DNA from: an uncultured Sedimentitalea sp.
GTDB taxonomy: Bacteria; Pseudomonadota; Alphaproteobacteria; Rhodobacterales; Rhodobacteraceae
Assembly (NCBI GenBank): GCA_947504115.1
Contig: CANNGH010000007.1
Coordinates: 61,904 to 125,903 of the forward strand
Direction: 5' to 3'
Length of the DNA: 64,000 bases
Below, piece after piece: positions 1 through 64,000 of the stretch. Position 1 is the first letter of the stretch, and the number at the start of each line of letters is the position of its first letter. The notes beneath the pieces were generated by a model. The model did no database searches. It saw only the letters and a program-made list of their open reading frames with translations, and was not told where the DNA came from. The position numbers and the translations under genes were made by a program.

Positions 1-272
1 TTGGTCGGGTTCTCGGCCTCGAGATGCAACAGCTGCGCGATGACCAGATGACACATGCCGTCGTGAATCGGGCCGTTGATGAAAACGATCCGCTCCTTCA
101 GCAGGCGGGAAAAGATGTCATAGGCCCGTTCGCCGCGGCTGGTCTGTTCGACCACCATCGGGACAAGGGTGTTCATGTAGGTGTCAATCGGATCGAACAT
201 GTCATCAGCCTGTTGTTTGGAGAGTTCGGGACCATACCCGACAATGCGTTGCCAGAGTCTTAGTAGCGCCAT
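1..272 (-). CDS. clpP: ATP-dependent Clp protease proteolytic subunit ClpP, N-terminal part (gene runs off the window start)
   Basis: Absent from the ORF track because it is truncated by the window edge. My reverse-strand translation from ATG 272 gives [90 protein letters not shown]. The [25 protein letters not shown] and AQLL.LEAENP blocks are the conserved ClpP N-terminus. The true start may be the internal ATG (MFDP...). Confidence 0.85.
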
Positions 273-335
273 GGCGGGGCTGCAAGGGGCTGTCGTGGCC
301 TCGGTTCGGGTTGCAGGGCAAGCACCGTTCACGCT

Positions 336-1169
336 TCAGGCAGCGGGACGCAGGCCCAGAATGGCGCGCGCCTGAGCCGGCGTGGCGACCGGGCGGTCGT
401 ATTTCCTACACAGATCGACCGTGCGGCGCACCAGCGCGGCATTCGAGGGCGCCAGCGTGGTCCGGTCGAGGCGCACGTTATCCTCAAGCCCGGTGCGCGC
501 ATGTCCGCCCGCCGAAATCGCCCAGTCGTTCAGCAGAATCTGATCGGGGCCGATTCCCGCCGCACACCAGGGTGCGTCCCCGAACAGCCGCCGGACCGTG
601 TGCACGTAATAATCGAACACGTCGCGGTCGGCGGGCATGGCGTTTTTCACGCCCATCACGAACTGCACATAAGGCACGCCGCGGATCTGGCCCGCCTCGT
701 GCATCCGCGCGGCGGCGAAGATGTGGCTGAGGTCGAACGCCTCGATCTCGGGCTTGATGTCATAGGCCACCATCTCGGACGCCAGCCACGCGATCAGATC
801 CGGCGGATTCTCGTAAACCCGGCTGGGAAAGTTGTTCGAGCCGACCGACAGACTGGCCATGTCCGGTCGCAGCGGCAGCATGCCCCCGCGTGTGCGGCCC
901 GCGCCGGATCGACCGCCGGTGGAGAACTGCACGATCATGCCCGGACAATGCCGTTCGATGCCTTCTTTCAGCGCGGCGAACCTGTCGGGGTCGGAACTGG
1001 GCGTTTCGTCGTCGTTGCGCACATGGGCATGACAGATGGCCGCGCCCGCCTCGAACGCCTCATGCGTGCTTTCGATCTGTTCGCTGAGGGTGATCGGCAC
1101 CGCCGGATTGTCGGCCTTGGTCGGAACCGACCCGGTAATGGCGACGCAGATGATGCAGGGATCGGACAT
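336..1169 (-). CDS. 3-keto-5-aminohexanoate cleavage enzyme family protein (BKACE / DUF849 beta-keto acid cleavage enzyme)
   Basis: 277-aa ORF with ATG at 1169. The N-terminus (CIICVAITGSVPTKADNPAVPITLSEQIESTHEAFEAGAAICHAHVRN) and ...GGHARTGLEDNV... match the TIM-barrel BKACE family. Confidence 0.85.
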   Translation of the reverse strand: MSDPCIICVAITGSVPTKADNPAVPITLSEQIESTHEAFEAGAAICHAHVRNDDETPSSDPDRFAALKEGIERHCPGMIVQFSTGGRSGAGRTRGGMLPLRPDMASLSVGSNNFPSRVYENPPDLIAWLASEMVAYDIKPEIEAFDLSHIFAAARMHEAGQIRGVPYVQFVMGVKNAMPADRDVFDYYVHTVRRLFGDAPWCAAGIGPDQILLNDWAISAGGHARTGLEDNVRLDRTTLAPSNAALVRRTVDLCRKYDRPVATPAQARAILGLRPAA

Positions 1170-1193
1170 GGCGGCCCTCGTCTGATTTTCCGC

Positions 1194-1598
1194 TCAGCGC
1201 GCGGACTCGTTGCCGGTCGGAGTCCGACGATGCACATCGTCGGGATCGTGGTGCAGCACCGCCCATTCGGGATCCGGCCCCGGGTCGGGCAGATCTTCGG
1301 CCTTTTCATGTCGGTGAATATGCGCCTTGGCGATGAAATGCGCGGTCACCGGCGCGGCCAGGAACAGGAACAGCGTGATGAGCAATTCGTGCAGCGACAG
1401 ATGATCGTGAAAGACATAGGTGCTGACGATCGCCGCGATCAACAGGCCCCCCACGCCCAGCGTCGTCGCCTTGGTCGGCGCGTGCAGGCGTGACATCGGA
1501 TCGCCCAGCTTGATCAGGCCGTACGATCCGGTAAAGCCGAATATCCCGCTGACCACCAGAAAGAACGCGACCACGATTTCGACGATCAGTTCCATCAT
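1194..1598 (-). CDS. mrpG: monovalent cation/H+ antiporter subunit G (MnhG/MrpG/PhaG)
   Basis: ORF 1194..1658 trimmed to MMELIVEIVVAFFLVVSGIFGF... (ATG 1598), which starts 4 nt after the mrpF stop. Small three-TM protein and last gene of the mrp operon. Confidence 0.85.
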   Translation of the reverse strand: MMELIVEIVVAFFLVVSGIFGFTGSYGLIKLGDPMSRLHAPTKATTLGVGGLLIAAIVSTYVFHDHLSLHELLITLFLFLAAPVTAHFIAKAHIHRHEKAEDLPDPGPDPEWAVLHHDPDDVHRRTPTGNESAR

Positions 1599-1602
1599 GC
1601 CC

Positions 1603-1875
1603 TCACTCAATGATGTTGCCGCGCAGGATAAAGCGCGCATAGGCCACGGTCGAGACAAAGCCCAGCATGGCGATGATCATCGACGCCTCGAAATAGACCG
1701 CCGTTCCCGCCAGCATGCCGTAAAGCACCAGCAGCGCGATCACGTTGATCACCATCGTGTCCAGCGCCAGAATGCGGTCGCCGATGTCCCTGGCGCTGAC
1801 CACCTGGACCAGCGTCATCAGCAGCGCGGCGCCGAAACACGCGAAGTTGAAATAGATCGCATAGGTGAGGATCAT
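1603..1875 (-). CDS. mrpF: monovalent cation/H+ antiporter subunit F (MnhF/MrpF/PhaF)
   Basis: 90-aa hydrophobic ORF (MILTYAIYFNFACFGAALLMTLVQVV...). It sits between the E and G subunits, and its start overlaps the mrpE stop by 4 nt. Confidence 0.85.
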   Translation of the reverse strand: MILTYAIYFNFACFGAALLMTLVQVVSARDIGDRILALDTMVINVIALLVLYGMLAGTAVYFEASMIIAMLGFVSTVAYARFILRGNIIE

Positions 1876-2369
1876 TCGAAAATCTCCAGCAGGCGCCGCT
1901 CGTAACGCTGTTTGATCTCGTCGCGCACGGCGTCGGGGTCGGGTGCGTCAAGACAATGCACCAGCAGGCTGTGGCCCTTGCTGGACAGATCGGCCGTCAG
2001 CGTGCCGGGCGTCATGGTGATCGTTCCCGCCAGCATGGTGATCGCCGCCGGGGTGCGCAATTCCAGCGGAACGGTCACCCAGTTGGGGTGCAGGTCGCGG
2101 TTGCGGCGAAACAGGACCAGCTTGGCCACGACGACATTGGCGACGACGATATCCCAAAGCACGACCAGCAGATATTCCACGATCATCAGCGGATTGCGGA
2201 AATGCGTGCGGGTCGGCCAGTAAGGGCTGGTGACGAAGGGAATGAGAATGCCCAGGATCAGCCCGAACAGCAGCGAGTTCAGCGAAAAGCTGTTGACCAG
2301 CAGCAGCCAGACCAGCGTCAGCAGCACCGTCAGGATCGGATGGGGAAACAGGCGGCGGGCGAATGTCAT
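1872..2369 (-). CDS. mrpE: monovalent cation/H+ antiporter subunit E (MnhE/MrpE/PhaE)
   Basis: 165-aa ORF with an MrpE-like sequence (PHPILTVLLTLVWLLLVNSFSLNSLLFGLILGILIP...TPGT...). It overlaps both neighbouring genes by 4 nt. Confidence 0.85.
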   Translation of the reverse strand: MTFARRLFPHPILTVLLTLVWLLLVNSFSLNSLLFGLILGILIPFVTSPYWPTRTHFRNPLMIVEYLLVVLWDIVVANVVVAKLVLFRRNRDLHPNWVTVPLELRTPAAITMLAGTITMTPGTLTADLSSKGHSLLVHCLDAPDPDAVRDEIKQRYERRLLEIFE

Positions 2370-3928
2370 GGCGCGGACCTTCTCAATACGGCGTCGATAT
2401 AGTCGGACGGCGCGTAAAGCTGGTCAACCGTTGCCTCCGCATATTCCATCATCGGCCCCGACAGAATTGTCAGAACCACCAGAAGCCCCAGCAGCCCGAA
2501 GGCGGCGCTGAGCGCCATCGGAGAGGGTGCGCGCATTGCGCGTTCGGCACGCTCGATCTCGACGGGATCAGGGATTTCATCTTCGTCCTCGGGCGGGGTG
2601 ACGATACCGGGATCGTGACATTTCCAGAACAGCACGCTGCCCGACCGCGCGAACCCGACGATCCCGATCAGCGAGGTCGCCAGGATAACCGCCCATATCG
2701 TCACCGCCCAATCCGCGCCCCGCGCCGCATCCAGCACCAGCAGCTTGCCGATGAACCCGCTCAGCGGCGGCATCCCGGCCAGCGCGATGGCGCCGGCAAA
2801 GAACAGCGCCGCTATCATCCCGCCTTGCGGCATCGGCCGGGTCACCACGATGTCATCGCCGCGCCGGGCGATCACCATGTCGGCGATCAGGAACATCAGC
2901 GACGCCGCAAAGGTGGAATGCACCATGTAATACAGCGCCGCGGCGCTGGCCTGCGGCGTGAACAGCGAAATCGCCACCAGCAGCGTGCCCATCGACGCGA
3001 TCACCGCGAAGGCGGTAAGACGACCGATCTGGCGCGCGCCGAGGATGCCGACCATGCCGACCGTCAGCGTGGCCAGCGCCGCCGGCAGCAGCCATGCGTT
3101 CAGCCCGGCGCTCGCGGCCTGATCGGGGCCGAAGACCAGCGTGAACATCCGCAGGATCGCATAGGCGCCGACCTTGGTCATGATCGCGAACAGCGCCGCC
3201 ACCGGGCCGGGCGCGTTGGCATAGCTGGCGGGCAGCCAGAAATGCAGCGGCAAGACCGCGGCCTTGATCGCGAACACCACCAGCAGCAGCACCGCCCCGA
3301 CGCGCAGCAGCGCCGTGTCCTCAAGCGGCAGCGCGGCCACCCGCTCGGCCATGTCGGCCATGTTCAGCGTGCCGGTAACCGCGTAAAGCGTGCCCAGCGC
3401 GAACAGGAACAGGGTGGACCCGAGCAGGTTGTAGATCACGTATTGCACGCCCGCGCGCAGGCGGGTGGAGCCGCCGCCGTGGATCATCAGCCCATAGGAC
3501 GCGATCAGCAATACCTCGAAGAACACGAACAGGTTGAAGGCGTCACCGGTCAGGAAGGCCCCCATAAGACCCATGAGCTGGAACTGGAACAGCGCGTGGA
3601 AATGCCGCCCGCGCGCGTCCCAGCCCGTGCCCACGGCATAGATCAGCACGGCCAGCGCCAGCACGGCGGTCAATATCACCATCAGCGCCGACAGCCGGTC
3701 CAGCACCAGCACGATGCCGAACGGCGCGGGCCAGTCGCCCAGCTCGTAAACCACCACATCGCCGCTGGCGGCATGGTTCAGCAGGCCGGCCGCAATCAGC
3801 ACGAGACCCGCCGTTCCCGCGATCGAAAAGATACGTTGCAGGTCAAGATGGTGACGGATCACCATGATGATGAACGGCGCCAGAAGGGCGGGCAGCACGA
3901 CGGGCAGGATGATCCAGTGCGTCATCAT
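2366..3928 (-). CDS. mrpD: monovalent cation/H+ antiporter subunit D (MnhD/MrpD/PhaD, NuoM/N-like)
   Basis: 520-aa polytopic membrane protein with the complex-I antiporter-like fold (…FNLFVFFEVLLIASYGL…LPLHFWLPASYANAPGPVAALFA…). Confidence 0.9.
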   Translation of the reverse strand: MMTHWIILPVVLPALLAPFIIMVIRHHLDLQRIFSIAGTAGLVLIAAGLLNHAASGDVVVYELGDWPAPFGIVLVLDRLSALMVILTAVLALAVLIYAVGTGWDARGRHFHALFQFQLMGLMGAFLTGDAFNLFVFFEVLLIASYGLMIHGGGSTRLRAGVQYVIYNLLGSTLFLFALGTLYAVTGTLNMADMAERVAALPLEDTALLRVGAVLLLVVFAIKAAVLPLHFWLPASYANAPGPVAALFAIMTKVGAYAILRMFTLVFGPDQAASAGLNAWLLPAALATLTVGMVGILGARQIGRLTAFAVIASMGTLLVAISLFTPQASAAALYYMVHSTFAASLMFLIADMVIARRGDDIVVTRPMPQGGMIAALFFAGAIALAGMPPLSGFIGKLLVLDAARGADWAVTIWAVILATSLIGIVGFARSGSVLFWKCHDPGIVTPPEDEDEIPDPVEIERAERAMRAPSPMALSAAFGLLGLLVVLTILSGPMMEYAEATVDQLYAPSDYIDAVLRRSAP

Positions 3929-4266
3929 GCGCCCCCTTCGGCTTCGTCATCCATGTCGATGCGGTCGGTGCGGGCCGAGAGATAGGCGCTGAGCGCGATC
4001 ATCACCACCACCGCCGTCATCCCGAACGAGATCACGATGGCCGTCAGCACCAGCGCCTGCGGCAGCGGATCGGTATAGCCCTGCGCCGAATCGCTCAGGA
4101 CCGGCGGCATGTTCAGCACCACCCGCCCCGACGCGAACAGGAAGACGTTGACCGCATAGGACAGCAGCGACACACCGATGATCACCGGAAAGGTGCGCTG
4201 GCGCAGCACCAGATAGATGCCGCAGGCGGTCAGGATGCCGACGGCCGAAGCCAGCAATAATTCCAT
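3925..4266 (-). CDS. mrpC: cation/H+ antiporter subunit C (MnhC/MrpC/PhaC, NuoK-like)
   Basis: ORF 3925..4473 trimmed to MELLLASAVGILTACGIYLVLRQRTFPVIIGVSLLSYAVNVFLF... (ATG 4266), one nt after the mrpA stop. The 113 aa length is typical of the NuoK-like C subunit. Confidence 0.85.
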   Translation of the reverse strand: MELLLASAVGILTACGIYLVLRQRTFPVIIGVSLLSYAVNVFLFASGRVVLNMPPVLSDSAQGYTDPLPQALVLTAIVISFGMTAVVVMIALSAYLSARTDRIDMDDEAEGGA

Positions 4267-4267
4267 G

Positions 4268-7126
4268 TCAGGCCTCCCTGCCGCCTGCTTCGCCCTCGTC
4301 ACGGGCGGGGTTGATATCCATCGGATAATCGCTGGCCACGTTGGGCTGCCACGCATACCGCGCAAGGCTTTCCAGCGCCAGAAGCACAGCCCCCAACACC
4401 GCGAGGAACACGCCGAGATCGAACAGCATCGCCGTGGCCAGTTCGAATTTCTCCAGCCCCGGCAGATGCACATAGCCGAACGCGCTGGTCAGGAACGGCA
4501 ACTGGTTGAACCACGCGCCGATCCCCGTCAGCGCGGCGATCAGAACGCCCGAGCCGATGATCGCGTGATAGGGAAACCGCTGCCGCTCGGCCGCCCAGCC
4601 AAAGCCGCTGGCCATGTATTGCATGACGATGGCGATGGCCGCGATCAGCCCGGCGATGAAGCCGCCGCCCGGATCGTTGTGGCCCCGGAAAAAGATATAC
4701 GCCGCCACGATCAGCGCCAGCGGCATCATCACCCGTGTGACCACCACCATCATCAGCGGATGCGCGTCGCCGGCCAGCGGGCGGTCCGGCACCCGGTTCA
4801 ACAGCCGCGCCCGCACGCTGGAGCCGAGGATGGTTTCGGTGATCGCGTAGATGATGATCGCCGCGATCCCCAGGACGATGATTTCGCCGAACGTGTCAAA
4901 GCCCCGGAAGTCGACAAGGATCACGTTGACCACGTTGGTGCCGCCGCCGCCGGTCTTGGCATTGGCCAGATGATATTCCGAGATCGACGGCTGCGCGAAA
5001 CCGCGCGTCATGATCGCGTAGATCAACCCGCCCATGCCCAGCCCCGACATCACCGACAGCGTGATGTCCCGGGCGCGGCGGCCGAATGTGCTTTCGCGCG
5101 GGCTTTCCTGCGGCATGAAGTTCAGCGCCAGCAGCAGCAGGATGATCGTCACCACCTCGACCGAGATTTGCGTCAGCGCCAGATCGGGCGCCGAGAGATA
5201 GTTGAACGTCATCGACACCATCAGCCCCGACACGCCGATCAGCACCAGCATCAGCAGCCGGTTGCGGTGGAACACCACGACGCTCAGCGCCGAGACGACA
5301 AGCGCCACCCAGCCGATATAGGCGATCGGTCCGGGCTCCAGCATCGGACGCGTTTGCGGGCCGACCACGCCGGTGAACCATGCCCAGCCGGCCAATGCGA
5401 GGGTGAACGCGACGAAGATCGCACCATAGCGGCTGAGCGCGCCATCATGCAGCAGATCGGTAAGCCAGCGGCAGGATCGCGCGCTTGCCCCGATGCAAGC
5501 GTCGAAGATCGCCTTGGCCTCGGGGCGCGGTGTGGCCAGCCAAAGCCGGTTTACCGGCCCGTAAAGCGCCAGCAGGATGACCCCGCCCCCCAGCGCGATG
5601 ATCGACATGAACAAGGCCGGACTGACGCCATGCCACAGTTTCAGCTCGTAAGCGGGCAGCGCCTGCCCGGTCACGGCACCCGCCGCGACGGCGACCAGAT
5701 CGCCCGCGATCGCCGCCGGGAACAGGCCGATCCCCACCACCAGCACGACCAGCACGGCAGGCGAGAACCACATGCCGAATCCGGGATCATGCGGCTTGAG
5801 CGGATAATCGTGCCGCTCCGGCCCCAGGAAGACATGCACGATATAGCGGAAGGAATAGGCCGCCGAGAACAGCGCGCCAAAGGTGACGATCGCCCCCAGC
5901 AGCCAATAAGAGTCGAGCCAGCGCGTATGGGCCGCCTCTTCCAGCATCATTTCCTTGCTGAGGAACCCGTTCAGCGGCGGCACGCCCGCCATCGACAATG
6001 CCGCCAGCGTTGCCAGCACGAAGGTCACCGGCATCAACCGACGCAGCCCGCCCAGACGGCGGATGTCGCGGGTATGCACCGAATGGTCGATGATTCCGGC
6101 GGACATGAACAGCGCCGCCTTGAAGGTCGCGTGGTTGATTATGTGGAACACCGCCACCACCGCCGCCATCGGCGTGCCGAATCCCAGCAGCATGGTGATC
6201 AGTCCCAGATGGCTGACCGTGGAAAACGCCAGCAGCGCCTTCAGATCATCCTTGAACAGCGCGATCACCGCGCCCAGCACCATGGTCACAAGCCCGGTCG
6301 AGGCGACGATGTAGAACCACGCGTCGGTCCCGGCCAGAACCGGCCACATCCGCGCCATCAGGAACAGCCCCGCCTTCACCATCGTCGCGCTGTGCAGATA
6401 GGCCGATACCGGGGTCGGCGCGGCCATGGCGTGGGGCAGCCAGAAGTGGAACGGGAACTGCGCCGATTTGGTAAAGCAACCCAGCAGGATCAGGATCAGC
6501 GCGGTCAGGTAGAGCGGGCTGTCCTGGATCGCGGCCTTTTGCGTCAGGATCACGCTGAGGTCATAGCTGCCGGCGATATTGCCCAGGATCAGCATGCCCC
6601 CGATCATCGCCAGCCCGCCGCCCGCGGTGACCGCCAGCGCCATGCGCGCGCCTTGCCGTCCCTCGGGCAGATGTTTCCAATAGCCGATCAGCAGGAACGA
6701 CGAGAGCGAGGTCAGCTCCCAGAACACCAGCAAAAGCAGGATGTTGTCGGACAGCACGATCCCCACCATCGCGCCCTGGAACAGCAGCAGATAGGCATAG
6801 AACTGTCCCATCGGGTCCTGCCGGGACAGGTAGAACCGGGCATAGATGATGATCAGCAACCCGATCCCCAGGATCAGCCCGGCGAACAGCAAGCCCAACC
6901 CGTCAAGGAAGAAATTCGCGTTCAGCCCCAGCGCCGGAAGCCAGTCGATCCGCGCCGTCACCGGCCGCCCCGCCAGCACGTCGGGCACATGGACCAGAAG
7001 CCCGATCAGCGCCAGCAGCGTGACCGCCCCTGCCGCCGATGCCGAAGCGTTGCGCCCCGCCCGAACCAGAATTGCCGGGAACATCGCACCCAGAAACGGC
7101 AGTGCAGCAATCAGGAACAGCGACAA
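4268..7126 (-). CDS. mrpA: monovalent cation/H+ antiporter subunit A with fused B subunit (MrpA/B, PhaAB type)
   Basis: 952-aa polytopic ORF. The N-terminal two thirds are NuoL/MrpA-like (…WLPHAMAAPTPVSAYLHSATMVKAG…). The C-terminal part is MrpB-like. A six-gene operon with a fused A/B subunit is the group-2 Mrp/Pha layout. Confidence 0.9.
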   Translation of the reverse strand: MSLFLIAALPFLGAMFPAILVRAGRNASASAAGAVTLLALIGLLVHVPDVLAGRPVTARIDWLPALGLNANFFLDGLGLLFAGLILGIGLLIIIYARFYLSRQDPMGQFYAYLLLFQGAMVGIVLSDNILLLLVFWELTSLSSFLLIGYWKHLPEGRQGARMALAVTAGGGLAMIGGMLILGNIAGSYDLSVILTQKAAIQDSPLYLTALILILLGCFTKSAQFPFHFWLPHAMAAPTPVSAYLHSATMVKAGLFLMARMWPVLAGTDAWFYIVASTGLVTMVLGAVIALFKDDLKALLAFSTVSHLGLITMLLGFGTPMAAVVAVFHIINHATFKAALFMSAGIIDHSVHTRDIRRLGGLRRLMPVTFVLATLAALSMAGVPPLNGFLSKEMMLEEAAHTRWLDSYWLLGAIVTFGALFSAAYSFRYIVHVFLGPERHDYPLKPHDPGFGMWFSPAVLVVLVVGIGLFPAAIAGDLVAVAAGAVTGQALPAYELKLWHGVSPALFMSIIALGGGVILLALYGPVNRLWLATPRPEAKAIFDACIGASARSCRWLTDLLHDGALSRYGAIFVAFTLALAGWAWFTGVVGPQTRPMLEPGPIAYIGWVALVVSALSVVVFHRNRLLMLVLIGVSGLMVSMTFNYLSAPDLALTQISVEVVTIILLLLALNFMPQESPRESTFGRRARDITLSVMSGLGMGGLIYAIMTRGFAQPSISEYHLANAKTGGGGTNVVNVILVDFRGFDTFGEIIVLGIAAIIIYAITETILGSSVRARLLNRVPDRPLAGDAHPLMMVVVTRVMMPLALIVAAYIFFRGHNDPGGGFIAGLIAAIAIVMQYMASGFGWAAERQRFPYHAIIGSGVLIAALTGIGAWFNQLPFLTSAFGYVHLPGLEKFELATAMLFDLGVFLAVLGAVLLALESLARYAWQPNVASDYPMDINPARDEGEAGGREA

Positions 7127-7402
7127 TGCGGCATCTCCTCGGTCTCCTCCTCAGATCGAAGTGCGACCGTGGGTAAGGAATTTTCGCCGTTAGTCCAGCC
7201 CCGGAGAATACGGTTTTTTGGATTTTCGTCCAAAAAGAGACACTTACATCGTAACGATTTTTTTACTTGGTATACCAAATAGCGGATTTGCAGTTCATGC
7301 ACGGCGAGAGGCGGTGCACCGTGATTCGCCTTGACGATGAGTTGCCCCGGCAGGTTGCCCCAGCCTGCCATGTGCTACATAACAGCGCGCCTTGTGTGCG
7401 GA

Positions 7403-7879
7403 TCACTTCACGGCCCCATCCGCGATCCGGTTCAGTCTTTCCTGCAACGCATCGGCCAGATCAGCCAGTTCCCGTCCGCCCTCGTCAAAATATGGGGCGA
7501 AGACGCGGATCGGCTCCTTGTAGGAGAGCGTCGCCGAACCGTCGGGATTCTCGGTGACATAGAACCGCAACGGCGCCTCGATCATCGCGGCGGTGGACCG
7601 CTCCAGAATTTTCACGGCGAAGTCGTTGTTGAAAACGCCGATCACCCTGTTGCCGGGGATGGTGATGCCGCGCTCCGCCGCCGCCTCTGTCGGCCCGGCC
7701 TCGGTCACGACGCCCATTTGATTGGCGCGCGTTGCCTCCTTCACCGCCTCGACCAGTTCGGAATAGGTTTTTTCGGTCGGCCGGACCACCCACCCCTCGC
7801 GTTCACCGATCGCCTCGGCCGTGGCAAATCCGCCCGGAATCAGCAGGCCCAGAGCCAGAACCATCGTTGCAAGTCTCAT
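7403..7879 (-). CDS. DUF302 domain-containing protein with an N-terminal signal peptide
   Basis: ORF 7403..7915 trimmed to MRLATMVLALGLLIPGGFATAEA... (ATG 7879), which is preceded by GGGAGA. The DUF302-like core is …NRVIGVFNNDFAVKILERSTAAMIEAPLRFYVTENPDGSATLSYKEP…. Confidence 0.75.
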   Translation of the reverse strand: MRLATMVLALGLLIPGGFATAEAIGEREGWVVRPTEKTYSELVEAVKEATRANQMGVVTEAGPTEAAAERGITIPGNRVIGVFNNDFAVKILERSTAAMIEAPLRFYVTENPDGSATLSYKEPIRVFAPYFDEGGRELADLADALQERLNRIADGAVK

Positions 7880-8006
7880 CTTTATCTCCCTTCGCACGCG
7901 GATTGAGCACAGCAAACATCTGACACGCCCATGCCGGGATGACAGTCACGTTTGCGTCAGCACCGCGCCGCTTGCGCCTGCATCGAAAGCGGCTAGAACG
8001 CAATTC

Positions 8007-10169
8007 ATGCAGTCCGCCCCTCTTCCCAAAACCCATGACGTCGTGCTTGTCGGTGGCGGGCATTGTCACGCGCTGGTTCTGCGCCGCTGGGGCATGCGAC
8101 CGCTGCCCGGCGCGCGGCTGACGCTGATCGACCCCGGCGCAACGGCGGCCTATTCCGGGATGCTGCCGGGTCATGTCGCGGGACATTACGACCGCGACAC
8201 ACTGGATATCGACCTGATCCGGCTGGCCCGATTCGCAGCGGCCCGGATCGTGCTGGGCGCGGCGCATCATATAGACCTCGCCCGGCGCGAGGTTCTGGTC
8301 GCGGGCCGCCCGCCCATCGGTTTCGATCTGTGTTCGGTGGATGTGGGCATCACCTCGGACATGCCGGATCTGCCGGGTTTCGCCCAACATGCCGTTCCCG
8401 CCAAACCGTTGGGGCCGTTCGCGGCGCGATGGGACCGGTTTCTGGCGCAAGGTGGCGGCGATGCCGCGGTGATCGGCGCGGGCGTTGCGGGGGCGGAACT
8501 GGCCATGGCGATGGCGCACCGGCTGCGCGCCACGCGGCAGAGGGGCACGGTGACCCTGATCGACAGCGCCCGTGCCCTGTCCGAACCCGGAGCCCGCGCG
8601 CGGCGGACGATCCTGTCGCGGATGCGCCAACTGGATATCGCGCTGGTCGAGCAGGCCGACATTTCCCGTATAACGCCCGAGCATATCGAACTGGACGATG
8701 GCCGCCGCATCCCGTCCCGCTTCACCACCGGGGCGGCGGGCGCCCGCGCCTATCGCTGGATCGCCGACACCGGGCTGGACCTGCATCAGGGTTTCATTTC
8801 CGTCCGGCCGACGCTGCAATCTTCGGATCCCGCCATCTTCGCCGTCGGCGATTGCGCCCATATGCGCGACACCCCCCGCCCCAAGGCCGGGGTTTACGCG
8901 GTGCGGCAGGCGCCGGTGCTGTATGACAATCTTGTCGCCAGCCTGACGGGCGGAAGATTGCGGACATATCGCCCGCAAAAGAACTATCTCAAGCTGATCT
9001 CGTTGGGCCGCAAGCAGGCGGTGGGCGAACGGTTCGGTCTGACCTTCAGCGGCGCGTTGATGTGGCGCTGGAAGGATCACATCGACCGGAAATTCATGGA
9101 CAGGTTCCGCAATCTGCCCCGGATGCCCGCGCCCGACCTGCCCGCGCTTCACACCACGGGTCTGCGCGAGGTGCTGGGCGACAAGCCGCTATGCGGTGGA
9201 TGCGGTGCCAAGGTGGGGCGCGAGGCGCTGCGCGGCGCATTGGCGCCCCATGCCGGAACGCTGCGCGATGACATCACGCCGCTGCCCGGTGACGACGCCG
9301 CGCTGCTGCATGTGGGCGGCGCGCGGCTGGTGCTGACCTCGGACCATCTGCGCGCGTTTTCCAACGATCCGGTTGTGATGACCCGGATCGCCGCCATTCA
9401 TGCGCTGGGCGATATCTGGGCGATGGGGGCCGCGCCGCAGGCGGCCACGACCAGCCTCATCCTGCCGCGCCTGTCGCCCGATCTGCAACGCCGCACGCTG
9501 GCCGAGATCACCGCCACCGCCAACGAAACCCTGCGCGCCGCCGGGGCCGAGATCGTCGGCGGTCATACCACCATCGGCGATGAAATGACCATCGGGTTCA
9601 CCATCACTGGCCTGTGCGACCGCGATCCGATCACGCTGGCCGGCGCGCGCGCGGGCGACGCGCTGATCCTGACCAAACCGCTGGGCATCGGCGTGTTGAT
9701 GGCCGCCGAGATGGCGGGCCGCGCCAAGGGCCGCTGGATCGCCGCCGCGCTGGATCACATGACACGCCCGCAGGGCGATGCCGCGCGCGTGCTGGCGGAT
9801 GCCCATGCCATGACCGACGTGACCGGCTTCGGTCTGGCCGGGCATCTGCTGGGCATGTGCGAGGCATCGGGGCTGGGTGTGCGGCTTGGCATTGACGCGA
9901 TTCCGATGCTGGATGGCGCGCCCGAACTGGCCGATTGCGGCATCCGCTCGACCCTGTTTCCGCAAAACCGGGCGCTGGTGCCGGATCTGCCGGAGGGCGG
10001 ACGGGCCGACCTGCTGTTCGACCCGCAGACCGCCGGCGGATTGTTGGCCGCTGTCGCGCCCGATGGGGCCGACGCGCTGGTCGCGGCGCTGCGCGATCAG
10101 GGCCATGACGCGGCACGGATCGGTGTGCTGACCGGAGGGCCGGTGCGGATCACGCCCGAAGGGGTGTGA
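8007..10169 (+). CDS. selD: bifunctional FAD-dependent pyridine-nucleotide-disulfide oxidoreductase / selenide, water dikinase (SelD fusion)
   Basis: ORF 7821..10169 trimmed to ATG 8007 (MQSAPLPKTHDVVLVGGGHCHALVL, a Rossmann GxGxxH/G motif). A second dinucleotide motif is AAVIGAGVAGAELA. The C-terminal half is SelD, with the active-site loop LCGGCGAKVG (Cys codons TGC at 9192 and 9201, so not Sec) followed by AIR-synthase-like domains. Confidence 0.85.
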   Translation: MQSAPLPKTHDVVLVGGGHCHALVLRRWGMRPLPGARLTLIDPGATAAYSGMLPGHVAGHYDRDTLDIDLIRLARFAAARIVLGAAHHIDLARREVLVAGRPPIGFDLCSVDVGITSDMPDLPGFAQHAVPAKPLGPFAARWDRFLAQGGGDAAVIGAGVAGAELAMAMAHRLRATRQRGTVTLIDSARALSEPGARARRTILSRMRQLDIALVEQADISRITPEHIELDDGRRIPSRFTTGAAGARAYRWIADTGLDLHQGFISVRPTLQSSDPAIFAVGDCAHMRDTPRPKAGVYAVRQAPVLYDNLVASLTGGRLRTYRPQKNYLKLISLGRKQAVGERFGLTFSGALMWRWKDHIDRKFMDRFRNLPRMPAPDLPALHTTGLREVLGDKPLCGGCGAKVGREALRGALAPHAGTLRDDITPLPGDDAALLHVGGARLVLTSDHLRAFSNDPVVMTRIAAIHALGDIWAMGAAPQAATTSLILPRLSPDLQRRTLAEITATANETLRAAGAEIVGGHTTIGDEMTIGFTITGLCDRDPITLAGARAGDALILTKPLGIGVLMAAEMAGRAKGRWIAAALDHMTRPQGDAARVLADAHAMTDVTGFGLAGHLLGMCEASGLGVRLGIDAIPMLDGAPELADCGIRSTLFPQNRALVPDLPEGGRADLLFDPQTAGGLLAAVAPDGADALVAALRDQGHDAARIGVLTGGPVRITPEGV

Positions 10170-11214
10170 GTTCCGCCAATGCCGCCTCGATCCGCGCGGC
10201 CAAGGTGATCAATCCCGCATCGTCCAGACTGTCCGCCTCGATCCGCGCCAGAAGCGGCGCATCGTCGTGGCGCGATTTCGAATAGGACGGATCGTAATGC
10301 TGCTCCATCAGCGCGCGGGTCAGCGCGTGGCGGTCATCTGCGTCGATCAGGGCGAACCAGTGATCCACGACCGCATGGCCCCGATGGGGGCGCAGCCAGT
10401 CCAGCCTGGCCTTGAGGCGCGGCGCATCGGACAGGATGTCGTCGTAGGCCTGCACCAGAAATGCCGCGCGCGCGTCGACCGGCGCGGCAACGCGGATACG
10501 CGGGGCGGATTTCATCGCGGCCCACAGGCCGGGCGGAACGATCCGCTCGCCGATCTTGCTCGATTCCGCCTCGATCACTACGGGCCGCGCCGGATCGAGC
10601 GCCGACAGCGCGATCGCCAACCGTGTCTCGAAGGCCTTCTGGCTGGGCTGCCCGCCCGCATATTCTCCCAGAAGCGAGCCGCGATGGTTCGCCAGCCCTT
10701 CCAGATCGACGATCTGCACCCCGCGCGCCTGCAACAGATGCAAAAGCGCGGTCTTCGCGGTGCCGGTATAGCCGTCCAAGGCGACAAGGCGGTGCGGCAG
10801 GACGGTGTCGTAAAGATATCGCTTCACCAGCCGGCGCCAGGTCCGGTAACCGCCCTCGACGGTCTCGGCACGCCAGCCGATCTCGCGCAGCATCCACGCG
10901 AACGCGCCCGACCGCTGCCCGCCGCGCCAGCAATAGACCAGCGGCCGCCAGCCGCCATCATGGTCGCGCAGAGCGGTTTCGATATGATGGGCGGCGTTGT
11001 GGAACACCAGCGCCGCACCGATCTTGCGGGCCAGAAACGGGCTTTGCTGTTTGTAGATCGTGCCGACGCGGGCGCGTTCTGCGTTGTCCAGCACCGGCAG
11101 GTTGATCGCGCCGGGCAAGTGATCCTCGGCGTATTCGGCGGGGCTGCGCACGTCGATCAGGGTATCGAACCCGTGGTCCAGCAACGCGGCGAGGGACGTG
11201 TATTCCAGCGACAT
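10150..11214 (-). CDS. selU: tRNA 2-selenouridine synthase (SelU/MnmH/YbbB)
   Basis: 354 aa. It has an N-terminal rhodanese domain with the CWRGGQRS active-site loop, and a P-loop-like GYTGTAKT. Its 3' end overlaps the convergent selD by 20 nt. Confidence 0.9.
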   Translation of the reverse strand: MSLEYTSLAALLDHGFDTLIDVRSPAEYAEDHLPGAINLPVLDNAERARVGTIYKQQSPFLARKIGAALVFHNAAHHIETALRDHDGGWRPLVYCWRGGQRSGAFAWMLREIGWRAETVEGGYRTWRRLVKRYLYDTVLPHRLVALDGYTGTAKTALLHLLQARGVQIVDLEGLANHRGSLLGEYAGGQPSQKAFETRLAIALSALDPARPVVIEAESSKIGERIVPPGLWAAMKSAPRIRVAAPVDARAAFLVQAYDDILSDAPRLKARLDWLRPHRGHAVVDHWFALIDADDRHALTRALMEQHYDPSYSKSRHDDAPLLARIEADSLDDAGLITLAARIEAALAELTPLRA

Positions 11215-11314
11215 GGCGGATGATCTATAACGCGGCGGCGGTCGCGTCCATCGGAACCGTCGCGGCCATCCCTGTCCGCTTGACGCCGGAGAGGGCGCGG
11301 GGCATCACGTTGTC

Positions 11315-11653
11315 ATGTTGATCTACAAGATACTGCACGGCGATGAATGGGCCGACTTGCAGGCGCAGGGCGAAACCGCAGGTGCGCCGGTGGACGTGGC
11401 CGACGGGTTCGTGCATTTCTCGACCGCAGCGCAAGCCGCTGAAACGGCGGCGAAACATTTCGCCGGGGCCGAGGGGCTGACGCTGCTGGCGGTGCGGGCA
11501 GACCTCTTGGGCGATGCGCTGAAATGGGAGGAATCGCGCGGCGGCGCGCTATTCCCGCATCTTTACCGCAAGCTGCGTCTGACGGATGTGGCATGGACCC
11601 GACCGCTGCCGCTGGTCGATGGCGCGCACCGGTTTCCGGACGAGATGGCATGA
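11315..11653 (+). CDS. DUF952 domain-containing protein
   Basis: 112 aa. Contains the MLIYKIL…W…DGFVHFST..Q…[15 protein letters not shown] pattern typical of DUF952. Confidence 0.75.
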
Positions 11654-12708
11654 GCATCATCGAACGCGCCGGGCTGGCGGTTCTGCACCGGCTGAACCCG
11701 GAGACCGCTCACGGGCTGGCGCTGCGGGGGCTGCGCGCCGGGCTGGTGCCGCTTCCGGGGCCGGTCACTTCGGATCGGCTGCGAACGAAACTGGCGGGGC
11801 TCGACCTGCCCAACCCGGTCGGGCTGGCCGCCGGGTTCGACAAGAACGCCGAGGCGCTGGCACAACTGACGCGCGCCGGGTTCGGCTTTGTCGAGGTGGG
11901 CGCCGCCACGCCGCGCCCGCAATCGGGCAATGCACGTCCGCGCCTGTTCCGGCTGGATCAGGACCGCGCGGTGATCAACCGGTTCGGGTTCAACAATGAC
12001 GGGATGCAGGCCATCGGCGCGCGGCTGGCGCGGCGGCCCCGCGAGGGCGTGATCGGTCTGAACCTCGGGGCCAACAAGGATAGCAAGGACCGCCGGACGG
12101 ATTTCGCGCAGGTGCTGGCGCATTGCGGCGAATCGCTGGATTTCGCCACGGTCAACGTCTCCTCGCCCAATACCGAGAACCTGCGCGATCTTCAGGGCAA
12201 GGCCGCGCTGGCCGATCTGCTGGGCGGTGTGATCGAGGCCCGCGACGCGCTGGAATGCCCGATCCCGATCTTCCTCAAGATCGCCCCGGACCTGAGCGAA
12301 GGCGCCCTGTCGGACATCGCCGAGGTGGCGCGGCAATCGGGCATCGCCGCGATCATCGCCACGAACACGACACTGGCGCGCGACGGGCTGCACGGCCCGC
12401 ACCGGGACGAGGCCGGCGGGCTGTCGGGCGCACCGCTGTTCGACCGTTCGACCCGCGTTCTCGCGCAACTTTCGCTGCTGACCGAGGGGCGGATTCCGCT
12501 GATCGGCGTCGGTGGCATTTCCTCGGCCGAGGATGCCTATGCCAAGATCGGTGCGGGCGCGTCGGCCGTGCAGCTTTATACCGCGCTCGTCTATGACGGG
12601 CTGGGGCTGGCCGCGCGCATCGCGCATGGGCTGGACGATCTTCTGGAACGCGACGGTTTCGCCAATGTGGCGCAGGCGGTCGGCAGCACACGGCTGGAAT
12701 GGACATGA
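11650..12708 (+). CDS. pyrD: dihydroorotate dehydrogenase (quinone), class 2
   Basis: ORF 11524..12708 trimmed to ATG 11650 ([25 protein letters not shown]...), which overlaps the upstream stop as ATGA. PyrD blocks present: [30 protein letters not shown]. Confidence 0.9.
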
Positions 12709-13049
12709 TCGAATTGTGGCACAACCCGCGCTGTTCCAAATCGCGGCAGGCGCTGGCGCTTCTTGAGGAACGCGGCGCGGGTGTTTCCCTGCGCCGCTAT
12801 CTCGACGATGCCCCCACCCGTGACGAGATCGTCGCCGCGTGGCGGGCTCTGGGCCAACCGCCGGTGGCGCAGATGATGCGCATGGGCGAGGCGCGGTTCA
12901 GGGAACTGGGGCTGTCGGCCTCCGACCCCGATGACCGACTGCTGGACGCCATGGCCGCGAACCCCATCCTGATCGAACGCCCGCTGGCGATCCGGGGCGG
13001 GCGCGCGGTGATCGGACGGCCGCCGGAGAAGGTGCTGGACCTGCTATAA
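12699..13049 (+). CDS. arsC: arsenate reductase (glutaredoxin-coupled ArsC family)
   Basis: 116 aa. [16 protein letters not shown] matches the HNP.C..SR catalytic-Cys motif of R773-type ArsC, and the C-terminus shows PILIERP…GRP. The start could be ATG 12699 or 12705. Confidence 0.8.
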
Positions 13050-14372
13050 CGCGCCCAGTTCCGCCGCCCGCTCCAGCGCCGGATAGCGCAGCGCCAGCGT
13101 AAGCGCGCGCAGCACATAGGACAGCAGCAGCGCGATCCATAACCCGTGATTGCCGTAGAGCGGCACCAGAACCAGCACGGCCAGCCCGTAGGCCAGCACC
13201 GAAAGCACCGCCATGTTGCGCATGTCCCGCGTGCGGGTCGCGCCGATGAAGATGCCGTCCAGCATCCAGCTTGCCACGCCCAGAAGCGGCACCAGAAGCA
13301 GATAGGGCAGATAGATCCGCGCCTCGGCCCGCACGTTGGCAGCCTTGGCCATCACATCGACGATGGCGCCGCCTCCGACCGAAAAGGCCAGCGTCAGCAG
13401 CGCGACACCGACCAGCGCCCAGAAGGTCGACACCGCGATGCCGCGCCGCATGCGCGTGACATTGGCCGCACCCACCGCCTGCCCGACCAGCGCCTCGGTC
13501 GAAAAGGCGAACCCGTCCAGCACGTAGGCGGTCAGTGTCACGAATTGCAGCAGGACCTGATTGGCCGCCAGCGTGACGTCTCCGAACCCCGAGGCCAGGA
13601 ACAGGAACGACACCATGACCCCCATCAGCATCAGCGAGCGGATCAGGATGTCGGTATTCACCGCCAGCATCCGTTTCAACCGCACGGCATCGAAGATGCG
13701 CGGCCAGTCGCGCCATGCCGGGCCGGAAAAGGCATCGCGGCACAGCCAGAGCGCCAGCGCCAGTCCCGACCATTCGGCAAGGAACGTGGCCAGCGCCACG
13801 CCCTGCACACCCCAGCCGAGGCCCAGCACGAACCACAGGTCCAGCGCGATGTTCAGCCCGTTCATCCACAGTTGCAGGCCCAGAACGCCGCGGGTGCGTT
13901 CCAGCGCGATCAGCCAGCCAGTGACCCCGAAGATGGCGATCGCTGCCGGGGCCGACCAGACGCGGATCGCCATGTAGCCGCGCGCCAGGTCCTCGACCTC
14001 GGCGCTGGCGGGCGAGAGGCGGAACGCGCCCGCGAACAGCGGGTATTGCAGCGCGATGATCACCAGCCCGCCCAGCCCGCCAATCAGGATCGAGCGGACC
14101 AGCAGCGCCGTCACCTCGCCGCTGCGCCCGGCCCCGTGCGCCTGTCCGGTCAGCCCCGTTGTGCCCATGCGCAGAAAGCCGAACACCCAGTAGATCGACG
14201 TGATGATGATCGCACCGATCCCGACCGCGCCGATGGGGGCGGCAAGGCCGATCTGGCCGACCACGCCGGTATCGACCAGCCCGAGGATCGGCACCGTGGC
14301 GTTGGCCAGGACGATGGGCAGCGCGATCTTCAGGACACGGAAATGGGTGATCGGCGGCGCGGCCTCAGCCAC
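13044..14372 (-). CDS. MATE family efflux transporter
   Basis: 442-aa twelve-TM-type ORF with a GTG start. The N-terminus (LKIALPIVLANATVPILGLVDTGVVGQ) is typical of MATE/DinF proteins. Confidence 0.85.
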   Translation of the reverse strand: MAEAAPPITHFRVLKIALPIVLANATVPILGLVDTGVVGQIGLAAPIGAVGIGAIIITSIYWVFGFLRMGTTGLTGQAHGAGRSGEVTALLVRSILIGGLGGLVIIALQYPLFAGAFRLSPASAEVEDLARGYMAIRVWSAPAAIAIFGVTGWLIALERTRGVLGLQLWMNGLNIALDLWFVLGLGWGVQGVALATFLAEWSGLALALWLCRDAFSGPAWRDWPRIFDAVRLKRMLAVNTDILIRSLMLMGVMVSFLFLASGFGDVTLAANQVLLQFVTLTAYVLDGFAFSTEALVGQAVGAANVTRMRRGIAVSTFWALVGVALLTLAFSVGGGAIVDVMAKAANVRAEARIYLPYLLLVPLLGVASWMLDGIFIGATRTRDMRNMAVLSVLAYGLAVLVLVPLYGNHGLWIALLLSYVLRALTLALRYPALERAAELGAL

Positions 14373-14883
14373 CTTTCGAATCCTGCGGCGGCATCAGGAA
14401 ATGCCCGGCCGCCTGCGCGAAGGGCTTGTCGCGGTGGTCCTGCCATGCCTCGACCCGCACCGTCGCGTAACGCCGCCCCGAGCGGCTGACGATGGCGCGG
14501 GCATAGGCATCGCGCGGCAGGCCGGGCCGCAGGTAATTGACGGTGAAGTCAATCGTCTTGGGCAGGCGCGGCAGATCACCGGCCTGCATCCGCGCCGGGT
14601 CGATCTCGCGCGCGTCGATGGCAGGCAGCACGAATGTCCAGCTGAGCGTGATGATCGCCGTCATCTCCAGAAACGCCGCCGTTACACCGCCGTGGATCGC
14701 CGGCAGGATCGGGTTGCCGATCAGCTTGTCGTCGAAATGGAGAACGCCGGTCAGTTCGTCGCCGCGTCGGTCGAAACCGATGCCCAGAAATTGCGCATAG
14801 GGCACGCCGGTCACCAGCGCCGCAAGCGCGGCATCGCGGCGCTGCTTGACCACTTGCGCCGGTTCGGGTCGGGGGCGGGCCAT
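14365..14883 (-). CDS. PaaI-family hotdog-fold thioesterase
   Basis: 172 aa. …YAQFLGIGFD…LIGNPILPAIHGGVTAAFLEMTA…DFTVNYLRPG… matches the 4HBT/PaaI family. Confidence 0.8.
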   Translation of the reverse strand: MARPRPEPAQVVKQRRDAALAALVTGVPYAQFLGIGFDRRGDELTGVLHFDDKLIGNPILPAIHGGVTAAFLEMTAIITLSWTFVLPAIDAREIDPARMQAGDLPRLPKTIDFTVNYLRPGLPRDAYARAIVSRSGRRYATVRVEAWQDHRDKPFAQAAGHFLMPPQDSKGG

Positions 14884-15299
14884 CAGGACTGCCCGACCGT
14901 GAAGGCCCCGGTGGCGGCGGCGACGGGGCGGTCGGTGTCGTCATCCACGGCCGTGGCACGCACAAACGCGACCGAGCGCGTGATGTGATAACAGGTAGCC
15001 GTCGCCACGATCGTCTGACCGGGATTGGCCGCGCGCATGTAGTCGATGCGCAGATCGATGGTCGCGGTGGCACCGGGGGCGGCAGGATGACTCATGACCG
15101 CGGCACCGCAACAGGTGTCCATCACCGCGGAAACCGCGCCGCCGCTGATCACCCCGGTCTTGGGTTCGCCGATCAGCTTTTCGTCATAGGGCATGGCGAT
15201 CACCGCCCGCCCCTCGCCCAGTTCGGTCAGTTCCATGCCCAGCGCGCGGGCATGCGGGATCGCGGCGATGAACTGCTGTGCGAATTTGACCTTGTCCAT
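14883..15299 (-). CDS. PaaI-family hotdog-fold thioesterase (second, tandem copy)
   Basis: ORF 14883..15764 trimmed to ATG 15299 (MDKVKFAQQFIAAIPHARALGMELTELGEGRAVIAMPYDEKLIGEPKTGVISGGAVSAVMDT…IDLRIDYMR). Confidence 0.8.
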   Translation of the reverse strand: MDKVKFAQQFIAAIPHARALGMELTELGEGRAVIAMPYDEKLIGEPKTGVISGGAVSAVMDTCCGAAVMSHPAAPGATATIDLRIDYMRAANPGQTIVATATCYHITRSVAFVRATAVDDDTDRPVAAATGAFTVGQS

Positions 15300-15419
15300 C
15301 GGATACGGACTCCTGCGCCTGTTCGCCGCCTTTATGGCCACGCGCGCCTTGGGGAACAAGCCCGCCTGTTGCGGATGACGCCGCGACAGCATAGATTGCG
15401 CATAGTGATCGGAGAGCGA

Positions 15420-15788
15420 ATGCCTGACAATCATCTGTCGTTCAAGGAAATGTGCGCAGCGTTCGATGTCACCCCGCGCACCCTGCGCTATTATGAATAT
15501 ATCGAACTGCTCCACCCCGACCGCGACGGACGCACGCGCAGCTATGGGCCACGCGAACAGGCCCGCATGACGCTGATCCTGCGCGGGCGAAAATACGGCT
15601 TTCAGCTGGAGGAAATCCGCCAGTGGCTCTTGATCTACGAAAACGAAGGCACCACGGCGCAAATGCGGGCATTCGTCGAGATGGCGGACCGCCAGATGGT
15701 CGCCCTGCAGGAGCAGCGCGCGCAACTGGACGAGGCGATGGAGGAGTTGCGCAGCCTGCGCCAATCGACCGCCAAAACGCTGGGCTGA
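15420..15788 (+). CDS. MerR family transcriptional regulator
   Basis: ORF 14985..15788 trimmed to ATG 15420 (MPDNHLSFKEMCAAFDVTPRTLRYYEYIELLHPDRDG…). A MerR HTH is followed by a coiled-coil. Confidence 0.8.
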   Translation: MPDNHLSFKEMCAAFDVTPRTLRYYEYIELLHPDRDGRTRSYGPREQARMTLILRGRKYGFQLEEIRQWLLIYENEGTTAQMRAFVEMADRQMVALQEQRAQLDEAMEELRSLRQSTAKTLG

Positions 15789-15964
15789 CGGCTGGTCCGG
15801 CCGAAAATCGCGGCCGCATTCATGCGCAACAGGCTTGACGTGGATTTTGTCTGCGTCAATCTGTCCGTGACGTGACGTCCCTGTTACGTCAACGTGGCGG
15901 GTTGTTGCAAATATCCCGGCACACCCTCAGATGTTATTGTAACCATGACGATGAAAGACTTTCC

Positions 15965-16366
15965 ATGACCGACGAGTTGATGACGATCCGCGCGATGTGC
16001 GACGCCTTTGATGTCACCCCGCGCACCCTGAGATTTTATGAATCCAAGGAATTGCTGTTCCCGATCCGCGAGGGACAGAAACGCCTGTTCACCAAAACCG
16101 ACCGCGCGCGGCTGAAGCTGATCCTGCGCGGCAAGCGGTTCGGTTTCGGCCTTGAGGAGATCCGCCAGCTTCTGGACCTCTATTATGTCGGCGATCAGCA
16201 GCACACGCAGCTCAGCCGCACCTATGACATCGCGCGCGAGCGTCTGGCCGATCTGGAACGCCAGCGCGAGGAACTGGACGACGCGATCTCGGACCTCAAG
16301 GAACAGTTGAAATGGGGCGAACAGATGCTCGCCTCCGCCGCCTCGTCGAAAAAGGCAGCCGAATGA
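15965..16366 (+). CDS. MerR family transcriptional regulator (paralogue of 15420..15788)
   Basis: ORF 15872..16366 trimmed to ATG 15965 (MTDELMTIRAMCDAFDVTPRTLRFYESKELLFPIREGQKRLF…). It is collinear with the upstream MerR. Confidence 0.8.
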   Translation: MTDELMTIRAMCDAFDVTPRTLRFYESKELLFPIREGQKRLFTKTDRARLKLILRGKRFGFGLEEIRQLLDLYYVGDQQHTQLSRTYDIARERLADLERQREELDDAISDLKEQLKWGEQMLASAASSKKAAE

Positions 16367-16417
16367 TCCTGCCCGCCGTGAATTCCTGACACCTTCTGAT
16401 CCACTGGGAGAAACCGG

Positions 16418-18199
16418 ATGCCAAGCTATACCGCCCCGATCGACGACATGCAGTTCCTGTTGCACGATGTGCTTGAGGTGACCGGGTCGGACGTTCCCGG
16501 CTATGGCGATCTGGAACGCGAGTTCACCGCCGCCATTCTGGAAGAGGCCGGCAAGATCAGCGCCGAGGTTCTGCACCCGCTGAACGTGGTCGGCGACCGG
16601 CAGGGATGCCGCCTTGAAAACGGCGTGGTGCGCACGCCCGACGGGTTCAGGGACGCCTTCGACCAATTGCGCAACGGCGGATGGCCGGGGCTGGACATGC
16701 CTCAGCAATATGGCGGTCAGGGCATGCCCTATGTGATGAACAGCGCCGTGGGCGAGATGTTCAGCGCCGCCAACCAGTCGTTCGCCATGTATCAGGGCCT
16801 GACCCACGGCGCTGTCGCGGCGATCCTGACCCATGGCACCGACGCGCAAAAGGACATGTTCGTGCCGAAAATGGTCAGCTGCGAATGGACCGGCACCATG
16901 AACCTGACGGAACCGCAATGCGGCACCGATCTGGGCCTGATGCGCACGAAGGCGGAGCCGCAGGACGACGGGAGCTATGCGCTCACCGGGCAGAAGATCT
17001 TCATTTCGTCGGGCGAACACGACATGGCCGAGAACATTATCCACCTGGTGCTGGCCAAGATCCCCGGCGGCCCCGAGGGGATCAAGGGCGTTTCGCTGTT
17101 CATCGTGCCCAAGTTCCTCGTCAACGAGGACGGCAGCCTGGGCGATCGCAACGGCGTGGTCTGCAGCAGCCTCGAGGACAAGATGGGCATCCACGGCAAC
17201 GCCACCTGCGTGATGGATTACGACGGCGCGACGGGCTGGCTTCTGGGCGAGGAGCACAAGGGCATGCGCGCCATGTTCACCATGATGAACGAGGCGCGGC
17301 TGGGCGTCGGCATGCAGGGGCTGGCGCAGGCGGCAATCGCCTATCAGAACGCGGTGGATTACGCGAAGGACCGTTTGCAGGGTCGCGACGTGACCGGCGC
17401 GAAGAACCCCGACGGTCCGGCCGATCCGATCATCGTGCATCCCGACATCCGCCGCAGCCTGATGGACCAGCGGTCCTTCGTCGAGGGCGGCCGCGCCTTC
17501 CTGCTCTGGGGCGCCAGCCTGATCGACCGCGCCCACAGGGGCGAGGACACGGAGGCGGATGGCCTGATCTCGTTGCTGACGCCGGTGATCAAGGGCTTTC
17601 TGACCGACGAGGGCTTTGACATGACGGTCAAGGCGCAGCAGGTCTATGGTGGTCACGGCTATATCGAGGAATGGGGCATGTCGCAATTCGTCCGCGACGC
17701 CCGCATCGCCATGATCTACGAGGGCGCGAACGGCATCCAGGCGCTGGATCTGGTCGGCCGCAAGCTTGCGCTGGATGGCGGCAAGCACATGATGGGCTTC
17801 ATCGACCTGGTGAAAGGCTGGATCAAGGAAAACGGCGGGCAGGACGATGCCTTTGACCGCGATTTCGTCGAGCCGCTGAAAAAGGCCAGCAAGGATCTTC
17901 AGGCGGCGGGCATGTATTTCATGGCGCAGGGCATGAAGAACCCAAACGCCGCGCTGGCGGGTTCGACCGATTTCCTGCACCTGTTCGGCCATGTCTGTCT
18001 CGGGCTGATGTGGGCACGCATGGCAAAAGCCTCGCGCGACGCGCTGGCGGCGGGCGCGTCGGACACCGCGTTTCACGAGGCGAAGCTGACGACCGGGCGC
18101 TATTACATGGCCCGCCGTCTGCGCGCGACCGCGCTGCACCTGGCCCGCATCGAAAGCGGCGCCGATGCCGTGATGGCCCTCGATGCCGATCAATTCTGA
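16418..18199 (+). CDS. acyl-CoA dehydrogenase (long FadE-like form with C-terminal extension)
   Basis: 593 aa, with ATG 16418 preceded by GGGAG. ACAD N-terminal, middle and C-terminal domains are present (…[17 protein letters not shown]…, …[16 protein letters not shown]…). Confidence 0.9.
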
Positions 18200-18235
18200 C
18201 CGCCGCCGCCCGACGGCACCTGCGGGAGCCTCCGG

Positions 18236-18336
18236 CGGGGGTATTTTTGCGAAAGTGGAAAGACAGGACCACGCCCCTCCTTCTTCTGGCGGAAAAATAT
18301 CCCACGGGGGTGTGGGGGTGTGAAACCCCCACTCCG
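18236..18336 (+). repeat. REP/MITE-like intergenic element, copy 1 (composite: extra inverted arm plus core)
   Basis: The core 18271..18336 matches the reverse complement of 33470..33535 with one substitution and two 1-nt length differences. It contains a perfect hairpin TGGGGGT-gtgaa-ACCCCCA (18313..18331). The arm 18238..18270 is an imperfect inverted copy of 18276..18305. Confidence 0.8.
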
Positions 18337-18395
18337 GCACCGGCAACATTCGCATCCGCCGGGATGATGCGCGAGGTTGACAGGAAAGGAAGACA

Positions 18396-19607
18396 ATGAC
18401 GGACGCCTATATCTACGACACGGTGCGCACGCCGCGCGGCAAGGGCCGCAAGGATGGTGCGCTGCACGAGGTGACCAGCCTGCGGCTGAGCGCACTGACG
18501 CTCAACGCCCTCAAGGAACGCAACGATCTGGAAGGGCACGCTGTCGAGGACGTGATCTGGGGCAACGCGACGCAGGTGATGGAACAGGGCGGTTGCCTGG
18601 CCCGCAGCGCGGTGCTGGCCTCGGATCTGGATCAATCCATTCCGGGCCTCGCGATCAACCGTTTCTGCGCCAGCGGCATGGAGGCGGTGAACCTTGCCGC
18701 CAACCAGGTGCAGGGTGGCGCGGGCGACGGTTACATCGCCGGCGGGGTCGAGATGATGGGCCGTGTCGCCATGGGCAGCGACGGCGCGGCGGTTGCGGTC
18801 GATCCCAGCGTGGCGCTCGACAGCTATTTCGTGCCGCAGGGCATATCCGCCGACCTGATCGCCACCGAATACGGGTTCACCCGCGAACAGGCCGACGCGC
18901 TGGCGGTGGAATCCCAGCGCCGCGCCAAGGCGGCGTGGGATGACGGGCGGTTCGACAGATCGGTGATCACCGTTCGCGACCAGAACGGCCTGGCGATCCT
19001 GGATCGTGACGAGCACATGCGTCCGCAGACCGACATGCAGACGCTCGGCGCGCTCGATCCCAGCTTTCGGATGATGGGCGAACAGATGCCCGGTTTCGAC
19101 AAGGTGGCATTGCTGAAATATCCGCATCTCGAGCGGATCGAGCATATTCACCATGCCGGCAACTCCTCCGGTATCGTGGACGGGGCCGCCGCCGTTCTGG
19201 TCGGCAACAAGGCCTTTGGCGAGAAATGGGGGCTGAAACCCCGCGCGCGCATCCGCGCCACCGCCAAGATCGGCACCGATCCGACGATCATGCTGACCGG
19301 GCCGGTCCCGGTGACCGAGAAGATCCTTGCCGAAAGCGGGATGCAGATCGGCGATATCGACCTGTTCGAGGTGAACGAGGCCTTCGCCGCCGTCGTGCTG
19401 CGCTTTCAGCAGGCGTTCGATGTGGATCCGGAAATCGTCAACGTGAACGGTGGCGCCATCGCCATGGGCCACCCGCTGGGCGCGACCGGGGCGATCCTGA
19501 TCGGCACGCTGCTGGACGAACTTGAGCGCACGGACAAGCAGACCGGGCTGGCAACATTGTGCGTCGCCTCCGGCATGGGTGCGGCGATCATCATCGAACG
19601 CGTGTGA
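18396..19607 (+). CDS. fadA: acetyl-CoA C-acyltransferase (3-ketoacyl-CoA thiolase)
   Basis: 403 aa, with ATG preceded by AGGAAAGGAAG. Thiolase active-site blocks are present: [36 protein letters not shown]. Confidence 0.9.
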
Positions 19608-19621
19608 AGGGGGATCTTGAA

Positions 19622-21823
19622 ATGGCTGAATTCACCATGAAAACGGACGCCGATGGCGTCGCCGTGATCACCTGGGACGTGCCGGGCAAGTCGATGAACG
19701 TGATGTCCTTCGACGGGTTGCGCGAACTGGAAACCTGCATCGACGACGCGCTTGGCGATGAGACGGTCAAGGGCATCGTCGTCACGTCGGGCAAGGATGG
19801 CTCGTTCGCGGGCGGGATGGATCTGAACCTGCTGGCGAAGATGAAGGACGATGCCGGCGAAGATCCGGCGCGCGGGCTGTTCGATGGCGTGATGCAGATC
19901 CACGCCCTGCTGCGCAAGATCGAGCGCGCGGGCATGGACCCCAAGACGGGCAAGGGCGGCAAGCCGATCGCGAGCGCCCTGCCCGGCACCGCGGCAGGAA
20001 TCGGACTGGAACTGCCGCTGGCGACGCATCGCATTTTCGTCGCCGACAATCCCAAGGCCCGCATCGGCCTGCCAGAAATCATGGTCGGCATCTTTCCCGG
20101 CGCGGGCGGCACCACGCGGCTGGTGCGCAAGCTGGGCGCGATGGCCGCCGCGCCGTTCCTGCTGGAAGGCAAGATGGTCGAACCGGCCAAGGCCAAGGGG
20201 GCGGGCCTGATCGACGAGGTGGTGGCCGATCCGCTGGCCGCCGCGCGCGACTGGGTGCTGGCTGCCAAGGACGCCGACATCGTCAAGCCGTGGGACGCCA
20301 AGGGCTACAAGATGCCAGGCGGCGCGCCCTATCATCCGGCGGGCTTCATGACGTTTGTCGGGGCCAATGCCATGGTGAACGGGCGCACCAAGGGCGCGCT
20401 TCCCGGCCCCAAGGCTCTGCTGAGCGCGGTTTACGAGGGCGCGCTGGTCGATTTCGACACCGCGCTGCGGATCGAGGCGCGCTGGTTCACCCATGTGCTG
20501 ATGAACCCGAGTTCCTCCGCGATGATCCGCTCGCTGTTCCTGAACAAGGAGGCGCTGGAAAAGGGCGCGGTGCGCCCCGAGGGCGTGTCCGATCAGCGTG
20601 TGAAGAAACTGGGCGTTCTGGGCGCCGGCATGATGGGTGCGGGCATCGCGCTGGTCTCGGCGCAGGCGGGGATCGAGGTCGTGCTGATCGACCGCGACCA
20701 GGACAGCGCCGACCGGGGCAAGGCCTATAGCGAAAGCTATCTCGACAAGGGCATCAAGCGGGGCAAGACCACGCAAGAGCAGAAGGACAAGACCCTTGCC
20801 CGCATCACCGCCACCCCCGATCTGGAGCAACTGAAGGATTGCGACCTGATCATCGAGGCGGTGTTCGAGGACATGAAGGTCAAGGCCGAGATGACGCAGA
20901 ACGTGGAAAAGGTGATCCCCGAGGATTGCATCTTTGCCTCGAACACCTCGACCCTGCCGATCACCGAACTGGCCAAGGCCAGCGCGCGGCCCGGGCAATT
21001 CATTGGCATCCATTTCTTCAGCCCGGTCGAAAAGATGGCGCTGGTCGAGATCATCAAGGGCCGCGAAACCGGCGACCGCGCGGTGGCCAAGGCGCTGGAT
21101 TACGCCCGCCAGATCCGCAAGACGCCGATCGTGGTGAACGATGCGCGCTTTTTCTATGCCAACCGCTGCATCATTCCCTATATCAACGAAGGGCTGCGCA
21201 TGATCACCGAGGGCGTCGCGCCGCCACTGATCGATCATGCGGCCGAACAACTGGGCTTTCCGGTCGGACCGATCCAGTTGAACGACGAAACCAGCATCGA
21301 TCTCGGCGCCAAGATCGCACGGGCCACCAAGGCGGCGATGGGCGATGCCTACCCTGAGAACCCGGCCGACGATCTGATCTTCTGGCTGGAGGAAAAGGGC
21401 CGACTGGGGCGCAAGGCCAAGGCCGGGTTCTTCGACTATGACGACAAGGGCAAGCGGCAGGGCTATTGGCCGGGTCTGACGGAACGATATCCGCACGCCG
21501 AAGAGCAACCCGACCTGATCGAGGTGCAGGAACGGCTGATGTTCGCCCAGGTGCTGGAAGCGGTGCGCGCGCTGGAAGAGGGCGTGCTGGAGGACATCCG
21601 CGAAGGCGATGTCGGCGCGATCCTCGGCTGGGGTTTCGCGCCGTGGTCGGGCGGGCCGTTCAGCTGGCTCGACATCATCGGCGCGGAATACGCCGCCGAG
21701 CGCTGCGACCAGTTGCAGGCGAAATTCGGCGACCGCTTTGCCTGCCCACCGCTGCTGCGCGAGATGGCAGAGAAGGGGCAGACCTTTTACGGACGTTTCG
21801 CGCCGGAAAGCCGCGCCGCCTGA
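19622..21823 (+). CDS. fadB: multifunctional fatty-acid oxidation protein (enoyl-CoA hydratase / 3-hydroxyacyl-CoA dehydrogenase, FadB/FadJ type)
   Basis: ORF 19559..21823 trimmed to ATG 19622. The N-terminal part is a crotonase fold. The central Rossmann motif is [12 protein letters not shown], followed by the 3HCDH C-terminal domains. Confidence 0.9.
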
Positions 21824-21841
21824 GGCTTGCGGGATTGACGG

Positions 21842-21870
21842 AAAGGGGTCGGTATCAGCCCCTTTCTTTT
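21842..21870 (+). terminator. putative intrinsic terminator after the fad operon
   Basis: AAAGGGG-(10 nt)-CCCCTTT stem followed by CTTTTC, lying between the convergent genes that end at 21823 and 21873. Confidence 0.5.
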
Positions 21871-21872
21871 CG

Positions 21873-22520
21873 CTATCCGAAGACATAGCCGAACCGCGCG
21901 ATATCCGCGGCGCAGCTTTGCGCGATCAGGTCGGCGGTGGCGTCCGAGTAATAGCGGCGGTAATCGGCATCGCGCGATGACGCATTGACCCTTTGCAAGG
22001 CCAGGGGAAACCCCAGATGCCGCACGAGAGGCGCGGCGTCGGTGGCGAAATGTTCCAGCCGGATATAAGCGTCGCATTGCTCGGCGCCGTCGGCGCGCCG
22101 CATGTAGCGTTCGGCGGGGTTCGCAGCAAAACCGGCCCGGATGGACGGGTGGCGCAGGAAATCCGAAAATTCCAGGCGCTGCGACAGGGCGACGGAAGGG
22201 TGGTCGAACCGCTGGCCGCGCAACCAGTGATAATAGCTGACCGCGCGATCCCACGGATTCCGCACGAGGGTGAAGGCGAAGAGCGAACGCAACTGCGGCT
22301 CCGGCAGCAGGCCGTCGATATCGGCGAGGGTCGAATGTTTCCACAGCCGCCCGCGCGTGCGCGCACCGGCGACGCGGCGGCGACGGCGGCGGGCCTTGGG
22401 GGTGTCGCCCAGCATGATGTCGTCCTTCATCGCCCGCGCCTCCAGCGCCAGCGCCAGCGCGGTGCCGCCGGTCTTGGGGATGTGCACGAAGACGTAACCG
22501 CGTCCGGGGCTGAGGATCAT
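21873..22520 (-). CDS. sulfotransferase family protein (Sulfotransfer_2-like)
   Basis: ORF 21873..22631 trimmed to ATG 22520 ([26 protein letters not shown]). HIPKTGGT is the PAPS 5'-phosphosulfate-binding loop and …RNPWDR..S.Y.. is the 3'-PB-like block. There is an unusual [17 protein letters not shown] insert. Confidence 0.65.
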
Positions 22521-22629
22521 GCGGCCAGAGTATCGCCGCACGCGGGCATGGCAATGGGCCGCGCCCTTTCCATTGCCCGTGGCGCATCGCAATATGGAGC
22601 CGAACAGCGATTCACGAAGGAGACGGCGC

Positions 22630-24255
22630 ATGGGCTGGATGGCGGACGAAAGCGGACTGGACAGGAACGCGGCGAATTACGTGCCGCTGACGCCGCTGTC
22701 AGGGCTGCGCCGCGCGGCGCAGGTGTTTTCCAGCGAACCGGCTGTCGTCTATGGCACCCATCGCAAGACCTACGGCGCCTATTACGACCGCTGCACGCGG
22801 CTGGCCTCGGCTTTGGCGGGGATGGGCGTGAAACCGGGCGACGTGGTGGCCACCATCATCCCCAACCTGCCCGCACAGGCCGAGGCGCATTTCGGCGTGC
22901 CCGCCTGCGGTGCGGTGCTGAACACCATCAATACGCGGGTCGAACCGGAAACCGTCGCCTATATCCTGGATCACGGCGCGGCCAGGGTGCTGCTGGTGGA
23001 CAGTCAGTTCGTGCCCCTGGCCGAACAGGCGATGAGCAAGATGGAGGGCGAGCCGCCGCTGCTGATCGAGGTGCCGGACCCGCAAGCGGGGCATCATGCC
23101 AGCGGACGCCATCCGCTTTACGAGGATGTGCTGTCCAACGCCCGGCACGATTTCGACTGGATCATGCCGCAGGACGAATGGGAAAGCATCGCACTCAACT
23201 ATACCAGCGGCACGACCGGGCGGCCCAAGGGCGTCGTCTATCACCATCGCGGGGCCTATCTGAACGCGATGGGCCAGATCCTCAGCTGGCGCATGACGCT
23301 GCGCCCGACCTATCTGACCATCGTGCCGCTGTTCCATTGCAACGGCTGGTGCCACACTTGGATGATGCCGATGGTCGGCGGCACGCTGGTCTGTTGCCGC
23401 GACATCACCGCGCCGGCGATTTTCGACGCCATCGCTGATGAGGGCGTGACCCATTTCGGCGGGGCGCCCATCGTGCTGAACATGCTGGTCAACGCCCCCG
23501 AATCCGAGCGGCGCGCGTTCGATCACGTTGTCGAGGTGTTCACCGCCGGCGCACCCCCCGCGCCCTCGACCCTCGCAAGGATCGAACCGATGGGCTTTCG
23601 CATCACGCAGGTCTACGGGCTGACCGAAACCTATGGCCCGGCGACCGAATGCACCTGGAGCGGCCAGTGGGACCACCTGCAGGGCGCCGAACGCGCGGCG
23701 ATCAAGGCGCGGCAAGGCGTGGCGATGCCGATTTTCGAACACATCACCGTGCTGGGCGAGGACATGACGCAGATCCCGATGGACGGGCGCACCCAGGGCG
23801 AGGTGATGATGCGCGGCAACGGGGTGATGAAGGGCTATTACAAGAACCCGCAGGCCACCGCCGAGGCGTTCGAGGGCGGCTATTTCCACACCGGCGATAT
23901 CGCTGTGCAGCATCCCGATGGCTATATCCAGATCGCGGACCGCGCCAAGGATATCATCATTTCGGGCGGCGAGAACATCTCTTCGGTCGAAGTCGAGGGC
24001 GTGTTGATGGGTCACCCGGCGGTGTCGCTATGTGCCGTGGTCGCCAAACCGGACGAGAAATGGGGCGAGGTGCCCTGCGCCTTTGTCGAACTGAAAGCGG
24101 GGGCGACGGCGGACGAGGCCGAACTGATCGCCTTCATGCGCAAGTCGCTGGCCGGATTCAAGACGCCCAAGAAAGTGGTGTTTCAGGAACTGCCAAAGAC
24201 CTCGACCGGGAAGATCCAGAAATTCGAACTGCGCGCGCAGGCCAAGCAGCTTTGA
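22630..24255 (+). CDS. AMP-dependent acyl-CoA synthetase/ligase
   Basis: ORF 22519..24255 trimmed to ATG 22630 (MGWMADESGLDRNAANYVPLTPLSGL…). The AMP-binding motifs are YTSGTTGRPKGV and GYFHTGD…DRAKD. The substrate cannot be called from sequence. Confidence 0.85.
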   Translation: MGWMADESGLDRNAANYVPLTPLSGLRRAAQVFSSEPAVVYGTHRKTYGAYYDRCTRLASALAGMGVKPGDVVATIIPNLPAQAEAHFGVPACGAVLNTINTRVEPETVAYILDHGAARVLLVDSQFVPLAEQAMSKMEGEPPLLIEVPDPQAGHHASGRHPLYEDVLSNARHDFDWIMPQDEWESIALNYTSGTTGRPKGVVYHHRGAYLNAMGQILSWRMTLRPTYLTIVPLFHCNGWCHTWMMPMVGGTLVCCRDITAPAIFDAIADEGVTHFGGAPIVLNMLVNAPESERRAFDHVVEVFTAGAPPAPSTLARIEPMGFRITQVYGLTETYGPATECTWSGQWDHLQGAERAAIKARQGVAMPIFEHITVLGEDMTQIPMDGRTQGEVMMRGNGVMKGYYKNPQATAEAFEGGYFHTGDIAVQHPDGYIQIADRAKDIIISGGENISSVEVEGVLMGHPAVSLCAVVAKPDEKWGEVPCAFVELKAGATADEAELIAFMRKSLAGFKTPKKVVFQELPKTSTGKIQKFELRAQAKQL

Positions 24256-24603
24256 CCAAAGCCCTTGCCAGATGTGTTGAACCGTTGAGACAAACACCTT
24301 TGCTGGCTGGGTCAGGGCGGTTGGCATCCCGAATGTTAGCTTTGCGGACTGTGCTGACATTCCATATTTACCGACGAGTGTCCGCTTTGGCGATCATTGC
24401 CTTAGATGGAGCGCTGCCAAAAGCTAACCATCCCCTCAAATCGGTGGGATGGAATGTTGCGAAAAGACAAACCAAATTGCCGTGGGGTTCGGGGCAGGGC
24501 TAGAGGCCGCAGGTGGGCCGACCAAAGGGTCATTTTCGAAGGCAGCAGCGATTTGGACGATTTCGGACCGGATTATGGGCGATATTCATCGGCAAGCGAA
24601 TTA

Positions 24604-25023
24604 TTATTTAATAGACGATTCGTTTCGTTCCCATAGAGACACGCATTCCGCGTGAAAAGGGATGGTTGCTCGTTGCCAAGGCGCGGAACGATTTTCGTCT
24701 TCTGCAAGCATTCCGGGGCTTGCAAAAAGCCTAATGTGGACTCCCTCACCTTCGTCAAAGAAGTACCAATATGAAGAGATTTCTCCATCTAGGTTTCGGA
24801 TGCGTTGGTATGCCCCTTCCCCAATACGCTCGAAACGTACCGGCTTACCATCGCCTGCTACGTACTCGCGAATGGCTACATCGCCGTAGAAATCCCACGT
24901 GACAGGCCCACTTCCTCGTTGCTGCAAACAAGTAAGTCCTGTCAAATCAACGGGTTTTGCAACCGCTACAGAAAAGGCCAGTGATATTGCGACAGTAAGT
25001 AGCGCAGCGATAAAATGTTTCAT
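24604..25023 (-). CDS. hypothetical secreted protein (orphan, atypical codon usage)
   Basis: ORF 24604..25047 trimmed to MKHFIAALLTVAISLAFSVAVAKP… (ATG 25023), a clear Sec-type signal peptide. I recognise no family. Codons are A/T-rich at the third position, unlike the neighbouring genes. Confidence 0.5.
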   Translation of the reverse strand: MKHFIAALLTVAISLAFSVAVAKPVDLTGLTCLQQRGSGPVTWDFYGDVAIREYVAGDGKPVRFERIGEGAYQRIRNLDGEISSYWYFFDEGEGVHIRLFASPGMLAEDENRSAPWQRATIPFHAECVSLWERNESSIK

Positions 25024-25320
25024 TCTCGTACCTAAACAAAACCGCAAAAAAAGCGCAATGAGAATATCTCAGGCACTCTGCCTTCGATTGGGCAAACTAA
25101 TTGTTCAACAACAGTGCCATTGGCTGAAGCGGCCTTTCCGTGCATCTCGCAGCATTCGGTGCTTTGGGCTCTGAGCGGCCCTTGCGCAGATGTTCGCGCC
25201 CACAGGCAGGATCATTCAATCGCAGATGCGTCACTGCGCCGCTTGCGCGTCTCGTCAGATATTCATATAAATGAATGTGACCGCATCGCGATGATGCGTG
25301 AATCTGCAAAGGATATCGAG

Positions 25321-25512
25321 ATGACAGTTGATGCAGCCGTAAGGGCGATTGCCGGTTTCATGGTGCTTATATCGGTTCTGTTGACCTGGACGGTCTCGCC
25401 CAATTGGATGTGGCTGACCGTGTTCGTCGGGGCAAACCTGCTGCAATCCGCGTTTACCGGCCTGTGCCCGGCGGCGATGATCTTTCGCAAGATGGGTCTG
25501 AAAACCGCCTGA
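25321..25512 (+). CDS. DUF2892 (YgaP-like transmembrane) domain protein
   Basis: MTVDAAVRAIAGFMVLISVLLTWTVSPNWMWLTVFVGANLLQSAFTGLCPAAMIFRKMGLK has the W.W…F.G.NL.QSAFTG.CP signature. AAAGGA lies 8 nt upstream of ATG 25321. An alternative start is ATG 25291. Confidence 0.7.
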   Translation: MTVDAAVRAIAGFMVLISVLLTWTVSPNWMWLTVFVGANLLQSAFTGLCPAAMIFRKMGLKTA

Positions 25513-25666
25513 GCCGCCAGCCGTTCCGCTGGTATCATACCGGGTTCTGCCGCTCTGTCGCGGCGTCGCCGCCCTTGCGCGCGAAATACGGCAGTTTTCC
25601 ATTCAACGCCGAATCGAAACGCTGTAGGGTCGCCCAAAGAACGAGGCACGGCAGACCCACGGCACC

Positions 25667-26680
25667 ATGACGGCGCTCAAGGAATATCAACGGCTGGAGG
25701 CCACCGGTCTCTGGCGCGCGACCCCTGCGGACCAGCGCCGCGAGGTGATCGTTGCCATTGGCGATGCCACCCTCACCATCTCGGACATGAACGACCGTGC
25801 GCTGGCGCATTGGTCGTTGGCCGCGCTGGACCGCGTCAATCCCGGCATCCGGCCCGCAATCTACAATCCCGACGGCGATCCGGGCGAAACGCTGGAACTG
25901 GCGGAAACCGAAGCCAGGATGATCGACGCCATCGAACAATTGCGCCGCGCCGTCGAACGCGCCCGCCCCCGACGTGGACGGTTGCGCCAGATCGGGGTGC
26001 TGGTCGCGCTGGCCCTCGTGGTCGGTGTTCTTGTCTTCTGGCTGCCGGGCGCGCTGCTGCGCCACACGGTGTCGGTGGTGCCCGACACCCGGCGGCAGGA
26101 TATCGGCCGTGCGTTGCTGGCGCGGGTCGAGCGGGTCGCGGGCCCGGCCTGTTCGGATATCGATGCCGCCGCTCCGCTGGCGGCGCTGGCGCAGCGCACC
26201 GGAGCACGCAAGCTGGTGGTTCTGCGCCACGCGCCCCGCGACAGCCTGCACCTGCCGGGCGGTATCGTCCTGCTGAACCGCGCCCTGATCGAGGATCAGG
26301 AAGACCCCGCCGTGGTGGCCGGTCACGTTTTGGCCGAACATGCACGGGCGGTGCAACTGGACCCGCTGGCGCGGTTGCTGACGGATGCCGGCCCGCTGGC
26401 GTCGTTCCGGCTGCTGACGACGGGCGAACTCGGCGACGAAACGCTGGACCGCCATGCCGAGCGCCTGCTGACGCGTCCCGACCTCGCGCTGGCCGACGAG
26501 ACGCTGCTGAGCGCGTTCGCCGCCGCCCAGGTGCCCTCGGCGCCCTATGCCCGCGCCCGCGACGGCAGCGGCGAAACCACGCTGGCCCTGATCGAAGGAG
26601 ACCCGCTGGCGGGGCAGATGCCGGCGCCGGTCCTGCCGGATCGCGACTGGGTGTTGTTGCAGACGATCTGCGGGAACTGA
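25667..26680 (+). CDS. hypothetical protein with one predicted TM segment
   Basis: 337 aa with normal composition and high third-position GC in this frame, whereas the antisense ORF is Arg/Gly/Gln-rich. A central hydrophobic helix is [23 protein letters not shown]. No family recognised. Confidence 0.6.
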   Translation: MTALKEYQRLEATGLWRATPADQRREVIVAIGDATLTISDMNDRALAHWSLAALDRVNPGIRPAIYNPDGDPGETLELAETEARMIDAIEQLRRAVERARPRRGRLRQIGVLVALALVVGVLVFWLPGALLRHTVSVVPDTRRQDIGRALLARVERVAGPACSDIDAAAPLAALAQRTGARKLVVLRHAPRDSLHLPGGIVLLNRALIEDQEDPAVVAGHVLAEHARAVQLDPLARLLTDAGPLASFRLLTTGELGDETLDRHAERLLTRPDLALADETLLSAFAAAQVPSAPYARARDGSGETTLALIEGDPLAGQMPAPVLPDRDWVLLQTICGN

Positions 26681-26693
26681 CGCGGCAGAGCGG

Positions 26694-27335
26694 CTATTTC
26701 GTGCCGAACATCCGGTCGCCTGCATCGCCGAGACCGGGCATGATGAACCCTTTTTCGTCCAGCCCGCGATCCACGGCGGCGGTCACGATCGGCACATCGG
26801 GATGGGCCTGCTGCATGCGCGCGATCCCCTCGGGCGCCGCGAGAAGGCACATGAACCGGATGTTCGTCGCGCCCGCCTGTTTCAGCAGATCCACCGCCGC
26901 CGCCGAGGAATTTCCCGTCGCCAGCATCGGATCGACGGCGATCACCAGCCGGTTCTCCAGCGCCTCGGGCACCTTGAAGTAATATTGCACCGGTTGCAGC
27001 GTCTCCTCGTCGCGGTAAAGCCCGACGAACCCGACCCGCGCCGAGGGGATCAGCTCAAGCACGCCGTCCAGCATTCCGTTGCCCGCCCGCAGGATCGACA
27101 CCAGCGCCAGCTTCTTGCCCGACAGGGTCGGCGACTCCATCGGCTCCATCGGGGTTTCGATCCGCTTGGTGGTCATGTCCAGATCGCGGGTGATCTCGTA
27201 GGCCAGAAACTGGGTGATCTCGCGCAACAACTGGCGGAACACCACGGTCGGCGTATCCTTGTCGCGCATCAGCGTCAGCTTGTGCTGGACCAGCGGGTGA
27301 TCGACAATGGTGACGGTATCGGCGGGAGGGGTCAT
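26694..27335 (-). CDS. upp: uracil phosphoribosyltransferase
   Basis: 213 aa. [18 protein letters not shown]… and the PRPP loop [10 protein letters not shown] are diagnostic. Confidence 0.9.
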
Positions 27336-27481
27336 GGCGGCGCGCTCCGGAAATGGCTGCCCCGTCTTTTACGGTCAGCACCCGCCTTGCCGCAACCCTG
27401 CAAAGGTCCGGCGCACAAAAGGCCGGTTCCCACACACGTAAAAGCGCGCTAACACAATGCGGTATTCACTGGGAGCCGCAG

Positions 27482-29761
27482 ATGTCCGACAATCAGACCT
27501 TTCGACAGGCCGCACTTTCTTATCACGAGTTTCCCAAACCCGGAAAACTGGAGATACGGGCGACCAAACCGATGGCCAATGGCCGCGATCTGGCCCGCGC
27601 CTATTCGCCGGGCGTGGCCGAAGCATGTCTGAAGATCCAGTCCACCCCCGCCGATGCCGCGCGCTATACGATCAAGGGCAATCTGGTCGGCGTCGTGACC
27701 AACGGCACCGCCGTTCTGGGCCTGGGCAATATCGGCGCGCTGGCGGCCAAACCGGTGATGGAGGGCAAGGCCGTCCTGTTCAAGAAATTCGCCAATATCG
27801 ACTGTTTCGATATCGAGTTGAACGAGGCCGATCCCGAAAAGCTGGCCGAACTGGTCTGCGCGATGGAGCCGACCTTCGGCGCCATAAACCTCGAAGACAT
27901 CAAGGCGCCGGATTGCTTCATCGTCGAGAAGATCTGCCGCGAGCGGATGAACATTCCGGTTTTCCACGATGACCAGCACGGCACCGCTATCGTCGTCGGC
28001 GCCGCCGCCACCAATGCGCTCCATGTGGCCGGCAAGCGGTTCGAGGATATCCGCATCGTCAGCACCGGTGGCGGCGCGGCCGGGATCGCCTGCCTGAAGC
28101 TGTTGGTGAAACTGGGGGTCAAGCGCGAGAATATCTGGCTGTGCGACGTTCATGGGCTGGTGCACGAGGGCCGCGAGATCGACATGAACCCGCAAAAGGC
28201 CGCTTTCGCGCAGGACACCGACCTGCGCACGCTGGATCAGGTGATCGACGGTGCCGACATGTTTCTGGGGCTGAGCGGTCCGAACGTGCTGACACCGGAC
28301 ATGGTGCGGCGGATGACCAGCCAGCCGATCATATTCGCGCTGGCCAATCCGGAACCCGAGATTCAGCCCGACGCCGCACGCGAGGCCGCCCCCGACGCAA
28401 TCATCGCCACCGGGCGCAGCGACGTGCCGAACCAGGTCAACAACGTGCTGTGTTTTCCCTTCATCTTCCGCGGCGCGCTGGATGTGGGCGCCACGCAGAT
28501 CAACGACGCGATGCAGATCGCCTGCGTCAACGGCATCGCCGAACTGGCCCGCACCACCACCAGCGCCGAGGCGGCGGCGGCCTATCGGGGCGAACTGATG
28601 ACGTTCGGCCCCGATTACCTGATCCCCAAGCCGTTTGACCGCAGGCTGGTGGCCGTCGTGTCCTCGGCCGTGGCGCAGGCGGCGATGGACAGCGGCGTGG
28701 CGACGCGCCCGATCGAGGACATGTCAGCCTATCGCGACAAGCTGCACCAAAGCGTGTTCCGCTCGGCCCTGCTGATGCGCCCGGTCTTCGATGCGGCCAG
28801 GACCGTCGCGCGCCGCATCGTCTTTGCCGAGGGCGAGGACGAGCGCGTGCTGCGGGCCGCGCAGGCGTTGCTCGAGGAAACACCGGTGGTCCCGATCCTG
28901 ATCGGCCGCCCCGACGTGATCGGCGCACGCTGCGACCGGCTGGGTTTGAACATCCGGCCCGAGCGCGATTTTCAGTTGGTGAACCCCGAAAACGATCCGC
29001 GCTATTACGATTACTGGACCAGCTATCATGCCCTCATGCAACGCCGTGGCGTGACGCCCGATCTGGCCAAGGCGATCATGCGCACCAACACCACAGCCAT
29101 CGGTGCGATCATGGTGCACCGCGACGAAGCCGACAGCCTGATCTGCGGCACCTTCGGCGAGTTCAGCTGGCACATGAATTATATCACGCAGGTTCTGGGG
29201 CGCACCAATCTGCATCCGCAGGGCGCGCTGTCGATGATGATTCTCGAAAGCGGGCCGCTATTCGTCGCCGATACGCAGGTGCACCAACTGCCCGACCCCG
29301 AGTCGCTGGCCGAGATCACCATTGGTGCCGCCCGCCATGTGCGCCGGTTCGGCATTGAGCCCAACATCGCCCTGTGTTCGCAGTCTCAATTCGGCACCCA
29401 GAACGATCCTGCAGGATCGGGGCCGCGCATTCGCGCCGCGCTCGAGATCCTCGACAGCGCGCCGCGCGATTTCGTCTATGAGGGCGAGATGAACGTGGAA
29501 ACCGCGCTGGATCCGGAGCTGCGCGCGCGGATCTTTCCCGCGACACGCATGGAAGGCATCGCCAACGTTCTGGTCTTTGCCCATGCCGATGCGGCCAGCG
29601 GTGTGCGCAACATCCTGAAGATGCGGGCCGACGGGCTCGAGGTGGGGCCGATCCTGATGGGCATGGGCAACCGCGCCCATATCGTCGCGCCCTCGATCAC
29701 GCCGCGCGGGTTGCTGAACATGGCCGCCATCGCCGGCACGCCGGTCGCGCATTACGGCTGA
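27482..29761 (+). CDS. maeB: NADP-dependent malic enzyme (MaeB type, malic enzyme plus phosphotransacetylase-like domain)
   Basis: ORF 27353..29761 trimmed to ATG 27482 (MSDNQTFRQAALSYHEFPKPGKLEIRATKP…YSPGVAEAC). The C-terminal ~330 aa are PTA-like. Confidence 0.9.
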   Translation: MSDNQTFRQAALSYHEFPKPGKLEIRATKPMANGRDLARAYSPGVAEACLKIQSTPADAARYTIKGNLVGVVTNGTAVLGLGNIGALAAKPVMEGKAVLFKKFANIDCFDIELNEADPEKLAELVCAMEPTFGAINLEDIKAPDCFIVEKICRERMNIPVFHDDQHGTAIVVGAAATNALHVAGKRFEDIRIVSTGGGAAGIACLKLLVKLGVKRENIWLCDVHGLVHEGREIDMNPQKAAFAQDTDLRTLDQVIDGADMFLGLSGPNVLTPDMVRRMTSQPIIFALANPEPEIQPDAAREAAPDAIIATGRSDVPNQVNNVLCFPFIFRGALDVGATQINDAMQIACVNGIAELARTTTSAEAAAAYRGELMTFGPDYLIPKPFDRRLVAVVSSAVAQAAMDSGVATRPIEDMSAYRDKLHQSVFRSALLMRPVFDAARTVARRIVFAEGEDERVLRAAQALLEETPVVPILIGRPDVIGARCDRLGLNIRPERDFQLVNPENDPRYYDYWTSYHALMQRRGVTPDLAKAIMRTNTTAIGAIMVHRDEADSLICGTFGEFSWHMNYITQVLGRTNLHPQGALSMMILESGPLFVADTQVHQLPDPESLAEITIGAARHVRRFGIEPNIALCSQSQFGTQNDPAGSGPRIRAALEILDSAPRDFVYEGEMNVETALDPELRARIFPATRMEGIANVLVFAHADAASGVRNILKMRADGLEVGPILMGMGNRAHIVAPSITPRGLLNMAAIAGTPVAHYG

Positions 29762-29767
29762 GGCACG

Positions 29768-29802
29768 AAAAAACGCCGCCGCAACGGGATATTGCGGCGG
29801 CG
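29768..29802 (-). terminator. intrinsic terminator (canonical on the minus strand; may also stop maeB transcription)
   Basis: A perfect 11-bp GC-rich stem CGCCGCCGCAA/TTGCGGCGGCG (29774..29784 and 29792..29802) with a 7-nt loop. On the minus strand it is followed by TTTTTT (29768..29773). Confidence 0.65.
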
Positions 29803-29817
29803 CGGGACGGCGCGTGA

Positions 29818-29871
29818 TCACTTCTTCGGTTTCGTGCCGGGTTTCGCCGGTTTGGCCTTCTTGTCGCCCAT
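29818..29871 (-). CDS. candidate 17-aa Lys/Pro-rich micro-protein (MGDKKAKPAKPGTKPKK)
   Basis: Too short for the ORF track. ATG at 29871 is preceded by AAGAGGGTG about 10 nt upstream. The stop at 29818 is followed 15 nt later by the canonical minus-strand terminator at 29768..29802. No homology can be assessed by eye. Confidence 0.35.
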   Translation of the reverse strand: MGDKKAKPAKPGTKPKK

Positions 29872-30089
29872 TGCAATTCACCCTCTTGCAGGTCGGACAG
29901 GCACTGCGCCGGTCCTGCCTCTCTTTTTATCATTGGAATTTAATGGAAATCTGACGTAATTTCGACATGCCTCATGTCGCAAATCCGCTCTCGATGCGCA
30001 GCGGTTCGGGCGATAGGTCGCAGATTGGCGCCTTGCGTGAACCGGTGTCCGATCAGTAAAACGCAAACGGAACCCGGAGGGAGCGAGAG

Positions 30090-31979
30090 ATGGGCTATAG
30101 CGAGGTCTATGACCGCTGGAAACAGGACCCCGAGGGGTTCTGGATGGACGCAGCCAAGGCGATCGACTGGGATCGCATGCCCTCCAAGGCGCTGTTTGAT
30201 GAAAATGCACCGCTTTACGAATGGTTCAGCGACGGCATGGTCAACACCTGCTGGAACGCGGTGGACCGGCACGTGGAACAGGGGCGCGGCGATCAGGTCG
30301 CGATCATCCACGACAGCCCGATCAGCGGCGTCACGCGGCGCATCACCTATGTGAACCTGCGCAACCGCGTCGCGCAACTGGCCGGGGCGCTGCGCGCCAA
30401 GGGCGTGGAAAAGGGCGACCGCGTCATCATCTACATGCCGATGATCCCCGAGGCGCTGGAGGCGATGCTGGCCTGCGCGCGTCTGGGCGCGATCCACTCG
30501 GTCGTTTTCGGCGGGTTTGCGGCCAGCGAACTGGCGGTGCGGATCGACGATTGCAAACCCAAGGCGATCATCGCCGCCTCCTGCGGGCTGGAGCCGGGCC
30601 GTGTCGTGCATTACAAGCCACTGCTGGACGGTGCGCTGAAGCATTGCGACCACCAGCCGGATTTCTGCGTGATCTTCCAGCGCGAACAGGATGTCGCGCA
30701 ACTGGTCGAAGGCCGCGACGTCAACTGGCACGGCTTTCAATACGGCGTGGAACCGGCCGAATGCGTCCCGGTCGAGGGCAATCACCCGGTCTATATCCTC
30801 TATACCAGCGGCACCACCGGCGCGCCCAAGGGTGTGGTGCGCCATACCGGCGGCCATCTGGTGGCACTGAACTGGACGATGAAGAACATCTACAACGTCG
30901 ATCCGGGCGATGTGTTCTGGGCGGCCTCGGATGTCGGCTGGGTCGTCGGTCATTCCTACATCTGCTACGCGCCGCTGATCCACGGCAACACCACCATCGT
31001 GTTCGAGGGCAAGCCGATCGGCACCCCCGATGCCGGCACGTTCTGGCGGGTGATCTCCGAACACAAGGTGCGCAGCTTCTTCACCGCGCCGACCGCCTTT
31101 CGCGCGATCAAGCGTGAGGATCCCAAGGGCGAGTTGATCAAGAAATACGACATGTCCTGCCTGCGCGCGCTGTATCTGGCGGGCGAGCGCGCCGACCCCG
31201 ACACCATCGAATGGGCGCAGAAGGTCATGCAGGTGCCGGTTTACGATCACTGGTGGCAGACCGAAACCGGCTGGACCATCGCCGGCAACCCGGCCGGGAT
31301 CGAGCCTCTGCCGGTCAAGATCGGATCGCCGACGGTGGCGATGCCCGGTTACGACGTGCAGATCCTCGACGAGGCGGGCCATCCCGTTCCGGCCGGCGAA
31401 CTGGGTGCCATCGCGATCAAGCTGCCGCTGCCGCCGGGCACGTTGCCAACGCTGTGGGAGGCCGAAGACCGGTTCCGCAAATCCTATCTCGACCATTTCC
31501 CCGGTTACTATGAAACCGGCGACGCGGGCATGAAGGATGAGGATGGGTATCTCTGGATCATGGCGCGCACCGATGACGTGATCAACGTCGCCGGGCACCG
31601 CCTGTCCACCGGCGCCATGGAAGAGGTGCTTGCCGCGCATCCCGATGTGGCGGAATGCGCCGTGGTCGGCGTTGTCGACGAACTGAAGGGTCATGTGCCG
31701 GTCGGCTTCGTGTGCCTGACCAAGGGCGTGGAGCGCACCGAGGGCGAGATCGTCAAGGAATGCGTCAAGATGATGCGCGACCGGATCGGCCCGGTCGCCG
31801 CCTTCAAGCTGGCCGTCGTGGTGGACCGGCTGCCCAAGACGCGGTCGGGCAAGATCCTGCGCGCAACCATGGCCAAGATCGCCGATAACGCGGACTTCAA
31901 GATGCCCGCCACCATCGAGGACCCGGCCATTCTGGACGAGATCCGCGACGCGCTGCGAACCATCGGCTACGCGCAATAG
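30090..31979 (+). CDS. prpE: propionate--CoA ligase (propionyl-CoA synthetase)
   Basis: 629 aa, with ATG preceded by GGAGGGAG. The ACS-like N-terminus is (YDRWKQDPEGFWMDAAKAIDW…YEWFSDGMVNTCWNAVDRH). The AMP motif is YTSGTTGAPKG. Length and the N-terminal pattern fit PrpE rather than Acs. Confidence 0.8.
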   Translation: MGYSEVYDRWKQDPEGFWMDAAKAIDWDRMPSKALFDENAPLYEWFSDGMVNTCWNAVDRHVEQGRGDQVAIIHDSPISGVTRRITYVNLRNRVAQLAGALRAKGVEKGDRVIIYMPMIPEALEAMLACARLGAIHSVVFGGFAASELAVRIDDCKPKAIIAASCGLEPGRVVHYKPLLDGALKHCDHQPDFCVIFQREQDVAQLVEGRDVNWHGFQYGVEPAECVPVEGNHPVYILYTSGTTGAPKGVVRHTGGHLVALNWTMKNIYNVDPGDVFWAASDVGWVVGHSYICYAPLIHGNTTIVFEGKPIGTPDAGTFWRVISEHKVRSFFTAPTAFRAIKREDPKGELIKKYDMSCLRALYLAGERADPDTIEWAQKVMQVPVYDHWWQTETGWTIAGNPAGIEPLPVKIGSPTVAMPGYDVQILDEAGHPVPAGELGAIAIKLPLPPGTLPTLWEAEDRFRKSYLDHFPGYYETGDAGMKDEDGYLWIMARTDDVINVAGHRLSTGAMEEVLAAHPDVAECAVVGVVDELKGHVPVGFVCLTKGVERTEGEIVKECVKMMRDRIGPVAAFKLAVVVDRLPKTRSGKILRATMAKIADNADFKMPATIEDPAILDEIRDALRTIGYAQ

Positions 31980-31993
31980 GCGGTTGCACTTCG

Positions 31994-32020
31994 CTGCGCC
32001 GCGCCTAGTCTGCGGCGCAG
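31994..32020 (+). terminator. GC-rich hairpin between prpE and the amidase gene (terminator/attenuator candidate, no U-tract)
   Basis: 9-bp perfect stem CTGCGCCGC/GCGGCGCAG with a 9-nt loop, ending 10 nt before the amidase ATG. Confidence 0.35.
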
Positions 32021-32030
32021 GAGAATTGCC

Positions 32031-33464
32031 ATGACAGATCAAGATCTTTGGCGCCTGAGCGCCACGGAAACCGCGACCGCCACCCGTGCCGGCGACATCA
32101 CCGCCGAGGCAGTGACCGACGCGTCGCTTGCCCGGATGGATGCGGTCAATCCGGCGCTGAACGCCGTGGTCGAAAGCCTCGCGGACGAGGCCCGCGCCCG
32201 TGCCCGCGCGCTGGATCGGGCGCGCGCGAAAGGGCAGGAAGCCGGACCGCTCCACGGCGTGCCGGTAACGATCAAGATCAATGTCGATCAGAAGGGGCAC
32301 GCCACCAGCAACGGCGTCGTCGCGTTGAAAGACCTGATCGCGCCGGATGACGCGCCGATCGTGCGCAACCTGCAAGATGCCGGCGCAGTGGTGATCGGAC
32401 GCACCAACACGCCCGAGTTTTCCTTTCGCGCCGACACCGACAACCCGCTGTTCGGACGCACGCGCAATCCGTGGGGCGATCACGTCTCGCCGGGTGGCAG
32501 TTCCGGCGGTGCCGGGGCGGCGGTAATGGCCGGGATCGGCGCGCTGGCGCATGGCAACGATATCGGCGGCTCCTTGCGCTTTCCCGCCGCCGCGAACGGG
32601 GCCGTGACGGTGAAACCGGGGCTGGGCCGCGTGCCGGCGTGGAACCCCAGCCAGAACGGAACCGAGCGCGGGATGCTGGCGCAGGCGATGTCGGTGCAGG
32701 GGCTGATCGTGCGCGCCGCCGAGGATCTGCACCTGTCGATGCCGGCCGCCATCGCGCCCGATATCCGCGATCCGTTCCACGTTCCCCTGCCCTGGCACGG
32801 CGCCGCGATAGACGGCCCGATCCGCGTCGGCTTCACCAAGGAGACCGGCGGGTTCGACCTCGACCCCGAGGTTTCGGAGGCGCTGGATACCGCGCGCGAT
32901 GCGCTGCGCGATGCGGGGTATGTGGTGGAAGAGATCACACCGCCCGATCTGCACGACACCGCGATGACCGGCTATCGCGCCCTGCTGGGCGAGGTGCGCG
33001 CGCTGATGGGGCCCGATATCCGCGCCACCGGCTCGCCCACGATCAACGCGATTTTTTCCGAGTATTTCGACCAGTTCCAGCCCTTCGAAGGGGTCGAATT
33101 GCTGCGTGCCATGGCCCAGCGCAGCCACTACGCGCGTCAATGGGCCGAGTTGCAGGAAACCTGGCCGCTGGTGGTGACCCCGTTCCTGCCGCATCCGTTC
33201 TTCGCACCCGACCGGGATACACAAGGCGCCGATGGCGTGCGCGACGTGCTGGGCGCGGCGCTTTGGTCCTATGCGATGAACTTCATGGGACTGCCCGCAG
33301 GCTCGGTTCCCACCCAGCTGGTCGAGTTCCCCAAAGGACCGCAGCCGATCAACGTCCAGATCGTCGGGCGGCGCTGGCGCGAGGATCTGGTCGTCGATGC
33401 CTGCGCAGCCATCGAGGCCCGCGTTGGGCGGATGTGCGAGCGGCTTTGGCCGCGGATGGGCTGA
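32031..33464 (+). CDS. amidase (amidase-signature family)
   Basis: 477 aa. It has the AS signature: …GPLHGVPVTIK…GGSSGGAGAAV…GNDIGGSLRFPA…. Confidence 0.85.
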   Translation: MTDQDLWRLSATETATATRAGDITAEAVTDASLARMDAVNPALNAVVESLADEARARARALDRARAKGQEAGPLHGVPVTIKINVDQKGHATSNGVVALKDLIAPDDAPIVRNLQDAGAVVIGRTNTPEFSFRADTDNPLFGRTRNPWGDHVSPGGSSGGAGAAVMAGIGALAHGNDIGGSLRFPAAANGAVTVKPGLGRVPAWNPSQNGTERGMLAQAMSVQGLIVRAAEDLHLSMPAAIAPDIRDPFHVPLPWHGAAIDGPIRVGFTKETGGFDLDPEVSEALDTARDALRDAGYVVEEITPPDLHDTAMTGYRALLGEVRALMGPDIRATGSPTINAIFSEYFDQFQPFEGVELLRAMAQRSHYARQWAELQETWPLVVTPFLPHPFFAPDRDTQGADGVRDVLGAALWSYAMNFMGLPAGSVPTQLVEFPKGPQPINVQIVGRRWREDLVVDACAAIEARVGRMCERLWPRMG

Positions 33465-33465
33465 A

Positions 33466-33536
33466 CCGTCGGAGTGGGGGTTTCACACCCCCACACCCCC
33501 CGTGGGATATTTTTCGCCAGAAGAAGGAAGGGCGTC
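33466..33536 (-). repeat. REP/MITE-like intergenic element, copy 2 (inverted relative to copy 1)
   Basis: It fills the whole 70-bp gap between the convergent amidase (stop 33464) and nadK (stop 33535). It carries the same TGGGGGT/ACCCCCA hairpin and the GGGATATTTTTCGCCAGAAGAAGGAAGGGCGT arm. Confidence 0.8.
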
Positions 33537-34296
33537 AGGTAAACTGTTCGGAAATCAGGCGCTCTTCCAGCCCGTGTCCCGGATCGAACAGCAGAGAGTG
33601 GCGAATGGTCGGTTCGGAGCGGATTTCCACCCGGTCGACATCTTCGACCTGAATCGAATCCGCATCGGCGACGACGGGGCGTTTTTCCGCCTCCAGCACG
33701 TCGAAACGCACATGCGCCGTCTTGGGCAGCAGCGCGCCCCGCCACCGGCGCGGGCGAAAAGCGGCGATGGCGGTCAGGGCCAGAACGTCCGACCCGATCG
33801 GCAGGATCGGACCGTGAGCCGAATAATTGTAGGCGGTCGATCCGGCGGGCGTGGCCAGCAGCGCGCCGTCGCAGGACAGTTCCGCCAACCGCAGGCGGCC
33901 ATCCACGGTAATGCGCAGCTTGGCCGCCTGAGGGCCGGCGCGCAGAATCGAAACCTCGTTTATCGCCAGCGCCTTGTGGACCTTGCCCGAGCGGTCGGTG
34001 GCGCGCATCGACAGCGGGTTTATCACCTCTTCCTCGGCGGCACGCAGGCGCTCGATCAGATCGCTTTCGCTGTATTCGTTCATCAGGAAACCGATGGTGC
34101 CGCGGTTCATGCCATAGACCGGCGCCGGCAATTCCTGACTTGCATGCAATGTGCGCAGCATGAAGCCATCCCCGCCCAGCGCTACGATCACATCCGCCCG
34201 ATCCGGCGGAACATCGCCATAGCGTCCGATCAACGCGGCGCGCGCCGTGTGCGCCACCGGCGCCTCGCTGGCGAGAAAGGCGATTTTCAGGGTCAT
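33535..34296 (-). CDS. nadK: NAD+ kinase
   Basis: ORF 33535..34386 trimmed to ATG 34296 ([22 protein letters not shown]…[16 protein letters not shown]). The GGDG motif and NE/D…TPAGSTAYN block are present. Confidence 0.85.
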
Positions 34297-34444
34297 GTCG
34301 AAGGCGTCCGGTATTGCGTTTTCCGTGCCGAACCAACCACAACTTTGCCTGCTATGCCAGCCTTCGAATTCAGTGCTTTCCGGCACCGCGACTTTCCTCT
34401 AGGACATCCGGCCAGTCAACGCCTTCAACCGATCGGAGCACATC

Positions 34445-35740
34445 ATGAGCAATCCCCAAGAGAAGCAGACCTTTTTCACCGCGCCGCTGTCGGAGACCGA
34501 CCCGGATGTTTACGCGTCGATCACCGGCGAACTGGGCCGGCAGCGCGACGAGATCGAACTGATCGCCAGCGAGAACATCGTCTCGAACGCCGTGCTGCAG
34601 GCGCAGGGGTCGATCATGACCAACAAATACGCCGAAGGATATCCCGGCCGGCGCTATTACGGCGGCTGCGATTACGTGGACATCGCCGAGAACCTGGCGA
34701 TCGACCGCGCCAAGCAGCTGTTCGGCTGCGGCTTTGCCAACGTGCAGCCGAATTCGGGCAGCCAGGCCAACCAGGGCGTGTTCACCGCGCTGCTGACGCC
34801 CGGCGACACCATCCTGGGCATGTCCCTCGATGCCGGCGGCCACCTGACCCACGGCGCCGCCCCGAACCAGTCGGGCAAGTGGTTCAACGCCGTGCAATAC
34901 GGCGTGCGCCGTGAGGACAACCGCCTGGATTACGACCAGGTCGAGACGCTGGCCAAGGAACACAGCCCCAAGATGATCATCGCCGGGGGCAGCGCGATCC
35001 CGCGCCAGATCGATTTCAAGCGCATGCGCGAGATCGCCGACATGGTGGGCGCCTATCTGCTGGTGGACATGGCGCATTTCGCCGGGCTGGTGGCGGCGGG
35101 CGAACATCCCAGCCCGTTCCCGCATGCCCATGTCGCCACCACGACGACGCACAAGACCCTGCGCGGCCCGCGCGGCGGCATGATCCTGACCAATGACGAG
35201 GCGCTGGCCAAGAAGTTCAACTCGGCAATCTTCCCCGGCATCCAGGGCGGGCCGCTGATGCACGTGATCGCGGGCAAGGCGGTGGCCTTCGGCGAGGCGC
35301 TGCGCCCCGAATTCAAGGGCTACATCCAGAACGTGATCACCAATGCGCAGGCGCTGTCGGATCAACTGATCAAGGGCGGTCTGGACACGGTGACCGGGGG
35401 CACGGACACCCATGTGGTTCTGGTCGACCTGCGGCCCAAGGGCGTCAAGGGCAGCGACACCGAAAAGGCGCTGGGGCGCGCGCATATCACCTGCAACAAG
35501 AACGGCGTGCCGTTCGATCCGGAAAAGCCCACCGTGACCAGCGGCATCCGCCTCGGCTCGCCCGCGGGCACGACGCGCGGCTTCGGCGAGGCCGAGTTCC
35601 GCCAGATCGCCGACTGGATCATCGAGGTGGTGGACGGCCTGGCCGCCAACGGCGCCGACGGCAATGCCGATGTCGAGGACAAGGTGCGCAAGGAGGTCGA
35701 GGCGCTCTGCAAGACCTTCCCGCTTTATCCGAACCTGTAA
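34445..35740 (+). CDS. glyA: serine hydroxymethyltransferase
   Basis: 431 aa. Diagnostic blocks are …[10 protein letters not shown]…, [14 protein letters not shown], and the PLP-lysine block [14 protein letters not shown]. Confidence 0.95.
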
Positions 35741-35748
35741 ACGACTTC

Positions 35749-35775
35749 GCGCCCCCTTTTCTGCAAAGGGGGCGC
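35749..35775. terminator. GC-rich hairpin between convergent glyA and tmm (bidirectional terminator candidate)
   Basis: GCGCCCCCTTT(t)-ctgc-(a)AAAGGGGGCGC, an 11-12 bp perfect stem. It is flanked by T- and A-runs that are internal to the stem. Confidence 0.5.
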
Positions 35776-35826
35776 GCAATCACGATCCGTCGATCCAGAC
35801 GCGATGGCGTCAGCGGACCGGCATCG

Positions 35827-37197
35827 TCAGACCTGCTCTTCGAGAACCGGTTCGTTCTGCAGATAGACCTCGAGCGAATCGTCGAGCGCGTCTTTCCACG
35901 GCGTATGGTGCAAGGGCGCCATCGTTCCCGTGATCACCGACCTGTAGGATTTGTCGCGGAAGCGCATGATGTCTTCCTTCTTGTGATCCTTCCAGGCAAA
36001 GAACGCCTCGCAGGCGCCCTGCACGTCGAAGGCAGGGTAATCGGTTTCCGCGATCAGTTCCTTGACATAATCGCCTTGATACTGGATCGCGTCCTTGTCG
36101 CCCTCGCCCTCGTCCTCGCGTGCGATCCGCTCTTCGACATCCGCCTTGAGAACATTGATGTCCGTGGGGATTTCGATCTTGCCCATGATGGCGTCGCGGA
36201 CCCACCAGGCTTGCGCGTCGAACATGTTGAACGTGAACCACTGGTCCTGCATGCCCAGATAGAACATCTTGGTATTGTTGACGAAAACAACGCCCTTGTA
36301 CAGATCCGCCGTCGCCAGACGGTTCGTGGTCTTCAGGCGCAGATCGTCGGGCAGGAAGTTGAAGAAATGCTTGTAGCCGGTGCACAGGATGATCGCATCA
36401 ACGTCGCGCGAGGTGCCGTCCTTGAAATGCGCGGTCTTGCCGTCCAGCTTGACCAGCCCCGGAACCTCATCCCAGTTATCGGGCCATTTGAAACCCATCG
36501 GCGCGCTGCGATAGGATGTGGTGATGGATTTCGCGCCGTATTTCCAGCATTGCGAGCCGATATCCTCCGCCGAATAGGACGAACCGAGCAGCAGCAGATC
36601 CTTGCCTTCGAATTCACACGCATCGCGGAAATCATGGGCATGAAGGATGCGGCCTTTGAAATCCTCGAACCCTTCGTAATAGGGGACGTTGGGTGTGGTA
36701 AAGTGGCCCGAGGCACAGATCACGTAGTCGAAGGTTTCCTCGTAAGTGGAATCCTTGTCCTGATCGTGCGCGGTGATGGTGAAGGTCTCGTCGCTTTCGT
36801 TATAGCGCACGAAACGCACCGGCGTGTTGAACCGGATCCAGTCGCGGATGCCCGCCTTGAGCACGCGGCCCTCGATATAGTCGAACAGGACGGCGCGGGG
36901 CGGATACGAGGCGATCTGCTTGCCGAAATGTTCCTCGAACGAGTAATCGGCGAATTCCAATCCCTCTTTCGGGCCGTTGGACCACAGATAACGATACATG
37001 GACGAGTGGACCGGCTCGCCGTTTTCGTCCAGTCCGGTGCGCCAGGTATAGTTCCAGAGGCCACCCCAGTTGCTCTGCCGCTCGAAACACACGATTTCGG
37101 GAATTTCCTCGCCGTTCCGGCGCGCCGATTCGAACGCACGCATTTGGGCAAGTCCGGATGGGCCGGCACCGATGATGGCTACTCTCTTTGATGTCAT
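35827..37197 (-). CDS. tmm: trimethylamine monooxygenase (bacterial flavin-containing monooxygenase)
   Basis: ORF 35827..37212 starts at a GTG. I prefer ATG 37197 ([17 protein letters not shown]), which has GGGGAA upstream. Motifs: FAD GAGPSG, FMO motif [11 protein letters not shown] (FxGxxxHxxxF), NADPH GSSYSA, and LCTGYKH. The whole sequence is collinear with bacterial Tmm as I recall it. Confidence 0.9.
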
Positions 37198-37212
37198 TGC
37201 GTTTTTCCCCAC

Positions 37213-37224
37213 TGGTATGAACCA
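37213..37224. promoter_or_regulatory. TGGT-N4-ACCA palindrome (candidate FadR-subfamily GntR operator) at the tmm translation start
   Basis: The sequence acTGGTATGAACCAct sits 16 nt upstream of the preferred tmm ATG, in the tmm / binding-protein divergent region. The half-site TGGTATG recurs at 39694..39700, upstream of the ABC operon. Confidence 0.3.
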
Positions 37225-37414
37225 CTATGTCAGATTTGGTTCTTTTGGTCCCCCGGAAGGTGCGATTTCTTGTACCAAAATGTCAACATATTTCCTGATC
37301 GCGCAAAATATTGGTGAAAAATGCAGCGAAAGGTGATACTTGCGGATCATGGGCCCTTCCAGTTTCGCACATAGGCTGGCGATATCGACCGCGTTCCCGC
37401 GCCTGTCCGTGGGC

Positions 37415-38650
37415 ATGAACGAGTCGGTGAACATCGGCTTTCTCGGCCCGCTCAGCGGTCCGGTGGAATCATGGGGCCTGCCGGGATTGAACGGCTGCCG
37501 GATCTGGGTGGACTGGCTGAACCGCAATGGCGGCCTGATGATCGGCGGGCGGCGCTATCCGATCGAGATCAAGGCATATGATTGCGGATATGACGGCGCG
37601 CGCGCGCTCGATGGTGCGCACGAACTGATCGAAAAACACGATATCAAGCTGCTGATGATGCTGGGCGGCGACACCTTTACGCCGCTGCGGGATTACCTGG
37701 GCGAACGGCGGATCCTGACCTCGACCCTGCTGCCCAGCGATCTCTCGCCCGACAGTCCCTATCTGATCGCCCCCAGCGAATTGCACCCGGTCTATAACGT
37801 GACGGGCGTCGAGTGGCTGGCGAAAAACCGTCCGGCGCTCAGAAAGGTTGCGCTGTGCAGTCAGAACGACGCGCTGGGGTTGCCGTCTCTTGCCACCTAC
37901 CGCGCAGCCTTTGCGGCCGAAAACATGCCGCTGGTCAAACAGATCCAGTATGACGCCGACCGCGCCGATGCGGCGGCGATCGTGCAGCCGATGCTGGAGG
38001 CCGACCCCGATATCCTGTGCTGGTGCACCAGCCACACACCGATGGTGCACGCGATGACGGAATACGCGCATGCGCAAGGGTTCAAGGGTCAGATTCTTTC
38101 GTGCACCATGGATCAGTACGATCGTCTGGTGGACCGCACCTCTGCCGAATTCATGGAGGATGTGGTGTTCCAGTTTCCGGATTTCGACGATCCGCTGCTG
38201 CGGGAAAAGGCATTCTTCTTCAATCAGCCGCATGTCTTCTTCGAGGAATACAACCGCCGCTTTCCCGGCACCTGGAGCGCGGTAAGCTGGGAATACGCGG
38301 CCATCCTGGACATCTGGCACAGCGCCGTCGAGAAGTGCAACAGCATCGGGTCGGGTTCGGTGCTGGCGGCGATGAAGCAACTGGGCCACGTCACCCATGC
38401 CTTCGGTCCGGCGCGCTGGTGGGGGCAGGACATGTTCGGCATCGACAATGCGCTGATCGGCGATTGGCCGGTGGTCACCATCCGGAACGGCAAGGCCCGG
38501 ATCGTCGGGTTCGGATCGCTTCCCGATTGGCTGGCGCGTCACGGGGATTTGCTGAAACAGGAAATGATGGCGCTGGGCCAGCTTTGGGATCAACGCGTTT
38601 CACGCGGCCACGGGTATATCAGCCAGCGCGATCGATCCGCGGTGCCGTGA
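37415..38650 (+). CDS. LivJ/AmiC-fold (type I) solute-binding protein paralogue WITHOUT an export signal (predicted cytoplasmic)
   Basis: ORF 37340..38650. ATG 37415 (MNESVNIGFLGPLSGPVESWGLPGLNGC…) aligns exactly with the mature N-terminus of the exported paralogue at 39851. The 25-aa upstream extension has no hydrophobic core. Confidence 0.75.
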   Translation: MNESVNIGFLGPLSGPVESWGLPGLNGCRIWVDWLNRNGGLMIGGRRYPIEIKAYDCGYDGARALDGAHELIEKHDIKLLMMLGGDTFTPLRDYLGERRILTSTLLPSDLSPDSPYLIAPSELHPVYNVTGVEWLAKNRPALRKVALCSQNDALGLPSLATYRAAFAAENMPLVKQIQYDADRADAAAIVQPMLEADPDILCWCTSHTPMVHAMTEYAHAQGFKGQILSCTMDQYDRLVDRTSAEFMEDVVFQFPDFDDPLLREKAFFFNQPHVFFEEYNRRFPGTWSAVSWEYAAILDIWHSAVEKCNSIGSGSVLAAMKQLGHVTHAFGPARWWGQDMFGIDNALIGDWPVVTIRNGKARIVGFGSLPDWLARHGDLLKQEMMALGQLWDQRVSRGHGYISQRDRSAVP

Positions 38651-39382
38651 TCACATATCCTGCAGCAGCAGCTTCTGCTCTTCGATCAGATGCAGCTTGA
38701 TAAGCTCGACCGCGCGCTCGACATCGCGCGACGCGATGGCGTTGAACAACGAGTTGTAGCGTTGCTGGTATTCCAGAATGCGTTTGGGCGTCAGATGCCG
38801 TCGCAGCAGCGTCGTGCGGAAACTGATACGGCAGGATTCGATGGCAAGCTCATAGCATGATGCCAGCAACGGATTGCGGGTTCCGGCGGCGATCTTGCGA
38901 TAGATGTTTTCCTCGCATTTCACGAAGGCAGACACATCGGTGCGCACGTTTTCGATCTCGGACATCAGCTGTTCCAGTTGCCGGATCTCGCGCGGGGTCA
39001 TGTTGATGACCGCAAGCCGCACCATCTCGGGTTCCAGAATGCCGCGCACCACCAGGTGATCCAGCGGGCTGGTCTCAAAGGCGATCGAATGATCCGCCGG
39101 CTCTGCCGGTGTGGGTTCGGACCGATAGGTAACGAAACTGCCGCTGCCCGGACGGCGCCTGATCACGTTGCGCGCCTCAAGGACATCCAGCGCCTCGCGC
39201 ACCGTATTGCGCGCGACACCCAATTCCGACGCCAGCGCGCGTTCGGATGGGAGGCGTGTATCCAGCGGATATTCCTCGTTCTTTATCTGGGCGAACAATC
39301 GGTCCAGCACCACCTGCACCGTCGCGCCGACAGAATGCGTTGCGATGATCTGCGAGGTCATTTCGGGGGTGTCGGTGCTCAT
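38651..39382 (-). CDS. GntR family transcriptional regulator (FadR/FCD subfamily)
   Basis: ORF 38651..39631 trimmed to ATG 39382 (MSTDTPEMTSQ…). The wHTH is LPSERALASELGVARNTVREALDVLEARNVI, followed by an all-helical FCD-type C-terminal domain. Its stop codon directly abuts the stop of the 37415 gene. Confidence 0.85.
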   Translation of the reverse strand: MSTDTPEMTSQIIATHSVGATVQVVLDRLFAQIKNEEYPLDTRLPSERALASELGVARNTVREALDVLEARNVIRRRPGSGSFVTYRSEPTPAEPADHSIAFETSPLDHLVVRGILEPEMVRLAVINMTPREIRQLEQLMSEIENVRTDVSAFVKCEENIYRKIAAGTRNPLLASCYELAIESCRISFRTTLLRRHLTPKRILEYQQRYNSLFNAIASRDVERAVELIKLHLIEEQKLLLQDM

Positions 39383-39850
39383 TCCTGGGCCTTGAGTAAA
39401 ATTATCCGCCCGCCGATGCCCTGCGAATCTTGACAGGCTGGCAAGACGAGTTTGCAGCATTTGTCGAATCTGGTCCAGTGACGTCGCGAAAAATGCGACT
39501 TCCCGGTGCCAATCCGTGAACCGCCTTGCCGGAAAACGGTCCTGCGGCGGTATGGAATCGGTCCGCCTTTTGAAACTGGATTCCGCTCGAAAATGCCTGC
39601 TTTTCAACTGTTTCAACGCTGAAGACACCAAGGAAAGGCAACAACAGCAAAGGCTAACGGCAGGTGGCGCAATTAAATTTCTTGTCAGAAAATTGGTATG
39701 CTGCTAGCGTTTTCGTCAGAGGAACCGCGGGAATTTCCGTTCCGGCTGTAGAAACTGGTGCAGCACCCAAGGCTGCACCCTAGATCGGTCTGAAATTGGT
39801 TTCCAAAAAAATCCACGCAAAAAATTGCGGGAACCAACTGGGAGAAGAAA

Positions 39851-41143
39851 ATGATTACCAAGGCTTTCAACGGCGGCTTTTCCCGCCGCATGTTTTTAAA
39901 ATCGAGCGCCGTGACGGCGCTGGGCGCGGCGCTGCCGAATGTCACGCTGGCCGCCGGCGAGACCATCAAGATCGGATTCCTGGCCCCGCTGACCGGCGCG
40001 GTCGCGGCATGGGGCACGCCCGGCCTTGAAGGGTGCAAGATCTGGGCCGAGCGGGTGAACGAAGCGGGCGGCATCAAGCTGGAAGATGGCGAACACAAGA
40101 TCGAGTTCGTCTCCTATGACAACGAATATGATCCCGCCAAGGCCCGCACCGGTGCCACGAAACTGATTCGCGAGGACGGTGTCAGCTTCGTCATGATGCT
40201 GGGCGGGGACACCTGGCCGGGGGTGCAGCCGGTCGCGGACAAGACGGGCATGCTGTTCTCGACCCTGCTGCCATCGGATCTGTCGCCAGACACGCCGACC
40301 CTTCTGGCGCCGACCGAGGTGCACCCGATCTATCTGGTGACCGGGGTGGAATGGCTGGCCGAGAACCGGCCCGAGTTGAAAACCGCCGTGATGTGCGCGC
40401 AGGACGATGCGCTGGGCCTGCCCTCGGTCGCCACGTATCTGGCCGCGTTCGAGGCCGCCGGGATCGAGATGCAGGACGAACCGTTGCTGTTCGACCCCGC
40501 AACCACCGATTTCGCGCCGGTGGTGACGCGCCTGCTGTCCACCAACCCCGATATCGTCTGTCTGGACACCTGCTATTCCGACTATGTCCACCCGATCTGC
40601 GAGCAACTGTTCCAGCAGGGGTTCAAGGGGCAGATCATATCGGCGACGGCGGATTTCTATGACCAGATCATCGCCAAGACCTCCAAGGAATTCATGGAAG
40701 GGTTCATCTTCCAGTTCCCCGATTTCGACGATCCGGCGCTGAATGCCGACAACATCAACTTTCCCGATCCCAACGGTTTCTATGCCGAATACAACAAGCG
40801 GTATCCGGGCCAGTGGGGCGCGGTCAGCTGGGAATACGCGTCGATCATGGAGCTTTGGAAGGCCGGCGCCGAAAAGGCGGGCAGCGTGGATCCCGACGCG
40901 GTTCTTGCCGCGATGCAGGAGGGTGGCAAGGGCCAGCACGCCTTCGGCGAGGCCGAATGGTGGGGCGAGGAGCTGTTCGGCATCAACAACGCGCTGGTCG
41001 GTGACTGGCCGGTCGTGGTGATCGAGGACGGCAAGGCGACCATCAAGGGGTTCAAGTCGATTCCGGCCTGGTATGACAAGCATGGCGATCTGCTGATCAA
41101 GCACATGACAGCCTATGACCAGATGTGGAACCAGCGAAGCTGA
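39851..41143 (+). CDS. ABC transporter substrate-binding protein (LivJ/amide-urea type), exported
   Basis: 430 aa, with GGAGAA upstream of the ATG. The Tat-like signal is FSRRMFLKSSAVTALGAALPNVTLAAG. The mature domain is collinear with the 37415 protein. Confidence 0.9.
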   Translation: MITKAFNGGFSRRMFLKSSAVTALGAALPNVTLAAGETIKIGFLAPLTGAVAAWGTPGLEGCKIWAERVNEAGGIKLEDGEHKIEFVSYDNEYDPAKARTGATKLIREDGVSFVMMLGGDTWPGVQPVADKTGMLFSTLLPSDLSPDTPTLLAPTEVHPIYLVTGVEWLAENRPELKTAVMCAQDDALGLPSVATYLAAFEAAGIEMQDEPLLFDPATTDFAPVVTRLLSTNPDIVCLDTCYSDYVHPICEQLFQQGFKGQIISATADFYDQIIAKTSKEFMEGFIFQFPDFDDPALNADNINFPDPNGFYAEYNKRYPGQWGAVSWEYASIMELWKAGAEKAGSVDPDAVLAAMQEGGKGQHAFGEAEWWGEELFGINNALVGDWPVVVIEDGKATIKGFKSIPAWYDKHGDLLIKHMTAYDQMWNQRS

Positions 41144-41217
41144 ATTGACACGCGGCTCCACCGGCGGCGCATGCTCCCTGCCTGCGTCGCCGACATTTGC
41201 AGAAATCGAGAATCGAT

Positions 41218-42087
41218 ATGTTTGAACTTCTGGCCCAAACCGGCCTGAACGCAGTCTATGCTGCCAGCTATATTTCACTGGTCGCGGTCGGGCTGGTTCT
41301 GATCTTCGGCGTCATGGGCGTCGTCAATTTCGCGCATGGCGAATTGTTCATGGCGGGATCATACGTCGTCGTCGCGCTATATGCCGACAGGTTCGTTCCC
41401 TTCTTCGTCGCGGTGGCGGCGGGGCTGGTCTTTGTCGGCCTTCTGGGCCTGTTGATGGAGCGCGCGTTGTTCCGCCCCCTGCGGGACAACCCGCTGGGCG
41501 GGCTGGTCGCCTCGATCGGGTTCCTGATGATCCTGCAGGCGCTGGCGGTGCTGGGCTTCGGTGTGCGGATGGAGCACATCCCCCCGGTGACGCAGGAGGT
41601 GATCGCCTTTTCCGACCGGGTGCGTTTGCCGGTTGCGCGGCTTTACGTGATCGTCGCCGCAATCGTGATGCTGTCGCTGCTATGGTACTTCCTCAAACGC
41701 ACGCGGTTCGGCTGGGCCTTGCGGGCCTCGGCGCAGGATCCGCAGGCGGCGGCGCTTCAGGGCATATCGGTGACGCTGACCGCCAAGATCGCGATGTTCA
41801 TCGGCGCGGGCTTTGCCGGATTGGCCGGGGCGCTGACGGCGCCGCTGGTCTCGGTGAACCCATATATGGGCCACTCGATCATCGTGACCGCCTTCATCGT
41901 GATCATCGTGGGCGGCGTCGGATCGCTGGAAGGGGCGGTGCTGGCCTCGATCGTCTATGCGTTCGTCCACACCTTCGTCACCACGTTTTACGACGGCGTG
42001 CTTGCCGACATCACCGGATTGGCGCTGATGCTGATCGTGCTGATCGTCAAGCCCACCGGCCTGTTCGGGAGTGCGGATCGTGCGTAA
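41218..42087 (+). CDS. branched-chain-amino-acid-type ABC transporter permease (LivH-like)
   Basis: ORF 41197..42087 trimmed to ATG 41218 (MFELLAQTGLNAVYAASYISLVAVGLVLIFGVMGVVNFAHGE…), a typical LivH N-terminus. Confidence 0.9.
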   Translation: MFELLAQTGLNAVYAASYISLVAVGLVLIFGVMGVVNFAHGELFMAGSYVVVALYADRFVPFFVAVAAGLVFVGLLGLLMERALFRPLRDNPLGGLVASIGFLMILQALAVLGFGVRMEHIPPVTQEVIAFSDRVRLPVARLYVIVAAIVMLSLLWYFLKRTRFGWALRASAQDPQAAALQGISVTLTAKIAMFIGAGFAGLAGALTAPLVSVNPYMGHSIIVTAFIVIIVGGVGSLEGAVLASIVYAFVHTFVTTFYDGVLADITGLALMLIVLIVKPTGLFGSADRA

Positions 42088-43057
42088 CCTCATCATCTGG
42101 ATCGCTCTCGCCGCAGGGCTGATCGTCCTACCCAATGTCCTCAGCTTCTCGCAGCAGGAAGTGCTGGTTTTCCTGACGATCAACATCCTGTTGGTCGCCT
42201 CCTACCGCCTGCTGACGCTGACCGGCGAATGGTCGCTGGGGCATGTGGTCATCATGGGCGTGGGCGCCTATGCCTCGGCGCTGCTGACGAAGACCACGGG
42301 CCTTCCGGTGCCGCTGGGCATCCTTGCCGGCGGCATGGTCGCGGCGCTGATCGCACTGGCGCTCAGCTATCCGCTGTTCCGCATGAAGGGGTTCTATTTC
42401 CTGATCGGCAGCTTTGCCGCCGGTGAAATCATCCGCCTGTTGTGGAAACGTTTCCGCGACCCGTTCGGCGGCACCAAGGGCCTCAAGGGGATCGACCCGA
42501 TGCCGGATTTCTCGGTCGGGTTCTACAATTTCGATTTCTTCGAGCCGACCAGCTATTTCTATTTCGCGGCCATCGTCGTGGGCGTCTGCCTGTGGATCCT
42601 GTGGCGGATCGAGAAATCGCCGGTCGGGCTGACCTTTCACGCGGTCCACTGGCAGGACAAGCTGGCGCAGGCGTCGGGCGTCAATCTGCGCGCCTATCGC
42701 ACGCTGGCCTTCGTCATCGCCTCCGGGTTCGCGGGGATCTCGGGCGCGCTGCTGGCGCATTACATCGGAACGATCAACCCCAACAGCTTTGACGTCGAGG
42801 TGATGGTGTTCGTCCTGACATGGGCCATCGTGGGTGGCACCAGCACGTTCTACGGCCCGATCCTTGGCTGCGTCGTGCTGACCATCCTGAACGAGGTCGT
42901 GCTGCGCGAACTGGGCCTCGAACAGACGCGGCCGCTGATCTACGGGCTGATCCTGATCCTGTCGATCCTGTTCATGCCGAACGGTCTGGAAAGCATCGTG
43001 CAGAAATTCACCCGCCGGAAAGAAGCCGGTCTCATGCGTCCGGAGGAAGCGAAATGA
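42071..43057 (+). CDS. branched-chain-amino-acid-type ABC transporter permease (LivM-like)
   Basis: 328 aa with a GTG start that overlaps the livH-like 3' end. …LLTLTGEWSLGHVVIMGVGAY… is LivM-like. Confidence 0.85.
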   Translation: MRIVRNLIIWIALAAGLIVLPNVLSFSQQEVLVFLTINILLVASYRLLTLTGEWSLGHVVIMGVGAYASALLTKTTGLPVPLGILAGGMVAALIALALSYPLFRMKGFYFLIGSFAAGEIIRLLWKRFRDPFGGTKGLKGIDPMPDFSVGFYNFDFFEPTSYFYFAAIVVGVCLWILWRIEKSPVGLTFHAVHWQDKLAQASGVNLRAYRTLAFVIASGFAGISGALLAHYIGTINPNSFDVEVMVFVLTWAIVGGTSTFYGPILGCVVLTILNEVVLRELGLEQTRPLIYGLILILSILFMPNGLESIVQKFTRRKEAGLMRPEEAK

Positions 43058-43821
43058 CATCTCTTTTGCAGGTAAAGGACCTGACCATGCGCTTTGGCGG
43101 CCTGACCGCCGTGGACGGCCTGAACTTCAAGGTCGAGAAGGGCACCATTCACGGCCTGATCGGACCGAACGGAGCGGGCAAGACCACGACCTTCAACATG
43201 ATATCGGGGTTTTACACACCGTCGGACGGCGCGGTGCTGTTGCGGGGCGAGGATATTTCCGGCCTTCAGATGCACGAGGTCGCCCGCCGCGGCGTGGTGC
43301 GCACGTTCCAGCATTCGACCCTGTTCGCCGAACTGACCGTGCTGGAAAACGCGCTGGTCGGCACGCACATGCCGTTTCGCCCGAACATCTTTGCCGCGAT
43401 CTTCGGCTGGGACAGGGACGACCGCGATGGCGCCGATGCCCGCGCCCGCGATGCGCTGCGCTTCTTCGGTCTCGGCGATCTGATGAACGAGCACGCCGGA
43501 GATCTGTCGCACGGTCATCAGCGGGCTTTGGGCATGGCCGTGGCCTATGCCAGCCATCCCGACATCATCCTTCTGGACGAACCCTTTACCGGCATGAACC
43601 CCGAAGAGACCAAGCACATGATGGGCCTGATGAAACGCCTGTGCAGCGACGGCATCACCATCCTGCTGGTGGAACACGACATGCAGGCGATCATGGGTCT
43701 GTGCGACAACATCACCTGCATGAGTTTCGGGAAGTTCCTCGCCGAGGGCGGACCGGCCGAAATCCGCAACCACCCCGCCGTGATCGAAGCCTACCTGGGA
43801 GGCGCGCGCCATGTTGCTTGA
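43054..43821 (+). CDS. ABC transporter ATP-binding protein (LivG-like)
   Basis: ORF 42820..43821 trimmed to ATG 43054 (MTSLLQVKDLTMRFGGLTAVDGL…), overlapping the upstream stop as ATGA. Walker A is GPNGAGKTT. The signature region is LSHGHQRAL and Walker B is ILLDEP. Confidence 0.9.
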   Translation: MTSLLQVKDLTMRFGGLTAVDGLNFKVEKGTIHGLIGPNGAGKTTTFNMISGFYTPSDGAVLLRGEDISGLQMHEVARRGVVRTFQHSTLFAELTVLENALVGTHMPFRPNIFAAIFGWDRDDRDGADARARDALRFFGLGDLMNEHAGDLSHGHQRALGMAVAYASHPDIILLDEPFTGMNPEETKHMMGLMKRLCSDGITILLVEHDMQAIMGLCDNITCMSFGKFLAEGGPAEIRNHPAVIEAYLGGARHVA

Positions 43822-44518
43822 AATGCGCGATATCAGCGTGAATTACGGCAAGATCTCGGCGATCCGCCACATCACGATCAACGTCCCCGAGGGCGAAATC
43901 GTCACCATCATCGGCGGCAACGGCGCGGGCAAGACGACAAGCCTGCGCGCCATGTCGGGGATGCTGCCCCTGAAAAGCGGCGAAATCCATTTCGACGGCA
44001 AGCGGATCGACGGGATGCCGCCGTACAAGATCGTATCGCATGGCATCGCCCATGTGCCCGAGGGTCGGCGCATCTTTCCCGACATGACGGTCGAGGAAAA
44101 CCTGCGCACCGGGGCGTTCCTGCGCAAGGACAAGGCCAAGGTCGAAAAGGATCTCCAGGACGTGTTCGACCGCTTCCCGCGCCTGCGCGAGCGGCGGCGA
44201 CAGCGGGCGCAGACCATGTCGGGCGGCGAACAGCAGATGCTGGCGATCGGGCGCGCGCTGATGTCCGACCCGCGCATATTGCTTATGGACGAGCCGTCGA
44301 TGGGCCTGGCCCCCGTCATCGTCGAGGAAATCGCCGTGATCATCGAGGAAATCAACGCCCGCGGCCTGTCGGTGGTTCTGGTCGAACAGAACGCGGTGCT
44401 GGCGCTGGAACTGGCGAACCACGCCTACGTTCTGGAATCCGGCAACATGGCACTGGAGGGACCGGCAAGTGAGCTTCATGACAACGAACATGTCCGGGCG
44501 GCGTATCTGGGGCTTTGA
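43811..44518 (+). CDS. ABC transporter ATP-binding protein (LivF-like)
   Basis: 235 aa. Walker A is GGNGAGKTT, the signature is MSGGEQQML and Walker B is LLMDEPS. Confidence 0.9.
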   Translation: MLLEMRDISVNYGKISAIRHITINVPEGEIVTIIGGNGAGKTTSLRAMSGMLPLKSGEIHFDGKRIDGMPPYKIVSHGIAHVPEGRRIFPDMTVEENLRTGAFLRKDKAKVEKDLQDVFDRFPRLRERRRQRAQTMSGGEQQMLAIGRALMSDPRILLMDEPSMGLAPVIVEEIAVIIEEINARGLSVVLVEQNAVLALELANHAYVLESGNMALEGPASELHDNEHVRAAYLGL

Positions 44519-45083
44519 CCGCGACGACCGCGAGATGCAGGCGGCCCGCGCCGCTGGCTGGTCGCGCGCCGATCTGGTCTGGGAACGGTTGATGGAGGCG
44601 GCGAACGAGCGTTACGGGAACGGCCACGCCGTCCGGTCCGCCGCGCTGTTCCGGCAGGCCGATCTGCTGGCGCGGCTGGCCTTTGCGCGCGACGATCTGC
44701 GCGGTGCCGCCTCGGCGGCCAGCCGGGCGCGGATCGCCATGGCGCAGGGAAAGCTGGCAAAGGCGCAGGCCCTGCAATGCCGTGCACTGAGCCTCTGGCG
44801 CAATGCGCCCGCGCAGATTGCCCTGATGAAGATCGCGCCGCGCGCGCGCAGTTCCCTGTTCCATCTGCGCATGGAGGTGAAACACCGCGACACGTTCCAC
44901 GACAACATGCGCACCCGGTTCGCCCGCTTCGCCGCCGAAACCGAAGAAACCCTGCGCGGCCTGACCACCCCTGCCCCGCCGCCGCACCGGCATTTCGCCC
45001 GCTGGCGCGGCGAACGGCCCGGCATGTATGACGACACCCGCAAGATCATCGGCGCCTGCCTGCTGATCGTCGACTTACCGTAA
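44490..45083 (+). CDS. hypothetical protein (Ala/Arg-rich, predicted soluble and helical), last gene of the ABC operon
   Basis: ORF 44469..45083 has high third-position GC in frame. I recognise no family. Candidate starts are GTG 44469, ATG 44478, ATG 44490 and ATG 44535; the first three overlap the livF-like 3' end. A strong terminator follows. Confidence 0.55.
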   Translation: MSGRRIWGFDRDDREMQAARAAGWSRADLVWERLMEAANERYGNGHAVRSAALFRQADLLARLAFARDDLRGAASAASRARIAMAQGKLAKAQALQCRALSLWRNAPAQIALMKIAPRARSSLFHLRMEVKHRDTFHDNMRTRFARFAAETEETLRGLTTPAPPPHRHFARWRGERPGMYDDTRKIIGACLLIVDLP

Positions 45084-45086
45084 GCA

Positions 45087-45117
45087 AAAGCCCCGGAATT
45101 TCTTCCGGGGCTTTTTC
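45087..45117. terminator. bidirectional intrinsic terminator between the ABC operon and tdm
   Basis: AAAA-GCCCCGGAA-tttc-TTCCGGGGC-TTTTT: a perfect 9-bp stem with an A-run on one side and a T-run on the other. Confidence 0.8.
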
Positions 45118-45135
45118 GTCCTTCTGTCGTCCGGC

Positions 45136-47514
45136 TCAGTCGTAGTTGCCCTTGACCCGCTCTTTCTTGGGATCGAAATGCGGATAGGGAACGATCGTCG
45201 CCTTCAGACGCTTCTGATCGCCGTCAAGCTGGCCGACCTCGACCTCGGTGCCGTATTCGGCATGGGCGATGTCCATCCGCGCGAGCGCGATGACCTTGCC
45301 CAGGATCGGGGATTTCATCGCCGATGTGATCTCGCCGATCTGCGGCTTGCCGATATGGACGCAGTTGCCCGGCACCGGCACGATGCCGCCTTCCAGATCC
45401 AGCCCGACCATCTTGCGCTGCGGATGTGCCTTGCGGCGCTCCAGCGCGGCGCGGCCGATGAAATCGTCTTCCTTGGTTTTCAGCGGCACGGTAAAGCCGA
45501 TCCCGGCCTCCATCGGATCGGTCTGGTCGTTGAACTCGGACCCGGCGAAGATCAGCCCGGCCTCGATGCGCAGCATGTCGAGCGCGGCCAGCCCCAGCGG
45601 GATCATGCCCATCGGCTCTCCGACCTTCCAGATCGCGTCGAACACGGCTTCGGCATCCTTGGGGTGGCAGAACACCTCGTACCCCAGTTCACCGGAATAG
45701 CCGGTGCGGCTGACGACGACCGAGGGGCCGTGGAAATCGCCGATACGACCGATGGTCAGGCGGAACCAGTCCAGTTCCTCCAGCGTCGAGCGCTCCGGCG
45801 GGGTCCAGATCACTTCTTTCAGGATGTCGCGCGACAGCGGACCCTGCACGGCGACGTTGCAAAGATGGTCGGTCGAGGCCCGCACCCAGACATTGAGGTT
45901 ACGTTCGACCGCCTGCTTGCGCAGCCACAGGCCCGACAGGTCATTGCCCCCGATCCAGCGGAAGTTGGTTTCGCCCAGACGGTACACCGTGCCGTCATCG
46001 ATCATGCCGCCATGCTCGTAGCACATCGCGGTATAGACGATGCCGCCGACCGACAGCTTCTTGATGTTGCGGGTCACGCAAAGCTGCATCAGTTCCTCGG
46101 CGTCGGGGCCGGTCACCTCGTATTTGCGCAGCGGCGACAGGTCCATGATCACGGCCTTTTCGCGCGCCGCCCAGTATTCGGCGATGGCGCCGTGATTGCT
46201 CATCTGGTTGGGCAGCCAATAGCCCTGATATTCGACGAAATCCCGGGTGTGCCGCGCAAAGCAATCGTGAAAACCGGTCTTTTTCGTTTCTTCCATATCC
46301 GCCTCCGGAAGTTTCCGCCAGCCGATGGAGCGGCTGAATTCATTGGATTTATCGTATGTCCGGACCTGAATGTCCGTGGGATTCCAGCCGTTTGCCGGGT
46401 CGATGTCGCAGGGGCACGCCGTCGAGACGCAGACCAGATCGGTCATTGCGCGCAGCAGGACGTAATCGCCGGGACGCGAATAGGGATCGTCCATGGTGAT
46501 CGCGTGGTTGTCGTCCAGCATCGTGTTGAAGAAAAAGTTGATCGCCGGCCAGCCGCCGCGCGGACGCACGCCATAGCGGTCCATCTCGATGTTGATGTTG
46601 TCCGAACAGTTGATATGGCCGGGATAGCCCAGATCCTCGTAATAGCGCGCGGTGCAGGACAGCCCGAAGGTGTCATGCCGCCCGACGGTGTCCTGCACGA
46701 TCTCGACCAGACGCTCCTGATCCGAGGAGCAGTAGCGCGAGAACAGCCCCGGATTGGGATAGAGCGACCCCATCAGCGACCGCGTCGTGGTCGGATCGAT
46801 CTCGCGCTCGAGCCCGTTGTCCAGCGCGCGCATCGAAAACGCCTGAAAGTCGGAGCATTCGCGGCCCTGAACGTCCAGCACCTGGATATACTGGCCCTTG
46901 CGGACCTCGTAGGCGCGGGCCTCGCCGGGCAGGATGTTCATGTCGATCAACGGATCGGCCAGCGGTTCGGGCGCCAGAAGCTTGCCCTTTTCGTTGCCCG
47001 GATTGGCGCGACGGACATAAAGCGCGACCTCGGTCGGCGCCCATTGCTCGTGCGGCTCCATCGGCGTGCCGGGGGCGCAGACGATCAGCAGACCGTCGCT
47101 GGTGGCGGTAAAGGTCTGCTGATCGCCGGCGCGCGATCCGTCGCCGAAAACCAGCGTGCCGTCGGCGCGACCGATATCGAAACCGGCGGCATCCAGCGCG
47201 CGCAGCACCTTGGCGCCGGACTTGTCGCCCATCAGCGCGGCCTTCAGGCCATCGGGATCGCGCCCGCCGCGCGCACCGATCATGCCGGCATCCGAAGTGC
47301 CGTCGGGCGCGAAGAACACCATCTCGACCGGCTGCAGGCCTTCGCGGTCCTGAATGGTGATCTCGTCACCTTGCGAAATCCGCACGGCTCGGCTACCACC
47401 GCCGGGGATCGGATGTCGTTCCACCCCGTGGGGCAGGATCGGCAAGCCGTGCGTCACCACGCCGGCACGCTCATAGGGATTCTGGAAGATTACGTTGGTG
47501 TTCATGGTATTCAT
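45136..47514 (-). CDS. tdm: trimethylamine-N-oxide demethylase (DUF1989 N-terminal domain + GcvT-like tetrahydrofolate-binding C-terminal domain)
   Basis: The ORF reaches 47559, but ATG 47514 (MNTMNTNVIFQNPYERAG…) has GAGGGGGA 8 nt upstream. The N-terminal ~400 aa form a Cys-rich DUF1989-type region (…CSDNINIEM…VCVSTACPCDIDP…). The C-terminal ~380 aa are an aminomethyltransferase fold (…SRTGYSGELGYEVF…). This two-domain architecture is that of Tdm. Confidence 0.85.
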   Translation of the reverse strand: MNTMNTNVIFQNPYERAGVVTHGLPILPHGVERHPIPGGGSRAVRISQGDEITIQDREGLQPVEMVFFAPDGTSDAGMIGARGGRDPDGLKAALMGDKSGAKVLRALDAAGFDIGRADGTLVFGDGSRAGDQQTFTATSDGLLIVCAPGTPMEPHEQWAPTEVALYVRRANPGNEKGKLLAPEPLADPLIDMNILPGEARAYEVRKGQYIQVLDVQGRECSDFQAFSMRALDNGLEREIDPTTTRSLMGSLYPNPGLFSRYCSSDQERLVEIVQDTVGRHDTFGLSCTARYYEDLGYPGHINCSDNINIEMDRYGVRPRGGWPAINFFFNTMLDDNHAITMDDPYSRPGDYVLLRAMTDLVCVSTACPCDIDPANGWNPTDIQVRTYDKSNEFSRSIGWRKLPEADMEETKKTGFHDCFARHTRDFVEYQGYWLPNQMSNHGAIAEYWAAREKAVIMDLSPLRKYEVTGPDAEELMQLCVTRNIKKLSVGGIVYTAMCYEHGGMIDDGTVYRLGETNFRWIGGNDLSGLWLRKQAVERNLNVWVRASTDHLCNVAVQGPLSRDILKEVIWTPPERSTLEELDWFRLTIGRIGDFHGPSVVVSRTGYSGELGYEVFCHPKDAEAVFDAIWKVGEPMGMIPLGLAALDMLRIEAGLIFAGSEFNDQTDPMEAGIGFTVPLKTKEDDFIGRAALERRKAHPQRKMVGLDLEGGIVPVPGNCVHIGKPQIGEITSAMKSPILGKVIALARMDIAHAEYGTEVEVGQLDGDQKRLKATIVPYPHFDPKKERVKGNYD

Positions 47515-47775
47515 GACGGCGTCCCCCTCGATAGGGTCATAGGTGACTTCAAAGGCCATTCACGGCGCTGGCCGACGCAGAGGTTGCAGGCGACCGAATC
47601 GTTTTTCGGCCTGCCCCCAATGTGGCAACCAATTGGCTTTTCTCTGAATGTTTTTTTGATATTCTCTGCCCCAGTTAATTAGCGCCAGAGGGCCGTTCGC
47701 CATGTGTTTTCCATCGTGCACCATGCCTGCCATCGAATCGCGGGACGAACGGCAAATCCGGGGGCGTCTGGCAGC

Positions 47776-48708
47776 ATGAAAAAAGGCAACCCATCGCTGC
47801 CGCCGCTGGACTATCTTCTCGCGTTCGAGGCCGCAGCGGAAAGCCAGAGCTTTGTCGGCGCCTCGCGCAAGCTCAACATCAGCGAGACCGCCATCAGCCG
47901 GAAGGTGCGGTTGCTGGAGCATCACTATAACGTGCCGTTGTTCATGCGCGGCCATCGCTCGATCCACCTGACCCCGCAGGGACAGCGGTTTCTCAGCCAG
48001 ATCAAGCCGGCCCTGCAGGGGTTGCGCGACGCCTCGCGCCGGATTGTCTCGGAACACCAGGTCCGGCCGGTCACGCTGGCCGCGACCAATTCGGTGGCCG
48101 CGCTCTGGCTGATGCCGCGCCTTCAGGCGTTCAACCGCGCCAACAAGCATATCAAGATCATGCTGGTCGCGTCGGACAACGATGCCGAGTGTCTGGCCGA
48201 TTCCGTCGATCTGGCGATCCTGCGCGGCAGCGGCGACTGGCCGGATCACGAGGCGCGGCTGCTGTTCGGCGAGACGATATTCCCGGTCTGCGCACCCGAA
48301 TACATGGCCGCGAATCCGGGCGTGCAGAACCTCGCGGATCTGCCGAAACAGGATCTGATCGAGGTCGCCTCGGCGCGCAGCGAATGGATGAACTGGAACA
48401 TCTGGCTGTCCCGGATCGGCAGCACGACGGCGGATCTGGATCAGGCGGCGCTGTTCAACACCTACCCGCTTGCGGTGCAGGCCGCCGTCGACGGGCTGGG
48501 CGTTGCGCTGGGCTGGGGGCATCTGGTGGATCGGCAACTGGAGGCGGGCACGCTGGTGCGCCCGCTGGACGAACGGCAGGTGCGCACCGAACAGGGATAT
48601 TACCTGCTGCGCCCGCGAAAAGCCGATCAGTTCGACGAATGCCGCGTGGTCGAGGACTGGCTGATCGAGGTCAGCGCCGCGGCGCCCAGATACGGCCCCA
48701 CCCCGTAA
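47776..48708 (+). CDS. LysR family transcriptional regulator (GcvA-like)
   Basis: ORF 47704..48708 trimmed to ATG 47776 (MKKGNPSLPPLDYLLAFEAAAESQSFVGASRKLNISETAISRKVRLLE…). It is divergent from tdm and upstream of the oxidase genes. Confidence 0.85.
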   Translation: MKKGNPSLPPLDYLLAFEAAAESQSFVGASRKLNISETAISRKVRLLEHHYNVPLFMRGHRSIHLTPQGQRFLSQIKPALQGLRDASRRIVSEHQVRPVTLAATNSVAALWLMPRLQAFNRANKHIKIMLVASDNDAECLADSVDLAILRGSGDWPDHEARLLFGETIFPVCAPEYMAANPGVQNLADLPKQDLIEVASARSEWMNWNIWLSRIGSTTADLDQAALFNTYPLAVQAAVDGLGVALGWGHLVDRQLEAGTLVRPLDERQVRTEQGYYLLRPRKADQFDECRVVEDWLIEVSAAAPRYGPTP

Positions 48709-48810
48709 AAAACGCAGCGATGTCGGATCCGGTAAGGTGATTGTCCGATCCGAAGGTTAACAACACAATGCTTATGCGCAATATCGTGTCGCAAATGAAT
48801 GAGGTCATCC

Positions 48811-50061
48811 ATGAGCTATTCGGGTTTTCGAGTCATCAAGGAAGCGCTGAGGGGACACACGGGCTGGAAGCCCGCGTGGCGAAATCCCGAGCCCCAGTCG
48901 AGTTATGATTACATCGTGATCGGCGCTGGCGGGCACGGGCTGGCCACAGCCTATTACCTGGCCAAGGAATACGGCAAGAAGCGGATCGCCGTTCTGGAAA
49001 AGGGCTGGCTGGGCGGCGGCAACGTCGGACGCAACACCACCATCATCCGCTCGAACTACATGCTGGACGGCAACGAACCCTTCTACGAATTCTCGATGAA
49101 GAAGTGGGAAGGGCTGGAGCAGGAACTGAACTATAACGCGATGGTCAGCCAGCGCGGCATTCTCAACCTGATCCACAGCGACCCGCAGCGCGACGCGTTC
49201 GTCCGGCGCGGCAATGCCATGATGCTGAACGGCGCGGATGCCGAACTGCTCAGCGTCGAGCAGATCCGGGCGCGCTATCCCTTCCTGAACTTCAACGACG
49301 CGCGTTTCCCGATCAAGGGCGGTCTGGCCCAGCATCGCGGCGGCACCGTGCGCCATGACGCCGTGGCCTGGGGCTATGCCCGCGCGGCGGACCGTCTTGG
49401 CGTGGACATCATCCAGAACTGCGAAGTCACCGGCTTTCGCATCGAGAACGGCGTTTGCAAGGGCGTCGAGACCTCGCGCGGCTATATCGGCGGGAACAAG
49501 ATCGCCAGCTGCGTCGCGGGTTCGTCCTCGCGGCTGATGTCCAAGGCGGGCATGCGCCTGCCGATCGAAAGCACGGTCTTGCAGGCGTTCGTCACCGAGG
49601 GCCTGAAGCCGGTCCTGCCGGGGGTCATCACCTTCGGCGCCGGGCATTTCTATTGCAGCCAGTCCGACAAGGGCGGCCTGGTGTTCGGCGGCGACCCGGA
49701 CGGCTACAACACCTATGCCCAGCGTGGCAACCTGCCCACGGTCGAGGATGTCTGCGAAAGCGGCATGGCCCTGATCCCGGCGATCGGTCGCGCACGGATG
49801 CTGCGCATGTGGGGCGGCGTGATGGACATGAGCATGGACGGCTCGCCGATCATCGACAAGACCGATATCGACGGTCTCTATTTCAACGGCGGCTGGTGCT
49901 ACGGCGGGTTCAAGGCGACCCCCGCATCCGGCATGTGCTATGCGCATCTGCTGGCCACAGACACCCCCCACGAATACGCCAAGGCCTATCGTTTCGACCG
50001 CTTCCGCCGCGGTTACGTCATCGATGAAAAAGGCATGGGCGCGCAGCCCAACCTGCATTGA
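48811..50061 (+). CDS. soxB: heterotetrameric sarcosine oxidase beta-subunit family protein (SoxB, or N-methylglutamate dehydrogenase MgdA)
   Basis: ATG 48811 has GAGG 6 nt upstream (MSYSGFRVIKEALRGHTGWKPAW…). The FAD motif is DYIVIGAGGHGLATAYYLA. Confidence 0.85.
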   Translation: MSYSGFRVIKEALRGHTGWKPAWRNPEPQSSYDYIVIGAGGHGLATAYYLAKEYGKKRIAVLEKGWLGGGNVGRNTTIIRSNYMLDGNEPFYEFSMKKWEGLEQELNYNAMVSQRGILNLIHSDPQRDAFVRRGNAMMLNGADAELLSVEQIRARYPFLNFNDARFPIKGGLAQHRGGTVRHDAVAWGYARAADRLGVDIIQNCEVTGFRIENGVCKGVETSRGYIGGNKIASCVAGSSSRLMSKAGMRLPIESTVLQAFVTEGLKPVLPGVITFGAGHFYCSQSDKGGLVFGGDPDGYNTYAQRGNLPTVEDVCESGMALIPAIGRARMLRMWGGVMDMSMDGSPIIDKTDIDGLYFNGGWCYGGFKATPASGMCYAHLLATDTPHEYAKAYRFDRFRRGYVIDEKGMGAQPNLH

Positions 50062-50071
50062 GGAACACGCG

Positions 50072-50359
50072 ATGATCATCAATCACCCGCTTCTTGGACC
50101 GCGCGACGCGCAGGAATTCACCTATCTGGGCGATGCATCCCTGATCGACCGCCCGGATTGGCAGGCCGAGGACGCGCAGCAGCAGTTCTATGAATACACC
50201 TACCTGCGCGAGAACCCCGCAGGCGAGCATCGGGAGCTCTGGTTTCACGAGGCCGGCGACCGGTCCTGGCTTGTGGTGACGCGCAACACGCTGACCCACG
50301 AAATCTCCAACGTTGAAATGGCCAGTGACGTGGCCCGCGCACGGGGGCGCAGCAAATGA
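50072..50359 (+). CDS. soxD: sarcosine oxidase delta-subunit family protein (SoxD/MgdB)
   Basis: Lies within ORF 49940..50359. ATG 50072 gives MIINHPLLGPRDAQEFTYLGDASLIDRPDW…, a 95-aa protein at the typical position between the beta and alpha subunits. Confidence 0.8.
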   Translation: MIINHPLLGPRDAQEFTYLGDASLIDRPDWQAEDAQQQFYEYTYLRENPAGEHRELWFHEAGDRSWLVVTRNTLTHEISNVEMASDVARARGRSK

Positions 50360-53300
50360 CCTATACGAACCGGGCAGACGGCAGCCAGATCAACCAGCCC
50401 GCCGCGTCGGGCGTGCGCGCTCAGTCAAGCGGCGGCTCCGGCAAATCGCAGGTCAACCGGCTGCGCGGCGGCCAGATCGACCCGCAGCAAACGCTCAGCT
50501 TCAGCTTTGACGGCAAGAAGTATCAGGGCCATCCCGGCGATACGCTGGCCTCGGCCCTGCTGGCCAACAACGTGCGCCTGATGGGGCGGTCGTTCAAATA
50601 TCACCGCCCGCGCGGCGTTCTGACATCGGGCAGCGCCGAACCGAACGCGCTGGTCGAATTGCGCACCGGCGCGCGGCAGGAACCCAACACCCGCGCCACC
50701 ACCGCCGAATTGTTCGACGGGCTGGTGGCGAAAAGCCAGAACCGCTCGCCCTCGCTCAAGTACGACTTCATGGCGATCAACGACCGCTTCTCGAACTTCC
50801 TGACGGCGGGGTTCTACTACAAGACCTTCATGTGGCCCAAGGCGTTCTGGGAAAAGCTGTATGAACCGATCATCCGCAAGGCCGCCGGCCTTGGCTCGCT
50901 GTCGTTTGAGGACGATCCGGACGAATATGACAAGGGCTTCCTGCACTGCGATCTGCTGATCGTCGGCGGCGGTCCTTCGGGTCTGGCAGCGGCCCTGACG
51001 GCCGGGCGCGCCGGCGCTCGGGTGATCCTTGCGGACGAGGATTTCATGTTCGGCGGCCGGCTGAACGGCGAAACCTTCGACATCGGCGATCAGATCGGGC
51101 GTGAATGGGTCGCGGCGGCGGTGGCGGAATTGCATGCCATGCCCAATGTGCGCTGCATGTCCCGCACCACGATCAACGGCGCGTTCGATCACGGCATCTA
51201 CAGCGCGGTCGAGCGGGTCTCGGACCATCTGCCAGTGCCGCCCGAGGGCAAGCCGCGCCAGATCCTGTGGCGCATCTACACCAAGCGCACGCTGCTTTGC
51301 GCCGGTGCCATCGAGCGGCCGATCGCCTTTGAAAACAACGACCGTCCCGGTATCATGCTGGCCAGCGCCATGCGCGACTATGCCAATCGCTGGGCGGTGA
51401 CGGCGGCACAGAAGGTGGCCGTTTTCACCAACAACGACGACGGGCACCGCACCGCTGTCGATCTGATCGCCAAGGGCGTCAAGGTCGCCGCCGTGATCGA
51501 CACCCGCACCGATGCCCCCCGTATCGCCGATTGCGAATTGCTGGCGGGCGCGCAGGTGATCGACACTGCCGGTCGTCTGGGGCTGAACTTCGTCAAGGTC
51601 CGGTTGGCCGACGGAACCGACCGCAACATCGAATGCGGCGCTCTGGGCGTTTCGGGTGGCTGGAATCCCAACGTGCACCTGTCCTCCCACCAGCGCGGCC
51701 GCCCGGTCTGGAACGATCAGATCGCGGCCTTCGTGCCGGGACCGGACGGCCCTCCGGGATTGACCGCAGCCGGCGCGGCGAACGGCGATTTCTCGACCGC
51801 AGCCGCGTTGAAAACCGGCAGCGCGCAGGCCGCTGCGGCGCTGAGCGATCTCGGCATGAAGGCCAGCACCATCGACCTGCCCGAGACCGAGGATGCGCAA
51901 CCCAACCAGACTCCGTTCTGGTATGTCAAATACGGCAAGGGCCGGGCCTGGATCGATCAGCAGAACGACGTCACCGTGAAGGACGTCAAGCTGGCCCATC
52001 AGGAGAATTACCGCTCGGTCGAGCATCTCAAGCGTTACACGACGCTGGGCATGGCGACCGATCAGGGCAAGACCAGCAACATGGGCGGCCTGGCGATCAT
52101 GGCCGAACTGACCGGCCAGTCGATCCCCGAGACCGGCACCACGATCTTCCGCCCGCCCTACAGCCCCGTCCCCATGGGGACATGGGGCGGACGCGCGCGC
52201 GGCAAGCATTTCCACCCGACGCGCGAGACCCCGAGCCACAAATGGGCGGTCGAGAACGGCGCGACATTCGTCGAGGTCGGCAACTGGCTGCGCGCGCAGT
52301 GGTTCACCAAGCCGGGTGAAACCCATTGGCGCGAAAGCGTGGACCGCGAGGTTCGGGCCGTGCGCGAATCGGTCGGTGTCTGCGATGTGACGACGCTGGG
52401 CAAGATCGACGTGCAGGGCACGGACGCGGCGCAGTTCCTCAACAAGGTCTATGCCAACGCGTTTGCGAAACTGGCCGTCGGCAAGACCCGCTATGGCCTG
52501 ATGCTGCGCGAAGATGGCGTTGCCATGGATGACGGCACCACCGCCCGTCTGTCCGAGCATCATTTCGTGATGACGACGACCACCGCCAACGCGGTGAATG
52601 TCTATCGTCACATGGAATTCGTGCGCCAGTGCCTGTTCCCGGACATGGACGTGCAACTGATCTCGACCACCGAGGCCTGGGCGCAATACGCCGTTGCCGG
52701 ACCGAACAGCCGCAAGCTGCTGCAAAAGATCGTGGACCCGGAATTCGACATCTCGAACGAGGGCTTCGAATTCATGGCCTGCCGCGAGATCACCGTTTGC
52801 GGTGGCCTGCGTGCGCGCCTGTTTCGGATTTCCTTCTCGGGCGAAATGGCCTTCGAACTTGCCGTTCCGACCCGCTATGGCGATGCGCTGATGCGGCGGC
52901 TGATGGAGGAAGGCAAGGAATTCGATGTCGTCGCCTATGGCACCGAAGCCCTGGGCGTGATGCGGATCGAAAAGGGTCACGCCGCCGGCAACGAGCTGAA
53001 CGGCACGATCAACGCGCTGAACCTCGGGATGGGGCGGATGGTGTCCAAGAAGAAGGACAGCATCGGCTCGACCATGTCGGAGCGCGAGGGCATGAACCTG
53101 CCCGATGCGCTGAACATGGTCGGCTTCAAGCCGGTCAACAGCGCCGACAAGGTGACGGCCGGTGGCCATCTGATGACCAAGGGTTCGCCCGTAGATGCGG
53201 CCCACGATCAGGGATATGTCACCTCGGCATGCTACTCGCCGATCCTGAATTCCTCGATCGGGCTGGGTTTCCTCAAGGACGGGGCCAATCGGATGGGCGA

Positions 53301-53400
53301 AATCGTGAGCCTTGTCAGTCCGTTGACCGACCTGAATGTAGATGTCGAAGTCGTCAATCCGCAGTTCGTGGATCCAGAGGGAGTACGTGTCCGTGCATGA
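50356..53400 (+). CDS. soxA: sarcosine oxidase alpha-subunit family protein (SoxA/MgdC) with a GcvT-like folate-binding C-terminus
   Basis: 1014 aa. The dinucleotide motif is LIVGGGPSGLAAALTAGRAG. The C-terminal aminomethyltransferase fold includes (…ISFSGEMAFELAV…). Its start overlaps the soxD stop as ATGA. Confidence 0.9.
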   Translation: MTYTNRADGSQINQPAASGVRAQSSGGSGKSQVNRLRGGQIDPQQTLSFSFDGKKYQGHPGDTLASALLANNVRLMGRSFKYHRPRGVLTSGSAEPNALVELRTGARQEPNTRATTAELFDGLVAKSQNRSPSLKYDFMAINDRFSNFLTAGFYYKTFMWPKAFWEKLYEPIIRKAAGLGSLSFEDDPDEYDKGFLHCDLLIVGGGPSGLAAALTAGRAGARVILADEDFMFGGRLNGETFDIGDQIGREWVAAAVAELHAMPNVRCMSRTTINGAFDHGIYSAVERVSDHLPVPPEGKPRQILWRIYTKRTLLCAGAIERPIAFENNDRPGIMLASAMRDYANRWAVTAAQKVAVFTNNDDGHRTAVDLIAKGVKVAAVIDTRTDAPRIADCELLAGAQVIDTAGRLGLNFVKVRLADGTDRNIECGALGVSGGWNPNVHLSSHQRGRPVWNDQIAAFVPGPDGPPGLTAAGAANGDFSTAAALKTGSAQAAAALSDLGMKASTIDLPETEDAQPNQTPFWYVKYGKGRAWIDQQNDVTVKDVKLAHQENYRSVEHLKRYTTLGMATDQGKTSNMGGLAIMAELTGQSIPETGTTIFRPPYSPVPMGTWGGRARGKHFHPTRETPSHKWAVENGATFVEVGNWLRAQWFTKPGETHWRESVDREVRAVRESVGVCDVTTLGKIDVQGTDAAQFLNKVYANAFAKLAVGKTRYGLMLREDGVAMDDGTTARLSEHHFVMTTTTANAVNVYRHMEFVRQCLFPDMDVQLISTTEAWAQYAVAGPNSRKLLQKIVDPEFDISNEGFEFMACREITVCGGLRARLFRISFSGEMAFELAVPTRYGDALMRRLMEEGKEFDVVAYGTEALGVMRIEKGHAAGNELNGTINALNLGMGRMVSKKKDSIGSTMSEREGMNLPDALNMVGFKPVNSADKVTAGGHLMTKGSPVDAAHDQGYVTSACYSPILNSSIGLGFLKDGANRMGEIVSLVSPLTDLNVDVEVVNPQFVDPEGVRVRA

Positions 53401-53959
53401 TTTGAAACCGATTACGCCCCTCTGGGGCACCGCCGCGCAGATCGACAACCTTGGCGACATGCGCATTTCGGAATGCCCCGACTGGGCGCTTGCCTCGATC
53501 GCGGCCCGCCGTGGGCAGGAGGACGCGATGGCCGCTGCCGCCAACAAGTTCCTTGGCGTGGCGCTTCCCGATGTGGCCCGTAGTGCCAGCAAGGACCCGT
53601 TCACCGCGTTCTGGACCGGTCCGCATCAATGGATGATCGAGGCACCGCACGACACCCACGAGGATCTGGCCGCACAGGTCAAATCCGCGCTGGGCGAGAG
53701 CGCCTCCGTGACCGAGCAGACCGACGGCTGGGTGCGCTTCGATCTGGAAGGGCCGCATTGCGATGACGTTCTGGAACTGCTGTGCAACGCCGATACACGG
53801 ACCATGGAACAGGGTGACGTCACGCGGACGCAGCTTGAGCATCTGGGATGTTTCCTGATCTGCCGCGCCGCTGGCACCCATTTCAGCGTGCTCGGCCCGC
53901 GCTCTTCGGCCGGATCGCTGCACCACGCGCTGATCACCGCCACCAAAAGCGCGACCTGA
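53387..53959 (+). CDS. soxG: sarcosine oxidase gamma-subunit family protein (SoxG/MgdD)
   Basis: Within ORF 53342..53959. The likely start is GTG 53387 or GTG 53393, downstream of GAGGGAG (53377..53383), overlapping the soxA stop. The sequence is …HDLKPITPLWGTAAQIDNLGDMRISECPDWALASIAARRG…. Confidence 0.75.
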   Translation: MSVHDLKPITPLWGTAAQIDNLGDMRISECPDWALASIAARRGQEDAMAAAANKFLGVALPDVARSASKDPFTAFWTGPHQWMIEAPHDTHEDLAAQVKSALGESASVTEQTDGWVRFDLEGPHCDDVLELLCNADTRTMEQGDVTRTQLEHLGCFLICRAAGTHFSVLGPRSSAGSLHHALITATKSAT

Positions 53960-54081
53960 CCCCGCGCCTCCGGGCGCGTTGCGAAAATCACGTGGTCCGC
54001 TTCGGCGGGCCACTTTCGTTTCACTGCTGCCAAATGCGTTGAAACGTGGTACGATTGCACCTCGCCTGAGGGGGGTGCATC

Positions 54082-54426
54082 ATGCTCCGATTGATTGCCG
54101 TGTTGCTTCTCGGTTCGTGGGCGACAACTGCCTTTCCGCAGAACTGCTCGGAAATCCGATTCGACCGTGGCAGTTCCTCGGGCGAGGTCGGGGGGCAAGT
54201 TACCGAAGGCTGGCCGATGTGCTTCGTGTTCGGAACCGGTGCCGGCCAGTTGGCACGGTTACAGCTTTTCGGCAGCGAAAATACCTGCTTTACCGTGCCA
54301 GGCGTGATCGATTGCCAGGACGATTACAGCTTCTACACCGGATCGGGCGTTTATCAGGTCAATGTATTTCAGCTGTTTCGCAGCACCGCATCAGAGCAAT
54401 TCACCCTGCGTCTGTCAATCCGATAG
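54082..54426 (+). CDS. hypothetical small secreted protein (4 Cys)
   Basis: 114 aa. The signal peptide is MLRLIAVLLLGSWATTAFPQ and the mature part has four cysteines. No family recognised. Confidence 0.5.
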   Translation: MLRLIAVLLLGSWATTAFPQNCSEIRFDRGSSSGEVGGQVTEGWPMCFVFGTGAGQLARLQLFGSENTCFTVPGVIDCQDDYSFYTGSGVYQVNVFQLFRSTASEQFTLRLSIR

Positions 54427-54453
54427 CCCGTAACGGCGTGCCGATGTCGCCCT

Positions 54454-55461
54454 TCAGGTCGAGGGGATCGAGCGGTTGTTCTCGACCCGGAACATGTTGA
54501 TCGTCTTGCGGTCGTCCTCGGGACTGAGGCCGAAGGACTGGGTGTAATGGCGCACCATCGGCGCCGCGGTCGCATAGCCGACCGCGTTGGCGATCTCGGT
54601 CATCGTGTCCTTCGAATACAGCACAAGCTGGCGCGCCGCGTTCATCCGCAACGAGCGATAATAATGCGACGGGCTTTGTCCGGTCGCACTCTTGAAGCTC
54701 CGCTCAAGCTGGCGCGCAGAGACGCCGATGGCCTTTGCCACGTCATAGACGCCGATGGGTTCGTCGATATGATCGGCAAAGATGTCGACCGCCTGCGCGA
54801 CGACCGGCGGCAGCATGTCGGATGTGCTTCGATTGTGCACCGTCGGAATTTTCTGACGAACTCCCTGCCCGCGCACCAGCGGATGCTGGAACCAGCAGGC
54901 GACCTCGGTCGTGACGTCGTCACCCAGCTTTTCCTCGATCAGATGCAACATCAGGTCGAACGCCGCCGTGGCCCCCGACACGGTATAACGATTGCGGTCA
55001 ATCTTGATCACGTCGTCTGTCATCAGATGATCGGGAAATTCGGCGGCAAAGGCGGCCTCGTAACACCAATGGACGCTGCACGCATGCCCCGCCATCAGCC
55101 CCGATCGTGCCAGCGGGAAAACCCCGCCGCTGATCCCGCCCATCCGGACCCCGTGCCGGGCCAGCCGCCGCATGAGCCCGTCAGACGCCTTGGGGTTTTC
55201 GAACGTGGATTGCGGACTGCTGAGCAGGAACAGGTAGTCCAGCCCATCCGCCTGATCGAGCGACAGATCCGGATCGAACCCGACCTGCGCGCTCGAGCGC
55301 ACGCGCTCGCCCTGTTCCGAGATCAGCTTCCAGCCGAACGCGGTTTCCCCGGCAATCTCGTTCGCCGCGCGCAAGGGTTCGATGGCCGAGGTAAGACAGG
55401 CCATCGGAAAACCCGGAAAGATCAAAAAACCCAAAACCGTTGATTTTTCCGCTCCGATCAT
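54454..55461 (-). CDS. GlxA-family transcriptional regulator (DJ-1/PfpI-like GATase-1 domain + AraC HTH; GbdR/SouR/CdhR class)
   Basis: ORF 54454..55785 trimmed to ATG 55461 (MIGAEKSTVLGFLIFPGFPMACLTSAIEPLRAANE…). The C-terminal AraC HTH is (…YDVAKAIGVSARQLERSFK…TEIANAVGYATAAPMVRHY). Confidence 0.85.
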   Translation of the reverse strand: MIGAEKSTVLGFLIFPGFPMACLTSAIEPLRAANEIAGETAFGWKLISEQGERVRSSAQVGFDPDLSLDQADGLDYLFLLSSPQSTFENPKASDGLMRRLARHGVRMGGISGGVFPLARSGLMAGHACSVHWCYEAAFAAEFPDHLMTDDVIKIDRNRYTVSGATAAFDLMLHLIEEKLGDDVTTEVACWFQHPLVRGQGVRQKIPTVHNRSTSDMLPPVVAQAVDIFADHIDEPIGVYDVAKAIGVSARQLERSFKSATGQSPSHYYRSLRMNAARQLVLYSKDTMTEIANAVGYATAAPMVRHYTQSFGLSPEDDRKTINMFRVENNRSIPST

Positions 55462-55573
55462 GGAATATTCCTCACATGAAACATTTACAGCGATGCGAAT
55501 TGCTTTTGCCGGGGTGGTTATAGCCTCTCGCGCACTTATATGAAAATCGACAGGGCCAGGATAAAGAGACGAC

Positions 55574-56233
55574 ATGACAAAGATGGATAAACGCGACCTC
55601 AAGACGGGTCGCAAGGTGCTCACGCAGGATCCCCACAAGGTTGGCAGCAGCCGGGAAAAGGTTCTGGAAGTGGCGATCGGCAAGGAAGTGCGCGCCCATC
55701 GTCGGCAGCAGAAGATGACGGTGTTCGCGCTGGCCGAGGCCACGGGCCTGTCCATCGGCATGTTGTCCAAGATCGAGAACGGCAATACCTCGCCGTCGCT
55801 GACGACGCTTCAGGCGCTTTCGCATGCTTTGAGCGTTCCCCTGACGGCCTTTCTGCGCGGGTTCGAGGAATCCCGCGGCGCGATGCTGACCAAGGCCGGC
55901 GAAGGTGCCGAGACCGAACGGCGCGGCACACGGGCGGGCCATCAATACAACTTGCTGGGCCATATCGGATCGAACGCCAGCGGCGTGGTTGTCGAACCCT
56001 ATCTGATCACGCTGTCCGAGACATCCGATACGTTCCCCACATTCCAGCACGATGGGATCGAGACGATCTATATGCTGGAGGGCGAGGTCGGGTATCGCCA
56101 TGGGAACGACGTCTATATGCTGGAACCCGGCGATACGCTGTTCTTCGACGCCGATGCGCCGCACGGGCCGGAGCAGCTTATCAAGCTTCCGGCCCGCTAT
56201 CTCTCGATCATCGCCTACCCGCAGGCAAGCTGA
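55574..56233 (+). CDS. XRE-family HTH regulator with C-terminal cupin domain
   Basis: 219 aa. The HTH is IGKEVRAHRRQQKMTVFALAEATGLSIGMLSKIENGNTSPSLTTLQALSHAL. The cupin part is …YMLEGEVGYRHGNDVYMLEPGDTLFFDADAPHG…. Confidence 0.85.
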   Translation: MTKMDKRDLKTGRKVLTQDPHKVGSSREKVLEVAIGKEVRAHRRQQKMTVFALAEATGLSIGMLSKIENGNTSPSLTTLQALSHALSVPLTAFLRGFEESRGAMLTKAGEGAETERRGTRAGHQYNLLGHIGSNASGVVVEPYLITLSETSDTFPTFQHDGIETIYMLEGEVGYRHGNDVYMLEPGDTLFFDADAPHGPEQLIKLPARYLSIIAYPQAS

Positions 56234-56248
56234 ACTCCGCGCTGCAGG

Positions 56249-57316
56249 TTATACCTGCAACGGCGGCTCGGTGTCCTTGTCGGGCCAGATGCCGTCGGAC
56301 GTGGGCAGGCCATCGTCGAATTTCGACAGATAGTCGACGATCATCGCACGGTTGGCGGTGAACCCTTTGTATTCCGCGAGTTCCTCGGGCAGGTCGCGGA
56401 TCACGCGGTGCAGGCGGCGGCCCCATTTCGGCACGGTCACCAGATCCTCGAGCGCGATCAGGTAGCACCGGATCGGGAACACCAGCCCGTTCGAGCGCGG
56501 CAGGCGGAAGAAGGTCTGCAACTCGACCCGAAGATGCTGCTTGCGCCCGATGTTCTCGGGAGTCAGCGTCATCTTCTGAGGGCCCCATTTGTGGTAGTTC
56601 TCGGGGCTGGTATCGAGCCGTGGGTTGACCGTCATCGTCCAGTTCAGACGCCGTGCCGGCGCGCCTTGCTGAATGTTCATCAGGAATTTCAGCGCGCGCT
56701 TGAAGATCCCCATCTCGGCCGCCAGCGGCACCGGCGCGTGCCACTCGAAAAAGTTCATGCCGATGTCGAAATCCAGCGACCAATCCGCCTGGGTGGTGAC
56801 GATTCCGGCATCCATCCACAGGTTTTCGTCGCGCTGGTCCAGCACGGCGAAATCGCCCTGGGTCTGGCGGGTGATGTATTCCATCGGCCCGTAAGGCAGC
56901 GTCGCCTCGTCCATGAAGGTGAACTTCTGATCGATGCCCAGCGGCCTGTTGATCCAGTGCCACCGATCGCCATCACGGTGAAGTTCGAACAGATCGGGAT
57001 AATCCTCGGATTTCGACACCATGATCAGTTCGAGCAGATCCCAGCCCGCCAGCGTCATGTGCGGCAAGGACTGGCACCGCAGCGGATCCTCGGCCAGCAC
57101 CAGCGCGCGGTCGCGCATCTCGGATACGTAATGCTCGTCCACATCGAACCGCTTTTCAAAGATGCTGCCCGCGGGGCCGCCCTGATGCTGTTCCATGTTG
57201 ACGGAATACATATAGCTGTCTTCGTGGAACGGGAACGGGAACCGGTCGATGGCCCATTGCGAGTTCCTGAAGGTGTAGTCGTCGCGGAACGTCTCGTCGT
57301 TGAATTGGATGGTCAT
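56249..57316 (-). CDS. dmmC: dimethylamine monooxygenase subunit DmmC (DUF3445, heme-dependent oxidative N-demethylase family)
   Basis: 355 aa, with GGGAGGA upstream. It is the last gene of a D-A-B-C-ordered operon. Its size (~41 kDa), together with the 321-aa and 202-aa partners, fits the three-subunit DMA monooxygenase. Confidence 0.75.
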   Translation of the reverse strand: MTIQFNDETFRDDYTFRNSQWAIDRFPFPFHEDSYMYSVNMEQHQGGPAGSIFEKRFDVDEHYVSEMRDRALVLAEDPLRCQSLPHMTLAGWDLLELIMVSKSEDYPDLFELHRDGDRWHWINRPLGIDQKFTFMDEATLPYGPMEYITRQTQGDFAVLDQRDENLWMDAGIVTTQADWSLDFDIGMNFFEWHAPVPLAAEMGIFKRALKFLMNIQQGAPARRLNWTMTVNPRLDTSPENYHKWGPQKMTLTPENIGRKQHLRVELQTFFRLPRSNGLVFPIRCYLIALEDLVTVPKWGRRLHRVIRDLPEELAEYKGFTANRAMIVDYLSKFDDGLPTSDGIWPDKDTEPPLQV

Positions 57317-57327
57317 TTGGATCCTCC

Positions 57328-58293
57328 CTAGCGGTCCAAAACGAGGATCTTGCCCTCGAACCTGCTGACGCAGGGCATGATCTTCTTGCCGCTTTGCTTT
57401 TCGTCGTCCTCAAGCCAGTGATCGCGATGCAGGATCTCTCCGTCGTAATCGACCACGTTGGTCTCGCATTGGCCGCAGGCACCGCCCCGGCACAGATAGG
57501 GGGCATCGACGCCCGCCGCCTCGATCGCCTCCAGCAGGCTCTGGTGTTCGCCGACTTCGATGGTCTTGTTCGACGCAGCCAGTTCGACCTGGAACGGCTT
57601 GCCCGATTGCGGCGCCAGAAATTCCTCGAAATGCACCGCCTCGCGCGGCCAGCCAAGTTTTTCGGCCGTGTCGCGCACCCAGTTGATCATGCCGGCGGGG
57701 CCGCAGACATAGATATGCGTGCCAAGCGGCTGACCGTCGAGCAGGTTCTCAAGGTCGATCGCCTGCTTCATCTCGTCGAAATAGATGTGCACATCGTTGG
57801 GGTGCGCGCTGGTCAGATAGTCCACGTAAGACCCCAGCGCGCGGTTGCGGCAGGCATAATGCAGTTCGAAATGGCCATTCGCGTAGTCCAGCTGCCGGAT
57901 CTGCGACAGGAACGGCGTGATGCCGATGCCGCCGGCGATCATCAGATGCTTTTTGGCCCGCAGATCCAGCGCGAACAGGTTGACCGGATAGCTGATCGTC
58001 ATCCGGTCGCCGACCTTGACATTGCGGTGCATGAACAGCGATCCGCCCCGTCCCTCCTCATCGCGGCGCACCGAGATGGTATAGGCGGTGCGGTCGTTGG
58101 GATCGGACATCAGCGAATAGGGGTTCAGCCGCGACACCTCGCCGTCCTTCATCTCGACGACGGTATGCGCGCCACCCGAGAATGTCGGCAAAAGCTCGCC
58201 GTCGCTGCGCTCGAATTTGAACCGTGTCACCAGATCGTTGAGCGGCACGATGTCGGTGACGGTAACGTCGATCTTGTTGGTTCCTGCACTCAT
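57328..58293 (-). CDS. dmmB: dimethylamine monooxygenase subunit DmmB (phthalate-dioxygenase-reductase-like flavin/NAD/[2Fe-2S] oxidoreductase)
   Basis: ORF 57328..58470 trimmed to ATG 58293, overlapping dmmA as ATGA. It has a flavin-binding barrel, an NAD domain (MIAGGIGITP) and a C-terminal plant-type ferredoxin motif, CRGGACGQCET…PCVS. Confidence 0.8.
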   Translation of the reverse strand: MSAGTNKIDVTVTDIVPLNDLVTRFKFERSDGELLPTFSGGAHTVVEMKDGEVSRLNPYSLMSDPNDRTAYTISVRRDEEGRGGSLFMHRNVKVGDRMTISYPVNLFALDLRAKKHLMIAGGIGITPFLSQIRQLDYANGHFELHYACRNRALGSYVDYLTSAHPNDVHIYFDEMKQAIDLENLLDGQPLGTHIYVCGPAGMINWVRDTAEKLGWPREAVHFEEFLAPQSGKPFQVELAASNKTIEVGEHQSLLEAIEAAGVDAPYLCRGGACGQCETNVVDYDGEILHRDHWLEDDEKQSGKKIMPCVSRFEGKILVLDR

Positions 58294-58898
58294 GAATACA
58301 ACTCCACCGGTGGCGGGACATTGCCCGGGTCTTCGGCATCCACACAGACACCCTGAAACGCGGCGTGACGGCGCGAATAGTGATCGCGCACGAACAGGTT
58401 CAGGCCGCAATGCGAACAGACGAACGGGTCGGTCATCACGTTCTCGGTGATCCCCTTGCAATGCACGCACTGCATCCGCCGCGCGACAGATCCGCGATGT
58501 TCGGTCTGGATCGCCGTATGGGGAATGCCGGCATCCGTGGCCTCGCGCATCGCCTGCCCCATCAGGCTTTCGGTGCCGGTCAGGTAGACCTGCAACCCCA
58601 TATGCGCGCCCGCCAGCGTCCGCCGCAAGCGCGGGACCGCCGCCTCGTAGCTGGGTCCGATATAAAGCTGTGCGGGGGCAAGCTCTTCCAGCTTGCCGAT
58701 ATAAGTATCGCCCGTCTCGCCCGGAAAATACATGATGTGGGCCTTGGTCATCAGGCTGCCGTCCGCCTGTGCAAGCTTCAGCAGCGCCTCCGCGCCCTCG
58801 GCATCCGCAATCATCAGATGGGATTTGCCTGCCCGCGGCTCCAGCTTCCCCCAGACCGGCCTGCTGGTGATCGACGGCGGAAATTCGAACGTGCTCAT
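58290..58898 (-). CDS. dmmA: dimethylamine monooxygenase subunit DmmA (small subunit with a C-terminal CX2C-X13-CX2C cluster)
   Basis: 202 aa. Assigned from its position between the GcvT-like DmmD and the reductase DmmB. The Cys motif is CVHCKGITENVMTDPFVCSHC. Confidence 0.7.
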   Translation of the reverse strand: MSTFEFPPSITSRPVWGKLEPRAGKSHLMIADAEGAEALLKLAQADGSLMTKAHIMYFPGETGDTYIGKLEELAPAQLYIGPSYEAAVPRLRRTLAGAHMGLQVYLTGTESLMGQAMREATDAGIPHTAIQTEHRGSVARRMQCVHCKGITENVMTDPFVCSHCGLNLFVRDHYSRRHAAFQGVCVDAEDPGNVPPPVELYS

Positions 58899-58931
58899 GT
58901 TGAGTATTGTCTCCCCCTTGGTCTCCTCAAG

Positions 58932-58966
58932 AAAAAGGGCGCGACCGATGAACGTCCGCGCCCCCC
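58932..58966 (-). terminator. intrinsic-terminator-like hairpin inside the dmm operon (between dmmD and dmmA)
   Basis: The minus strand reads AAAGGGGGGCGCGGAC-gttcatcg-GTCGCGCCC-TTTTTC. The dmmA SD (GAGGAGA) comes immediately afterwards. Confidence 0.45.
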
Positions 58967-58974
58967 TTTAATTC

Positions 58975-60111
58975 TCAGCCTTTGACGGTCCGGCGCTTCT
59001 TGTCCGGGTCCCAGAACGGCAGCGAATGCGTGACGCATTTGATCTCGCCGCTTTCGTTCTTGACCGTCATCTCGACGCCGTCCTTGGCGCAATCGACCGG
59101 CATGCGCGCGATGCCGACGTTCCATTCGTTCAGCGGCGAATACATGCCGACCGTCACATTGCCGACCTGCTTGCCATCCTTCATCAACGGCGCGCCCGCA
59201 TCGGCGGGCGTCGTGCCTTCCAGCTTCACGCCGTAGATCTTGAAGCGCTCCTTGCCCTTCAGGCGATAATGTTCGGAGGCCCCGCGGAAGCCCGTCTTGC
59301 CCGGCGAAACGGTGAAATCCAGCCCGAGTTCCCAGAGCGTATCGCCGCCCTTTTCGTTCTCGAAGGGATAGGTTTCCGAGTTGTCGTCGGGATAGAACAG
59401 CAGGTAGCTTTCCGCGCGCAGCATGTCGAGCGTGGTGAAGCGCGACGGAATGATGCCCTTGGGCGCGCCCTTTTCCACCAGCGAATCCCAGATATGCGTG
59501 GCGTCCTGCCCGCGGCAGAAGATCTCGTAACCGCGCTCGCCGGTATAGCCGGTGCGCGAGATCATCACGGGCTTGTCGAACAGGGTCGTCTGCATGTGGC
59601 TGAAATAAGCCATGTCGCGGATGCCCGGCACGCCCAGTTCGTCAAGGAACTCGGCCGATTTCGGACCCTGCAGCGAGATGTCGTGCAGGTTGTCGTCGAA
59701 CCGCACATCCACGTCGCGCCCCATGGCCGCCATGGTCAGTTGTTCGTGGCCGTCACCGTCGCCATGCACCACCATCCAGCTGTTCGGCGCCAGGCGATAG
59801 ATCACGCAATCGTCGATGAACTTGCCCTCGTCGTTCAGCATCGTGGCATAGGTCGACCGGCCCGGCTTGATCTTCTCGACGTTACGGGTGGTGGCCTTGT
59901 CGATCACATGCGCGGCATGGGGGCCGGTCACATGCACCTTGTGCAGACCCGACACGTCCATGAAGGCCGCATTGGTGCGAATCGCCATGTATTCCTCGTT
60001 CTGATCCTTGTCATAGGACCAGGCGGTGCCCATGCCGCACCACCCCTCCAGATCGGAACCCAAGGCGCGATGCCGGTCGGCCAGTGCCGAAAACCGCCAG
60101 ATTGAAGTCAT
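58975..60111 (-). CDS. dmmD: dimethylamine monooxygenase accessory subunit DmmD (GcvT-family, tetrahydrofolate-binding aminomethyltransferase fold)
   Basis: ORF 58975..60351 trimmed to ATG 60111, with GAGGAGGA upstream (MTSIWRFSALADRHRALGSDLEGW…SRTGYTGERGYEIF…). Confidence 0.8.
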   Translation of the reverse strand: MTSIWRFSALADRHRALGSDLEGWCGMGTAWSYDKDQNEEYMAIRTNAAFMDVSGLHKVHVTGPHAAHVIDKATTRNVEKIKPGRSTYATMLNDEGKFIDDCVIYRLAPNSWMVVHGDGDGHEQLTMAAMGRDVDVRFDDNLHDISLQGPKSAEFLDELGVPGIRDMAYFSHMQTTLFDKPVMISRTGYTGERGYEIFCRGQDATHIWDSLVEKGAPKGIIPSRFTTLDMLRAESYLLFYPDDNSETYPFENEKGGDTLWELGLDFTVSPGKTGFRGASEHYRLKGKERFKIYGVKLEGTTPADAGAPLMKDGKQVGNVTVGMYSPLNEWNVGIARMPVDCAKDGVEMTVKNESGEIKCVTHSLPFWDPDKKRRTVKG

Positions 60112-60470
60112 GTCGTCCTCCTCATTCAATTCTTCAGACCCGTCGCTTTTGTCCGGGTGATTTGCTCGTCCTTGCCGCCGACCAGAGCCTGCCCGCCGGA
60201 TCGAAACCTGAACCATGGTGCACGATTTTTCCGCACAGTCTGCGAAGAATTTTTGCAGGCTCTGGCCGCAAATTTCTGCGGCATGCCATCGTACACCCGG
60301 GAAGCCACTGCCATGAAACGCGATACTTGGCGAAAAAAACTTTCCTGCCAAGCAAGTTTTGGTAGCTTTCGTGCGAAAAGTGGTGGATCAACGACACAAA
60401 AACAACAAGCGCCCGAAAACGGGGCGACCGCGTCCGCGGTCAAAAACCAATCAACAAGGAGTTTGAAAAC

Positions 60471-62063
60471 ATGGTTTCATCAAGCGAATACGTGGCGCCA
60501 GCCGATACCGGCCTGCGCCGCAGCATCGGCTGGAAGGATGCCTTCTGGATGGCGTCGGGAGTTCCCGCGCTCGTCCTTTTCTCCATCGGCGGAATCGCCG
60601 CCACCGTCGGCAATCCGTCCTGGGTCATCTGGATGCTGTCGGTGTCGTTCGGCTTTCTCGGGGCGTTCGTCTACGCCGAGATCGCCGGCCTGTTTCCCAG
60701 CAAATCCGGCGGCGCATCGGTCTATGGCGCGGCGGCATGGGTGCGGTATTCCAAGTTCATCGCGCCGCTGTCGGTCTGGTGCAACTGGCTGGCCTGGACG
60801 CCGGTTCTGGCGATCGGCGGCGGGCTGGCGGCGGGCTATGTCCTGACCTCGCTGTTCGGCGTCGATGCGGCGGTCAACGCGTGGGAAATCACGCTGGTGC
60901 ATCTCGATTTCCTGAACGAGGGCCTGACCCTGCGGATCAACGCGACCTCGATCGTCGGCACGGGTATCCTGCTGCTGGTGTTCATGGCGCAGCACCAGGG
61001 CATTTCGGCGGCGGCCAAGATCCAGACGATCATCGGCCTCGCGGTTCTGATTCCGCTGCTGATCGTCGGGGTGGTCCCGCTTTTGACGGGCGATGTCCTG
61101 ACCAGCAACCTGGTGCCGGTGGTGCCGATGACGGGCTCCTGGAACATCGAGGGAACCACCCTGTTCCTCGGCGGCCTGTTCATCGCCGCCTGGTCTGCCT
61201 ATGCCTTTGAAACCGCGATCTGTTACACCAGCGAGTTCCGCGATCCCCAGCGCGACACGGTGCGCGCGATCATCGCGGCCGGCGTCGTGTGCGTGGTGAT
61301 CTACACGCTGGTGCCGCTCAGCTTTCAGGGGGTCCTGGGTGTCGAGGGCATGCTTCGGCCCGGCATCGTCGATGGCTCGGCGGTTGCGGGCGTAATGGCC
61401 GGCATGGTCGGCGGCGGATCGATCATCGCCAAGATCATGGTCGTGATGCTGTTCCTGGCGCTGGTTCTCGCGATCATGACGTCGATGGCGGGTTCGTCGC
61501 GCACGCTGTTCCAGGGCTCGGTCGATGGCTGGCTGCCCCGGTTCCTGTCGCACACGAATCACCACGGTGCGCCGACCCGGGCGATGTGGACTGACCTGGT
61601 GTTCAACCTGGTCCTGCTGATGATGTCCGACTATCTGTTCGTTCTGGCGGTGTCGAACTGCTGCTATCTGGTGTTCAACTTCCTCAACCTGCATTCCGGC
61701 TGGCTGCATCGCATCGACAATGCGAATGCAAATCGCCCGTGGAAGGCGCCGACGATCATGCTGTGGATCGGCGGCGGCCTGTCCTTCGTGAACGCCACCC
61801 TTCTGGGCGCGGGCGCGAATGTCTGGGGCGAAGGCACGCTGCGTTCGGCAATCATCGCCATCGCGTTGATTCTGCCGGTCTTTGCCTGGCGCCACTACGT
61901 GACCGACAAGGGCCAGTTCCCCGAGAACATGCTCGAGGATCTGAAAGTCGGGGGCCATCCGGACATCTCGGTGCGCAAGGCGGGCATGCTGCCCTACCTG
62001 ACGCTGGCCGCCGGTGTCGTCGTGGTCATCATTGCCAATCAGGTCTTCCAACTGCCCGGATGA
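60471..62063 (+). CDS. APC-superfamily amino acid/amine permease
   Basis: 530 aa with about 12 TM segments and AAGGAG upstream of the ATG. The APC-like N-terminus is (…GWKDAFWMASGVPALVLFSIGGIAATVG…YAEIAGLFPSKSGGASVY…). The substrate is unknown. Confidence 0.8.
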   Translation: MVSSSEYVAPADTGLRRSIGWKDAFWMASGVPALVLFSIGGIAATVGNPSWVIWMLSVSFGFLGAFVYAEIAGLFPSKSGGASVYGAAAWVRYSKFIAPLSVWCNWLAWTPVLAIGGGLAAGYVLTSLFGVDAAVNAWEITLVHLDFLNEGLTLRINATSIVGTGILLLVFMAQHQGISAAAKIQTIIGLAVLIPLLIVGVVPLLTGDVLTSNLVPVVPMTGSWNIEGTTLFLGGLFIAAWSAYAFETAICYTSEFRDPQRDTVRAIIAAGVVCVVIYTLVPLSFQGVLGVEGMLRPGIVDGSAVAGVMAGMVGGGSIIAKIMVVMLFLALVLAIMTSMAGSSRTLFQGSVDGWLPRFLSHTNHHGAPTRAMWTDLVFNLVLLMMSDYLFVLAVSNCCYLVFNFLNLHSGWLHRIDNANANRPWKAPTIMLWIGGGLSFVNATLLGAGANVWGEGTLRSAIIAIALILPVFAWRHYVTDKGQFPENMLEDLKVGGHPDISVRKAGMLPYLTLAAGVVVVIIANQVFQLPG

Positions 62064-62070
62064 CCGTGCC

Positions 62071-62100
62071 CCGTGCGCGCTGCCCTGTCGGCGCGCACGG
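62071..62100 (+). terminator. GC-rich hairpin after the permease gene (terminator candidate, no U-tract)
   Basis: Perfect 10-bp stem CCGTGCGCGC/GCGCGCACGG with a 10-nt loop, lying 8 nt after the stop codon. Confidence 0.4.
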
Positions 62101-62213
62101 GATGCAACGGGATACCTTTCGACCCTCTGATGAAAAAAATATTCTTGTCAGTTGAATTAAAAATCCGGAATTGCTAGCTTGCGAATCGACAGTTCTCAGA
62201 AAGGATCTATGCG

Positions 62214-63110
62214 ATGTGTGGGATCGTTGGACTATTCCTAAAAGATAAATCGCTCGAACCGCGGTTGGGCGAGATGTTGACCGAAATGCTGGTCACCATG
62301 ACAGACCGCGGACCCGACAGTGCGGGTATCGCCATCTATCGCAACGGCGATGACAGCCAGGCGAAGATGGTCGTTCAGTCCGATAATGCGGACAGCGATT
62401 TCGAAAAGATCGGCGACGATCTTAGCGAGGCGCTCGGCACCTCGGTCAAGGCCGAGCGTAACGATACGCACGCTGTGCTGTACATGCCGAAGGACAAGCT
62501 CGCCGAGGCGCGCGAAGCCCTGCGCGAAATCCGTCCCGACGTGCGCGTCATGAGCGCCGGCGAAACGATGGAAATCTACAAGGAAGTCGGCCTGCCCAAG
62601 GACGTGGCGGCCCGTTTCGAAGTGGAAAAGATGGGCGGCTCGCACGGCATCGGGCACACCCGCATGGCCACCGAATCGGCCGTGACGACCATGGGCGCGC
62701 ACCCGTTCTCGACCGGCATGGACCAGTGCCTGGTGCATAACGGCTCGCTGTCCAATCACAACCGGCTGCGCCGCCAGCTGCGCCGCGAAGGCATCAACAT
62801 CGAAAGCGAGAACGACACCGAAGTCGGTGCGGCCTACGTGACCTGGAAGATGCAGACCGGCAGCACGCTGGGCGAGGCCCTGGAAAGCACGATCGACGAT
62901 ATCGATGGTTTCTTCAACTTCGTCGTGGGCACCAAGGACGGCTTTGGCGTCGTGCGCGACCCGATCGCGTGCAAGCCCGCCGTGATGGCCGAAACCGACC
63001 AGTATGTCGCGTTCGCCAGCGAGTATCGTGCCTTCGTCGATCTTCCCGGCATCGAAGACGCCCGCGTCTGGGAGCCGGAGCCCGCAACCGTTTATTTCTG
63101 GAATCACTGA
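62214..63110 (+). CDS. mgsA: N-methylglutamate synthase subunit A (class-II Ntn glutamine-amidotransferase-like, GltB N-domain type)
   Basis: 298 aa. It begins MCGIVGLF…, with the catalytic Cys directly after Met. It is followed by GXGXG-domain and FMN-domain genes, which is the mgsABC arrangement. Confidence 0.85.
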   Translation: MCGIVGLFLKDKSLEPRLGEMLTEMLVTMTDRGPDSAGIAIYRNGDDSQAKMVVQSDNADSDFEKIGDDLSEALGTSVKAERNDTHAVLYMPKDKLAEAREALREIRPDVRVMSAGETMEIYKEVGLPKDVAARFEVEKMGGSHGIGHTRMATESAVTTMGAHPFSTGMDQCLVHNGSLSNHNRLRRQLRREGINIESENDTEVGAAYVTWKMQTGSTLGEALESTIDDIDGFFNFVVGTKDGFGVVRDPIACKPAVMAETDQYVAFASEYRAFVDLPGIEDARVWEPEPATVYFWNH

Positions 63111-63111
63111 C

Positions 63112-63795
63112 ATGCAAACAATCGACCTTGAAACCCAAAGCCTTCGCGAGCTGAACCAGACCTTGCATGACCAGATCGGTCAAACCAACCAGACCGCCTG
63201 GGAAATCAACAACCCGCGGGGCAGCCATGCCATCGCCGTCGGCCTCGACGCGCCGATGGATGTCACCATAAACGGCAATGCCGGCTACTTCTGCGCGAGC
63301 ATGAACAAGCAGGCCAACGTCCACGTCAAGGGCTCGGCCGGTCCGGGCCTTGGCGAGAACATGATCTCGGGCACCATCACCGTTGACGGCGACGCCAGCC
63401 AGAACGCCGGTGCGACCGCACATGGCGGACTGATAAACATCAAGGGCAATGCCAGCGCACGCTGCGGCATCTCGATGAAAGGCGTCGACATCGTCGTGCA
63501 CGGCAATATCGGGCACATGTCGGCCTTCATGGGACAGTCGGGCAACCTGGTGGTGCTGGGCGATGCCGGCGACGCCCTGGGCGACAGCTGCTACGAGGCA
63601 CGGTTCTTCGTGCGCGGCGAGGTGAAGAGCCTTGGTGCGGACTGCGAGAAAAAGGAGATGCGCCCCGAACATATCGAATTCCTCAAGGACATCCTGGAAC
63701 GCACAGGTGCCGATGCGAAACCCGAGGAATTCACCCGCTACGGTTCGGCGCGCAAACTTTATAACTTCGACGTCGATAACGCGTCGGCTTACTAA
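63112..63795 (+). CDS. mgsB: N-methylglutamate synthase subunit B (GXGXG-motif, GltB C-terminal beta-helix domain type)
   Basis: ORF 63004..63795 trimmed to ATG 63112 (MQTIDLETQSLRELNQTLH…). It shows repeated G-rich beta-helix turns: GNAGYF…GSAGPGLGENM…GDASQNAG…GNASARCG…GNIGHMSAFMG…GDAGDALG. Confidence 0.85.
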   Translation: MQTIDLETQSLRELNQTLHDQIGQTNQTAWEINNPRGSHAIAVGLDAPMDVTINGNAGYFCASMNKQANVHVKGSAGPGLGENMISGTITVDGDASQNAGATAHGGLINIKGNASARCGISMKGVDIVVHGNIGHMSAFMGQSGNLVVLGDAGDALGDSCYEARFFVRGEVKSLGADCEKKEMRPEHIEFLKDILERTGADAKPEEFTRYGSARKLYNFDVDNASAY

Positions 63796-63806
63796 GGATC
63801 ATCGCC

Positions 63807-64000
63807 ATGAAAGATTACGATTCCAAAGGCATCCCGCACACCACGCCGCGTTACTCCGCCACGTTCTCGCCGGACGCCAACAGCGACATCCGTCGCGCGG
63901 CAGCGACCGGCATCTACGACATCCGTGGTGGCGGCGCCAAGCGCAAGGTCCCGAACTTCGACGACCTGCTGTTCCTCGGCGCCTCGATTTCGCGCTATGC
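63807..64000 (+). CDS. mgsC: N-methylglutamate synthase subunit C (FMN-dependent glutamate-synthase central-domain type), 5' part only
   Basis: Not in the ORF track because it is truncated by the window end. ATG 63807 follows AAGGA and gives MKDYDSKGIPHTTPRYSATFSPDANSDIRRAAATGIYDIRGGGAKRKVPNFDDLLFLGASISRY. The DDLLFLGAS.SRY block is typical of this family. Confidence 0.75.
   Translation, partial: MKDYDSKGIPHTTPRYSATFSPDANSDIRRAAATGIYDIRGGGAKRKVPNFDDLLFLGASISRY

Follow-up and report, generated by a model that had tools for sequence, protein, structure and literature searches.

AmiC of Pseudomonas aeruginosa is a cytoplasmic amide sensor of LivJ fold that controls the antiterminator AmiR. In the NasS-NasT system, a cytoplasmic NrtA-like protein senses nitrate/nitrite and works with an ANTAR regulator, and in Escherichia coli the periplasmic TMAO-binding protein TorT signals to the sensor kinase TorS. 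Repression of tmm, the gene for trimethylamine monooxygenase, by the regulator TmoR was reportedly first shown in a 2016 paper.

TmoR of R. pomeroyi has been shown to repress tmm and to bind Ptmm; the protein was purified as its DNA-binding domain only (aa 1-100), and its effectors DMA and TMAO were assigned by mutant genetics and not via binding (PMC13390433). The gene between tmm and tmoR, SPO1552, has been named "uncharacterized HAAT family ... periplasmic binding protein" (PMC4744692), is listed along with tmm and tdm in a late-bloom gene set (PMC9723723) and was still "a gene of unknown function" in a paper of June 2026 (PMC13390433). The same catabolic island encodes the ABC importer for TMAO, TmoXWV, which is induced by methylated amines (PMC13390433, PMC8918994).

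Two predicted modules of trimethylamine oxidation

We analyzed a stretch of 64,000 nucleotides from an uncultured Sedimentitalea sp. (the window) and identified two predicted, separable modules of an aerobic trimethylamine (TMA) oxidation island (Table 1). The gene positions given in a first-pass annotation match real genes in the window, except for the start of SBP1. As that annotation had noted, tmm and tdm, both with NCBIfam scores above the cutoffs, bracket the stretch formed by SBP1, tmoR and the importer genes; the stop codon of SBP1 (TGA, 38648-38650) directly abuts that of the GntR gene (38651-38653); and the permease and ATPase genes are LivHMGF-like according to Pfam and NCBIfam domain matches. 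What we call Module A would consist of tmm, SBP1 and tmoR. Its gene order and orientation match those of tmm (SPO1551, minus strand), SPO1552 (plus strand) and tmoR (SPO1553, minus strand) in R. pomeroyi DSS-3. The R. pomeroyi triplet is flanked by tmoXWV upstream and amt downstream, whereas the window contains a LIV-type importer instead and neither tmoX nor amt was found anywhere in it.

Table 1. Features of the tmm-tdm region (positions in the window).
Feature	Position	Strand	Remarks
tmm, trimethylamine monooxygenase	35827..37197	-	NCBIfam NF058570, 820 bits (cutoff 675); divergent from SBP1
Palindrome TGGTATGAACCA, predicted TmoR operator	37213..37224	.	TTGGT-N4-ACCAA type; next to tmm start
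Conserved half-sites TTGGTTCTTTTGGT (37236-37249) and ACCAAAATGTCAAC (37274-37287)	37236..37287	.	Alignment of 81 spacers
SBP1 leader MGPSSFAHRLAISTAFPRLSVG	37349..37414	+	Putative vestigial Tat signal without twin arginine
SBP1, predicted non-exported HAAT-type binding protein, 433 aa	37349..38650	+	Pfam Peripla_BP_6; orthologue of R. pomeroyi SPO1552
tmoR, predicted GntR/FCD repressor of tmm	38651..39382	-	Pfam GntR and FCD; convergent with SBP1
Putative promoter-like element TTTCTTG-N16-CTGCTAGC	39678..39708	+	Conserved in 25 aligned SBP2 upstream regions
Small hairpin CGCAAAAAATTGCG, then CCAACTGGGAGA (ribosome-binding site)	39816..39845	+	SBP2 5' leader
SBP2, Tat-signal binding protein of ABC importer	39851..41143	+	Pfam Peripla_BP_6
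Two LivH/LivM-type permease genes	41218-42087 and about 42071-43057	+	Pfam BPD_transp_2 twice
LivG-like ABC ATPase gene	43054-43821	+	Start overlaps permease stop in ATGA
LivF-like ABC ATPase gene	43811-44518	+	
Small TPR-like protein gene, ~204 aa	44469..45083	+	Overlaps 3' end of LivF-like gene
Bidirectional intrinsic terminator	45086..45116	.	Between TPR-like gene and tdm
tdm, TMAO demethylase	45136..47559	-	NCBIfam NF053776, 1220 bits (cutoff 1100)

A conserved leader resembling a decayed Tat signal in SBP1

The first-pass annotation had SBP1 begin at 37415, exactly at the boundary of the mature domain. This start has to be moved to the ATG at 37349, which adds a leader of 22 amino acids whose pattern, xxSSFAH(R/Q)LA(V/I)SSALPRLSVGM, is kept in all 80 orthologous loci. 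The DNA 5' of the leader is unconserved and often contains stop codons. In four loci (L067, L075, L077, and L078) Thr or Ala replaces the inner methionine (37415 in the window), ruling it out as start there. Synonymous codon differences amount to 58% in the leader versus 66% in the mature part, indicating selection on the leader at the protein level. The SBP1 frame is intact in 79/80 loci; L072 has in-frame stops in the leader.

The SBP1 leader can be aligned with the SBP2 Tat signal and retains F and LP, F6 and P17 being invariant in both paralogue groups; a small-residue S-V-G motif remains at the old cleavage position. The Tat-like export signal proposed for the protein encoded at 39851..41143 was confirmed (FSRRMFLKSS...AAG, encoded at 39851-39958, with predicted cleavage between AAG and ETIK), and (S/T)RRxFL is kept in all 24 SBP2 orthologues. 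None of the 80 SBP1 leaders has a twin arginine, against 24/24 SBP2 signals, and the uncharged run measures 4-9 aa, closed by a near-invariant Arg18, compared to 12-19 aa in SBP2. Position 9 is without any Arg in 34/80 SBP1 leaders, and the Paracoccus leaders are more charged still (LPRNLHRA). Residues 1-21 have a pLDDT below 50 in the AF2 model. From the lack of a twin arginine in 80 leaders and the short uncharged run, SBP1 is very probably not exported. The earlier view that the upstream extension lacks export features therefore stands with respect to the twin arginine and the short run, but the extension is real and conserved, and "signal-less" appears to be a misnomer for what looks like a conserved, degenerate Tat signal.

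SBP1 and SBP2 are paralogues of type I fold

SBP1 and SBP2 are two full-length, collinear Peripla_BP_6 proteins (Pfam E 1e-45 and 4e-52, respectively), as had been read from the DNA before; they are 50% identical over 393 aa (E 7e-152) and contain all sequence blocks then quoted. The similarity is far above chance and suggests an ancient paralogy, not a local duplication. SBP1 shares 68-89% identity with its 433-aa orthologues across orders (67% when compared with SPO1552 of R. pomeroyi), and 189 alignment columns are at least 95% conserved. A total of 118 columns, including 25 aromatic and 12 acidic residues and the GGD, LLPSDLSPD, FQFPDFDD, SWEY, and WWG motifs, show one and the same invariant residue in the two paralogue groups, which together with the orthologue identity argues that SBP1 has retained its function. 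Nearly all predicted ligand-loop motifs agree exactly between SBP1 and SBP2, as would suit a common ligand or two closely related ones, and group-specific changes concentrate in one segment (225-239). A third, deeper lineage without export signal shows 55-60% identity and is followed by a convergent GntR gene whose product is 40-42% identical to TmoR.

The AF2 model of SBP1 (pLDDT 84) has a type I PBP fold, and its top Foldseek matches are UrtA structures (PDB identity 14-19%). AmiC shares this fold (1qnl, TM 0.67/0.77) and, like SBP1 as predicted here, is without a working export signal; the gene of each lies in the catabolic cluster that it would control, and for both the expected ligand is a small nitrogenous compound. 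However, AmiC ranks only 47th in Foldseek with 16% identity, UrtA and LivJ being at least as close, and, unlike SBP1, has no conserved vestigial Tat leader. AmiR is an ANTAR RNA-binding antiterminator of the same operon, whereas the neighbour of SBP1 is a convergently encoded DNA-binding GntR/FCD repressor. SBP1 is thus no relative of AmiC beyond the shared fold, and the label "AmiC-style", given to it previously, is apt as an analogy only. NasS-NasT offers a parallel in that a transporter-type binding protein was recruited to the cytoplasm as ligand sensor of a separate regulator, but it differs in binding-protein class (type II), regulator class and ligand. TorT likewise is a periplasmic-type binding protein that senses a methylated amine oxide and is not part of a transporter; as an exported protein, it passes its signal through the membrane to a histidine kinase, whereas SBP1 is apparently cytoplasmic and lies beside a one-component repressor.

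SBP1 is associated with tmm and tmoR, and the importer separately with tmm/tdm

In 68 of 76 loci tmm adjoins SBP1 divergently, and tmoR is convergent with SBP1 in 71/79 (no adjacent tmoR in 8/79). This triplet spans three alphaproteobacterial orders. SBP1 and tmm persist in three loci from which tmoR is absent (L036, L037, and L065), and in the four loci lacking the inner methionine SBP1 comes directly after a gene for an AGCS-type symporter, in place of tmm, without adjacent tmoR. The SBP2 transporter operon lies within 10 kb of SBP1 in only 22/52 loci and is missing in 30/52. R. pomeroyi and Paracoccus plasmids (54-57% identity) carry the triplet without a neighbouring transporter, and in Pontibaca salina the transporter is encoded elsewhere in the genome. 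These gene arrangements support an evolutionary tie of SBP1 to tmoR and tmm rather than to the transporter, and the exported/cytoplasmic pair that the first-pass annotation had put forward is not a conserved unit.

Among metagenome loci of at least 12 kb selected by SBP2 alone, 28/35 contain tmm or tdm. In 15/36 SBP2-selected loci the Tat-signal SBP2 operon has tmm as its immediate divergent neighbour, and 15/36 have tmm and the transporter with neither the paralogue nor a GntR gene, indicating that regulation does not depend on SBP1 everywhere. A link of the importer to tmm/tdm that is independent of SBP1 is thereby supported.

TmoR and the spacer between tmm and SBP1

The GntR protein, for which the predicted GntR and FCD domains were found, need not stay anonymous: with 65% identity to TmoR of R. 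pomeroyi and shared synteny, it is the orthologue of this already-known tmm repressor, its function being carried over from R. pomeroyi (PMC13390433). The full FCD domain is kept, with conserved would-be metal ligands E/Y/Y/H. The predicted operator is the sole exact intergenic match to TGGT-N4-ACCA in the cluster. As a 14-mer, the palindrome occurs exactly in 44/81 tmm-SBP1 spacers and with at most one mismatch in 55/81 (background 0.015 per 200 nt), and the density of TTGGT/ACCAA half-sites in these spacers is 2.07 versus a background of 0.16 per 100 nt.

A possible role of SBP1 in methylamine sensing

The sensing step for TmoR is a gap in the literature, and SBP1 is a candidate for the missing intracellular methylamine sensor. 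SBP1 may have descended from the exported binding protein of a tmm-linked importer, and we infer that decay of the Tat signal to a leader unable to direct export would keep it in the cytoplasm, where its ligand would be a small methylated amine of the kind bound by SBP2. Transcribed divergently from tmm out of a spacer rich in GntR-type TTGGT/ACCAA sites, SBP1 would most likely supply or tune ligand sensing for TmoR, its ligand-bound or free form altering the hold of TmoR on the tmm operator; the logic would be AmiC-like with a GntR partner. To this reading, a cytoplasmic methylamine-binding SBP1 coupled to TmoR and tmm next to a methylated-amine importer (probably for TMA), we give a probability of about 40%. 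Against it, the FCD pocket of TmoR could bind amines directly, so that sensing would not need SBP1. The SBP1 and tmoR genes face each other and are not co-transcribed, and control of a GntR regulator by a partner of the binding-protein type is not known to us.

The conserved E/Y/Y/H pocket also favours a rather unlikely alternative in which SBP1 is cytoplasmic and non-regulatory. As a high-affinity trap or a hand-over protein, it would bind TMA or another methylated amine, retain this partly membrane-permeant substrate and feed it to Tmm, and TmoR would sense its effectors by means of the FCD domain that it carries itself. Non-export and a conserved pocket are as much evidence for this alternative as for the first; SBP1 is the usual divergent partner of tmm (68/76), accompanies tmm even in loci lacking tmoR and appears together with tmm in the expression table, and its position after the AGCS symporter gene looks like substrate handling. 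The pairing of such a binding protein with a convergent GntR gene, however, is found in three lineages, with regulator identity falling to about 41%, a recurrence for which a pure substrate carrier leaves no reason, and to our knowledge cytoplasmic solute carriers of this type I fold are not an established class.

In an improbable reading, SBP1 still leaves the cytoplasm, by hitch-hiking or with the help of an atypical signal, and supplies a different methylated amine to the LIV-type importer, or to an importer encoded at another locus, in the role of a second or orphan binding protein. In favour of this, orphan SBP genes are frequent, SBP1 is full-length with every binding-loop motif and the S-V-G motif, its transporter may sit elsewhere in the genome as in Pontibaca salina, and the changes at 225-239 could mean altered specificity; yet the leaders, without twin arginine, often without Arg at position 9 and with a short run ended by Arg18, keep this state over three orders and are even more polar in Paracoccus, every SBP2 has a textbook Tat signal, and no LIV-type permease lies beside the triplet in R. 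pomeroyi or Paracoccus. That SBP1 is a decaying, functionless remnant of a duplicated transporter gene would account for the lost export signal and for the loss of the neighbouring transporter in many genomes. This is highly improbable and already contradicted by the conservation data, namely the intact frame in all loci but L072, 68-89% identity across orders, the 189 conserved columns, the predominance of synonymous changes and the conservation of even the leader.

The LIV-type importer

Module B would comprise the Tat-exported SBP2, two permeases, two ATPases and a TPR-like protein, forming a high-affinity importer of the HAAT family. It resembles UrtABCDE and LivJHMGF in having one type I SBP, two BPD_transp_2 permeases and two ATPases, but scores far below all NCBIfam cutoffs (SBP2: UrtA 37 versus 493, LivJ 49 versus 477; permeases: best matches UrtB, 190 versus 250, and LivM, both sub-cutoff), lies in a tmm/tdm context instead of among urease or amino-acid genes and has an extra TPR-like gene closing the operon. 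A literature search found no paper characterising a LIV-type importer by tmm/tdm. We infer that this uncharacterised importer probably takes up a methylated amine, most likely TMA. TmoX is of OpuAC/ProX type, in contrast to SBP2; the LIV-type importer occurs together with a TmoXWV-like system in one genome cluster and with TmoX/TmoW-like genes in several metagenome loci, which implies different substrates and makes a redundant TMAO porter unlikely.

In the 5' leader of SBP2 a CCGC..GCGG hairpin and CCAACATGGGAGA are conserved across loci; the hairpin had no match in Rfam. The last ORF of the operon, annotated before as an unknown 198-aa protein, gave no Pfam match in the window but has about 204 aa and is TPR-like: among its 295 homologues some are annotated as TPR proteins, and TPR_12 family matches were found in 17/51. 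The protein is predicted to be cytoplasmic and its model is all-helical (AF2, pLDDT 87), with no PDB match at E<0.1, and its gene comes after the ATPase gene wherever the operon keeps the gene order of the window. The terminator proposed to end the unit is present and reads AAAA-GCCCCGGAA-TTTC-TTCCGGGGC-TTTTT, a 9-bp GC hairpin with a T-run, which was read directly from the letters after an automated scan had missed it. A weak isrO match coincides with this hairpin.

Gene Organization Between tmm and tdm

Two genes for Peripla_BP_6 binding proteins, a GntR/FCD regulator gene and a LIV-type importer operon lie between tmm (trimethylamine monooxygenase) and tdm (TMAO demethylase). The gene next to tmm encodes a paralogue that we refer to as SBP1, and the binding protein heading the importer operon is referred to as SBP2. 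The first-pass annotation had described this arrangement, and its observations proved largely right except for the start codon of SBP1. The two binding proteins are collinear (50% identity over 393 residues, E 7e-152) and contain all sequence blocks quoted as shared, the stop codons of SBP1 and the regulator gene abut at 38648-38653, and the terminator placed after the last ORF was recovered as a hairpin by eye; the terminator scan did not report it.

Features between tmm and tdm, with the basis of each assignment
Feature	Position	Strand	Basis or remark
tmm	35827-37197	-	NCBIfam, 820 bits (cutoff 675)
Palindrome TGGTATGAACCA	37213-37224		Predicted TmoR site
SBP1, first Peripla_BP_6 protein	37349 (start ATG)	+	Pfam
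GntR+FCD regulator (TmoR)	38651-39382	-	Pfam
Small hairpin (CGCAAAAAATTGCG) followed by CCAACTGGGAGA	39816-39845		Just before SBP2 start; without Rfam match
SBP2, second Peripla_BP_6 protein	39851-41143	+	Pfam
Two BPD_transp_2 permeases	41218-43057	+	Pfam
Two ABC ATPases	43054-44518	+	
ORF of about 204 aa	44469-45083	+	Without Pfam match
Hairpin terminator	45086-45116		Read by eye
tdm	45136-47559	-	NCBIfam, 1220 bits (cutoff 1100)

Because the flanks hold acyl-CoA synthetase, amidase, glyA and DAO/sarcosine-oxidase-like genes, the window is regarded as a methylated-amine catabolic island. No tmoX-type or amt genes were found within the window. Two further genes encode GCV_T-type aminomethyltransferase domains, namely a sarcosine-oxidase-alpha-like gene at 50356-53400 and a gene on the minus strand at 58978-59994, which gives a tdm-like match of 33%; both probably belong to the N-methylglutamate dehydrogenase genes of this island. 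The G+C content is 0.565 at 24001-26000 and 0.60-0.69 elsewhere in the window. An Rfam scan of 35-48 kb gave nothing real, and matches in a nucleotide search of a plasmid collection were limited to tmm and tdm (71-78% identity).

SBP1 Carries a Conserved, Degenerate Tat Leader

SBP1 had been annotated to start at 37415 and the extension upstream of this position had been dismissed. Nearly all database relatives (68-89% identity) are called at about 433 aa and have the common N-terminus xxSSFAH(R/Q)LA(V/I)SSALPRLSVGM. The resulting 22-aa leader is present in every one of 80 genomic SBP1 loci; upstream of it there is no conservation and stop codons are frequent. In four loci (L067, L075, L077, and L078, all from Roseovarius spp.) the inner Met is replaced by Thr or Ala. 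Since the leader is kept in all 80 loci and the inner Met is replaced in these four, the start was moved to ATG 37349, where the orthologues place it. The synonymous share of codon differences is 58% in the leader compared to 66% in the mature part, which argues for selection on the peptide and not on the DNA alone.

In a MAFFT alignment the leader aligns to the Tat signal of SBP2, and both the Phe of the S-R-R-x-F-L-K motif and a downstream Leu-Pro are invariant in the two groups. Small polar residues take the twin-arginine position in SBP1 leaders, with RR in 0/80 and Gln at position 9 in 34/80, and the longest uncharged run of 4-9 residues is ended by a near-invariant Arg18. SBP2 orthologues have (S/T)RRxFL in 24/24 cases and uncharged runs of 12-19 residues. 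The leaders from Paracoccus (SLAQRLAVxGxLPRNLHRA) are more polar still. Residues 1-21 and 421-433 are disordered in the AlphaFold model of SBP1. When the HAAT criterion of an N-terminal export signal was applied with our own rules, SBP2 had such a signal and SBP1 did not. Judged by these rules, the leader of SBP1 is a degenerate Tat signal and should be unable to direct export. The description of SBP1 as signal-less therefore holds as far as the missing RR and the short uncharged run are concerned, but not in its implication that no leader is present. A decayed yet conserved Tat leader would be a clear example of a periplasmic protein re-used inside the cell.

SBP1 Is Associated With tmm and tmoR, and SBP2 With the Importer

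For SBP1-selected loci, one genome per species was taken and the window proteins were mapped onto each. SBP1 has tmm as its divergent neighbor in 68/76 loci and tmoR as its convergent neighbor in 71/79 loci, the gap to tmoR having a median of 51 nt. An SBP2 operon is found no farther than 10 kb from SBP1 in only 22/52 loci; in 25/52, SBP1 and tmoR occur without it. Among SBP2-selected metagenome loci of at least 12 kb, tmm or tdm is present in 28/35, which ties the importer to these genes as had been proposed. Co-occurrence with methylated-amine genes is thus seen for SBP1 and for SBP2, but the two binding proteins are a close pair in a minority of the loci. SBP2 is always encoded with LivHMGF-type permease and ATPase genes.

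The triplet of tmm, SBP1 and tmoR was found in Rhodobacterales (Roseovarius, Leisingera, Primorskyibacter, Pontibaca, Mameliella, Ruegeria, and Paracoccus), in Hyphomicrobiales (Aminobacter, Mesorhizobium, Ensifer, and Borborobacter) and in Aquibaculum. The gene order in Ruegeria pomeroyi is tmoXWV-tmm, SBP1, tmoR, amt, and the LIV transporter is absent there. Paracoccus plasmids have the order tdm-tmm, SBP1, FCD regulator, gmaS, with LIV-type genes absent beside SBP1. In the closest genome, that of Pontibaca salina (SBP1 identity 85%), the SBP2 operon is on a separate contig beside glnB-glnA. In L067, L075, L077, and L078 the SBP1 orthologue is directly downstream of, and on the same strand as, a 516-aa AGCS-type (alanine/glycine:cation symporter-like) gene, and neither tmm nor tmoR is nearby.

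Upstream of the SBP2 operon, 36 SBP2-selected metagenome loci had enough sequence for comparison. In 15/36 tmm is directly divergent from the operon of the Tat-signal SBP2, without a paralogue or GntR gene, and in 12/36 a signal-less paralogue with a convergent GntR gene is located there. Five metagenome loci (L105, L109, L119, L126, and L137) contain, upstream of an operon of the SBP2 type, a third paralogue lineage with an identity of 55-60% to either SBP. Its leader (..F..LAVSASLP(K/R)..) is without RR, and next to it is a convergent GntR gene whose product is 40-42% identical to TmoR. Pairwise identities give two clean SBP clades and an exported outgroup at 39-43%. The outgroup SBP, from L087 (Rhizobium sp. 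NZLR1 plasmid p5), is Tat-exported and has its own LIV-type permeases, ATPases and trailing hypothetical gene; its neighborhood encodes two choline dehydrogenases, an aldehyde dehydrogenase and a molybdopterin oxidoreductase. In the SBP family at large, the substrates may include other small amines or amino alcohols.

In the simplest history, an exported SBP and its importer would have stood beside tmm, the SBP gene would have undergone an ancient duplication, and one copy would have lost its export signal and become associated with the GntR regulator, after which the transporter could have become dispensable at that position. The earlier interpretation is partly supported: a paralogue that is predicted not to be exported does exist, is of old origin and is linked to tmm and TmoR. 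The importer itself is arranged otherwise in Mesorhizobium, Borborobacter and many uncultured relatives (L022, L023, L025, and L028; L124, L134, and L143 are examples), where the SBP and permease genes are apart from the ATPase genes; in some of these loci the ATPase genes are convergent and the TPR gene is on the ATPase strand.

TmoR and the Control Regions

The regulator is the already known TmoR, whose repression of tmm was reportedly first described by Lidbury et al. in 2016. The window protein has GntR (1.8e-17) and FCD (2e-21) domains in Pfam and shares 65% identity over 227 aa with its R. pomeroyi counterpart (TmoR, SPO1553), with the same synteny. In R. pomeroyi, deletion of tmoR raises tmm expression 4.4-fold, and a Kd of about 5 µM for Ptmm was obtained with the DNA-binding domain, the purified protein being limited to residues 1-100; no operator was defined (PMC13390433). 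Effectors were deduced from pathway mutants, with DMA as the primary and TMAO as a minor effector and TMA not an effector (PMC13390433). The same study notes that tmoR is beside tmm, "usually separated by a gene of unknown function" (PMC13390433); this intervening gene is SBP1 (SPO1552). In a co-culture study, SPO1551 (tmm), SPO1552 and SPO1562 appear together in a late-bloom gene set (PMC9723723). Our literature search found no paper on the missing signal or a sensor role of SBP1 or characterizing the LIV-type importer, and no description of SPO1552 or SPO1554-1558, of TMA/DMA transporters of the SBP2-importer type or of AmiC-like partners of GntR regulators.

Binding of TmoR to Ptmm and repression of tmm were demonstrated in R. 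pomeroyi; in the window, a conserved TTGGT-N4-ACCAA palindrome lies within a few bases of the tmm start, in the spacer of about 150 nt that serves tmm and SBP1 as one control region. The palindrome is exact in 44/81 tmm-SBP1 spacers and has at most one mismatch in 55/81, against a background of 0.015 per 200 nt, and extra TTGGT/ACCAA half-sites occur at 13 times background density. This form is the classic operator shape of FadR-type GntR proteins, and the palindrome is for that reason a predicted TmoR site. Upstream of the SBP2 operon no exact copy was found in any locus, and control of the importer by TmoR is not proposed; this region has enriched half-sites, a different conserved promoter-like element and a small conserved hairpin before the ribosome-binding site. 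The hairpin is kept across SBP2 loci as CCGC..GCGG plus CCAACATGGGAGA and may be a translational or mRNA-stability element.

Fold and Predicted Ligands of the Binding Proteins

Both proteins match the full length of the Peripla_BP_6 profile (SBP1, E 1.4e-45; SBP2, E 4.2e-52) and neither reaches any NCBIfam cutoff. The AF2 model of SBP1 (pLDDT 84, pTM 0.83) has the two-lobed alpha/beta fold of a type I binding protein. A fold search of the PDB gave 922 matches at E<=0.001, type I SBPs throughout among the matches listed, with the urea-binding UrtA best, followed by LivJ/LivK and aromatic-acid binders, and identities of 14-19% throughout. Sequence matches of SBP1 in the PDB are marginal (best E 4e-5), so that no ligand can be assigned by homology.

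SBP1 had been proposed to be AmiC-style. AmiC (1qnl) ranks 47 among the fold matches, with 16% identity and behind UrtA, LivJ and aromatic-acid SBPs, and a PDB sequence search with SBP1 gave no AmiC match at E<=0.001. The rank and identity rule out AmiC as a special structural neighbor. The partner of AmiC is the ANTAR antiterminator AmiR, encoded in the same operon, whereas SBP1 has a convergent GntR+FCD DNA-binding repressor as its neighbor. The resemblance is one of analogy, not kinship. As to location, the sequence features of SBP1 argue against export. SBP2 also differs from the known TMAO system TmoXWV, in which TmoX is OpuAC/ProX-type, and no TmoX homologue was found in the window. Compared to UrtABCDE, the window importer is below every NCBIfam equivalog cutoff (score vs. 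cutoff: UrtA, 37.5 vs. 492.75; UrtB, 189.7 vs. 250.3; UrtC, 96.7 vs. 296.2; UrtD, 203 vs. 304; UrtE, 228 vs. 286).

When the columns of 80 SBP1-type and 28 SBP2-type sequences were compared, 118 invariant columns were identical in both groups and only 18 differed. Six of the latter (W225L, S228C, P231D, M232Y, A235P, and Y239Q) are within residues 225-239, a segment that would follow a strand of domain 2 as a loop plus helix and whose LivJ-type equivalent contributes to the cleft. With 25 aromatic and 12 acidic residues among them, the common invariants would suit a small methylated ammonium ion bound through cation-pi and ionic contacts. From these sequence patterns we infer that SBP1 and SBP2 may bind the same or neighboring members of the TMA/DMA/TMAO series.

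SBP1 as a Candidate Receptor Coupled to TmoR

Methylated amines are precursors of climate-active gases and, in the sea, a major source of nitrogen. To our knowledge, two links are missing in the best-studied bacterial pathway for their use: how TmoR perceives its effectors, and how TMA or DMA gets into those cells that have no known carrier. For the first link the widespread SPO1552 family offers a concrete candidate. Of the readings considered, the most likely, to which we give a probability of roughly 0.4, is that SBP1 is a cytoplasmic methylamine receptor functionally coupled to TmoR. This reading is supported by the recurrence of the pair of a signal-less SBP and a GntR regulator in three lineages, and there is space for such a role because effector sensing by TmoR has been traced through mutants and not biochemically. 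More specifically, a transporter binding protein kept in the cytoplasm through decay of its Tat signal would bind DMA, TMAO or TMA and, as the ligand-sensing subunit of the repressor, set TmoR occupancy of the tmm operator by protein-protein contact, with the conserved 22-aa former signal peptide as a possible docking element of SBP1. Taken as a whole, this contact mechanism is doubtful. If true, it would be the first two-protein sensor of a binding protein and a GntR regulator and would account for the induction of TMA oxidation in Alphaproteobacteria that abound in the sea and in soil.

In the main rival reading, which we consider rather unlikely, SBP1 would be a cytoplasmic trap or a hand-over protein for Tmm, with TmoR sensing the amines directly. 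The FCD domain of TmoR is intact, and the metal-binding positions of canonical FCD domains (D/H/H/H, by alignment to LldR 2DI3) are E158, Y162, Y210, and H232 in TmoR, kept in 64-70 of 70 orthologues. These residues could form an aromatic pocket that binds a methylated amine, or could reflect loss of the usual ligand site. In addition, SBP1 has no tmoR beside it in 8/79 loci, and in four of these eight it follows the AGCS symporter gene. Both remaining explanations are unlikely as well: continued export of SBP1, through a leader that still aligns to a Tat signal but lacks its twin arginines, is quite improbable, and a relic status of SBP1, whose leader is kept in all loci compared, hardly deserves credence. 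The idea that E/Y/Y/H generally characterizes the GntR partners of signal-less SBPs was also considered and was rejected, as some third-lineage regulators keep D/H/H/H.

The Importer and Its Last Gene

The HAAT-family ABC importer, which lies next to tmm in genomes as well as metagenomes, is a candidate for the entry of TMA or DMA, and this role, like that of SBP1 (the latter in R. pomeroyi), is directly testable in existing model strains. TMA is favored as the transport substrate because the SBP2 operon pairs with tmm, because one genome cluster and several metagenome loci hold SBP2-type and TmoXWV-like systems together, and because amt fills the position after tmoR in R. pomeroyi (L081) and four other loci (L070, L073, L079, and L080), never with the LIV-type importer there among 80 loci. 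The last pattern hints at amt as an alternative methylamine entry route.

The 204-aa product of the last ORF has 295 homologues, which several sources call TPR proteins; TPR_12 is matched by 17/51 homologues and BTAD by 6/51. Its model is all-helical (pLDDT 87) and gave no PDB match at E<0.1 in a fold search. The C-terminal half contains a strongly conserved PRARSSLFHLRME..HRDTFHDN..RWRGERP..DDTRK motif, for which no matching Pfam family or PDB fold was found. Its gene begins before the LivF-like gene ends, and it comes after that gene in every operon with the order of the window. One may speculate that the TPR-like protein acts as an adaptor, either of the ATPases or of the SBP1 leader.
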